This document shows positions 1-64,000 of a DNA stretch of 64,000 bases, in pieces. The stretch comes from Lophium mytilinum. Lineage: Eukaryota. The stretch is taken from positions 434,001 to 498,000 of the forward strand of contig MU004195.1 of assembly GCA_010093605.1 (NCBI GenBank). The letters run 5' to 3'. How positions within the stretch are numbered: position 1 is the stretch's first letter; the number at the start of each line of letters is the position of its first letter. Position numbers and translations under genes: made by a program. The notes below the pieces were generated by a model. The model was not told the DNA's origin. It saw only the letters and a list, made by a program, of their open reading frames with translations, and did not search any database.

Positions 1-869
1 CATTACAGGTCAATTTTGACGCTTTTGCAAGCCAGAGAGAGCAGCCACACATTCTTCTTGCCGCCTGCCCGTTTTCTTTGCCCTAACCCCATCCTCCTGC
101 CCATGAAGAACCCTCTATGCTAGTCAGAGCCGATATTTCATACCCACAAAACCCCCGCGGACTGACCTAAGTCACGAGTGCAACGTGTTTAGCATCCTTC
201 ACTTCCTTATCAGTCCTCCTTAGAATGACCCAGCAGAGTTTTGTAGACCTCTTTCCAGTGGTAGCCCTAGAAAGGCGTTGCTTCCCAGCCTACATCTAGA
301 GAGGACATGATGGATCATGGGGCTGAGGCGAAAGAAGTTTTCAGGGTTGTGAAGGTGCAAAACTTGGGCTGTGATAGCATGCAGAAGGAGATTATTTATA
401 GATTACGTCTGTACTTTTATAATGGGTATCTTTACAGACGAGAGTACGTAGGAGAAGGAGCAGGCTCGGGAAAGACGTGAATGATCATCGCATGAGCTTA
501 CAAAGCGTAGTAAACGTCTACAAGCCCGAATGGACTAGACTTTCTGCTTCGCCGAACGTGTATGTGAGCTAGAGGCGGCGTCAGTCGTCGGAGAGGAAGG
601 GGCTTGTGGACTTGAGAATGGAGAATGCAGCGGCGGCGATGCATTGTAATGCATGGTGGGGCCATCTCAACCACCCCGGCTTGAAATCAGGAGTAACTTG
701 TTCTATCATCACCGAAAACTCGCAAAGGGCAGGCCGGCATAGATGATGAAAGTGTGAAATAAGCGGCAATTCTTACCTTTGTATCTTAAACAGTAATATC
801 CACCTTCTCTTCGAACAACAAAACTACGAGCCTCATCTAGAACGTGGACATGAATTGGTCTCGTCCTTA

Positions 870-1984
870 TCATCCGCCCGGTGTCCCAGGGCCTAACTCA
901 TGAAGAATCCTCTCCGTCGGCAACTCGGTAGGCTCCCTCTCAGCCTGCAACTCCAGTAATCCACCGTTTTCTACTAAAACGGGCATCTCTTGAGGCATCA
1001 AATTCTTTTTCCCGTTGGGGGGGATCTCCGCGTACTGTACATCGGTCGTGGAGACCACACCAAGCTTACGCTGCTGCTATCTACGCCATAAAAGATAGCC
1101 CCATCCAAGCAGGAGAGCCAGGACAGCTACACCGACGCCAATTCCAGCTTTTGCGCCTGTGGGGAAGGCCGAATGGGGTTGCGGCGAAGTAGACAAGGTC
1201 GGTGCCGCTGTAATGGTACTGGTCATTGACGAGCTTTGGCTCGTGATGGTGGTGATGGCAGGGGCGTCGAACCTGAAGCCGGGGCGGTCGGTGCTATTCC
1301 AGTTTAGCTGGAAAAGGGGCGCCGCGAATAACATCGTGCTGACACCACTCAAGGGATATGTGGTACTCGTGGCTGTCGGAGTGCCAGATTCGCAGATGGT
1401 GGCGAGATACTGCGCGGGATCCTCAGTCGAGGCGGCGGACTGGCACGTTTGGCCCCCGCCGTAGCCAACACGCGAGGCACAGGTGTATTCGTTGTATTTG
1501 GTGTTAATGTGAATTCTAGCCACGAAAGGCGCAGACGAGGAAAAGGGCATATTGATTGAGATATGGGTGCATGAAGCAAAACATGAACATACGTTGGACA
1601 ACATCCAACAGCTGTCTCGCCAACGCCCAACGCAAACTGAGGCTTGAAAGGCGTTGATAGCAGTAACGATGTGGTAGCGAGTCCTTCCAAAGTTTGTGAT
1701 ATATTGGTGCATGCTGTGATATAGCCAACTGGGCAGATTAGTCCCGGGCTGTAGAAGCCCCACCCATTTAGCGGAGTTGGTGTCGTAATTGTACTGATTG
1801 CTGAAGGCCAGCAAGACGCCCAGTCATGAAGGATAGTATGGCACTGCTGAGCTCTCCAGGCATTGGAGCACGTCGAACATTGGAGGAAAGTCGTATCGCA
1901 GCCTGGTGGCGGGGTGAAAGTAGTTGTTAACGAGTTGATATTTATGCCTTGACCTGTGAGGGCTGTTGTGATGGCGGCAGCCAT
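870..1984 (-). CDS. Ser/Thr-rich, Cys-containing single-pass membrane protein (Mid2-like architecture); in-frame TAG at 1077-1079 just after the TM helix
   Basis: Exon 1984-1593 (LTTTFTPPPGC...GFYSPGLICPVGY...GCCPT), intron about 1592-1516 (GTATGT..TAG), then S/T-rich stalk and GAKAGIGVGVAVLALLLGWGYLLWRR TM segment. The same frame continues past the TAG into an ELP-motif tail ending at 870. Confidence 0.65.
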
Positions 1985-3237
1985 AAGTAAAGTGTGTATT
2001 TGGGATAGAATCCTCTGGAGATGTGGGGGTTTTTCCGACGTATACAGCGCCTGCGCGCGACCGGTGGATTTCAGCCCCCGAAGTTTAGAAGTGGGATGAT
2101 CCGAGAAGGCACAGCAAATGCGGAGCGTGGCGTTGTTGGGTCGAGCTCATTAGTCTAAAGCTGTGTTTTTCAGAGACCAAAAGCCACTCTTCTGGCACCG
2201 CAACCACATGCCCCGATACTTCGTACAGTACTAGGACACAAGTCGGATCTGATGAACCGTGCGTACCCCACCAAAGAACGTAGGGTGCTCGAAGAAGACT
2301 CTTGTTCACTGATCGTAACCACGAGATGCGTCCAGAAAGGGACTCCCTTCGTTTTGATATTGCGTGTTCTACCTGTGGCTTCAGAATCGCGCTAGTTCAC
2401 CAGACTGTAGAGAATCCAAAACTGTCCTAGGTTGATACATGCGTAATAAAGTAGATAAGTACATACTCAAGGTGTCGGTGAAAAGCACGGGCGGGACGGG
2501 TTAAGATTAACGGTCGACAGGTAGCGTCCGTGGTGTTAGAAATGGTTGGCCAACATCTGAAATGCCAATGATGGTCGTGTCCACATTTCTGCCTTGTTCG
2601 AGGCGACACCGTCTGAAAAGGAGACATTTGGCACGTGATTGAATAGCTCAGACCATCCTAATCAACCTCCTGTCGTTTACTCTTAACGCACCTGTTCGCT
2701 CTTCTAGTTCCCATCGCCAAAACCATCTCCTACCTCCTTTCAGATGGTAAAGTCTCCAACCTTTATGCCAGAGGATGGTGGCACAGCGCGACAAGGATGC
2801 TCCCCTCAGCTGCAAGCCACTCGCTTCTTGCAGCGGAATCGAGCCAATGAGGCTAGAAATCATCAACTGTCTAGGTAGGAGGCGTTTAGACGCGGGACTG
2901 CCCGGGGCTTGGCCAGAAATGAGTCACTAGGCACCTACATAGATAGGTGCTATAGATTAGCTCTCACCCCGCTCGAGACAACACAAACGCTAAACCCCAA
3001 GATTAGTGCGGCCCCAGACTTCGCAGTTCTATTCAAGCTGTGAGTTTTTCATTGCATTGCACCGTAGTCCGCAAGCTCCTAATTATTTCTGTTAGGGAGT
3101 AGCGGTGAGGGCTACGGCAGGCACGCGTTACCTCTTTTTTATCGCCTCACCTTCCTCTAGACCTCTTCTCTCCTATAACATCAATCAACATCATCACTCA
3201 ACAACATCAATCACTCATCTATCACTCATCTCCATCA

Positions 3238-3347
3238 CATCACTTACACGGCTCATTCATCCATCCAATACGTCATTCACACGGCTCATTCATCCAATAC
3301 ATCACTTACACGGCTCATTCGTCCAACACATCACTCACTTACACGGC
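3238..3347 (+). repeat. Four imperfect tandem copies of a ~30-nt unit (catcacttacacggctcattcatcc) upstream of the Argonaute ATG
   Basis: Copies start at about 3238, 3271, 3300 and 3332, between a TATA-like CCTATAAC (~3172) and the ATG at 3371. Confidence 0.85.
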
Positions 3348-3370
3348 CTGCAGCTCCCTGTTCCGTGATA

Positions 3371-6300
3371 ATGTCCACGCCAGGTGGACAAGGATTCAGA
3401 GGCGGCCGCGGGACGGGCCGCGGCGATCGCGGCGGCTATCGTGGCGGACGTGGTGCTGGAGGAGCCGGCCGCGGTGGAGGCGACCGCGGGCCTGTCCAGG
3501 AAGAGGTGCAAATCTACGTGTAGGTCATCATCGACATACAATGCGCAGCTTCTGACTAACACCGACTCAGACCACCAGACAAAATTATCCCAGCGCCCAA
3601 CACGCACGTCGCACAAGTCGAGGATGCCATCCAGAAATCTGCAGGAGGTCCAGATGCTCTTGCAGCATTGACCATGACTGAGGGCTTCCCTCATCGTCCT
3701 GGCTATGGTACCAGAGGCACACCCGTGACGCTGTGGGCCAACTATGTCGAGATGGTTCCTCCGCCGGAGCTCACCCTATATCGATACGATATGGCGGTGT
3801 CACCAAGCGCCGCGGGCAAGAAGTTGACGCAGATCGTTCGTCTTCTATTAGAAACAGAAACGATGGCCCAATTCCGCTCCGACGTCATCACCGACTTCAA
3901 ATCCACTCTGCTCTCGCGCCGCAAGTTGGCAAGTGACGACTTCATTGTGCGAGTCAGATACCGTGTCGAAGATCACGACGAACCCCGGGAGGGTGCAACT
4001 CAGTACCAGGTCCGAGTGCAATACACAACTGCCCTGTCTACCGCTCAACTCGTGAACTACTTGGAGTCCACTGACATTTCCGAACGTCTTCATGACGTGC
4101 AGCCTCTCGTCCAGGCCCTGAACATATTCTTGAACCATTACGCAAAATCAACCGGGAACCTAGCGACGATAGGAGCCAGCAAGACCTTCTCTCTTGGCCC
4201 CTCGGCCGCTAAATGGGATCTAGGCGCCGGCCTGACCGCCTTGCGAGGCTTCTTCAGCAGTGTCCGACTTGCAACCTGTCGCATCTTGGTCAACGTGAAC
4301 GTTAGCCATGGAGCGTTTTATGACGCAATACCCCTCGAGCAGCTAATAACGAAGTATGGAGCTGCACATAATAACAGCAAGGGAAAGCTGGCAAAGTTCC
4401 TTGAAAAGGTCCGCATTCGAACCACCCATCTGCCGGAAAAGAAGAACAAAGCAGGCCAGGTCATTCATAGGATGAAGACTATCTTTGGACTGGCCAATAG
4501 AAATGACGGTCACGGTCTACCTCATCCACCAAGGGTGAGGGAGTACGGCGCTGGTCCAAAGGATGTGGAATTCTGGCTGGACAGTCCGGCTCAATCGAGC
4601 AGTTCGTCGACAGCGGCCAAAGGTGATGGTAAGAAAAAGGGGAAGAAGGGAGCCGCTAGCGGAGCCCCACAGCCGGCCTCAGGTGGCCGATACATCAGCG
4701 TCTACGACTTTTTCTTGCAAAGTAAGTCTCCCCCACCACAACGCGGAGAGCCTTTCTCATCTTATTGATAGCTTACAACATTGCCATTGCCAACCCAAGA
4801 GTCCCAGTGGTCAATGTTGGCAATAGGGAAAACCCAACCTACCTTCCTGCTCAAGTCTGTCACGTCATGCCTGGGCAGAACTCGAAAGCGAAGCTTGATG
4901 CTAACCAAACCGCACAAATGATACGGTTTGCCGTAAGGCGGCCAGGGGATAACGCTACCTCGATTGTTCAACATGGGCTAGAGACTGCCGGCCTTTCTCC
5001 CCATACTAATCCCCTGCTGGTATGTATTGGAGTGCCATTTCATTCTTATCGCTTACCTTGAAATAGACAAACTTCAACGTTTCGGTCCCGCAAAAGCTAA
5101 TCACCGTTCTGGGGCGCGTTCTTACCGAACCCAAAGTCAACTACAAGCAAAAGAACGCTCAAATCCGGCTTGGCAGCTGGAATATGATGAACTATAAAGT
5201 CAACACTGCCGGGAATCTAAAGAGCTGGTCATACTTACTGGTTTCATCCCCCGGAAAGAGGGACGCGTTCAATGATGAGCAAAGCTTGACTGAAGTGATG
5301 GGAAGGTTGCATAGCACACTGAAGGACGTGGGTATCGCTGCAAGCCCACCGGCCAAAGGCAAGAAAATATCGATCACCGGGCCCGACGACCCTCAGCTCG
5401 AAAACACCATCAAAGGCGCAGCTGGTGCTGGGCTTGCCCTGCTGTTCATTATTCTCCCGAGCGATAATGCTCCAGAGTATAACCGGATCAAGCAATACGG
5501 CGACGTGAAATACGGAATCCATACCATTTGCAGCTTTGGAAACAAACTTGCCAAAGAGAACGGCCAGGACCAATACTTCAGGAACGTTGCTCTCAAATTC
5601 AACCTGAAGCTAGGCGGCATCAACCAACTTGTGGACCACTCTCGTCTTGGCCTCATCAACGAGGACAAGACCATGGTGGTAGGAATCGACGTCACGCATC
5701 CCTCTCCCGGCTCTAAGTCCAACGCCCCAAGCGTAGCAGGCATGGTCGCCAGCGTGGACTGCTGGCTCGGTCAATGGCCTGCCGTGCTACGGATCCAAGA
5801 CCAAGCCCGAGCCGAAATGGTCACAGACTTAGGCGACATGCTGAAATCCCGTCTGAAACTCTGGAAAGAAAAGGGAAAGCACCAGGCGTTCCCAGAAAAC
5901 ATCCTCATCTACCGCGACGGCGTGTCCGAGGGCCAGTACAGCCTAGTCATGGACTCCGAACTCCCCCTCCTCCGCAGCGCATGCGCGGAAGTCTACCCAG
6001 CCCCAGACCAGAAGAAGGGCCTCCCGAACATAACCATCATCGTCGTCGGCAAACGGCACCACACGCGCTTCTTTCCCACGAAATTGGGAGATTCGGACAA
6101 ACTCAACCCCAAACCGGGCACCGTCGTCGACCGCGGCGTGACCATGGCCCGCAACTGGGACTTCTTCCTGCAGCCACACTCAGCGCTGCAGGGCACCGCG
6201 CGCCCGGCCCACTACTACATCGTGCTTGACGAGATCTTCCGCCGCCGCTACAAAACCGTGCCGGCACCCTTCAAGAACGTCGCGGATGTGGTAGAGGATC

Positions 6301-6530
6301 TGACGCATAGTATGTGCTATGCGTACGGCCGGGCGACGAAGGCGGTGAGTTTGTGTCCGCCGGCGTACTATGCTGATATTGTGTGCGAACGCGCGCGCTG
6401 CTATCTGAATGATGTTTTTGAGGGGTCGACGGATTCGGGGGCGGTTTCGGTGGCGGGGAGTGAAGCGCTGGTGGGGAATGCGGATGTGCTGATTCATCCG
6501 AGGTTGAGGGATGGTATGTTCTATATCTGA
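3371..6530 (+). CDS. qde-2: Argonaute, QDE-2-like (RGG N-terminus, N/PAZ/MID/PIWI)
   Basis: Exons 3371-3519, 3571-4721, 4772-5019, 5067-6530 with GT-AG introns that join in frame. Motifs: RPGYGTRG, NVALKFNLKLGG, GIDVTHP, YRDGVSEGQ, VGKRHHTRFF, QGTARPAHY, PPAYYAD. Confidence 0.96.
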
Positions 6531-8082
6531 GCTGCTGTGCTTCTTGGGCGGACTGAAGTGGGATTCGGGGAGCTGAGCGCGGGCTGCTGCTCTTGAACCT
6601 TGGAGGTTTCCCGAGGTGTTGCTGGGAGTGGAATGGTTGGTTCATGCCTGCGATGGTTTTGGCGTAAAAAAAATTGGATTTATATGGATTCGGCCAGATA
6701 ATGACTCGGGGCGTTAGAGGGTCCAGAGGGCATTATTAGGTGTCCCAATAGGATAGGGCTCACAAGGCTTTTTCAGCAATTCGGTTCCTTTTTCTGTGCA
6801 TCCGGTGGTTGAAGGTAGACTTGATGTTCGTGCTATGAACTCCTGTGCACCTGGAGTTTACGATGAGGGACTTAGGGAAAAAGGACAAGAGAAGCACTTA
6901 GTACTTTCCAGGCGTCCGTAGTGAGTAAGGACGAGAGATGGAATATCAGTAACAACGTCTATATTGTGATTTAGTGACGCGATGGATGATGGTGCTCTGA
7001 AGAAAAGCATTCGAAGCTAGTTTTAGAATATAGTCACGTGGTACGTTCACACTTCGTACCCCAAACCGTGCTTGGTAGCCAAACGCATCTACTGAGTAAA
7101 AAGAGCCATTTCTCATGATACTATAAAAGACTCTCTGCGAACTATTGTGAGTGCTTCTTGTCACGTGACTTAGAAGCCCCTGCGACATCAACTGCTCCCT
7201 GTTGTGTTCCAGACATGAGACGTTTTACGATGCAAAAAATTGATTGGCTCGAAATGCACATTAATTCCTGCCAGTCTCGAATCTCTTCAGGCGTCATGAA
7301 TATGAATAGAACGGCCAAAACGTACCCGGGAGTTTTTCCAAATTGAAGGTTCACATATTCTAGCTGACTGCGTTGAAGTAAAGTTGAAGCTTCAGCCACA
7401 CGCTATGACGTCGATTCGCATCCTTCACCGGCCTCGAGGCCACCACACCTCGCTCTCCCGCTTATCTGCATGCTCACCACCAATCGCAACATTCACAGCA
7501 TCAACCACGCGACCTCGCACGCATGAGTGCCCTCACACGCTGCCAATTAAAGGGCCGTCGCGGCCCCGTGGACGGTCATGCGCTCACGGGGAACGCAGGC
7601 AGGGCGCATCCCAGCCTGAAACACAGCCGCCCGCAGTGAGTAGACGATGCCGCGTCACGGCGTCACAGCCAGCGGCGATGGGCGCAGAGGGCGGGTTTGA
7701 GTCGTAAGCGGGGGCCGTACTGCTTTGTTGGCGGCGGGGGGCTTCAGATATGTGGCGGTGGAGGGGTGAATAGGTATAGGTAGGGCAAACGGGCTGTGGG
7801 CTTCTTATGCAAGCTGCCTGGCCTCGTGCGACATAGGTAACCTATCGTAAACCCGCAACCCGCGGATTTCCTGTTTTCTCCGCTGCTGTTGTACATCTTG
7901 GTCGCGATCTTCTTCGAGTCGTTCCTTCCCCTCACTCTCAGCCTTCTCGAACAAAGTCACAATATCTGCTTCGTGCCAATCCATTTCCTCTACCTACTCT
8001 CTCTCCTACCTCCTCAGAGCCTCTCACAAAGTCACAAAAACCAAGCGAAAAAAGAAACGCGACCAACTGCATCACCCTCACC

Positions 8083-8691
8083 ATGGCCATCAACTACGCC
8101 CTCCCCCTCCGCATCATCCAAGGCGTCTTCGCCATCATCGTGCTAGGACTGACCGCCTACGTCGCAAACTGGTGGGGTGGCCACTGGCACCAGTTCTCGC
8201 CCTCCGAGGTCAACTTCCTGGTCTTCGCCGCCGTCTGGACGCTTCTCGCCCTCGCCTACCTCATCCTCGCCCCAGCCCGCTTCCCGACCGCGGCGCACAA
8301 GTATGGCATCCTGGCCGCTGAAGCCGTGACTATGCTGTTCTGGTTCGGCGGGTTTATCGCGCTGGCTGCGTTTCTGAGTGATAGGATTTGCTTTGGGAGT
8401 GTGTGTAGTGCGGCGAAGGCTGCGACGGCTTTTGCGGCGTTTGAGTGGTGAGTTACTTTTTTGACATGATGATCAGTGGGGTTAGATGCGGTGTCAAGGC
8501 TAGCTGTGGAGGCGCGAAGGATAATGTGGACTTTGGAAAACGAAAAGTCGATCATGGAAACAGGAAGCTAATCCAGTCACAGGCTCTTCTTCGCCTTCTC
8601 AACCATGATGGCCGCCCTCCACTGCTGGCGAACGCGGAATACCGGCGTCACAGGCCACGACCCCAAGGTCGAGATGCAGCAGGGCGTATAA
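8083..8691 (+). CDS. MARVEL-domain four-TM membrane protein
   Basis: LRIIQGVFAIIVLGLTAY...NFLVFAAVWT...EAVTMLFWFGGFIALA...AATAFAAFEW. Intron 8448-8582 (GTGAGT..CAG), last exon ends QQGV-TAA. Confidence 0.88.
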
Positions 8692-9229
8692 GCCCCCCAG
8701 CCTGCCCAAACTTTAGGAATGCGGCTCTTTACCTGGAGTGAATTGCGAGATGACTATATGGCTACGGAAACTGGGCTGGGAACCGACTGGTTATGTCGTA
8801 ATGAGGGCTATCACAACTTGGGAGGGATGCAGGCGACATCCACAAAGACTGGCTGCTTTGATGCGCTGCGGGATGCTGGGTGTTCAGGATACCGGTTTGG
8901 GAGGTTTGATTTTCGGGTTATGCTGCGAGCGATACCAAAATGCGATTCATTTTAGCTACTACTACTTTCCCACCCTTACTCTCCACTTTCACTTCTCTCA
9001 GTGCTTCATCAACATGTCCGATTTCCTTGCTACTGATCTGCTACTACTCGTCCGGTACTGAGCGACAGAGTCTACCTTGGTCGCACGTTACGGGCAGACG
9101 CGAAGGTGAGAATAATTACATTATGGCTTGAACACTACTCGCTGCAAAGACTGTAACTTCACTCTGAGACAAGCCCTACGCGGACATCTCTGCTAGTCTT
9201 CTTAGGAATAAGTCCTTTGAAACTATGAT

Positions 9230-10558
9230 CACGTGTAGTTTCAATCTTCCCGTGACCTAGCTTTGTCATCCTGGATCCGGAGTCTATAACTCCCTGCCCT
9301 TTGCCAACCTTTCATTCTTCGTGGTGGAAAAGAAGTCGGACTGGAGATTGCAACAAAGTTATTCCCTCTCCCCATGGCCTTGCAAAACACAGGATGAATT
9401 CCGTCAATGGCTGGATCTGGTGCTCGGTGTTCAATCTTCTTTATTGAGGTTTTTATTGGCGTTGAGAGTGGACTATCAACACATCTCATTCTCCAACACG
9501 ATGAAGTCGGCAGAGGGCTTATCCTTGATCGGTAAAGGTTGCATCGAGATGGTTAGCATCACTTCCCCATGAGGCCGAAGAGATTGACTCCCATACAGCC
9601 ATACTCCAGCTTCAATCGCTCGAGATGACTATCTCAAACTCTATGTGGCTACTATCCTCGCTTTCTTAGAAAGAAGCTCGCCATCATCACACTACCTAGC
9701 GTACCACCGCAACCTTCTTCCAGCTCCATCGGCAGTTTTCGTTCCTGTTATTGACACCCCCTACTCCCCCAACTCCTCCTTCAAACGCTACGCTATTGAG
9801 GTTGACACGCCCTCCAAGTGTTCATCTGGTCCTATGTGTTGCTCCAGCTCCAGCTCCATAAAACGGGCGCCTCGATGAGTTGAACCACCACAGCCCACCC
9901 ACACCCCATAGCAGCTGGGATAGTTTGTTGATGTTTGAACCTCCTCCATGTATTAGAGTCTTTCAGGGTTTTCTTTGGACCCACCACACCTCCCCTCCCC
10001 ATGTCGAAGAGAGGGCAAGCAGTTCTGAGCCTCCTCCATTCGAAACTAACAGAGCATCTTTTGACCCACCACACAACCACCCCATCATAAACTTCTCTCC
10101 AAGGGTCTGAACCTTCTCCATTCCGATGGTTGCCAGCTTGCGTTCGATCCACACCTCCCACCCCGTGGCTTTTAAACCTGCGATGGTTTTGCGCATCTTC
10201 CATGAAATTCTTTTTTTAGATTGTTGCAAGACTGCACCGCACCTCCCACTCCATCGAAACTGTGGTTTGCTTGTTTTGAACCTCCATGGATTTCCCACTG
10301 TGGCTTTTCGATCCCACCCCTCCCCCACGCCACGATCCTCCCACTCCATCCAGAGTTATTACCATCGAATTTGATCCTCCATCCGGTTCCAAGAGTGACA
10401 ATTTCGATCCACCACTCCCCCATCGAGCCCATGAAGCTGGCATTGCAACTTTTTTGATCCCCGAACCCCCAATCCTCCTTCCTCTGAAGAATTGACCTTG
10501 CAGCTACCAGGCGAGCCTTTATACCCCCTACCAAAGAAAAATATCTAGCTGCCACGTG
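9230..10558. repeat. Cassette cluster 1: one + and one - promoter/repeat-spacer cassette, convergent; the - cassette has ~17 spacers
   Basis: + cassette: CACGTG 9230, TATAA 9285. - cassette: CACGTG 10553-58, TATAAA 10523-18. On the + strand the array reads as repeated CCAT-N22-27-(T)TGAxC plus a C-rich linker from ~9726 to 10459. Confidence 0.85.
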
Positions 10559-11507
10559 GCGCACATGCCGTTCCCTCCGCACGACCACGTTCCCCTCACT
10601 CACCGCCTCTCCTACCTCCATCACAAGTCACCGACCACATCACGCGTCACAGACCACATCACGCATCACTCAATCCAACCCCAAACTCCTTGATTCCCGC
10701 ACCCATCGCATTCCTATCTAAACACACCCTACAGTTACACCCCCATCCACCCCCAAACCCCCCGCTTCCCTCACCACACGCACATCCCCCCCACCACATC
10801 GCCAGAGCATTCCAGCATCTGACTCCGCAGCAAAGAGTCCTAGCACGCACGACAAAAGCTATCGACTCCAGAGAGCTAGCAGCAGGTAGAGGCACCAATC
10901 AGGAAAGAAAGTATTATGCAAAGAAAACCGCCCCGCTCAGAAACTCTCAATTCGTCTCATCGCTCAAAAACCCCGCTCATTAAAGAAAGAAGAGAGACCA
11001 GACCAACTTTTCCCCCGTGCATCGCTTCCGTAATCCCCGCTTCCGTTCGTTTGTAGGATAACAAACGTTAGACCGGTAATTAAAGCCCTCCCGCTATGCC
11101 AAATCCCAGCCCTCCGTTGCCAAAAAGACCCATCATCGATCATGAGTGCTCGAAAAGGAAATTCGTTTCGTACCGGGGGTTTGCAAGGCCATGTGTCGGT
11201 CGGTCGGGAGTCAAGGAAGTATGCAAGGTAGCAGTCGGCCAGTCACCAGAAAAGAAAAGTGTGTGCAAAAGACAAAATGAAAAGAGAATCCTTACGCTTA
11301 TGCAAAGAAGCTTCCGCTCGAGGCGAGAAGTATGCTTCCCGTGCAAATCATTCACACTTCATCCGCTGTGCGAAGTCTCAGCCGGCATTTTTCAGCGCGA
11401 CTGTGACCAACACCCGCAAGAAGCCATTCTGATCCCATCCCCATTACCACTCCGTCGATTCTCCCCTCGTGCTTTTGGTAGTGTTGTAGTGAAGAAACAC
11501 CCAGCTC

Positions 11508-14500
11508 TCAACGTCCCACGTTCCTGCCGCCCGTAGCCAACCGGTTGAAGTCATTCACCCTGTTAGCCAGCGCCAAGATCTTCCTCAGCACCGCTTGGCC
11601 AGGGCCCCTCGGCGTATTGAACGAGTGGTACGCAGTCGTAAGCCTCTCCGTGAGGAGCTGCATGATTCTCGGAACCACGTCAGCCTGAAGATCCGGGTCC
11701 TGCGGGTTAACGCTATCCAAGACGGCCTCTAGCCAGGTAAGCCGCTCGACGATGAGATTGTGGAATGGGTCGGTCACGACGACTGCAGATGACAGAGCGT
11801 ATAGGGCCGAGACGTGGGCGAGGTAGTCAGGGTTGCATCGGCAGAATATGGACTCAAAAAGGGCCGGTGGATTCGATGAGCGAATCCACTATGCATGTTA
11901 ACGGAGGCAGTGAACGATATATGGGGGATTACTTACCATCGATGTTGCTTCGCTGAAGTCGCCTAGTTGCAACAGCCTAGTGATTTCGTCCTCGGTCTCC
12001 TCGAGAGAGCTCCTCGGGGTCTGAGATTGGGCCTGAGACTTAGTGGGCGACAGTTCCGTGCGGGGAGCGGAGGTGGACGCAGAGCCAGGGCCACCAGCGT
12101 ACGAGTGTTGCGCCTCTTCAGCGGTCCTAAGCATGCTCATTTGGAAGCTCTCCTGGGAAGCAGCCATGGATTGTACCGTCCCAGTGAGCCCTTGCACGAG
12201 CTTTGTGAGCTGCTCAACCTTTTGGGTCTCCTTCTGGCGCTGAAGGTTGGCGTCGCGCAACTGCTCAGCGAACCGGTTATCCATCACCTGAGTGAGATTG
12301 TTCAGCGCCGGGCCCAGTGCGACAGAGAGCGAAGACGTGACAGTTGCTTCGAAATTCGCTGTGACCTTCTTCGAAACAGCATCCGAAATCTTGCCGAGGA
12401 ACTGCGGATTCTGGATCTGATTCTGCAGAATTACGCTGAGAGATGGGAGAACCGCCTGGAGTTCGCCTGGAAGAGTGCCCGAGATGGCTTTCTTCAGCGT
12501 CTGCTGGAGTTCCTTGTTGATAGTCTCGTTCACCGAGTCAAGCAGCTTCGGCAAAACGGTTGTCTGTACAGACTTCGTGATGATTTCATTGAAGCTTCGC
12601 TCAACATTCTGCGAGAGTGTTTCGGAAACCAGGCGGAGAATGGCCTCTTGCTTGGCATTACCGGCCGCCACGTGAGCGCGATTGTCGATATCAATGCGCT
12701 TGTGAAGCGCCTCTACCTCCTTGGTTAAAGTCTTCGAAAACTCCGCAGAGATATTTTCTTCGAGCTTCTTCACATCCGGCGGGGCAATTGCAGAGCTAAC
12801 AGGTGTAGACTGCTGCAGAACTTGGCTGAGCAGTCGGGTGGCCCATTCCGGAGCCTCTGTTTCTGAAGCTTTTGATCGAGAGTTGTCGGAAGACTGCGGC
12901 AGGATAGAAGGCGAGCTAGCGCTCTGTGCTGCTTGAGCATACGACGCGGAGGAAGACGTGACAGTTGATTCCTTGGCCTTGGCACTGGCCTGGGAGCCTT
13001 CAGTGTTCGATTTGTCCTTCTTCTTCTTTTTCTTCTCTAGCTTTTCAGGAAGCTTTTCAGGGCCATTGATAATCGCAGCCCGAGCAGCGTCCTGCTTGCT
13101 CTCCACCTTCGCCAAAGTAGAAGCCCTCATTGCAGCTTCTGATGTAAGCGACTGGCGAGTTGCTGCGCTACTCTCTTTCTTGATGCTCTCGCGAGCTGAT
13201 CGATCAGACCCTGGCTTGCGAGCTGACGTTTCACCGGCAGCCGAAGTATCCTCGCTAGCAGAAGACAATTCGATCTGCTTGATGGTACCAACAACAGCAA
13301 CACCAGCCTTCTCCGCATCAACGGGATACAAAGCTTCGCCGTCGTTCTTCCATCCAAGATCTGCCTGTCGAACAGCTACCACACTGACACCCTTGGACTG
13401 CATGACATACAACTCAAAACGAGGCTTGTCTTGAGGCTTGGCGTCATCCGGTGCAGAGCTGACTGGGTCGTTGAGCATCTGAAGACTACGGAGCTGGCCC
13501 TTGGAGGAGAAGGAGTACTCGTGAATGCTGGTCATGATTGCGGTTGCGTTCACGGCCGGTAGGGGCCTAATGCTAGGCTCCTTCTTCGCCAGCTGCGAGA
13601 TGTATGATGCCTGGGAGAAGGGCTGCAGATTGTAACGCGGGCAAGACACGTGGATGAAGAAGACGGAGTTCCTAGTAGGATGTCCAACGGCCAAAATCCC
13701 TGTCTTGGGGTGGAAAGAGACACTGCAAATGGCGTCCGACTCCTTCTCGTGTGGAAGATTGATTTCCTGAACAGGCTTTCCGAGACCGAGGTCCCATAGC
13801 TGGAAGGAGTGATTCTGCTTCATACCCACCATGACATATCTCAACGCAATGCCCTTGGCGCACGGGCGCTCCTTGTCGAAGAAGAAGATGGATGTGGGCC
13901 ACGATTTGACGTTAGTAGACGTAGTGTGATGCTCCGTGATCGGTTCGCGGATTTCAACAGGGTCGATCTCTATTGTGGAGTTTCCGAGGTGCTCCAAGGT
14001 CAGCGGACGAATGTCCCAGAAGCGCATCCTGCCGGCCTTATCCAGGGATGCAATGACTGTATCATCCTCACTGAAGGCGAAGTCCTTGCCCGCCTTGCCA
14101 GTCAATATCTTGAGAGGGCGATCCTTGAGGTAGGCCTCGGTGTTGCAAATCTGAGTGTCCGGATCCGTGTATCTCGGCGAGCGTGCGACGTTAGGAAAGA
14201 TGATGTGAATCGCCTTTCCACGGCCAACAGCGAAGAACTCGGGGTGTCGGCAGCTAGGCTTGGCGCGCGTCTTCAGTTGTCCACCAGATGTGTTATCATC
14301 TTGGGTAGCGGCAGGTGGAAAGATGACGCTGTGGCCAGGGAGGAGTTCAATAACGTCATCCTTGGTGTTCACAGCAGTCCAAAAGACCGCTCCATTGACA
14401 CCAATCCCAAGGATGGTCTCCGGAGTCCCCTGCGATGAAGCAAGGTCGGCAGAAGGAGCGGAGCAGGTGGCAAGATTGAAGATGCGCTCTTTGTAGTTCT

Positions 14501-16237
14501 GAAACACCTGTCGGTACTGGCCGTTATCCTGGCGAATGATCCGGAAACCATTGGTCTTGCCGCCGAGAGCATAGACAATGTAAAGCTTGGTGGCGGTGAC
14601 CAGGCAACGATCAATCTGATCGAATTCCTTCTTCAACCTCGCAACGTCCATGAAAGCCGACGGACGGAAGGAAGGACCCGACAAACTCTTGTTGACCGTG
14701 ATGGCGGCGAACGCTCTCATGGGGAATTTGAAAACTTGGATCTGCTGTTCTTCATCCTTGGCCGGGCTATCTTCAGCTTCCGCGCTCTCCCAGCTGTCCA
14801 CAACGTCCGCGTCACCGAGGTCAGCCTGGGCGACTTCTTCGACCACCTCTTTCAAGGCATCGGCCATTGGTTTCGGCAAAGTCTCTTCGATGTCGTGGCG
14901 AGTCTCGGGATCATCCAACTCCTTCTTGATTGAGATTGCTGCCTCCTTCATGGCCATCTCAAGTTCCTCGACTTCTTTCGCTTCAGCATTGGCCTTGTCA
15001 TGACCGTTTGACTGTTTGTCCGCTTGTGCAAGGGCTTCCTCCACTTGCTTGTCGACTTGTTCGCCGATGCCACTCACGGCCTCGGAAACCGTCTCGTGCG
15101 GATTTTGAGTAGGGAAGTGCGAAGTCGCACCCGGTGAAATCTTGCGGGTCTTCGAGGCGGGACCCGAGACTTCGGATCCGTTCTCTTTGCCGTCTCCTCC
15201 CGACGAGGCATCCCTGCCATGCTTTGGCTTCAGTATTTCCATCTTGCGGGTCGGCGCGGCGGCGCTGGTGCGATCGGGCAGAGGGGTGCGATTGCGAGGC
15301 GACGCGGCGTTGTTGGCGCGCTCGGGGACGGGAGTGCGGTTGCGAGGCGTCGCAGCCGAAAGCTGCTCGAAAGGATTGACGTAAGTGAACATCGAGGGCT
15401 TGGGAGGCGCCTGAGGAGCTTCGAAAGTCGAGTCGCCGGTCTTGCTGTCACCGAAAACGCGGATGGGCAATTCGGTGTCTCCACCTGCAGGTCCAGAAGA
15501 GAACGTCTCCAGCTTCGCGTCTTCCAAATCGTGGGCAAGATCGTCGACCCGTGTAGCGGAGGAGGCAAGAAAGGCCGAGACCGGTATTGCGCCTCCACGG
15601 AGGTGAGCAGAAAGTTCGCCCTGGGGAGGTTTGGGGTGGTTGAGCAGTCGCAGCAGCAAGTCCTGGGGAGCTTCATTCGCGGGCGTGGCGTGTTCGGCTC
15701 GAGCGCTGGGCGCGGGTGAGGCAGCAGCCGATGAGCGAGACGCGCCCTGCGACGGCTTGCGCATGAAAGAGGCAACCAAGTCGGAGGCAGAGGTCGTGCG
15801 ACCGTGTGCGCCCTGTCCTTCCGCCATTGACAAGTTCTGCACGGACTGCTGAGATGGTCGGCGCTCCGGGGCGCTGGCCTGATTCAGAGCTCCGGGGCCA
15901 TTGAACCTCAGCAGGTTGAGCAGGCTTGCCGTCTTATCGGAGCTGCTCTGACCAGGAGCTGGCGTGTTATTGACCGAGGTGTTTGGCGACATGACGGCGG
16001 ATTGGTTATGAGGTTGCGGGCCTGAAGGCGCGGGCGAGTAGACGGGCGAGGAAACGGAGGGCTGGTGGTAGTGAGGAGCTTGTCCAGACGTATCTGGCGA
16101 GGTGACTCCCTGCTTCGCAAGGCGCGCAAAGAGCTCTGTAGCAGGTGTTAGCACGGTGAACAAGCGTCGAAGTTCGAAGCTGGATCTATTGAATGAGGCT
16201 GGCTAAAGAAGAGCCATGTACCGTTGAGGTCCGCCAT
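11508..16237 (-). CDS. EDC4/Ge-1/Pdc1-like enhancer of mRNA decapping (P-body scaffold; beta-propeller plus coiled coil)
   Basis: Exons 16237-16222 (MADLN), 16135-11937, 11888-11508. Recalled fungal family motifs DVARLKKEFDQIDR, GGQLKTRAK, HPEFFAVGRGK, GKAGKDFAFSEDD, followed by a long helical C-terminus. Family call is from recall, not a search. Confidence 0.75.
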
Positions 16238-16728
16238 GACACCGGAATTGGCCGGGCCGCCCTTAGAGGATTCGAGTTGGGAGAGATCAGCAGCTGCAAG
16301 TGCACCTGGGCAGCCCGCGATGAAGAGAGGATGGAAGAGTGAGGTGGTGGTTGGTGCAGGTGTGACGTTGGAAATTTTGGAAGAGGTGTTTGGGGGACGA
16401 GATACGGGCCCGTTGGCGTACAATATGTCACGCTAACCGTAAAGAGAGCGGCCACCAGCCTAGCCAATCGGAGCAAAGGGCAATTGATAATGCGGCTCGC
16501 TCGATATCAGCATCGACTTAATGGCAAGATAGATGAAGTGTCAGCGCTCGAGTAATGGAGAGCAACGTTGCTAGGCTTCTCCCGTAGCTGCCCATTAAGC
16601 TTGAGCTATCGGTGATTGGAACAGCCTCCGCACCTGCAAGTGAGAGTCGTCGTTTTTATAGTTTTGAATTCGAAAGCAAGTCTATATACAACAACAAAAG
16701 GATTGCACCCTGAAGACGTGGCAAAAGT

Positions 16729-18928
16729 CTATACTCTCAAGTCCACTCTACCGCTCTGCACTCTCTGACCATCAAACCCAACCCCGATTACCCTGCATTT
16801 GGCACCAGCATCCCTCATTTTATCAACTAGCACGTTGCAAAGGATAAACTCCGTGGCGTATGCCCGGCCTACGTTATCCCCATCTATATCAATTGAGAAA
16901 TACGAGAAAGGGCCAGTGAGCTGGCTGTACGGAAGATGGCGTAGTAGTGAGTGAGATAATCCCAAACTTTGATCTTGAAAGTCCCACACTAGTCGGCGAT
17001 GCTCTTCTTCATCCTTACCTTGATTTTCAACTCGAATATTAACAATCGTGCTAGATAGATGCGGAGTTTCCAGGGGTGCTATAGAGAGCTCGAAGATCTC
17101 AATTGACAATCCGTGATTGTTCATCGTATCCCCTCCCTTCATTGACAGAGATAATTCAGACAAGCGAGGATTTTCGGGTAGACAGTCTGGAAGATGATTC
17201 CTTAAGAGGAGCTGTACAGTCTCCATCCTACCGCTTCCATCGCCGAGATCTACAAACGAGTATTTTGAGCCGATCCTGAGGCCAAGCGTTACGTTCCCAC
17301 TAACCAAATAGTTCTTGTAAGACATCTTAACCTGCAAAGTGCCATCGGCAGGCATATCGACCGTGAAGAGCCGCAGAGGATGTGTAATTCCCTTGGGTTC
17401 GTAGTAAACAGCTAATCGAGACGGTTGGTCGAGAATTTCTCCGTGAAGAGATCTACCCAATTTATGACCCTGGTCTGGGGCTACTTGTCGGTGAACAGAA
17501 TGTGGCAAGACTGACTGCGCGCCAACTTGCGAGTGGACTTTCTTCCCTCCATAGACGTCTTCTAGCTCAGGGCCATGCAACGCAAATGCGCGGCTGAAGT
17601 CGGTGTAGAAGAAGGACTCCGAGCCAGCAGGATACTGACGAGCTGAACGAGTGATGGGATACGGATGTACCTCCTGGACGCCAGAATCTGATCTCCCGCC
17701 GTGCGGTCGGCCATCGCACGTACAATCCAGGTCTTCTGTGAAAGGGTCCCCGTCCCACATAGCGTGCTCAACAGCTCTTCTCTGGGTCGCAAAATGCTCG
17801 AATGACCAAGCTGGTGCAAAAATGCCTACAGAAAGACCGGTCTCGGCGAGTTTGCTTACGGCAATGCCAGTATGCGTGCCGCCGCCGCCCTTCTCGGGAT
17901 ACGTCACTCGAGGGTTGCTCAACTTGGATGAGTTTTGGGCCCAGACGTCCACACCAAAGTAGACGCTCTCAGAAGGGAAGTCGTGTTGCTGAGCGAAAGC
18001 CCTCGATTCGACAGCTTTGTCCTCTGTCCAGCAGTAGTTGGTGAGTATTCCGTCACAACCCTGTGCCATTGGCAGATTTGCGACGGTCAAACTGTTTTGG
18101 TAGACGATCTTGTTCGAAACGGTAAGAGCATCGTACCTATTTGAGATTAGATCTGACAGCAGCAACGGCCTTGCATTGATGTTGAATAATGGAAAGAAGG
18201 CTGTTCAAAACCACTGACCAGATAACTTTGCTCTCGGCACCCATAGTAGATCTCAACTGGTTCAGGAACGACACAAGGAGATTGAGATCCCACTCGCTGT
18301 TATCAAAGGGTTTCTCTATATTAATGAGCCATCCATCAAATCCGTAGTGCTCAGCAATTGCAGCGAGCTTGCTTGCAAATGGGAAATGCAGTTGGAGCCC
18401 CTCCGTATTAACGACGCTGCTATTTTCAAGCATCCTGTTGTTTTCTCTGAGTGCTGGCTCAACGAGGAAAGTCCCGAGCACCTTGACGCCATTCCGATGG
18501 AGCGTATTGGTCCAGGACGGGGGTGGGACGCAGACTAGTTTATGACTGAAATATACAAAAGTATTCACGAATTGGAGATACTCGCATGAGTAGCTTGTTT
18601 CGTCTACGCCTACCCCTTGGCTGGATTCATAGGTATGGTAGTTTCCGCCGTAGTCGTGGCATAAGAGGACATTAGCTGACTGCTCTCCTCCTACAGGGCC
18701 AGGACGCAGTAGGAGAGGTGTATTCGATCTCTGGATAGGATCTGAGGCCTCTGTAGTCCAGTCCTCAAGCTGATTGAAGGTGTCGAAATAGGTGAATCCT
18801 TTAGCAGTGTCTAGCTTCTGTTGTCTGCGCCTCTCTTCTGGCGTTGGCCCAGTGTCTGGGGTGGGGAAGTAATGGCGGAAGCCATCTCGAATAGGTCGAA
18901 GGATGTCTTTCCAACCATATATATTCAT
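16729..18928 (-). CDS. Cytosolic endo-beta-N-acetylglucosaminidase (GH85, ENGase)
   Basis: VLLCHDYGGNY, FVYFSHKLVCVPPPSWTNTLHRNGVKVLGT, YGFDGWLINIE, YDALT, NYCW, YFGVDVW, IFAPAWSFE. One intron at about 18217-18139. Divergent from ERD2. Confidence 0.9.
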
Positions 18929-19191
18929 GTTGAGAAACGGCACTCCATAGTGGTTGACGACCTCTCAAGCCTGCCAGCCATGACGTTTCAAGACTTTAGA
19001 CTGGAGGTTTCATAAATAAGCTAGACATATTTGGTGAAGCGGCGTCATTTGCCTAGCGGCCTCTAAAACGCCCGAGCTCAAACTTCGTGTCGTGTTCTCA
19101 ACTATCTCAAAACACCATCACCTCAGTACAAACGCACGAACTCACGCACAGAGACCTGTCGTATTGAGTCCGCTCGCTCTCCACCGCCATC

Positions 19192-20108
19192 ATGAATCTC
19201 TTCAGGTTATTAGGTACGCGTGCCATGGGCGCAAGGCTGCGATCCACCCTTTCCCACGGTATGCGACAGCTAGCTAACAAAACCACCCAGGGGACCTGTC
19301 CCATTTAATATCAATCCTCATCCTGCTACACAAGATGAAAACATCCAGCGTACATCTTCCCGCCATCCTGATACCCTGCGCACCCCATTGACCCCCCACA
19401 GAGCGCATCCGGCATCTCGTTCAAGTCCCAGGTCCTCTACTTCGTAGTCTACGTAACGCGCTACATCGACCTGCTATGGACCTTCTACCTCCCCAAGAGC
19501 CTCTACAATACTGTTTTCAAAATCCTCTTCATCAGCTCATCCGCCTATACCATCTACCTGATGATGACCGACTACAAGCCCACCCACGATCCGAACCTAG
19601 ACACGTTCAAGGTCTCTTACCTGCTGGGCGCGAGCGCGATATTAGCAATCCTGTTTCCGTACCACTACAACTTCACCGAGGTGAGTTCGAACCTATGTGA
19701 CTCGAAGGACGCAGGGTAGAGCCAGGGCGTACCGCTAACACGCAGCAGATCCTCTGGACCTTCTCCATCTGGCTCGAATCCGTCGCCATCCTCCCGCAAC
19801 TCTTCATGCTGCAGCGGACCGGCGAGGCCGAGACGATCACCACTCATTACCTCTTTGCGCTTGGCGCATACCGGGCGCTGTATATCCCAAATTGGATCTG
19901 GCGCACGGTAGTCGTGGAGAAGCCCACGCCTTTCTGGGATCCGATCTCAATCATTGCGGGCATCGTACAGACGATTCTGTACTCGGATTTTTTCTACATT
20001 TACTATACCAAGTGAGTTGGCGCAGATCCCTGTTGGGGTGTGTCAGGATGCTAATGTTTGCGTTTCGCTAGGGTTATTCAGGGCAAGAAATTCAACCTCC
20101 CAGTGTAA
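19192..20108 (+). CDS. ERD2: ER lumen protein-retaining (HDEL/KDEL) receptor
   Basis: [84 protein letters not shown]. Four short introns. Confidence 0.95.
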
Positions 20109-20975
20109 TCGACCTGCCCGCGCGATTATAGAGATCCTTTATCCTTCACAATTGATCAATGAGCGATTACCCATTTTGTAACATAGATTCGGACACCTGC
20201 TATGTGGCGGATGATTCGGAAGGGGCGGTGGGACTCCGAAGAAGAGCTTATGCGACATTTTCAACGGCGTATCCGGGATACTGGAATGGCAACCAAATTT
20301 GGGCTGACGGAAGAATCCCAGTTAGACTGGGTCGGGACACCCAGGGACTTGGAGCGGATTGGGAATTCGGTGGAACGGTACGGATAAGTACCAGGGGTCG
20401 CGTACCCTAGGAGTTCATGTACTTTACCCAATGGCATCACGAAAAATTCACAAACTCTTTTTGCAGCCCTTTCTGGCTAAAATAATCTTAACAAGTGCTA
20501 TAGCTAGGGCCTCATTACCACCCCAGCAACAGCCTGGAAGTTACAAGCACTGATGCATCGAACATGTACCCACCTAAACTAGCCTACAGAACGTAGCCCT
20601 ATCGTCTTGGGCCGAAACGCGCTCAAATGGTGGAGAAACCTACAGATCGAACCGCGTCACAGCTTTGAGCGGTCCCAACGTGTCCCACTGCGCGCATTAC
20701 AAGTCCTCCCACACAAAGTCGAAGCAAAGCTACCGACTGTCGTAGAGGTCTACCGATCGGCATCAAACATCATGTCAACCTCCCTCTTAAGCACCCTTCG
20801 TCTGCCATCCAACGTCCTCCAATCACCCAAAGCTGACATAGTTCGCCGAAGTGTTCTGAAATCCGCAGACTCAACCGCACTACACCCTCCGGTTCACCTT
20901 GAATGCTTTCCCTGGCGTCCAAGAAGTCGCCAAATCACCCATAAACCTTCTCCTCTCAAGCCCAGTAGGCCATGT

Positions 20976-23170
20976 CACATGTCCATCCCGTGACCTCGGC
21001 TTGGCGGGGGTATAAAACATCTCCGCTGAAGCGACTCGATCCCTTGTCCAGAGGTGGAGGCTGGGGCGGTGGTTTCAACAGAAAACATGGTACACATACA
21101 TGGTCGTCGTTGTGGTTGGATCAAAAATTGCTGACGAGTCCTTCATTATGGCTGGGGGGGGAGTGAAGTGGTGCAACACATGCGTCGCCTTTGGGCAATG
21201 GAGAGGGGGTGTGGTGCGTTAGGTGCGGCGACGGTACCTGTGTTCTCAGTGATTCGAGTCAGCGGTGTCTACCGATGCATCTCTTCCCTTCCGTCCATTG
21301 GTGGTGAGATCGATTGGGGTGAGCAAGCTGGCTGTTAGAGACGATCGTCAACTTGGTTGCATGCTGGATGGCATCATTACACCAGGCAGACACCCCACAA
21401 CATTTACGTTTCTGTAGGATGGTTTTGCACGCCCCAATCCACCCCGATTCACAGGCCCCATCGCCCTCTTTTTTGATCCGGCGCTTCCACTCCCATGGCC
21501 AAGACGTTGTGGAGGTTTTTGTCCCTCAAAGCAAGATCCACAGACTCCTACAGGACGAAGTCTCCGCAACCAACAAGGAGAATTTATAGTACAACCGCAG
21601 GGTAGAACACGTGAAGCGTGAGAACTCAGCCCCGAGACTCCGCCCTCACTCACCAAGCATCGGTTCAGCGTCGTCCGCCAGGGGCGGTCGAGGGAATGGG
21701 GAAAGCACCTGACTCTCACGTGGACCGGGACCTCTATTCTCCCCCGCCGATGGGCAGGTATAAAAGGGCCAGTGCTAGGTGGCCGACCCCTATTTGCTAT
21801 TTGGCCGATGCTGTATTGCTATCTAGCCTACCAACCCCCCTGCGGGCCTTTCACCGCGTTCTGATTGGCTCGGATGGCTCTTAGGAAGGTTCGGATATTT
21901 TACTCTGCACGTGTAGTCTTTCCATTTTATCTACAGTCTTCCTATTTTAGTATAGCTACGTGTATAGCTACTTGCCTACCTATCTACCTGCCTGCCTAGG
22001 AGAATGCCTAAACTGTTAATTTCGCACCTAATAGAGGCCTTCTCTCTATCGCTGCTAGCCTACAAGCACCTACGTAAAGTCCTTATTAATAAGATCTTCC
22101 GCATACTTATTAACTTCCTTAATAGCGGGCTTACGAGCTGCTTTATAAGGCTGCGGCTGGCCTCTGCTCTTTTATTTTATGCTCCGGAGGAGCCGGCCCG
22201 GTAAGCGAGCCAATTAGAACGCGGTGAAAGGTCCGCAGGGGGGTGGGTAGGCTAGATAGCAATACGGCATCGGCTAAGTAGTAAAAAGAGGTCGGCCACC
22301 TAGCACCGGCCTATAAAAGCCCCTCCCCGTCTGAGATTCCTTTTTCAGAGATTGTACGGGTTGGGAGTCAGAAGAGCAACAACGGAGAGAAAGAGCGAGC
22401 ATGCTGCAAAAGAATCCCATGAGATCTCGATGAATGGCTGGTCTGGGATTGCTTTCTTCTGTAACACCTGCAGTGCAAGAGCAGAATGGCTGGCCTTTAA
22501 GCTCTACACCATGCTGATGGCGTCCAACAACCCTAAAGGTACAGGGAAGTCCCACTAGAAACCTTTGCGCATACGCAGCAGCAGGTCGAGGCGACGTCTA
22601 CCATCTACAACAGATGGTGCCATTCAGCGCTCTGCAAATCTCTCTCCGCCAAATCCCGAACGCGCCCATGACATCGTTTGTGTCTCGGTTTTACACCAGA
22701 CCCAGCGACACCATGAAAGGATTCTTTTCTTGCTTTTATATCCCGCCCCCAGAGCCATGACAATGCGTACATATTGGGTTTTGATCCTTGGAAGCACCCC
22801 GAGAGTCGCTGGACAACAAATCTACAGCTGACGAGGCGAAGATTTATAGGAGAATTGGAGAGGACACGTGAGATACATGAGACACGTGAACGGAGCAAGA
22901 TCGCGGGCAAGGAGTTCACGTGGTAGAGCGTTCAGGAACGACCTGGGACTTCACATTCACGTGAACGACCGGGATCCTCAGGAGGTATAAATTCGGCATG
23001 TTCTTCGGTTTGTACCTAGTCTTCATGGGTCGAGAGGTGGGAGATTGTATCCTAGGGGAGTACATCGCGATGATGGAGGCAAAACGGGACAATGCAGCGA
23101 AGAATGGAGGTGTGGATCAAACTGGACGGACCGCATGCCCAATGGCTGCAGTGTTGGTTTTCAGAAGATA
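20976..23170. repeat. Cassette cluster 2: five alternating (+,-,+,-,+) promoter/repeat-spacer cassettes
   Basis: TATA boxes at 21011(+), 21588(-), 21759/22312(+, duplicated by a MITE), 22848(-), 22986(+). CACGTG at 21608, 21717, 22865, 22883, 22917, 22958. 23-nt spacers at 21077-21099, 21175-21197, 23081-23103, 23119-23141. Confidence 0.8.
21767..22311. mobile_element. 545-bp non-autonomous TIR element (MITE) with ~106-bp TIRs and an 8-bp TSD TATAAAAG; Mutator- or hAT-like
   Basis: 21767-21872 is the reverse complement of 22206-22311 with few mismatches. TATAAAAG flanks both ends (21759-66, 22312-19). TpA-rich interior, no transposase ORF. Confidence 0.92.
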
Positions 23171-23505
23171 GGAAGAAATTGGGAAGAGCGTAGATGAGCG
23201 GGAGTTAAACTTAATAGTGGCCTGCGCCACATGCAAGTATAATTAACGGACAACGTTTTGCTTCTATGGTCAGTAGCGAAAACAAGGGCGTTAAGAGGAA
23301 AGGAATGTTAATATTCTGCTAAGCTTCATCAGTGTGCGATGAAAATATGATCGCGATTGACGCGTCAAGCTGTTGGAGCTCGGACCGATGACGTAGGACT
23401 GTTTACATACCGCGCATCACCATCTGGCATCCCACCCTTTCCGTCTCAACTCCAGACCTGTCAATCATTACATTTATACCAGCAGAACTTCCAATACCTC
23501 GCAAG

Positions 23506-24861
23506 ATGCCTCGTACTAAACGTCCACTTGCTGAAGCTGATCCCAATGCCTCCGCTGGCCGGGTGACACGCTCCAAAGTGGTCAGATCCGACGGACCCAA
23601 GGGTAAAGAAAACAAAACGGCGTCAGGGGCGTTTGAAAGCAAGAAGTATAGCAACAAATCGAAATCCTTGACGAAACACGCGGAGAAAGATGTAGGGCTC
23701 GAGGGATACGCCAACGTATCAGACAATCGACTGGGATGGCTCCTACTGGATCGAGGACTTCCCTATGGTAGAACGGACGAAAGGGACGTGATGATCATGC
23801 GTCTCGAGATATCAGATGCACTCGCGAAGGAATTGAACGTACCACTTTATATCCCGCCAAACTTCCCGCCGTCCAAAGCGGACAAGAGCAAGGCCGAGGC
23901 CATCAATCTCAGGAAGCAGACCGATTTTGCCTCCAAGGACAATAGCAAGCTCCGGTCGATGCTAGAAGCCCGCAAGCTGTCTACACTAGGACCACGGGAT
24001 GAGCTAGTTCAGCGCTTGGAGGCGCACCCGATGGTCGACTATGAGCAATACACCACGGATGAGTTATCGGCAATGGCGTCGCGACGACACATGAGAACGG
24101 GCGCCACTGGTCCGAAGGCTGTGAAGATTGCACGTTTGCGCATGAATGACGAACTAAAACGCGATACGGGAAATACGCCAGAAGGTGAATTATATGGCTG
24201 TATATCTGCCATAGAAATGTTTGTAGGCGCGTTTCGGCGAGAGAAAAATAGAGTCCTACGCGGCGACTACTCATTCGTTAAAAGTTTCGGCTGTCGGCCT
24301 GCACCAACTCTCAAGGAGCTTCTACACGAACGCAACTTACCGGAGTCTGGAAATATAGCAACAAAGTTGGAGCGGTTGCGTAAGGACGATGCATCCAGGG
24401 GAACGCCGTTTGCGACACGCATCTTCGAAAAGCAGATCAGCGATGCACGGTCCGAATGGGAGAGATTACGAGTGAAGTTCGAAGAATTTACAGGACGTCC
24501 TCTTCGATGTGTTTCGGAGGATCTAAACGTGGAAAACAAGTTGCATCAACGCGACCCAATCTACAACGCCCCAAAAGATGACCCTCCAGTCAAACACATG
24601 GTTAACTATGACTGGCGCAGTTCGCACTGGGCTGATCGGAGCTTGCATCAGCTGCTGGATATTGCAAAGAGTCGGGGTATGCCACATGCCAATGGAGCAC
24701 CAAAGGCTGCAATGATCAAGTGGCTCGAGACGGGGGAGCTTGACTACGAAGAATACTACACTACAGCCCTTTACGCTATGTGTTCAGAAAGAAACATCAG
24801 CGTCAAATCGGCCGAGAAGTAGGTCGAGATCATTAGACTGCTGAAAGAGCATGAAGACTAG
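23506..24861 (+). CDS. Multi-SAP-like repeat protein; in-frame TAG at 24820-22 interrupts the last repeat
   Basis: Repeated SAP-like helices (LRSMLEARKLSTLGPRDELVQRL; LKELLHERNLPESGNIATKLERL; LYAMCSERNISVKSAEK*VEIIRLL). Confidence 0.65.
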
Positions 24862-25400
24862 CTCACTCTTAGCGCCGGCCATACTCACTTCAAGGATCCG
24901 GAGCAGATTTCAGTGACGTTAAGACCTGGGCACGATGTATTGCGCATGAACAGATCTGTTCTAGAAGAGGCATGATTTATACTAGCCCTGCACGAACCTA
25001 TTTCTATCCGTACAAAGGCTAGCCAGATGCCATTTACTGTCTTCCAACTTACAGTCACGTGACTCATAGAGATTATAGGTTTACAAAATAATTCATCAAT
25101 ATTAAGCTTGATCTCACCGTTCCAGCAAGAAGCACAGCGGCATTCATGTACCGTTCTGCTTCCACAATTGAACTCTCGCGTCGTTTTGAGGTCCTTTGAC
25201 CTTAGCGAAACATTCAAAGTACCCTCCGGCACATTCCAGCCATTAGGGAAGCGGCGCTGCTGTCATCCACAAAAAGAACGCTAAAACGCAAACGCTCACC
25301 ACAAAGTGTCGCAACGTACTCCATCTCATCGGTGTCTGCTTTCCCAATATTTCCTAATTACTATCCTAAAATACAACAAGAACAACGAAGTATCGGCGTT

Positions 25401-37640: not shown

Positions 37641-38182
37641 ACGGCGTGTCTCTCGACTAGCCTGCCACAAACCAGCAACCCTCATCTCCTCCAAGACCTA
37701 CTCGCAGCAGGAGATCGTCCCCACACGGCACTATTTAGAGCTCGTAATATCCGGACAAGTATGCGGATAGTTGAGAAGATACGGACAGCTGGGGAGATGC
37801 GCACAGCTCCGCAAAAGCAGAAAGCGGCAGAAAGACCTCCGTGAAACCACAAGGCGAAGACAGCAGTCAAGTGCACGCGCAAGACCGCAAAACCTTCAAC
37901 TGCCTCCTCAAACGGACTAACAAGGTCAAAAAGGCGCGACATATCAGATCGGCAACAGCGAAAGAAGCTACGAAGCAGTGCGGCAGTAGGGGCAAAGGTG
38001 GGACGGAGGTTAAGAATATAGCGAATGTAAACCAGTGGCATGTCCTAGGTATGTTATTTTCAAACATGGCGTTACCGGCACGATGTATTGTATCTAGGGT
38101 ATGAAGGGATGAATTTCAGGTCCCGTCCATTACCAAAATCAATATCTATACCGGCCACATGTGTTTCCGACCTCGCTTTCAT

Positions 38183-40894
38183 CACGTGTCCCACGTGCCC
38201 TTGCTGCAAATCTCCTATAAAACCCTCTCCTCCCTCGACCAGATTCCTTCTCCATGGGTTCGGTCCTCTCGAGGATCAAAAGAAGATCTCAGGGTACATC
38301 ATGGTGCTGGGGGTGGGAGATCGAAAACTAGGTTTTCAGCATGTGATGGTGGCTGTTGCGGTCTGGGTGTGCAAAATAGCGAAGACACAAGCCATGGAGG
38401 AGCGAGTCGGCGGTGTCTCCAGCCCAGTGATGATGATGTCTCGCAAAAGAGCTAGATGCAGCTTTTCTCCAGCAGCCAATTCGATAAAGGAGAAAGAAGA
38501 GCCCTACGAGTGATGTCGAGCAGCATCGTATAGCAATCGCGAGGAAGCCGGACGCAGGCACCGACTCCACTCGGCCATTTTACGGCTATCCAACTGGTTT
38601 TGCTCACACATGTAAGGTCTGGGCGCATTGACTCCACTCGATCATCAGACACTCGAGGCTATCGTTTTGCTCCCACCATTATTGACCATGTCCGCCGTTT
38701 TTCAAACACCCCATTTCCACGCCTCGACGACGAACTGAAGAGGGGTAAGAGGTGGGAGGTAGAGGTTTTATACCCGCCAGAAGACGTTTGGAGCTTGAGG
38801 GCACGTGGGGACCATGTGCTTTGAGAAATGTAACCGGATGAACGATGTCGTCATGGGCCTATTCGATGCAGAAAGACTGGGAAAGGGGGTTGTCACGTGT
38901 GCCACGTGCACGCCTTCCTGGGACTTCCTATAAAAGCCTCTATGCCTCTCGTCTCGACATCTTCTGCAGCGGGGTAGGCTTCTTTAGGAGGAAAAACGTC
39001 GATGAACTTCAACCATGGTTCTGGCGGTGGGAGATCAAAGCTTAGGGCCAATCACCCCATGGAGGTGTGTTGGGTCTGTGGAGCAGAAGCTGGAAGGCCA
39101 GACTTTCAATGAAGGCGTGTCGGAGTACGCAAAAGCCTGGTGATGACGTGTAGCAAAAAGAGACGACGCCGCTCTGATTCATCCTAGAACGAAAATAGAG
39201 AGGGAAGGTAGTTAGAGATGCTGGAGAGCAGCAGCAGCTCGTAGTAAAGGGGCTGCGACACGCGCTCCCGACCGCCCAGCCATCAATGGCTTGCTCTTCA
39301 ATTTTTGCTCCCCCATGGAAGACATCGTTAAGGAGGTCTTAAATTCACCCTTGCCTCACGTCGAATAGAGAACGAACAACCCCATCAGCGCGATCTTGGG
39401 GTTTTATACCCAGCAGCAGGAAGCCCAAGCGTGACGCTCACGTGCATGTCACCTGCCCACATTCGTATCTTTCGCATCTTACCATGAGAGACCTCCTTCC
39501 AAAAATGCCGTCCAGCAGACCGGTGGGGAGAGCGAAATCACGCGTCCCACGTGCCTCCCACCTCCCACATCCTATAAAACCTCCCCTTCCACGCAGCAAC
39601 TTCTTCTGCAGCGGGCCTTGTTCTTCTCAGAATCAAATATGCTTGAGCGGGATAAGATGGAGGAGGATCAACGATCCCAAGAAACGAGGCCATGGTCCGG
39701 TGGGAGGTCAAAATCATCTACCCGGACTATTATCGTTCGGCGGTGTTCTCGAAAAAAGTTGCTGGGGAGTCCTTACATGGAGGGGTGCGCTGCGGGAGGG
39801 CTGATGGTGGCTAGCAGTATCTAAGGTTGCTGGTGGGGATTAGCAGGGCTAGGAGATAAGAATGAGGAAGTTGAAGGAATAGTGGAGCGCAGCAACGCGA
39901 GGTGGTAAGAAGGTGGACACTCCGCGCGCCCATGGGCAATGTTGGAGCGATGTTTTTGCTCCCACCATGGCACGGCGAGGCGCTACAATCTGTTTTACTC
40001 CCCCGAGTGCACACCTTGTTGAAGCACGGAAGAGAATAGGAGAGCAGAAGAGAGGTTTTATACCCATCAACAGCCAGGCACGCGGTAGGGCTTTGAGACC
40101 ACGTGAGAGCCACGTGCTTCCGCTTACTGCAACCTGCTTTGGTCTGTGCTGCTCAGGTATTCTACATCTTGGGAACGAGCGTGACCGATCACGCGCCTTA
40201 CGTGCCCCCCTTCCCTCCATCTACTATAAAACCCCAACCTCCCTCGCAGAAACTTCTTCTCCAGCGGGATTTGGGTCTCTGGAGGAGCAAAATCGGGCTC
40301 TCCACGCTCGAATGGATCTGGGGTAGAGATTAAACCAACGATCGTTACTGCAGCATGGCTGGAGGCTGTGGGTTGGTGCAAAACAAGTAACACCGGGTGC
40401 CTATGGCCGGGATCGGATTGAACTCGGAAACAGAGAGACGCGATGGAGGAGTGCTTGTAATGTTGTAATAATGGTTAGCATTGTCTATAGGTGTCAGTGG
40501 TCTTCAAAAGCGTTAGAGGGTTGAATGGCGTAAAGAGGATATTGTGGTTTTCGTGTTTACCGAGGGAGGTTTCCAAAGAGTAGATGGAGAGAATGATAGA
40601 CATCATCAGCAGCCTGAGATGGCGATCGGTGACGACGAGCGGATGACGCTGGCTCAGCAACCAGCAACCAGCCACCATGATATCCCATCGCTTGCCTGTT
40701 TGATCCAGCACGCGGGAGTCCTCCATCATTCTTGTCTGGGCGGATTTTGCTCCCCAGCTTCCCACATGCGTCGCCTGGCAGGAACCTTTAGATATCCTCG
40801 GAATTGCCCTTTGATGGACAAAGATCCGAGGGGTGGAAAAGGTCTTATAGCTAGCGGACAACCGATGGGAGGGTCTGTGCTCGGAATGCACGTG
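38183..40894. repeat. Cassette cluster 4: eight alternating promoter/repeat-spacer cassettes
   Basis: TATA at 38216(+), 38772(-), 38929(+), 39408(-), 39573(+), 40062(-), 40225(+), 40849(-). CACGTG at 38183, 38192, 38802, 38894, 38903, 39439, 39548, 40100, 40111, 40889. 23-nt spacers at 38278-38300 and 38323-38345. Confidence 0.88.
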
Positions 40895-41179
40895 CAGGTC
40901 AGGCGGTTCGTGTGTTGAAAACGAAGCATGATGAAAGGCGATACTAGGGTATGGCAAGAACTCGAAATATCGCACGCGGGATTTATGAAAGTTATGAAGA
41001 GATATGTGATTTAGACAAGAATGAAAAAAGTATATATACCACATGCCACCTAGCCATTCCTCGGTTGAGCATATTCAAAACCTGGCCTATATCCAACCAA
41101 CCCACAAACAATGCCCGCTTGCACGTACTCAGCCATCCAACTCGCACGCACAACAACTTCCCAACAAAGAACCCTATCA

Positions 41180-42343
41180 TCAGCTTCCCACCTGAACAGC
41201 ATCTCCCTTCCCCCAGTCCTCTCCCAGCACCCATACGCCCTCCTTCGCCCTTGTTCCAACTCCGCCCGCGTCCTCAAAGCGCCTCCACACGGTACTCACA
41301 ACCCTACTCCCCGGATTCGGCCGCACCTTGACGCAAACCCCACAACCTCTCCTCCCGCGCCAGACCTCCATATCAATCAACCCCCCACACGTATTCCGCA
41401 GCGTGTCGATAACCGGCGAGTTGTCGTCAGACCAAACCTGCGCGTAAGCACACTCGTCCGGGTAATACACTCTCAGCTCCAGATTCTTGAACATTGGCAG
41501 CGGAATTGGATTATTCGAGCCTGGCGTCGGGGCAGGTGGGAGAAGCGTGCGAATCAGCGACGCTATAGCCGATCTCGCGAGGACGGTTGTCGCAGCAGGA
41601 TGCGGCTGATGCTGGACGGGTCGAGGCGGGGGCGTGGGGAGGCGGACTCGGGGACGGCGACCTTGCATGTTGATTCTGAACGAGTCGGCGGCCGACATCG
41701 ATGAATCCGTGGATGAGCTTTGGGTCGAACCGCTGTCGCTGGATGAAGACATCGAGGTCGAGGCCGAAGCCGTCGAGCTTGTCGACGAGCCCGAGGAGGT
41801 GATGGAAGAGGTCGACTCCCGCGGTTTCAGCGTGTAGTACCCGCAGATATGCACGCTGCGCGCCTGGCGCAGCAGACTCGGATACAGCGCTTTTAGCACT
41901 AGCAGGCCGTATGGGTAGCTTGTGTATAGAGAAAGCCCTGAGTTCGCGTTCTTCGGCGCGCGGAAGCGGATGTGCTCGGCGACTTCTGCGTTTATCTGGC
42001 GGCTGGTCTGCAGCAGCGCGAAGGAGGTGGGGTGGGGCAGGCCGCTGTGGCCATTGGATCCACGCTCTTGGGGTTTATCGACCGAGATGGGGTTGGTGAT
42101 GGAGAGCAGCGACGCGTCGTAGCAGCTGCGCACGACCGGGACATGGTTTGCTGGGAGCCCAGGGATCTCGTTCCGCGGTATGTAATCAGGCGCGGTGGGA
42201 TCGTCGCCGGCGACGGGGGCGCTGGTGATTGTTATGTTGTCGGGGTCTGAGAGGGCGAAGTCGTAGATAGCGAGGCGGAGCTCGGTGGGGAGTTCCAGCA
42301 GGAAAGACCGACTCGTCATATGTGGATCTGAGAGGGGTGGCAT
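41180..42343 (-). CDS. Fungal hypothetical protein with F-box-like N-terminal motif
   Basis: 387-aa ORF with SFLLELPTELRLAIYDFAL and LLQTSRQINAE, and a Ser-rich insert. Confidence 0.75.
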   Translation of the reverse strand: MPPLSDPHMTSRSFLLELPTELRLAIYDFALSDPDNITITSAPVAGDDPTAPDYIPRNEIPGLPANHVPVVRSCYDASLLSITNPISVDKPQERGSNGHSGLPHPTSFALLQTSRQINAEVAEHIRFRAPKNANSGLSLYTSYPYGLLVLKALYPSLLRQARSVHICGYYTLKPRESTSSITSSGSSTSSTASASTSMSSSSDSGSTQSSSTDSSMSAADSFRINMQGRRPRVRLPTPPPRPVQHQPHPAATTVLARSAIASLIRTLLPPAPTPGSNNPIPLPMFKNLELRVYYPDECAYAQVWSDDNSPVIDTLRNTCGGLIDMEVWRGRRGCGVCVKVRPNPGSRVVSTVWRRFEDAGGVGTRAKEGVWVLGEDWGKGDAVQVGS

Positions 42344-44369
42344 TCTGGACGAGAGGGAGATATTTGGTGAAGTGAGGCAGTGGTAGAATGTTTTGTAGTG
42401 ATGCTGGACTCGTCTGTTGTGGGGCGGTGAAAGTTTGGTTGAGTGAACGTCAACAGACTACGGCTAGCGCTTCCACCCGAGGGGAGGGCAGGTGGGTGGT
42501 GCCTGGCTCGTTCCGCAGGCAGATCCAAGCGCAGATACACCAATCGGGGCTGCTGTTTTGGCGGCGGACCTGCGGGCGTGAAACACCAGGACACCAGCTT
42601 GAGTGGCGATGGAGGACAGCAGACTTTGCAGCCAACCTCGCGAGCAGGCAGTGGTGGTGTTTCTTACAGAGAGCCACGTCGAAGTTGTCGACGCCTGGAA
42701 TGGTCACACGGTGTGAGGTGCTGATGGTCTCGACCCGTGTGCTGCCAAGCACAGTGTCATGAGGTTGAAGAGTCATCTGTTTGTTTCGTCCTCGGGCTTT
42801 CACTTCCAAGTGGGATGCATTCACTACAACATGCTCTGTGTTGCTTCCCCCTATTCATTCAGAACGGCTTATGAGCCGAGGGTGCGTTTGTTCGAGATCT
42901 TGAGGATCGAAGGTAGGTTGCCGGAAGGTTGACTTTCTAGGCATGTACACTAACAGTATTGGTATTCGACATCTACATACAATAATAAGCTGTGGTCTTC
43001 GTTATCTTCGTAAACACCATTTCGAGCTGAGAATCTTATGTCTTACGAATGGTTCGACAATATCTCCGACCGACATCTTTGGTACCAGGACTCATCAAAA
43101 TGGTAATCCCATGAACACTCTCTGTTTCATCTCTGAACGGAATCCAATTTTCGACGGAGTTAGGCATAAGTGCTCGATGACATCCACATGTGACGGATCG
43201 GAGATCTATTTACAGCAGATTCTATCCGAAGGATCGATCGGGACTTGAGAATCGCTCAAAATAATTTTCTCTTCGTCAATGCCCCAATCAGAGCCGACTG
43301 AGCCCAAAAATCAGACAAAGGAAGAGGCCCTACGTCGAAATCGATTTCGCCCCAACGGCGCCTTCTATCCCAACGAAAGCGAACTACGGTAATACCATCG
43401 ATAGAATGTTTAAGTTGTTCTAGAAACGGTAAGGTACAAATTCAGAGAGTTGTGGGAACAAGGGTAGACACCATCAATTGGACATTGAAATCAAGAGATC
43501 ATACAGATGCATACGGTATCCTCTGCATCCTCCGATAAAAAGACGACTATGTTGAGTGCCGGGGCAACAGCTCACCGATCCCACGACACAGTCCAAGCAG
43601 CATACTCCCCGTTTTCAATCCTCGAGCCTGGAATTCCATCAACCCGATCACTCAACAATGGTGCCTGCTCATAATACATTGCAGCATTTCCCTAGCGTTC
43701 TCATAATTCATAAGGTTTCGCTCATCAATCCTGCTGTCGCGTGTCGACGGTATGATAGAGCGAGTTCTACTTGAGGTGAATGCTGACAAAATACTGACTA
43801 TGAGATTGAGCGTACTCCCTTCCAACAAAGTTAGCGTTGAGCTTGTTTTATTAAGTGACTTGACATCACATAGAAGTGTCTGTGTTCTGTGCGTGGAGGA
43901 ACAAGATCTCGAAGATACACCTGCCGCCTAGCGCATGTTGGTCGCCGAAAATCTCAGGGTACATCTCAAGGTACATCCTTAGACCATTCAGTGTACTTCC
44001 AAAGCTTCAAATAGCCGCTTCAGAGAGCAGACTATATCCAGGTGCATACGAAGACCAATCCAGAAGGAAAACCCCATTTAGCATAGATCTCATACTCATC
44101 ACTTATTAGCCATGTCATGGTATATCAAGTAAAGACGTCGTTTGAGCGTTTTAAACGTATATTATGAATACGAACCGAGAGGTACTCGTAGCAGAGCAGC
44201 TACATCTCCTGGCCCTTTCCCGGACTCAAGCAACCCCAACAATCCTCGCTGCCCGGACCAATAGCATCCTCCCATGGGAACATCACCGACTCCAATAACC
44301 CGCGGACAAAGAAAGCAGGCGTCCCAGTTGCCTCCGTCATTACCCCAATAGTCCCCAACCTATCCCCAT

Positions 44370-44703
44370 CTACCTCATCGAGAAATAATGCGCCCTAGCC
44401 ATCGCCGCGTCCGCCTTTGCCTGATGGTTACTCCGCGGGCTTCCGACTTTGGTTTTCGATGCTGATTGTGATTGGACAGATTGTGGTTGGGCTACTATGC
44501 TGATCGTCAGTCCTGTGGTTGCCTGAGAGATGACGCGTGTGCTTACCTGGCCGGCCTTTTTCTGTCACCTGGACAGTTGCCTTTCCGTCTTTACTTGCGA
44601 GAGAAGTATTGGAAGGGTTGTAGGCTGGAGGTGCGCCCGAGGTGCTGTAGCGGGGAGCAGATTCTTGTTGGTTTGTGGATTGGGTTGTGAAGTTAGGAGA
44701 CAT
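44370..44703 (-). CDS. Small fungal hypothetical protein
   Basis: ATG 44703, PPAY motif, GTAAGC donor at 44546, second exon ends AMARAHYFSMR-TAG. TATA-like element at ~44885. Confidence 0.5.
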
Positions 44704-45957
44704 GATGGTTAGGTATTGACGGCGAGTCGCTTCGAGGTGGTTCGAAATTGTAGCTGAGTTGATATGATGAATGGAGAAGTTTTCGAATTGTTTGAATTAT
44801 CTGAGTTCAATTGGGAGATGTAGAAGGATGATTGAAGACTGCCGAGCTGGATGGATGATTTGAGTTCTTACTTCCTCCCTTCCTTATATATACACAATTC
44901 CTACCATCGACAGCGGCTGACTCAAACGTACATACAGTCGGAATGCCTGATCTGACTCCTCCTCGCCCTTCTGCAGCTCGGAGCAAAGCAGCCAAACTAA
45001 GCTCGTAGATCCTTCTATATGCTAGGGCTCAATGACACCATTCGCGTCACCACGTGGAGATGCCTTGCTATTACGCGTTTCAAGACATTTCGGAGTAAAG
45101 AATATGGCTTGATTTATTACACCGAGGGTAGGATTCGTAAGGTTGGTGATGATCAATCTATTCCGACGTCTACTCCGAAGGATTTTGGTCCGAGAACACC
45201 AACCTAATTTGAACTGCAAACAGTTGTTCGCGGAGTCATAAGGGCGGCATGATACGATATACGGTAGGATAGGAGACAGTTGGCACTTTGTTGATGGACT
45301 GAAAATCTGTTCCGATGGATGACATGGGTTCGGGGGTTGTCTGGAGGTGAGAGGCGGGAAGTCTACAGCGAAGATTCTCCGCTCCTTCATCTACAAGCCT
45401 GCTTCATCAACTTTCATTATCTTTCATCGACTTTTATCGCGACTTCCATCGCTACTTTCAATGCTACTTTCGTCGCTAAGTTCTTCCCTTTTTATTGCAT
45501 GACCTCTGCCTTTTTCTTTTTATTATGTTCACCACATCTCGTGTTGCGACCAAGTGTGAGATACTTTGTCCTCGCCGCAAGATAGGCCTACGGCTACCTC
45601 GTATTCAAAATATGTGTATACACTTGCACTCCATGTGCTCTTTCAACCTTACCTACAGAACATGGAGTGACTTGGATGACTTCCTTGGGTCAGAAAAATC
45701 CGGTACCTACAGATGAGGTCTCCAAAATGCGACCACGAGGGCTGTGCATCGTGATAGCGATGCGGCACAGTTACACAGCCCTGAGCCAAATCATGGCACA
45801 GTGGTAAGTTGCCTTCTTGCTCTCGACGTAAAGTCTGCACCTCTCCCAATCTATTCTTGTCTTTTCGCTCCGAAAATCCCGCATGTTGCATATATCGTAA
45901 ATTCCCGAAGTCGCAGCAGGTTTTGCACAACAAGGTCGTATATTGGTCGACCACATA

Positions 45958-46846
45958 ATGGAAACCACCACCCCAAATCCACACGATAGTATCGTCTTCA
46001 GCGAAGCATCTCACTCGAATCCTCGCGAATCTAGTCTTCTTCCCAAAAGTACACCGGACCCAACCACCTCTTCTAGAATCTTGACCCAACCTCAAGATTT
46101 CGACAGCGAACCCCAGTGGCTCCCGCCGGGCTTTGACAAAGAGAGCCAAAAGAACAAGGTCCAAATCCGACCCGCATACCTTTTACTCATCGCAGTTGCA
46201 GTAGTACTAGCCATGGCGCTTGTGGGTGGCTTAGCCGGTGGGTTGACTGCAAGGCGACATAAAAGTGAAAGTAAGGAGGAGATGATAGCCGTGCAATCGG
46301 TAGGCGTGTCTTCGACAGTGTAAGATACGCCTCTACCTCTCTTTGTCCTTTCCTTGACCAAAAAATAGAGAGCTGATACACAATACACCACTGCCTTCCC
46401 AATCCAAACCATCGGCGACGTCGCGCTCCTTAACAACATCCGCATCCTTGACTACCTCCACATCCACACCAACACCCACCTACGTCACTTCTGGCACAAC
46501 TGGCATGGCCGAGCTTCCCTGCCCTTACGACACCAGCGTCCCTTATCTCGAATCAACTACCCGAACCTCGTTCAACGTCAGCTGCGGCACCGATATGCCA
46601 GAATGGATGACCGGGGCCAATGGCTTCCACGTTCATGATGATTCGCGCTTCGTTGCCTATACACTGGAAGATTGTCTCGAGAAGTGTGCTGTTACCCCCA
46701 AGTGTGCCGCTGCCGCTTACGGGGCAAATTTGACTGAATTGGTAGAGGTGCGAGGAGGGACTGGGAATTGTTTTCTGAAGAACTCGACGGTGACGCAGCC
46801 GGTGGGAAGTTTTGGATGGATGATCACAGCGATGAGGAACCCATGA
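45958..46846 (+). CDS. Single-pass membrane protein with C-terminal Cys-rich apple/PAN-like domain
   Basis: TM LLLIAVAVVLAMALVGGLAGGL, S/T stalk, FNVSCGTD...TLEDCLEKC...CAAAAY...NCFLKN. Probable intron from ~46320. Confidence 0.65.
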
Positions 46847-47411
46847 TGGAAGTGTGGTGGGTGTGTGTGTGGTGTTCCGCAATATACATCGAGCTGGTCA
46901 CCCGTCATCGTAGGAGGTACTGGTTCCTATCGATACAGTTGACTTTTCCGCCGAAGTCGTTTCGACACTCAAAGTGTTCGGTAGCGACCGGGGGTCATAT
47001 TAGTGCTCTTACGCGCAGCACTCTATCGGGGATCAAGTTCACTACAAGCGTTCATTTAACAGCGTTGTAAGAAAGTGGAGGCATAGAAAGAGGGAAGGAA
47101 GGAGGGCTCATCGGTCACTTTCGACAAGTATTAGATTTAACGAGCATTTAGCTGGACAGGTAATAAATAGTATACCATTATCACCTAACTTACGCGACGG
47201 CATTTGATCTCCTATCCCAATCTACTCACTAGGCCTCCCACTAGTCCCGCGCTATAAGGGCATCTAGCTCCTTCACAACCCCACCACGTAACTCGGACCC
47301 GACGTCGGCATAAGCAACGTCTCCACCCAGCTCACTCTAATATTTACATCCTTACCAACGAAACCTTCCAGTTCAACCTTTGTTCCTAATATTCCAATCG
47401 TAAAACACACA

Positions 47412-47959
47412 ATGCCTCCCGTAATTCACCTAATGATCTGCAAGTTCAAAGACGAGACCCTCCCGGCCTCTCAAATCGACAACGTAAGCTACACTTCCAT
47501 CCGCATAATAAAGAGAATGATTAACCGCAGCTCCCAGATCTGCCAACGCACCCTCGCTCTCCGCACCGATTGCATCCACCCCAGCACCGGCCAACCGTAT
47601 ATCAAATCCATCCAAGGCGGGACGGATCAGAGCGTGCAAGGGCAGAATGTATGTGAACTGCCCATTATTGCTCTTTCCACACAAACCAAACCCAGTTCAC
47701 ATCCAAATCGACATCCTATCCTATCCAACCAGCAGCATCGGAGACGTATTGATTACTTTCAATTGACTAGAAAGAAATGACGCACGCCTTTATAATCGAG
47801 TTCGAGAGCGAGGAAGACCGGACGTACTTCTTGAAAGAGGACCCTGTGCATGTGAAGCACGCGGGAGAATTTGTGCCCATGATTAATAGTAAAGATGGAG
47901 ACTTTGTGGGGCTAACGTTGGATTTTGTGCCGGGGAAATTTGAAACGAAGGGGGTTTAA
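47412..47959 (+). CDS. Stress-responsive A/B barrel (Dabb) protein
   Basis: VIHLMICKFK, LRTDCIHPSTGQPYIKSIQGGTDQS, THAFIIEFESEEDRTYFLKEDPVH. Two introns. Confidence 0.88.
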
Positions 47960-48060
47960 AGATGGCAGCATACGCCCACTCAAGAACGGATAGCAAAGCC
48001 GTTAAAGAGACGGTTAATTAAACCTCACTAGAAACGACCACAACCCCAACCACCGCAGAA

Positions 48061-48984
48061 CTAGTCCTCCCTTGCCGCCCGAATGCAGCACATAGCCACA
48101 ACAATCTCATTAACCCCATTCCCTCCCTGCACATCCCCAATATACCCAACCCACCCCTTCTCCACCCTCCCCAGCGCCACCGGCGTATCTGGTGCTGTGC
48201 CAGTCAAAACCCACCGCGTCGAACAGTACAGCTGAGCGCATTGTCGAACATTAGCAAGCTGAATCCCAGTAATCTTCACGCGCTGGGGTAGGTCTCGAAA
48301 CTTCTCTCCGCGGGCCTGCTCGTTGAACCACGGAAGGCAGAAGTAGCTCTTCGTTGTCTTGCCATAAGCCCACGGAAAGCCGAAAGTGTTTTTGGAGAAG
48401 GTTTCGTTTGGCGTTTCCGGCTGAAGCTGAAGTGCCCCATCAGGATAGCGATTCCGCCGCTTTTGACGTAGAGGCCGACTGCTTTGGTGACGGCGCGGTG
48501 GGAGGGGAGGGTTGGGTGATGGCGCGGTCTGTTATGAGAATCGCTGCGGTGTGGTTGGATTGCAGGTAGCTTCGGGCGTCCGTGGGGGTTTAGATGTGTT
48601 TGATGGGATAGTATGTGATGAGATCGCGGAAGAGGCGTGTCTATGATGCGTTCTCGCGGTCTTCAGCGCCGTGTCCATCGCGGTCCAAGGAGTGGACAGG
48701 ATCTCGGGAGGGAGGGATGATTCTGGCAACGGCTCGGCGACGGCAGGCTGCTTGTCAGTCAATCGTTGAGCTTCCCATCTTGCTATTTCCTCTTGCTTCG
48801 TTTCCGCCATCTTGCGCAGGACACGTTCCAGTTCTTTGTCCATTCGTTCCCTTCGTTCTTCATCCCAGTCTGGATTTGGAACATCTGGTCTCTCCTCAGC
48901 AATGTCTGCTCCATGGAACTGATGCCCTGCCTCGTGCGGTGTGGCTTGTTCTCTTTTGATTTCGTCATTCTCCTCCGTCCTCAC
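48061..48984 (-). pseudogene. Fragmented hypothetical gene
   Basis: Charged N-terminal ORF plus a conserved-looking C-terminal fragment TPVALGRVEKGWVGYIGDV...IVVAMC. I could not build an intact spliced model. Confidence 0.35.
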
Positions 48985-50237
48985 CGCGTGCTAAGAATCG
49001 GTCTCCAATTTGATCGCATCGATCGCTTACATAATTATCCTTATGTCTTGGCAGTAAAGTCCAAACGCGATTTCGAGGTTTCATCACCTCCAGCCAAATA
49101 GCTCAACAACAACACCTCGTAGCTCAAATCCGAAACCGGGAGGCGATTTGCCTAGTCGGATAGTATTTTTGAAGAAGTTTTGGAGTATTCAATCTCCCGT
49201 TTCGTTGACTTAGCGGTGGGTGTGCAGGACTCCACACCTTTTGTGACACTTTTTAGCGTGCCAAGACTGCCAAGACTTGCCTTATGGAGATGTTTCACGT
49301 GTTCTTGTAAGGCAAGTCACAGTTCCTTGCCCCCGCCAGATCCTCGCGATCCTCGCTGGAGCGGAATTTGTAAAGGGACCGCGGAGAGAAGTTAGAGAGT
49401 GGTTGAAGAGAGCTGAGGATTGTTGGGCATTGGGCGTCTGTGCGTGATGCCATGGAGACGACGCGAGAACGCGAACGAGGGGCCTGTGCACGTGACGCTC
49501 CCATTCTCCCGCTCGCCTTGTCTCCCCATTCGAACAAGCTCTTTTAGAAGGGCCCCAAACACACATTCAAACAAACCATTTCTTTCTGACAGCCACATCG
49601 GTAAATATCGAGAATAGGACTTAACGACATCAAGTCACCGCCAGGAAAGCGAGGATACACACAAGCCTTTCGAAGTCTTTCGCCAACCGGAAGTGCTTGG
49701 CCTAGAATATGGAACAATCGCACCCACCTGCATACTACCACATATAACTCGAAGACTCAACAAACCACTATAGCGATGTAGCACAAAGCCTCGCCCCCGT
49801 CACTACAAGAGGAAGGTTACAAGGATCCCTCTATGCAATCCAGACCCCGCCCTCGGCGCCACCGAAAGCCGTGATGCGACACAAGCCCTGCCCAGGAGCT
49901 TAATCCCAACAAGCTCCGAAATACTCCGACGAGCAGCACTCCACTCCTGCAGGGGTATCAATTTGTCCGAGTCTTGGTATCACCACTCTTTGCGAACATC
50001 AAGCCCTGATCACAAATACGTTTAAAGATCCAAAGTAAAGAATGAGCTCGTTATATGTATCCATCAGAAGCGAAATGCGTTATGCACAGGTAAGGAGAGA
50101 GTCTTTTAGACCATAAGAGAACGTCCCCCAACCCTCTCCCACCCTCCAGCGGTTCCAGTCAGCTATCTCATGCGTCCACGAGGAGCCGACCCAGTCCCAT
50201 CAATCACCCCTCTTGCCCCAGTCACAGATTGAGCAGC

Positions 50238-51698
<1,461 letters not shown>

Positions 51699-64000: not shown

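Follow-up and report, generated by a model that had tools for sequence, protein, structure and literature searches.

According to PMC4046813, promoters of Aspergillus nidulans have a CACGTG peak near −70, a TATA box at −45 to −30 and CA at the start site. The window (the whole 64-kb stretch of DNA analysed here) from Lophium mytilinum, a wood-dwelling fungus of the Dothideomycetes, contains 22 homologous intergenic cassettes and one weak candidate, grouped in four clusters (Table 1), and their promoters follow the order CACGTG, TATA and CA given there for A. nidulans, a standard fungal layout. An earlier note on this DNA had cited the milRNAs and disiRNAs of Neurospora as background, which is a different fungus from the present host; no Rfam family or tRNA fits the cassettes, and their layout is unlike that of any known family. 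Our preferred reading, to which we assign a probability of about 0.4, is that they are small non-coding RNA genes transcribed by Pol II and forming a lineage-specific family, known here from one 64-kb window, with a handle-spacer body acting at the RNA level.

All 22 cassettes can be aligned across the E-boxes, TATA, the TTCTNCAG start region, GAGGATCAAAA and CATGGT, which bears out the earlier claim that the four clusters share one grammar; the claimed number of about 23 cassettes stands for 22 firm copies, while the copy at 9230–9410 is weak and was missed by the family profile. This profile, composed of the promoter, leader and first unit of the 22 cassettes, recovered 22/22 when the window was scanned at E < 0.25, since it was built from those same copies, along with inner units of the same arrays, and at this threshold revealed no further family members. 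Judging by the TATA start, 11 cassettes lie on the plus strand and 11 on the minus strand.

The cassette promoter includes a pair of TCACGTG E-boxes, TATAAAA some 35 nt downstream and a pyrimidine-CA initiator-like site about 38 nt past TATA. An exact CACGTG is located no more than 70 nt upstream of TATA in 19/22 cassettes, in agreement with the CACGTG-type box and TATA described earlier; YCA(G/T) is found at +33 to +37 from TATA in 14/22, and the distance from TATA to the first boundary is 62–68 nt in 13/22. The sequence suggests that transcription would start at the pyrimidine-CA, which gives a predicted RNA leader of about 25 nt.

Table 1. Clusters, cassettes, introns and transcript contigs in the window.
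Feature	Position	Strand	Description
Cluster 1	9230..10583		weak plus-strand candidate converging on long minus-strand cassette R10518
Candidate F9285	9230..9410	+	CACGTG 9230, TATAAC 9285; absent from profile matches
F9285 unit-like segments	9352-9373, 9384-9406	+	spacers, ATGG after each
R10518	9840..10583	-	CACGTG 10553, TATA 10523; profile E 1.3e-14
Cluster 2	20951..23286		two convergent pairs and cassette F22986
F21011	20951..21311	+	TATA 21011; 3 parsed units; E 2e-10
R21583	21288..21648	-	TATA 21588; E 3.5e-12
F22312 detached promoter	21700..21766	+	CACGTG 21717, TATAAAAG 21759-21766
F22312 body	22312..22617	+	second TATAAAAG at 22312, leader, degenerate units; E 6.6e-10
R22843	22548..22908	-	TATA 22848; E 4.4e-19
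F22986	22917..23145	+	E-boxes 22917 and 22958, TATA 22986; two units; E 3e-4
F22986 predicted CA initiator	23024-23025	+	
Cluster 3	28489..31489		four convergent pairs; macro-period about 706-800 nt
F28549	28489..28849	+	TATA 28549; E 8.2e-17
R29163	28868..29228	-	TATA 29168; E 1.9e-22; within spliced contig
F29375	29315..29675	+	TATA 29375; E 6.2e-21
R29955	29660..30020	-	TATA 29960; E 1.4e-17
F30122	30062..30422	+	TATA 30122; E 3.7e-14
R30757	30400..30822	-	TATA 30762; E 1.9e-20
F30869	30809..31169	+	TATA variant GTAAAAAG at 30869; E 3e-12
R31424	31148..31489	-	TATA 31429; E 1.9e-17
Cluster 4	38156..40910		four convergent pairs; macro-period 711, 645, 651 nt
F38216	38156..38516	+	TATA 38216; E 4.2e-24
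R38767	38472..38832	-	TATA 38772; E 1.3e-11
F38929	38869..39229	+	TATA 38929; E 1.8e-18
R39403	39108..39468	-	TATA 39408; E 3.5e-10
F39573	39513..39873	+	TATA 39573; E 2.6e-18
R40057	39762..40122	-	TATA 40062; E 1.1e-10
F40225	40165..40525	+	TATA 40225; E 5.7e-23
R40845	40550..40910	-	TATA variant CTATAAGA at 40850; E 1.1e-7
Intron A	29231..29294	-	GTTAGT ... CTGAC ... AG; contig joint 29230>29295 (CT..AC on plus strand)
Intron B	29630..29684	-	GTATTG ... CTGAC ... AG; contig joint 29629>29685
Exon of spliced RNA	29295-29629	-	antisense of F29375
Contig	38229-39110		cluster 4
Contig	23030-27641		joins F22986 to downstream SAP-domain gene
Contig	31148-33378		contains R31424 and aspartyl-protease gene

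The repeated unit consists of ATGG and a G-rich linker ending in GGATC, followed by AAAA and about 19 unconstrained nucleotides. The distance from the C/A boundary to ATGG is 22–24 nt in 43/57 parsed units, with a mode of 23 (24/57), where the parser accepted 18–29 nt only and one of the 57 units is an overlapping artefact; the inter-unit linkers (24 parsed) range from 10 to 40 nt, so the fixed segment of about 23 nt and the variable linker of the earlier description are both upheld. Its rule that units open with AAAA after C (GATC, GTTC or GAGC) is common, but boundaries with G before AAAA exist in F29375, F30122 and F38929, and the closing ATGG is conserved, but in several distal units it has degenerated to ATCG, ACGG or ATGA. 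The pattern GGATCAAAA-N18-20-ATGG was observed 8 times against 0.01 expected from window shuffles, 34/37 matches of a looser unit pattern fall inside the four clusters (15% of the window), and the first ATGG after TC[AG]AA is 22–24 nt away in 20/39 cases inside the clusters vs. 3/52 outside. Under a stricter control, dinucleotide shuffles of the G-rich cassette bodies themselves, C[AG]AA-N18-20-ATGG was found 27 times vs. 1.10 ± 1.04 expected (highest 5 in 500 shuffles) and TC-N22-24-ATGG 30 times vs. 7.5 ± 2.8 (highest 18), so the spacing, for which the earlier note had proposed a shuffle check, is enriched over shuffled G-rich sequence; TC-Nk-ATGG has its maximum at k = 23 (17 cases).

Conservation of the cassettes is mosaic. 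Eight cassettes have two leading units that were parsed; among them, mean pairwise identity vs. the composition-shuffled value is 0.63 vs. 0.49 in the core promoter, 0.57 vs. 0.46 in the leader, 0.62 vs. 0.46 in the linker, 0.47 vs. 0.45 in spacer 1 and 0.42 vs. 0.43 in spacer 2. A comparison of 51 spacers gave 6.72 of about 19 positions alike between cassettes (random 6.64 ± 0.05) and 7.00 within cassettes (random 6.63 ± 0.17). Spacer sequence is near random, while spacer length is held; complex sequence gets fewer indels than G-rich runs, so this length contrast between spacers and linkers is possibly in part mutational. The cassettes probably form a conserved non-coding family under selection.

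Transcript evidence comes from the contigs of one run, which skip GT..AG introns of ordinary genes and give no RNA starts, ends or levels. Clusters 3 and 4 are covered by intron-skipping contigs, and one contig of cluster 3 contains two real minus-strand introns with at least 255 nt flanking on each side; this spliced contig connects the array of R29955 with antisense sequence of F29375 and with the promoter and array of R29163. Intron A excises the stretch separating two back-to-back promoters, and intron B is located just past the R29955 array. Because contigs extend across promoters and adjoining cassettes, transcription is at least partly read-through and does not yield discrete 300-nt units only; since F22986 and R31424 each share a contig with a protein-coding gene, the cassettes could also simply serve as modules of promoters, leaders or UTRs. 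The contig of F22986 begins 5 nt past the predicted initiator, which is compatible with that start and, for a contig, no proof of it.

According to the preferred reading, the family would go back to a single ancestral cassette, duplicated first in inverted and later in tandem arrangement. The predicted RNA would carry the leader of about 25 nt and then G-rich handles (ATGG..GGAGGATC) alternating with 23-nt AAAA-initial segments; it would be non-coding and act as RNA. The handles may be recognition sites for a putative sequence-specific RNA-binding or RNA-cutting factor, which would measure, present or release the segments between them; to our knowledge, no handle-binding protein has been described. 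Such RNA-level action through handle recognition is put forward tentatively, and within it the possibility that long RNAs serve as modular scaffolds or decoys and the possibility that RNAs are cut into 23–27-nt pieces are given roughly even weight.

The first alternative, proposed in the earlier note and in our opinion unlikely, is a guide library, where cuts in the cassette RNAs between GAUC and AAAA and close to CAUGG would release pieces of about 23–27 nt that are loaded into Argonaute as base-pairing guides. Sequence-free segments of 23 ± 1 nt flanked by conserved boundaries have the appearance of measured or guide-type RNAs, a CpA step is present at both boundaries (C before AAAA, and C directly before ATGG in 20/50 units), and the spliced minus-strand RNA is antisense to F29375, making double-stranded RNA possible if F29375 is also expressed. 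The window does contain an Argonaute gene at 3560–6530 (QDE-2-type, 60–69% identity across Pezizomycotina), but it is a widely conserved, housekeeping-type gene, a MARVEL-domain gene lies between it and cluster 1, and the clusters themselves are set apart by about ten housekeeping genes; the claimed adjacency is given little weight, and no PIWI, Dicer or RdRP domains were found among the 29 scanned large ORFs of the window. The precursors form no hairpins (folding z = +0.5 and −0.1), the contig-bridged RNAs are long, spliced and read-through and not discrete polycistrons, and simple phased dicing would miss the boundaries, as the unit periods across arrays (33–70 nt) are not multiples of 21–23. 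All products would share a 5′ A-run or (UC)AAAA, leaving guide positions 2–4 or 2–6 constant; fungal Argonautes prefer 5′-U, which fits only with a cut two bases upstream. Elsewhere in the window, matches to the spacers do not exceed chance, and the spacers of tandem copies, e.g., F38216 and F38929 with a common start of spacer 2 (family D6), resemble freely diverged descendants and not acquired inserts.

A DNA-level or transcription-coupled element, which we hold to be improbable, would consist of bipartite protein-binding sites, with some 19 bp separating GGATCAAAA from CATGG, or of G-rich non-template strands forming R-loops or G-quadruplexes; the cassettes would be regulators or insulators for flanking genes and the RNA a by-product. 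Every cluster lies in a long intergenic gap between ordinary genes, the boundary cores GATC and CATG are both palindromes, and GC skew is positive along the TATA direction in 19/22 bodies (mean 0.19). Bipartite DNA sites typically have fixed half-site spacing, which the cassettes fit. Strict units are oriented with TATA in 27 cases and against it in 0; the cassettes share one ancestor, so this orientation is inherited and is not independent evidence for strand-specific function, and descent alone accounts for it under a DNA-level role too. However, at least four G-runs occur in only 9/24 linkers and four GGG runs in 1/24, R-loops or quadruplexes leave the fixed, non-G-rich 23-nt spacer unexplained, a conserved linker of variable length next to an unconserved spacer of fixed length is the reverse of usual site arrays, and each array keeps a full promoter at a fixed distance.

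Still less probable is a decaying macro-satellite or mobile element with no cellular function, either a 650–800-bp foldback or MITE-like unit with inward promoter-bearing arms or a drifting local tandem duplication. The cassettes do form convergent pairs (479–640 nt from TATA to TATA) with two inverted arms, the pairs are nested in tandem macro-repeats (645–711 nt in cluster 4, about 706–800 nt in cluster 3), the family is limited to 32 kb of the window, and between-copy similarity is low (at best 78% over 81 nt). The arms of a pair, however, are complementary only at promoter motifs, with inverted matches of 18–24 nt, and a transposase, terminal repeats and target duplications were not seen. 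Had neutral decay gone on long enough to make the spacers random, the boundary motifs, TATA, E-boxes and spacer length should have been lost as well, yet all of them persist.

The arrays are non-coding, as had been claimed: no reading frame is kept, GGATCAAAA being read as GSK, DQK or RIK inside single cassettes, the ORFs from unit ATGs (89 cases) have 2–86 codons and no shared product, and the longest ORF in the model of the spliced RNA has 105 codons, with no other above 40. Translated leaders or micropeptides, where ATGG would open translation about 50 nt downstream of the cap in uORF-rich leaders, ribosome decoys or small peptides of the type MV(L)(A/G)V(E/G)DQK, are very improbable. No letter group is better conserved than ATG with G at +4, the canonical 22-nt linker gives an MVLAVEDQ-like peptide in several units, with codon 2 free to vary at its third letter, a real coding gene lies downstream of F22986 in one contig, and splicing extends one ORF to those 105 codons, but linker length differences of 1 and 2 nt break the frame, the ORFs have no common end, position −3 has no purine preference, and the sole match of an array ORF among 48 candidates scored is an ab initio model of the same species.

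Individual copies differ in size and integrity. R10518 carries the longest array, with about 12–14 units ending at about 9840; the annotation places an ab initio 'hypothetical protein' model, P0121, on this cassette. R30757 has five units with periods of 45, 46, 45, 45 and 45 nt, and a MITE insertion separates the body of F22312 from its promoter at 21759.

Reading both strands of the four clusters bears out and sharpens the repeat-spacer grammar described in the earlier note, which had claimed about 23 cassettes; 22 are counted here, with one weak candidate besides. Cassette names give the strand (F, +; R, −) and the approximate position of the TATA box. Read in the TATA direction, a cassette contains one or two E-boxes (consensus TCACGTG-N5-TCACGTGCC), TATAAAA about 25–45 nt downstream of them, a pyrimidine tract whose terminal CAG lies about 38 nt past the TATA and a G-rich leader that ends in GAGGATC; the alignment and a position profile indicate that the leader is followed by units in the order AAAA plus about 19 free letters (the spacer), (Y)CATGG and a G-rich linker, or handle, ending in GGATC, GAGC or GTTC. 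In 19 of the 22 cassettes an exact CACGTG precedes the TATA by at most 70 nt, in 14 a YCA(G/T) stands 33–37 nt after the TATA, and in 13 the first boundary, as parsed, is located 62–68 nt past it. One account of Aspergillus nidulans promoters (PMC4046813) places CACGTG near −70 and TATA between −45 and −30, with CA where transcription starts; judged by its motifs, the putative cassette promoter has this ordinary fungal Pol II layout, so each cassette can be read as a predicted Pol II unit whose transcription would begin at the conserved CA. A profile HMM made of promoter, leader and first unit recovers all 22 cassettes used to build it and, at E<0.25, found no further matches in the 64-kb window beyond inner units of the known arrays; the family, within the window, is therefore confined to 9.2–40.9 kb.

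Coordinates of the cassette clusters and of other features in the window
Feature	Position	Strand	Remark
Cluster 1	9230–10583
Cluster 2	20951–23286
Cluster 3	28489–31489
Cluster 4	38156–40910
Weak candidate cassette	9230–9410
CA-rich tandem repeats	3177–3347		periods 13–33 nt
Argonaute gene	3560–6530		RNA-related
Piwi-domain exon of Argonaute	5067–6530
P0121, public annotation	9840–10460		169 aa; on the R10518 array; introns dodge stop codons
EDC4-like (pdc1) beta-propeller	11898–16202		RNA-related
F21011 unit 2, spacer	21123–21143	+	alike to F39573 unit 4
F39573 unit 4, spacer	39754–39774	+	alike to F21011 unit 2
MITE	21767–22311		545 bp; 106-nt terminal inverted repeats, 91% complementary
8-bp duplication TATAAAAG	21759–21766 and 22312–22319		flanks the MITE
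SAP-domain gene	23392–24822		RNA-related
RAI1-like nuclease	25717–26739		RNA-related
Pieces skipped in cluster 3 RNA	29231–29294 and 29630–29684	−	read as introns
TGATG(A/G)-like motif, examples	38425–38440, 39138–39150, 29588–29600, 31215–31225		array ends
HET-domain gene	59111–61867	−
AT-rich tandem repeats	63300–63700		GC 0.35

The spacing of the units was compared with chance. The pattern GGATCAAAA-N18-20-ATGG was seen 8 times with 0.01 expected and a two-unit pattern 3 times with 0.00 expected, and the four clusters, with 15% of the window's length, hold 34 of the 37 matches to a looser unit pattern. C[AG]AA-N18-20-ATGG occurs 27 times, as against 1.10 ± 1.04 (maximum 5) in 500 dinucleotide-preserving shuffles of the cassette bodies themselves. 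The TC-N23-ATGG spacing, claimed earlier as a feature of the arrays, is enriched over shuffled G-rich sequence, with TC-Nk-ATGG giving a sharp peak at k = 23; inside the clusters, 20 of 39 intervals between TC[AG]AA and the ATGG that follows measure 22–24 nt, compared with 3 of 52 outside. Among the 57 parsed units (one of them an overlapping artefact; the parser took 18–29 nt only), 43 measure 22–24 nt and 24 exactly 23 nt, whereas 24 parsed linkers between successive units range from 10 to 40 nt, a contrast to which more frequent indels in G-runs may contribute.

CRISPR spacers, snoRNA guide regions and piRNA mini-genes join constant parts, recognised by proteins, to a length-fixed variable part, and scaffold RNAs, e.g., the Xist A-repeat, tolerate variable spacers. 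Since these arrays pair protein-recognised constants with a measured variable part, an RNA-level function of handles and spacers is the reading chosen here for the cassettes; by this analogy it is given tentatively, at a probability of about 0.4, a share that splits about evenly between a long RNA of modular build and a precursor that is cut. Pol II would start at the conserved CA and transcribe a leader of about 25 nt ahead of the first boundary; the body would alternate conserved handles with free segments of fixed length; a protein would recognise the constant parts, and the variable part would be measured, presented or released. All 27 strict units are sense and none antisense, an orientation that is inherited and hence not independent evidence for a function at the RNA level. 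Against such a function, two cassettes are embedded in the contigs of coding genes, and no factor binding the handles is known. Should handles and fixed 23-nt spacing prove functional, they would represent a new eukaryotic way to package many short variable RNA segments, in which standard promoters would drive a guide library made without Dicer or else modular regulatory RNA of a new class; the unit boundaries predict exact RNA ends.

The more specific version, in which the spacers would serve as Argonaute guides, is rather unlikely. The Argonaute gene is, by sequence comparison, a conserved QDE-2-type gene: its Piwi-domain exon is 100% identical to a named Lophium mytilinum protein, the next best match is that of Mytilinidion resinicola (85%), and orthologues across Pezizomycotina show 60–69% identity. 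The host belongs to Dothideomycetes, so the Neurospora background invoked in the earlier note serves as an analogy only. The Argonaute gene, described as lying beside the cassettes, is indeed present in the window, but a MARVEL-domain gene stands between it and cluster 1; the four RNA-related genes listed in the table are tied to the cassettes by position alone. Neurospora disiRNA and plant TAS/phasiRNA loci have convergent or antisense transcription over non-coding DNA, and one cassette RNA similarly runs antisense through a partner cassette; such loci, unlike the cassettes, need no internal grammar, and TAS phasing starts at a trigger site and keeps a 21-nt register, whereas the periods of the cassette units are 33–70 nt and not multiples of one register.

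The contigs of run X1, mapped on 20950–40949, skip the GT..AG introns of ordinary genes, so the run derives from spliced RNA; being contigs only, they show what is bridged, not starts, ends, strand or level. Clusters 3 and 4 are covered; cover is absent over most of cluster 2, 40293–40949 and 34290–34956, and nothing is drawn from this absence. One contig has two joints in cluster 3, flanked on either side by no fewer than 255 letters; the skipped pieces have a CTGAC branch site and the ends GTTAGT...AG (after a 1-nt shift allowed by the joint) and GTATTG...AG. The spliced path joins the R29955 array, the antisense of F29375 and, beyond it, the promoter and array of R29163, and the resulting RNA model contains one ORF of 105 codons and no other longer than 40. 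Contig 38229–39110 comprises a convergent pair together with the next promoter and cassette, and the contig of the aspartyl-protease gene reaches 31148, across the promoter and array of R31424. Transcription at the cassettes is thus not confined to neat 300-nt units. Contig 23030–27641 starts 5 nt past the predicted CA initiator of F22986 and continues into the SAP-domain gene, so F22986 may be the promoter and leader of that gene. A DNA-level or transcription-coupled element is considered an unlikely account of the cassettes.

Two loose contig ends (30605 and 31238) are situated exactly on linker/spacer boundaries, and 38784 is a loose end as well; since ordinary genes hold two of the five, such ends are not special to cassettes. 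On the − strand beyond 30605, 18 letters unlike the window are followed by ATGG and a G-rich stretch, making up a well-formed unit whose spacer differs; its source could be a paralogous copy at another genomic site, recombination inside linkers, a template switch in library preparation or an artefact of assembly.

Non-functional repeats in drift would leave a promoter-plus-leader module strongly kept while the body randomises, and several features of the copies bear on this reading. Convergent pairs have TATA-to-TATA distances of 479–640 nt, adjacent pairs stand back to back with the E-box region in common, and each F+R pair amounts to a single period of a tandem macro-repeat, which measures 711, 645 and 651 nt in cluster 4 and about 706–800 nt in cluster 3. 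Judged by their alignments, the copies are old; no two of them match better than 78% over 81 nt, similarity is restricted to promoter, leader and first unit, and matches across clusters are as good as those within clusters. Mean pairwise identities, calculated against composition-shuffled sequences for the eight cassettes with two leading units parsed, are 0.63 vs. 0.49 for the core promoter, 0.57 vs. 0.46 for the leader and 0.62 vs. 0.46 for the first linker, but 0.47 vs. 0.45 for spacer 1 and 0.42 vs. 0.43 for spacer 2. The segments had been called unique, and this holds in so far as the mutual similarity of 51 spacers barely exceeds that of shuffles, but not throughout: one spacer is common to F21011 and F39573 (18 of 21 letters alike, 18 kb apart). 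Apart from this pair, comparison of the spacers with the window gave chance-level matches only. The first ten letters are common to spacer 2 of F38216 and F38929, and the first spacer of R10518 starts similarly to the one of the F21011/F39573 pair. Owing to this surviving positional homology, the spacers in tandem copies seem to have diverged freely by descent and not to be acquired inserts. Sequence is randomised, yet length, boundary motifs and promoters are kept, which is the main argument for selection and leaves drift alone distinctly unlikely.

Among known systems, CRISPR arrays of bacteria and archaea share with the cassettes a promoter-bearing leader, conserved repeats alternating with sequence-free spacers of fixed length and greatest regularity in the leader-proximal units. 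Unlike them, the cassettes reside in a eukaryote, an ascomycete, where a Pfam search of 29 large ORFs gave ordinary fungal genes only and no cas-like genes; their repeats are G-rich, non-palindromic, 10–40 nt long and 0.62 identical on average, the 22 arrays are short (1–14 units) with a promoter each, and the spacers of tandem cassettes look diverged by descent rather than acquired. Eukaryotic repeat-spacer guides, i.e., promoter-driven, hairpin-free precursors cut by a nuclease and loaded into an effector independently of Dicer, with about 60 encoded guides, appear improbable. In such a system, a handle-recognising nuclease would cut at the GAUC|AAAA and CAUGG boundaries, RNAs of 23–27 nt would load into the QDE-2-type Argonaute or another effector, and the boundary-exact contig ends entering a different spacer would represent module exchange between arrays.

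Returning to the broader RNA-level reading, other families offer partial parallels. The 21U-RNA (piRNA) mini-genes of C. elegans, marked by the Ruby motif, are many tiny promoter-bearing units in one chromosome region; like the cassettes, they are clustered small promoter units with an upstream motif and then a short, sequence-free product of fixed length, but one cassette TATA promoter serves several units, and the products here are predicted. Fungi are not known to have a PIWI protein. Xist A-repeat, NORAD and fission-yeast meiRNA are long non-coding RNAs of tandem protein-binding modules; these and the cassettes have in common non-coding Pol II transcription, repeated conserved cores with unconserved spacers, splicing and read-through, but each of the former is a single gene with spacers of variable length, whereas the cassettes fix spacer length and form a family of many copies arranged as convergent pairs. 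Box C/D snoRNA genes and polycistronic clusters are likewise independent Pol II units with a TATA, in which variable guide segments of bounded length adjoin short conserved boxes, and a TGATG-like motif follows many cassette arrays; the cassettes differ in having no C/D box pairs or terminal stems, and their units are too short and too many. A TGATG(A/G)-like motif, reminiscent of snoRNA box C, ends most arrays, with no accompanying box D, terminal stem or Rfam match at the cassette tails. A metagenome scan with a two-unit pattern, which matches the window 7 times, gave 90 stretches, all ranked by unit count; five of the top-ranked ones, which were examined, comprised four bacterial-type intergenic repeats and one array of GATCAAAAATTGATCC sites, and the CACGTG-TATA-unit grammar was found in none of the 90. 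The literature search found no description of such cassettes. The cassettes fail the defining features of each family put to the test and are rated as lying outside known kinds, with a predicted function and a family so far from one 32-kb region of one species.

Translation-related readings are highly improbable, as the arrays, claimed earlier to be non-coding, change frame from unit to unit, have stops in all frames and give ORFs of no constant length (2–86 codons from unit ATGs, 89 cases). A Kex2-processed repeat peptide precursor or coding repeat gene was rejected because no single open frame runs through the repeats, and a GW-rich Argonaute-hook protein would likewise be without one. A protein search with an array ORF matched only the same species' ab initio, multi-intron "hypothetical protein" model and no relatives; none were found for P0121 among 48 candidates scored. 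P0121 is Trp/Gly-rich solely because G-rich linkers are read as TGG/GGN, a warning that at least one "hypothetical protein" model was built on an array.

A milRNA or hairpin precursor was rejected, two cassette RNAs folding like shuffles (z = +0.52 and −0.11). Rfam gave no match in the window at the gathering score and, at E≤5 in clusters 3 and 4, one sub-threshold match (archaeal sR38, 14.2 bits vs. a threshold of 50); a snoRNA cluster of box C/D or H/ACA type was discarded for want of a curated covariance model match, box pairs or a terminal stem. ARAGORN found zero tRNA genes in the window; the boundary GGATC(A/G)AA, which resembles a B box only loosely, has A in place of the conserved T of TFIIIC B boxes, and the motif reads ATCAAAA, not the ATCAAAG of TCF/HMG sites. 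Tiny introns within linkers do not fit contigs that are unspliced there, nor do tandem poly(A) or pause sites, since an ordinary-gene contig ends in an AU-rich, not a G-rich, context. Tandem Repeats Finder reported no array at the cassette places. As to a classical TIR, MITE or foldback element, the pair arms have just 18–24-nt promoter motifs in common, in contrast to the long arms and duplication of the genuine MITE in the same region. This MITE is inserted exactly in the TATA box of cassette F22312, with E-box and TATA cut off from the body; 8-bp duplications are typical of hAT-type elements.

The genes between the clusters are EDC4-like, GH85, SAP-domain, RAI1-like, NmrA-like, aspartyl protease and RFC subunit genes, and F22986 stands directly upstream of the SAP-domain gene, on the same contig. 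The CA-rich repeats just upstream of the Argonaute coding region are probably in its promoter or leader. The HET-domain (heterokaryon incompatibility) gene is a large one, and the TATATA-type tandem repeats at the window's right end may mark where a repeat-rich or RIP-affected region begins.

Follow-up and report, generated by a model that had tools for sequence, protein, structure and literature searches.

Within the 64-kb window analyzed here, by which we mean the whole stretch of DNA at its full length, arrays of short and regularly framed segments are found between ordinary protein-coding genes. The neighbouring genes encode a MARVEL protein, an EDC4-like protein (mRNA end at 10812), GH85, a SAP-domain protein, a RAI1-like protein, NmrA, an aspartyl protease, an RFC subunit, a subtilase, an SDR and a HET protein. 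A Pfam scan also places an Argonaute gene at 3668-6530, 3 kb from the largest of the arrays. The presence of spliceosomal introns and of the HET-domain gene shows that the host is eukaryotic. When 38 distinct ORFs of the window were scanned against Pfam, neither Nop nor Cas-like proteins nor any further nuclease candidate turned up, in a search that may miss genes split by introns. The nearby genes for RNA decay and RNAi are suggestive in the context of the arrays, and their proximity could be coincidence.

The largest array, referred to here as the main array, is read on the minus strand and is far beyond chance. Segmentation by script divides it into 17 segments, or cassettes, joined by linkers (Table 1). 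The original prediction described an array of 17 spacers as the longest, and it is indeed the largest of its family; the end coordinate proposed for it, 10558, belongs to an E-box and not to the array. Starting from the promoter, the cassettes measure 23, 23, 23, 22, 23, 26, 24, 24, 23, 23, 24, 28, 27, 22, 25, 23 and 23 nt, which gives a range of 22-28 nt with 12 of the 17 at 22-24 nt. These lengths agree for the most part with those first reported, and the four places that differ by 1-4 nt depend on where a fuzzy border is placed. Cassettes start with RAA (typically AAA) straight after ..G(G)WTC and end straight before ATGG, and borders are degenerate in three distal units. The linkers are G/T-rich and measure 27, 10, 40, 10, 25-29, 13, 21, 13, 23, 13, 25, 13 and 28 nt, followed by three that are degenerate; both these lengths and the later decay of the pattern match the first description, and the five near-identical short linkers that were quoted in it are present as written. 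Long linkers (21-40 nt) and short linkers (10-13 nt) alternate perfectly over the first 13 (7 long, 6 short), an arrangement that simple arithmetic gives a chance of 1 in 1716 if the same linkers were placed in random order.

Within the 761 nt of the array, ATGG occurs 16 times, compared with 5.2 ± 2.1 in 500 shuffles (largest 12), and G[AT]TC[AG]A occurs eight times, compared with 0.76 in shuffles (largest 4). Tandem Repeats Finder identified only three short runs and no repeat spanning the main array, as expected if the spacers are mutually unrelated. The short-linker motif is not enriched over the whole window, with 10 matches and 8.98 expected. The signal in the main array resides in its grammar rather than in any single 10-mer. 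Every long linker of the main array contains a two-tetrad G-quadruplex motif (11 motifs, compared with 4.7 in shuffles), three-tetrad motifs are absent from the 761 nt, and the GC skew over 10001-12000 is -0.22. The motif that closes the array is common to other arrays in the form GRTGRTGATGG.TAGCA, as seen when nine array ends are aligned.

Table 1. Positions of the main array, its convergent partner and the related clusters within the window.
Feature	Position	Strand	Basis or remark
E-box CACGTG	10553..10558		upstream of array promoter
TATA box TATAAAGG	10516..10523	minus	motif listing
Leader, TATA box to first cassette, ends ..GGGGATC	10456..10515	minus	~60 nt
Array of 17 cassettes	9730..10455	minus	segmentation; linkers alternate for 13, last three degenerate
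Cassettes 1-6	10455-10433, 10405-10383, 10372-10350, 10309-10288, 10277-10255, 10229-10204	minus	
Cassettes 7-12	10190-10167, 10145-10122, 10108-10086, 10062-10040, 10026-10003, 9977-9950	minus	
Cassettes 13-17	9936-9910, 9881-9860, 9840-9816, 9803-9781, 9752-9730	minus	
Last linker and end-of-array motif ..GTGATGATGG	9681..9729	minus	alignment of nine array ends
Unique transcript tail	9429..9680	minus	AATAAA at 9457-9452 and 9445-9440; RNA contig ends 9429
X3 contig 9	9429..10182	judged only from AATAAA near 9429 end	754 nt, depth 123
Convergent partner of main array	9230..9432	plus	CACGTG 9230-9235, TATAAC 9285-9290
Two cassettes of partner	9351-9373, 9384-9406	plus	ATGG after each
Family cluster 1	21011..23150	both strands	arrays of 2-3 cassettes
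Cluster 1 TATA boxes	21011(+), 21588(-), 21759(+), 22848(-), 22986(+)		
Family cluster 2	28508..31480	both strands	four convergent pairs in tandem; arrays of 2-6 cassettes
Cluster 2 TATA pairs	28549(+)/29168(-), 29375(+)/29959(-), 30122(+)/30762(-)		
Cluster 2 fourth pair	TATA 31428(-)		facing plus-strand array at about 30910-31010
Family cluster 3	38183..40894	both strands	four convergent pairs
Cluster 3 TATA pairs	38216(+)/38772(-), 38929(+)/39408(-), 39573(+)/40062(-), 40225(+)/40849(-)		

Motif scans and self-BLAST identify approximately 20 transcription units of the same grammar in the 64-kb window, with arrays that hold from 2 to 17 cassettes. Family loci that share this grammar lie at 21.0-23.2 kb, 28.5-31.5 kb and 38.1-40.9 kb. 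Most of the units are organized in convergent pairs (promoter-array facing array-promoter), and within clusters the pairs follow each other in tandem every 650-820 bp, sharing divergent E-box regions. One unit of the first cluster, that with its TATA box at 21759(+), is split by a MITE. The linkers in the clusters form a single class of ~22 nt with ATGGT at the start and GGAGATC at the end, which gives a period of ~45 nt; alternation of long and short linkers is confined to the main array, and the ~19 sister arrays have one linker class. Strict cassettes number 48 in the window, compared with 2.7 in shuffles (largest 7). The paralogues are only ~65% alike at best, even in the best segments found by self-BLAST. 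A metagenome scan with a two-cassette pattern returned 37 loci, all of them single chance matches or unrelated purine-rich satellites, and no relative was among them. The best explanation is that the family is lineage-specific and that its host is a Dothideomycete fungus.

CACGTG occurs 43 times in the window, compared with ~15.6 expected from its length, and the copies are clustered at family promoters. The proximal E-box carries a CCCACGTG flank, of the kind associated with Pho4-type factors. The first ATGG of the array lies 91 nt from the TATA box in the main array and 83-94 nt from it in 18 of the 20 family members. A search for an E-box-like sequence, TATAA and a downstream cassette gave 22 sites, compared with 0.70 in 100 shuffles (largest 3); by eye, 20 of these matches were judged to be family members and two to be unrelated. 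Judged again by eye, the sense strand of each unit, as set by its adjacent TATA box, is in every case the G-rich one. This tracking of G-richness with promoter direction points towards RNA, or the act of transcription, and not towards DNA sites that function in either orientation.

Evidence for transcription is provided by sequencing run X3: GT..AG and CT..AC introns of the neighbouring genes are skipped in it and kept in the DNA run X1. Together with its mismatch-free match to the window, this identifies X3 as RNA of this organism. One X3 contig (contig 9) has no mismatch and no joint, is unspliced, and has a depth of 123, compared with 118-703 for neighbouring genes. The RNA that it represents carries at least ten uncut cassettes, and it stops 11-16 nt past the second of two AATAAA signals. 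In our reading, an array-sense RNA is polyadenylated at 9429, where the contig ends, the contigs themselves carrying no strand. The start of a second contig (contig 12), at 23030, lies 44 nt past the TATA box at 22986, and this contig spans the cassettes of that unit into the next gene. Its start indicates that the family TATA boxes are used and that the cassettes lie inside the RNA, downstream of where it begins. In this sister unit the transcript thus starts at most 44 nt past a TATA box; for the RNA of the main array we infer the strand and the 5' end. By bin arithmetic, no X3 contig lies over 10183-10811, which takes in the promoter and the upstream half of the array; the units at 20640-21973 have little or no cover, and the depth is ~7 over 28644-29300. 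Such gaps in coverage are uninformative. The locus has the E-box, TATA box, transcript, 3' end signal and lack of an ORF that characterize a Pol II non-coding RNA gene. Two other explanations of the punctuation were considered and rejected in the context of transcript processing. Tandem poly(A) sites would fit the layout, in which an A-rich element precedes a YA by 23 nt and GU-rich sequence comes next, but contig 9 reads through ten cassettes. Tiny GT..AG introns within the linkers would be 12-18 nt long, compared with 48-82 nt for real introns, and no joints are observed.

Searches for known types of structured RNA gave no assignment. No Rfam match reached the gathering score anywhere in the window, and weak matches were limited to three chance-level lncRNA hits (E 1.2-8.4) in 9200-10700, with none in 28400-31600. 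No snoRNA cluster of the box C/D or H/ACA type is indicated by these searches. Folding of the array gives an MFE of -230.9, compared with -231.9 ± 6.3 in shuffles (z +0.15), and folding of the tail (9429..9680) gives z -0.88. Since the array folds no better than shuffled sequence, it is not a usual Dicer substrate. A miRNA-like or other hairpin precursor of small RNAs is rejected for the lack of stable hairpins beyond chance, and hairpins between paired spacers are excluded by a folding energy equal to that of shuffles. Linker ends loosely recall a B-box or T-loop consensus. An origin from tRNA was rejected because ARAGORN found 0 tRNA genes and the last motif position of these linker ends is lost. 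In a search for spacer targets in the 64-kb window, the best matches were 15-18 of 23, similar to those of shuffled cassettes.

The conservation of the units is concentrated at their borders. A logo of 67 ATGG-anchored units has A at 0.64, 0.76 and 0.79 for positions -23 to -21, G-rich flanks on both sides, and 19 interior positions that carry no information. A strict ..TC|RA border lies 10-45 nt upstream of 37 of the 83 array ATGGs; in 26 of these 37 the distance is 22-24 nt, and in 17 it is exactly 23. The interiors of 68 spacers match each other at a mean of 6.96 of 19 positions, compared with 6.88 in shuffles (maximum 13, compared with 12-14). Comparison of the divergence of spacers and linkers had been set beforehand as a check, and global alignment of 33 units places spacers at the level of shuffles (0.475 compared with 0.479) and linkers above it (0.549 compared with 0.461). 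The original prediction argued that ordinary minisatellite decay would not keep the length of spacers as their sequences diverge, and these values agree that plain decay is inadequate; the retention of length in randomized sequence holds across the ~20 paralogous loci. At the usual ratio of indels to substitutions, sequence randomized to this extent would have lost its length. As the length has been kept, it appears to be under selection. Borders, spacing and promoters, kept in all 20 paralogues, are probably subject to purifying selection, which would act on the punctuation and the spacing and not on the content of the cassettes. The loci probably constitute a selected non-coding gene family.

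Traces of how the arrays expanded are also evident. In the main array, 10337-10422 and 10242-10327 are 66.7% identical over 87 nt at an offset of 95 nt, and the youngest adjacent pair in the array at 30.4-30.7 kb remains identical at 16 of 23 spacer positions. The residual likeness of adjacent units suggests that the arrays grew by tandem duplication followed by divergence, and not by acquisition of foreign spacers. A module of two spacers had been put forward as the working or duplicating unit. For duplication in the main array such a module is supported, both by the alternation of linkers and by the match at 95 nt; it does not extend to the other arrays, with their single class of ~22-nt linkers.

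These observations can be accommodated by a model in which the loci are a lineage-specific family of Pol II non-coding genes whose 23-nt cassettes, measured from their borders, act as RNA. We advance this reading, with its mechanism, tentatively and at less than even confidence, and any function is putative. Each gene opens with one or two CACGTG boxes and then a TATA box, from which a leader of ~60 nt runs to the 2 to 17 cassettes. A cassette is 23 ± 1 nt of free sequence, with AAA directly after ..GGWTC and its end directly before AUGG. G/U-rich linkers of 10-40 nt join the cassettes, the G-rich strand is in all cases the one transcribed, and arrays grow by tandem duplication, the module in the main array being two cassettes. 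The geometry GGAUC-AAA-N20-AUGG stays fixed when the joint is either 10 or 40 nt, which suggests that the cassette is the measured unit, and we infer that it acts at the level of RNA. The working unit would then be the cassette on the RNA, measured from both borders. A protein or RNP could dock on these borders and release or protect each cassette as an RNA of ~23 nt, and a single inducible transcript might thereby deliver many different small RNAs.

Release or protection of the cassettes as small RNAs is possible, if doubtful. Since 23 nt is the size of Argonaute guides, release is weakly favoured; loading into Argonaute is speculative, and the nearby Argonaute gene gives it weak circumstantial support. 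Fungal Argonaute-bound RNAs are usually reported to start with U, and the cassettes here start with A. The stable, long and uncut RNA, the lack of hairpins, the lack of targets in the window and the lack of relatives in the metagenome scan also argue against release, and we know of no endonuclease in eukaryotes for borders of this type. It is unlikely that the arrays are a eukaryotic repeat-spacer system encoded in the chromosome, in which inducible Pol II transcripts bear up to 17 cassettes of 23 nt that, once cut at their borders, serve as multiplexed guides for Argonaute or another effector; this would make them a fungal counterpart of CRISPR/TIGR or of 21U clusters, arising by duplication and diversification and not by acquisition.

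Other models place the activity elsewhere in the same loci. The long polyadenylated RNA could itself be active as a multivalent platform or sponge, in which a two-surface protein binds GGAUCAAA and AUGG across a fixed gap. Up to 17 copies of the protein could then be held on each transcript, which would titrate or assemble RNA-binding proteins in the manner of repeat-module lncRNAs. We regard this as somewhat unlikely. It accounts well for a stable, unspliced and apparently polyadenylated RNA with many intact cassettes and for short motifs kept around free spacer content, it leaves no secondary structure to be explained, and it requires no novel nuclease. The difficulty is the exact span of the spacer, constant to ± 1 nt beside linkers that range from 10 to 40 nt, when known platforms tolerate variable spacing; furthermore, there is no candidate binding protein, and the motifs match none that we could name. 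An element acting as DNA and coupled to transcription is improbable. Convergent G-rich arrays could form R-loops or G-quadruplexes and serve as zones of termination or fork pausing, recombination hotspots or chromatin boundaries; in a variant of this, the cassette would be a module resembling a core promoter, with an initiator and a downstream element at fixed spacing. The sense orientation of the G-rich strand (by eye), the GC skew, the two-tetrad motif in each long linker and the convergent pairing of units are all consistent with such roles. TC|A is also similar to an initiator, and initiators and their downstream elements typically lie a fixed distance apart with free sequence between them. 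However, R-loops and G-quadruplexes need neither ATGG/GGWTC borders nor a 23-nt ruler, three-tetrad motifs are lacking, and the RNA of the unit at 22986 starts upstream of its cassettes.

A selfish or neutral origin is quite improbable; the loci would then be a transcribed satellite, or an element of the foldback kind, ~700 bp long and without a role in the host, whose punctuation is fortuitous. The units are in tandem at 650-820 bp, internally inverted and intergenic among ordinary genes, and foldback transposons with arrays of subrepeats have a similar layout. Against this, paralogues that are ~65% alike have kept the E-box, the TATA box, the distance from TATA to ATGG, the borders and the spacer length, which drift would erase; no target-site duplications or terminal repeats are seen, and conversion tracts would homogenize spacers as well as borders. 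Very improbable is a role in encoding protein, whether as a real hypothetical protein of 169 aa or as a string of ATG-led mini-ORFs. A public gene model does lie over the array, GW/WG dipeptides abound in its translation, an Argonaute gene is nearby, every linker opens with ATGG, and the array at 38301-38510 is open for ~70 codons with all of its ATGs in frame. Of 34 clean units, 18 have a linker whose length is 1 modulo 3, and in 18 the length of the unit is divisible by 3; this mild excess could point to a degree of translation, or to triplet slippage within runs of GGN. On the other side, stops occur in all three frames across the array, leaving no consistent reading frame, and position -3 before the ATG has no purine preference. 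Peptides from the first ATG of the 20 paralogues are 4-87 aa in length and share nothing beyond the linker itself. A search with a 150-aa ORF against 5.8 billion proteins gave one match, the 169-aa hypothetical protein named for Lophium mytilinum (self), and HMMER against 1.8 billion representatives gave only this model and two unrelated tandem-repeat proteins, so no homologue is found in either set. The model hops between frames by means of two predicted introns that the RNA contig does not support: contig 9 retains that at ~9915-9987, and the other is unjoined. This public model is probably artefactual.

The border-measured arrangement invites comparison with prokaryotic guide arrays, and TIGR had been named as a loose analogy. 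TIGR-Tas systems of prokaryotes and phages have spacers of 8-9 nt and box C/D motifs (PMC12045711), dual-repeat units of ~36 nt with two short spacers and 16-18 nt variable in all (PMC12045711), and a gene for a Nop-domain Tas protein adjacent to the array (PMC12045711). The similarities are short variable segments between short repeats, alternating classes of repeat that resemble edge and loop repeats (in the main array only), and transcription of the array as one precursor. The differences are spacers of 22-28 nt, two-spacer modules of 83-113 nt, a fungal host, the lack of box C/D, and the lack of a Nop gene among the 38 ORFs scanned. The absence of box C/D motifs had been recognized from the start, and in the 761-nt array there are 0 RTGATGA, 0 TGATGA and 1 CTGA (2.4 expected). 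As a statement of membership the analogy therefore fails, given these missing motifs, the 23-nt spacers, the missing Nop gene and the eukaryotic host. CRISPR arrays are similar in having a promoter-bearing leader, a repeat-spacer grammar, unrelated spacers of fixed length and degenerate repeats at the far end. CRISPR repeats are constant in length and sequence, with cas genes nearby and a prokaryotic host. Here the repeats are 10-40 nt and not palindromic, no cas genes were found among the ORFs scanned, the host is a eukaryote, and a search of the window gave no match to any spacer; neighbouring spacers keep a residual similarity (16/23 in the youngest pair), which points to duplication rather than acquisition. 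The main array is not a member of either the TIGR or the CRISPR systems, and the likeness is one of form only.

The anatomy of these loci fits no known eukaryotic RNA family, and any function is putative. Loci of this kind were not found in open-access papers or bioRxiv at the level of listings and abstracts. If the cassettes are functional, they would represent the first eukaryotic family in which punctuation frames many unrelated segments of Argonaute-guide size on each transcript, and would make it possible to ask directly whether single-stranded, punctuated precursors give rise to small RNAs in fungi. A more sober reading is that of a multi-copy and apparently regulated family of lncRNAs with an exact 23-nt ruler. 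It poses the question of what measures 23 nt from GGAUC to AUGG.

Among eukaryotic systems, the nearest would seem to be the 21U clusters of nematodes and the repeat-module lncRNAs, both differing in key respects. In Caenorhabditis elegans, 21U-RNA (piRNA) units are mini-genes of their own with an upstream motif. They resemble the fungal units in that many small, unrelated units of fixed length each have a conserved motif beside them at a set distance, and in that both strands of a single chromosome region carry the cluster; the fungal cassettes, as putative small-RNA units, differ in that one TATA-driven transcript bears a string of them, each with a motif on either side. The Xist A-repeat, NORAD and meiRNA of fission yeast are likewise polyadenylated Pol II non-coding RNAs with a repeated short motif and non-conserved sequence between the copies. 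Their spacing is loose and they are single-copy, whereas here the spacing is held to ± 1 nt in ~20 paralogues arranged in convergent pairs. Neurospora disiRNA loci share the convergent promoters over a short non-coding interval and the setting in a filamentous ascomycete, and differ in lacking a repeat-spacer grammar. Minisatellites and foldback transposons have tandem short units, inverted arrays and unequal copy numbers in common with these loci. The units of a minisatellite are alike throughout, whereas here only the borders are alike, with the length of each cassette held and its sequence randomized.

In the run judged to be RNA by its skipped introns (X3), one contig extends from one member of the repeat family, whose units carry an E-box, a TATA box and then cassettes of ~23 nt, into neighbouring protein-coding genes. 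The 5′ edge of this single contig lies 44 nt downstream of the family TATA box (22986), and the contig contains two cassettes followed by SAP-domain and RAI1-like genes. Either the family promoter drives a protein-coding mRNA whose leader has many upstream ATGs, or overlapping transcripts have been merged. Upstream of family TATA boxes, E-boxes occur in pairs with 9-18 bp between them; the proximal one is often CCCACGTGCC and the distal one often TCACGTGT. This arrangement suggests control by a bHLH factor, and the E-box flank is possibly Pho4-type.

Another family unit carries a MITE-like insertion, with terminal inverted repeats (21767-21872 and 22206-22311) that are 91% complementary. On either side is TATAAAAG, which looks like an 8-bp target duplication and appears to interrupt the TATA box of the unit. 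Additional contigs from X3 and the DNA sequencing run X1 map to 21991-22313, which shows that the element is present in multiple copies.

The public gene model over the 17-cassette array is probably an annotation artefact. Its reading frame switches via two predicted introns, which lack support from the RNA contig over the array; its translation contains approximately seven GW/WG dipeptides. The genes for Argonaute, EDC4-like and RAI1-like proteins are each less than 25 kb away from the arrays, a closeness that may be coincidence.

Features of the window, in order of position
Feature	Position	Strand	Remarks
C/A-rich tandem repeats	3177-3347		Units 28-33 nt; immediately upstream of Argonaute gene
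Argonaute gene	3668-6530	+	ArgoN, ArgoL1, Piwi domains
Public gene model	9912-10432	-	169-aa hypothetical protein; overlies array
Tandem repeat, 19 nt	10619-10669		2.7 copies; 87% matches; includes ACGCGT
EDC4-like gene	11898-16163	-	Decapping enhancer
MITE-like insertion	21759-22319		106-nt terminal inverted repeats
RNA contig	23030-27641	+	From 44 nt past family TATA box into protein genes
RAI1-like gene	25729-26739	+	Nuclease
Dispersed repeat	26770-26887		Short, high-copy
Paired E-boxes (examples)	29199-29222, 38183-38201, 38894-38908, 40100-40116		Family promoters
TA-rich tandem-repeat block	63387-63693		Close to window end

The 19-nt tandem repeat sits immediately upstream of the array promoter, and the minus strand is G/T-rich throughout 10560-10800. 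The dispersed repeat is of high copy number, with numerous DNA and RNA contigs of differing flanks stacked on it and X1 depth reaching ~3000. At the TA-rich block, GC falls to 0.42.

Follow-up and report, generated by a model that had tools for sequence, protein, structure and literature searches.

A dispersed family of non-coding repeat-spacer arrays under a helically phased E-box/TATA promoter in the fungus Lophium mytilinum

We found that the genome of Lophium mytilinum carries a large, dispersed family of non-coding repeat-spacer genes, headed by a promoter in which a CACGTG E-box and a TATA box keep a helically phased distance. The family is transcribed at a low level, and its RNA is spliced in at least one case. 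The window analyzed here is a stretch of 64,000 nucleotides (contig MU004195.1, positions 434,001 to 498,000) from a 43.4-Mb genome in 49 contigs. The host is a wood-decay-type fungus of the Dothideomycetes, and an aspartyl protease in the window matches a protein labeled Lophium mytilinum at 100% identity and shares 80-84% identity with Glonium, Lepidopterella and Cenococcum proteins. Across the window, Rfam gave 0 matches at gathering score and ARAGORN gave no tRNA or tmRNA. On six array loci, Rfam returned one sub-threshold mir-49 match, located outside the arrays. BLAST of the window against itself produced 12 self-hits, and a sigma-70 scan, which is irrelevant to a fungal host, was null.

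The window holds 43 CACGTG hexamers, compared with 13.7±3.7 in 200 dinucleotide shuffles. When a site was defined as CACGTG 15-56 nt before TATA[AT][AG], we counted 18 sites, compared with a mean of 0.47 and a maximum of 3 in 200 dinucleotide shuffles. Of these sites, 16 head arrays; at 21759 an inserted element separates the site from its cassette, and 63201 lies in unrelated AT-rich DNA. An earlier note on this DNA had described such a promoter, and the five motifs that it quoted are indeed present at 38244, 38961, 39601, 40253 and 29402, yet it left the downstream arrays undescribed. Its figure of about 23 promoters proved slightly high for the window, where our hand count is 21 candidate cassettes, and too low for a family that extends genome-wide. 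At least one scoring array junction was found in 20 of the 21 cassettes. The absence of a downstream coding gene was borne out as well: the longest ATG open reading frame starting 30-330 nt past TATA is at most 84 aa in 20 cassettes and 128 aa in one.

The layout is clearest in the region 38183..40270. Promoter 1 (38183..38254, plus strand) has two CACGTG boxes (38183 and 38192; 33 and 24 nt before TATA), TATAAAA at 38216 and a pyrimidine tract. Its predicted +1 is 38254, the A of an ATGG preceded by C, according to the start rule of PMC4046813. Array 1 (38254..38450, plus) follows, with junctions at 38278, 38323 and 38373, each consisting of a GGATC box, a 21-23 nt spacer and ATGG. Cassette 2 (38894..39160, plus) has CACGTG at 38894 and 38903 (35 and 26 nt), TATAAAA at 38929, a predicted +1 at 38968 and junctions at 38992, 39037 and 39085 (plus). 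Cassette 3 (39539..39800, plus) has CACGCG at 39539 and CACGTG at 39548 (34 and 25 nt), TATAAAA at 39573, a predicted +1 at 39610 and junctions at 39635, 39670 and 39755 (plus). Cassette 4 (40190..40450, plus) has CACGCG at 40190 and TACGTG at 40199 (35 and 26 nt), TATAAAA at 40225, a predicted +1 at 40263 and junctions at 40289, 40332, 40380 and 40420 (plus).

These four plus-strand promoters were already known from the earlier note, but three minus-strand promoters between them had been missed. They belong to the convergent cassettes 38575..38807 (minus; CACGTG 38802, 35 nt; TATAAAA 38772; junctions 38702, 38668 and 38601), 39280..39444 (minus; CACGTG 39439, 36 nt; TATA 39408; junctions 39341 and 39306) and 39930..40116 (minus; CACGTG 40100 and 40111, 43 and 54 nt; TATA 40062; junctions 39991 and 39957). 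The promoter of cassette 2 stands back to back with that at 38772. With three minus-strand promoters among four plus-strand ones, the cassettes alternate as convergent and divergent pairs, about 500-620 nt and about 160 nt apart, respectively. A further convergent cassette lies at 40670..40894 (minus; CACGTG 40889, 45 nt; TATAAGA 40849; junctions 40748 and 40701).

Two other clusters of mixed orientation occupy 20976..23160 (TATA 21011+, 21588-, 22312+, 22848- and 22986+) and 28508..31462 (TATA 28549+, 29168-, 29375+, 29959-, 30122+, 30762- and 31428-). The plus-strand cassette with TATA at 22312 lacks a scoring junction and has an insertion between E-box and cassette. The longest array in the window, 9726..10558 (minus; CACGTG 10553, 35 nt; TATA 10523), yielded 12 parsed junctions.

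In every array the unit opens with ATGG and a G-rich block that ends in GGATC; AAAA and some 19 unconstrained nucleotides then lead on to the next ATGG. The variable segment, AAAA included, is 23±1 nt long overall. A pattern search for such units gave 39 matches, compared with 14 in the control, spread over many contigs. Among 94 strict boxes, the distance from TC to ATGG was 22-24 nt, with a mode of 23, in 58, under a selecting pattern that admitted roughly 19-27 nt and was thus wider than the peak. With the distance left free at 10-40 nt, it was 22-24 nt in 112 of 138 junctions at 60 new loci, all of them chosen for having one such junction. The pattern matches behind these loci are uninformative as a count (101 against 78 in the control) and served only to choose the stretches, with 6 un-cassette-like places omitted. 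A two-part profile found 347 junctions in 683 kb and 1 in the reversed sequence, and arrays reach 44 parsed junctions.

All 347 spacer 19-mers are unique, the best pair sharing 14/19 positions, and 24 pairs share at least 13/19, compared with 5-18 in column shuffles. Spacer composition is near-genomic, with positional biases: A stands at -8 in 149 of 347 junctions and at -2 in just 32. The blocks range from 10 to 44 nt in length, with a mean identity of 0.45 within arrays and 0.36 between arrays. Neither spacer self-folding nor a hairpin gave a signal; the block-spacer-block minimum free energy was -13.0, and -13.0 to -13.3 with the spacers permuted. GGWTCRAAA was also considered as a tRNA T-loop or B-box and rejected, the closing stem and the terminal C being absent. 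A metagenome scan showed no promoter-led array among at least 119 loci (14 inspected in full, the others by score), but it was saturated with chance matches and says nothing on distribution.

Long arrays have blocks of their own, often with two to four types alternating, which shows tandem duplication of units. Among 1555 within-array pairs, 45 have block interiors more than 80% identical while their spacers stay at background (0.47 against 0.45); one of these pairs has 40-nt blocks that are 91% identical. In array L159, three spacer pairs are 14-17/19 identical and the blocks of the same units only 60-65%, so spacers can outlast blocks. Whole units were duplicated along with their spacers (17/19) in L159 and L214. 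Spacers thus arise by duplication in some cases at least and usually diverge to randomness at a kept length, and one array looks constrained. Apart from L159 and the positional biases, this divergence fits diversifying guides and drifting linkers about equally. A search with L020 found only L020, and many arrays are degenerate. Convergent neighbor pairs number 28, of which 22 are less than 900 nt apart. No terminal repeats or transposase neighbors were seen in the window self-comparison and among 148 open reading frames near arrays.

We then compared the promoters genome-wide. A same-strand TATA lies 45-200 nt upstream in 128 of 179 junction clusters. Of 121 array promoters, 86 have CACGTG no more than 75 nt from TATA, nearly always at least 22 nt ahead of it, compared with 8 of 619 control TATA sites drawn from array-free DNA; the 121 exclude 7 promoters from two loci fetched by the E-box pattern. 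The proposal that these non-coding transcription units form one family with a common stereotyped promoter is therefore upheld. E-box-to-TATA distances cluster at 24-25, 34-35, 43-46 and 54 nt, which corresponds to phasing at 10.5 bp (Rayleigh R=0.74, n=86), with a nominal p of about 3e-21 that is optimistic because the promoters share ancestry. An independent genome-wide count gave 103 sites at 24-25 nt (control 15), 32 at 29-30 nt (control 24) and 134 at 34-35 nt (control 26).

In a prospective test at unseen sites, 13 of 39 in-phase sites headed an array, compared with 0 of 20 off-phase sites (Fisher p=0.0025). The first unfetched sites of each list were taken, one additional in-phase site was not located, and the false-positive rate was 2/400. 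When 20 of the 25 remaining E-box+CTATAAAA sites were added, 6 scored and about 5 more looked like degenerate arrays by eye. Since in-phase sites also include protein-coding or unexplained ones, the grammar is enriched at the array family and not exclusive to it. We identified 147 array promoters directly across the genome, and the family probably comprises 200-300.

The motif itself is ordinary Pol II grammar of filamentous fungi; what is unusual is the array family that it drives. According to the available passages of the A. nidulans TSS map, starts are CA and follow a pyrimidine tract, TATA precedes them by 30-45 nt, and CACGTG, one of three enriched promoter motifs, stands farther upstream, beyond 50 nt (PMC4046813). 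The array promoters share CACGTG with that core promoter, and their sequences fit its TATA position, pyrimidine tract and CA start: the A. nidulans rule predicts a start 30-47 nt past TATA (mode 38; peak at 36-41 nt) in 106 of 128 promoters (PMC4046813). The passages of the map available to us mention neither helical phasing of E-box and TATA nor dedication to a non-coding family, whereas in L. mytilinum in-phase spacing predicts an array (PMC4046813).

Next, we looked at transcription. RNA run X1 is spliced RNA, with joints matching the introns of neighboring genes; its depth over arrays is about 0.4-10, compared with 30-600 for genes. One cluster has two minus-strand splice joints with GT, a GCTGAC branch site and AG. 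The intron at 29630..29684 (GTATTG...GCTGAC...AAG) lies just past the 29959 array, and that at 29232..29295 (GTTAGT...GCTGAC...AAG) in the read-through transcript of the same cassette. The exon between them is antisense to the 29375 cassette, and the spliced transcript appears to begin in the 29959 cassette and to run antisense over its neighbor. Because a cassette transcript is spliced at two canonical GT-AG introns, Pol II rather than Pol III is indicated. Array 1 is covered by the RNA contig 38229-39110 (depth 4.8), which also takes in its convergent partner and the next divergent promoter. As it spans a divergent promoter, read-through occurs, and with the low depth the transcripts may be read-through rather than discrete; RNA contigs carry neither strand nor start position. 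The uncovered bins 21001-21667, 34341-35007 and 40344-41000 are not evidence of silence.

Taken together, we propose that the arrays are polycistronic small-RNA precursors, whose 23-nt ruler would feed Argonautes by a piRNA-like logic, and we give this candidate processing route a probability of roughly 0.42. The arrays would form a dispersed family of Pol II non-coding RNA genes, activated by a bHLH factor on CACGTG that contacts TBP from the same DNA face; the 10.5-bp phasing is seen in the promoters, the factor is putative, and the genome has 10 bHLH matches. Transcription would start about 38 nt past TATA, at a pyrimidine-purine step, and read into the [AUGG - G-rich block - GGAUC][AAAA + ~19 free nt] units laid out in the DNA, giving RNA like the low-level spliced RNA detected at one cluster. 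The two short motifs may act as a ruler that marks the 23±1-nt variable segment. This segment would be excised as a 23-25-nt small RNA for an expanded Argonaute set, either directly or after convergent or antisense transcription has yielded a double strand; products of 23-25 nt are of Dicer size. The repertoire would grow by tandem duplication of units and of whole genes, both visible in the arrays, followed by presumably fast spacer divergence, as in piRNA repertoires and not by CRISPR-style capture.

This reading is favored because the variable part holds a fixed length next to a conserved block of anything from 10 to 44 nt, and because of the unique spacers, the better-kept spacers of L159, the TATA boxes upstream of junction clusters, the convergent pairs, the spliced antisense read-through, and the Piwi, RdRP and RNase III loci. 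Filamentous ascomycetes normally have 2-4 Argonautes. In the present genome, 16 Piwi matches fall into about 10 loci, one of them stop-riddled; RdRP is found at 4 loci and tandem RNase III domains at 2. The Argonaute gene of the window (3371..6530, plus; ArgoN, L1, L2 and Piwi; best homologues 60-72% identical) lies 3.2 kb from the longest window array, that with TATA at 10523, and another array stands 3-4 kb from the end of a tandem trio on C1. The other six Piwi loci had no scoring array in the 10-20 kb around each. With two sites near and six not, linkage of Argonautes and arrays is suggestive only, as is the role of the window Argonaute as a candidate effector.

The same reading is weakened because no spacer targets exceed chance, no neighbor gene recurs, and conservation within arrays extends over blocks as long as 40 nt, beyond what a simple cut signal needs. 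In 733 kb, or 1.7% of the genome, we found 70 spacer matches at 16/19 or better, compared with 99-119 for random genomic 19-mers. Five spacers searched genome-wide gave one 1-mismatch match and two 2-mismatch matches, compared with 3 control matches. An 18/19 match between 38282 and 43947 was rejected as a target, the flanks being unrelated and random 19-mers giving 1-3 such matches per set. The 148 open reading frames near arrays include no recurrent gene family. Further, sense guides that begin at the box would all carry almost the same seed (CAAAA), which counts against guides. Spacer composition leans mRNA-sense (sense minus antisense, 0.41±0.05 bits), which would disfavor base pairing between sense spacers and mRNA and would be in keeping with an antisense RNA whose first base is the U opposite the A of ATGG.

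An intact scaffold or sponge is a less likely but serious alternative, in which protein binds to each AUGG-G-rich-GGAUCAAAA block and the 23-nt segments, as neutral linkers, only keep the blocks a set distance apart. It would account for array-specific, well-kept blocks beside spacers at random identity, for near-genomic spacer composition without targets above chance, and for RNA that appears as long spliced contigs. Nevertheless, a flexible single-stranded linker should rarely need ±1 nt precision when block length ranges over 10-44 nt, and the biases at -8 and -2 and the better conservation of L159 spacers than blocks sit badly with neutral linkers. We consider it improbable that each GGATCAAAA-N19-YS-ATGG is instead a DNA element, an internal mini-promoter or start giving short G-rich capped RNAs, with the spacer as promoter spacer. 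Promoter spacers are typically constant in length and free in sequence, the A at -8 recalls the yeast start-site rule, the bases ahead of ATGG look initiator-like, and CATGG is the commonest predicted true start (14/106). However, the box lies 28 nt from ATGG, compared with the 36-41 nt between TATA and predicted start in the same genes; predicted real starts are preceded by a pyrimidine tract and internal ATGGs are not; and the A and B boxes fail, while the arrays depend on the upstream E-box/TATA promoter. Of all these alternatives, the mini-promoter is closest to the earlier comparison with 21U loci.

The visible tandem duplication of units, the many degenerate arrays and the low expression would also suit a non-autonomous repeat family, or decayed tandem repeats, without current function behind generic promoters. 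We regard this as quite improbable: helical phasing and 23-nt spacing persist in copies too diverged for BLAST, which calls for selection on each copy, and neither terminal repeats nor transposase neighbors were seen in the window self-comparison and the 148 open reading frames. Pol III genes of the milRNA type, as Neurospora milR-1 to -4, are very improbable, and this hint of the earlier note is not supported. The box GGWTCRA resembles the start of a B-box. Under the standard consensus patterns, however, the A box (TRGYNNANNNG) occurs at 2 of 347 junctions and the B box with its terminal C (GWTCRANNC) at 110 of 347, and the U6 genes of the host have another layout, with a complete B box and a T-run. 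The promoter follows A. nidulans Pol II grammar, the two GT-AG introns are spliced, and there is no hairpin, although milR-1 does have TATA-like elements without A/B boxes in the part of the source available (PMC3547838). Least probable of all is that the ATGGs are start codons of micropeptides. ATG opens every block, but unit length shows no preference modulo 3 (29/32/40 of 101), A is not enriched at -3 (0.23) and is depleted at -2 and -1, and the longest open reading frame of the spliced RNA, 105 aa, begins inside the array.

Returning to small-RNA precursors, a bolder form would make the family a eukaryotic repeat-spacer guide system, in which 200-300 co-regulated Pol II genes give transcripts that are cleaved at the short linear motifs into about 1000 unique 23-25-nt guides, for use by a lineage-expanded Argonaute set as a piRNA-like surveillance repertoire; we hold this doubtful. 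At its boldest, this idea has some spacers exchanged by capture, which would account for units whose 40-nt blocks are 90% identical although their spacers are unrelated. Should the spacers be guides, the arrays would be a natural multiplex-RNAi cassette; should they be linkers, there would still be an lncRNA family of 150-300 members with a protein partner. In either case, other genomes could be searched directly for the family with the phased E-box-TATA rule, which also offers a natural test of activation by helical phase.

The family has no Rfam match and lies outside the fungal small-RNA classes in the literature covered. That literature, with few subscription journals and no supplements, contained no description of such arrays, and a 2026 review of fungal small RNAs names no such class in its accessible part (PMC13136243). 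Among fungal systems, Neurospora milRNA and disiRNA loci are likewise intergenic small-RNA loci (PMC3547838, PMC3764098). Major Neurospora milRNAs come from Pol III hairpin precursors and are absent from poly(A) RNA, as far as the available text goes (PMC3547838). Convergent transcription plays a part at disiRNA loci and would do so at many cassette pairs here; the source, in its available passages, leaves repeat-spacer punctuation unmentioned (PMC3764098). Dictyostelid Class I RNAs are similar as lineage-specific multicopy ncRNAs that combine a promoter element at constant distance with a short conserved motif and a variable part, but are described in the portion available as single RNAs of about 60 nt with a terminal stem, possibly Pol III, and without arrays (PMC7919456).

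The comparison with nematode 21U loci, drawn in the earlier note, holds for many loci under a common upstream motif and breaks down for the transcripts and the origin of the motif. The accessible sections on 21U loci describe monocistronic transcripts of about 28 nt, the snRNA-derived Ruby motif and a Piwi-clade effector (PMC6436959). Both systems have many Pol II loci, one upstream motif, a unique short sequence each and a large diverse repertoire, but the loci here are multi-unit arrays with internal punctuation, up to 44 junctions and long spliced RNA (PMC6436959). Among 12 inspected of 49 snRNA matches, CACGTG with TATA occurs at 0 of 6 U1/U2 loci and CACGTG at 2 of 3 U5 loci. U1/U2 of the host use a different upstream motif, so the nematode snRNA-promoter route is not repeated.

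CRISPR arrays consist of a leader, near-identical direct repeats and unique fixed-length spacers captured from invaders. Unique spacers of fixed length are found here too (347/347; 23±1 nt), whereas the repeats are degenerate and vary in length (10-44 nt), and some spacers are duplicated. Spacer matches show no excess in 733 kb or, for 5 spacers, genome-wide. As in CRISPR and TIGR arrays, a leader or promoter precedes alternating conserved and unique fixed-length segments, and in some arrays two block types alternate in a TIGR-like manner, as far as the available passages allow the comparison (PMC12045711). TIGR arrays have alternating 8-12-nt repeats, 9-12-nt spacers and an adjacent Nop-domain Tas gene, whereas the spacers here are 23 nt (PMC12045711). 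The genome has three Nop loci, and no Nop-domain Tas neighbor was found among the 148 open reading frames near arrays. The UG...CCA ends of TIGR repeats fit only the strand opposite the promoter (UGAUCC...CCA), with motifs too short to weigh. The arrays thus combine a CRISPR/TIGR-like layout with a piRNA-like repertoire, yet belong to none of these systems. If their spacers are guides, fungi would have independently evolved a motif-punctuated, polycistronic guide library, of a kind that prokaryotes have and that animal piRNAs represent in a different form.

The promoter of one plus-strand cassette, 22312+, carries an insertion. We found an element of 545 bp (window 21767-22311) bounded by terminal inverted repeats of 106 bp (96/106 identical) and flanked by a target duplication whose 8 bp make up the TATAAAAG box in a cassette promoter. 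The 22312+ cassette is thereby parted from its own E-box, and it is the sole one of the 21 cassette candidates in the window without a scoring junction (GGATC box, spacer, ATGG). The missing junction suits decay after promoter loss, in a single case.

A 64-bp direct repeat, 83% identical between its copies (36316-36379 and 38056-38119), lies just upstream of cassette 1, whose first spacer (38282-38300) recurs as an 18/19 copy at 43947-43965, a distance of 5.7 kb. This pair was the top non-self match among five spacers searched genome-wide; the flanks of the copy are unrelated and a short tandem duplication adjoins it, and the match may be due to chance.

Between two cassette clusters, at 23507-26739, lie a multi-SAP-domain gene and a gene for an RAI1/DXO-like nuclease, the latter assigned at an E value of 1.6e-5, below the Pfam cut-off; one RNA contig spans both. 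Directly next to the longest array is an EDC4/pdc1-like gene (11898-16202), and a HET-domain gene occupies 59111-61867. The CACGTG-TATA pair at 63171/63201 falls within AT-rich, repeat-like DNA (62787-63568) and is unrelated to the cassettes.

Elsewhere in the genome, three tandem, divergent Argonaute genes are located on contig C1 at 829218-839602 (stretches L147 and L148), with a divergent array pair 3-4 kb away; residues of the catalytic motif can be seen in the alignments. Matches to snRNAs were spread over many contigs (16 U1-like, 9 U2, 3 U5 and 21 U6), and several U1/U2 genes share a GCTGATGAGTCA-type motif on their upstream side as well as an element downstream. In several array promoters (stretches L010, L014, L017, L018 and L020), some of them lacking a perfect CACGTG, a second, AP-1/Yap-like motif, GCTGACTAAC or TGACTCA, stands between E-box and TATA.
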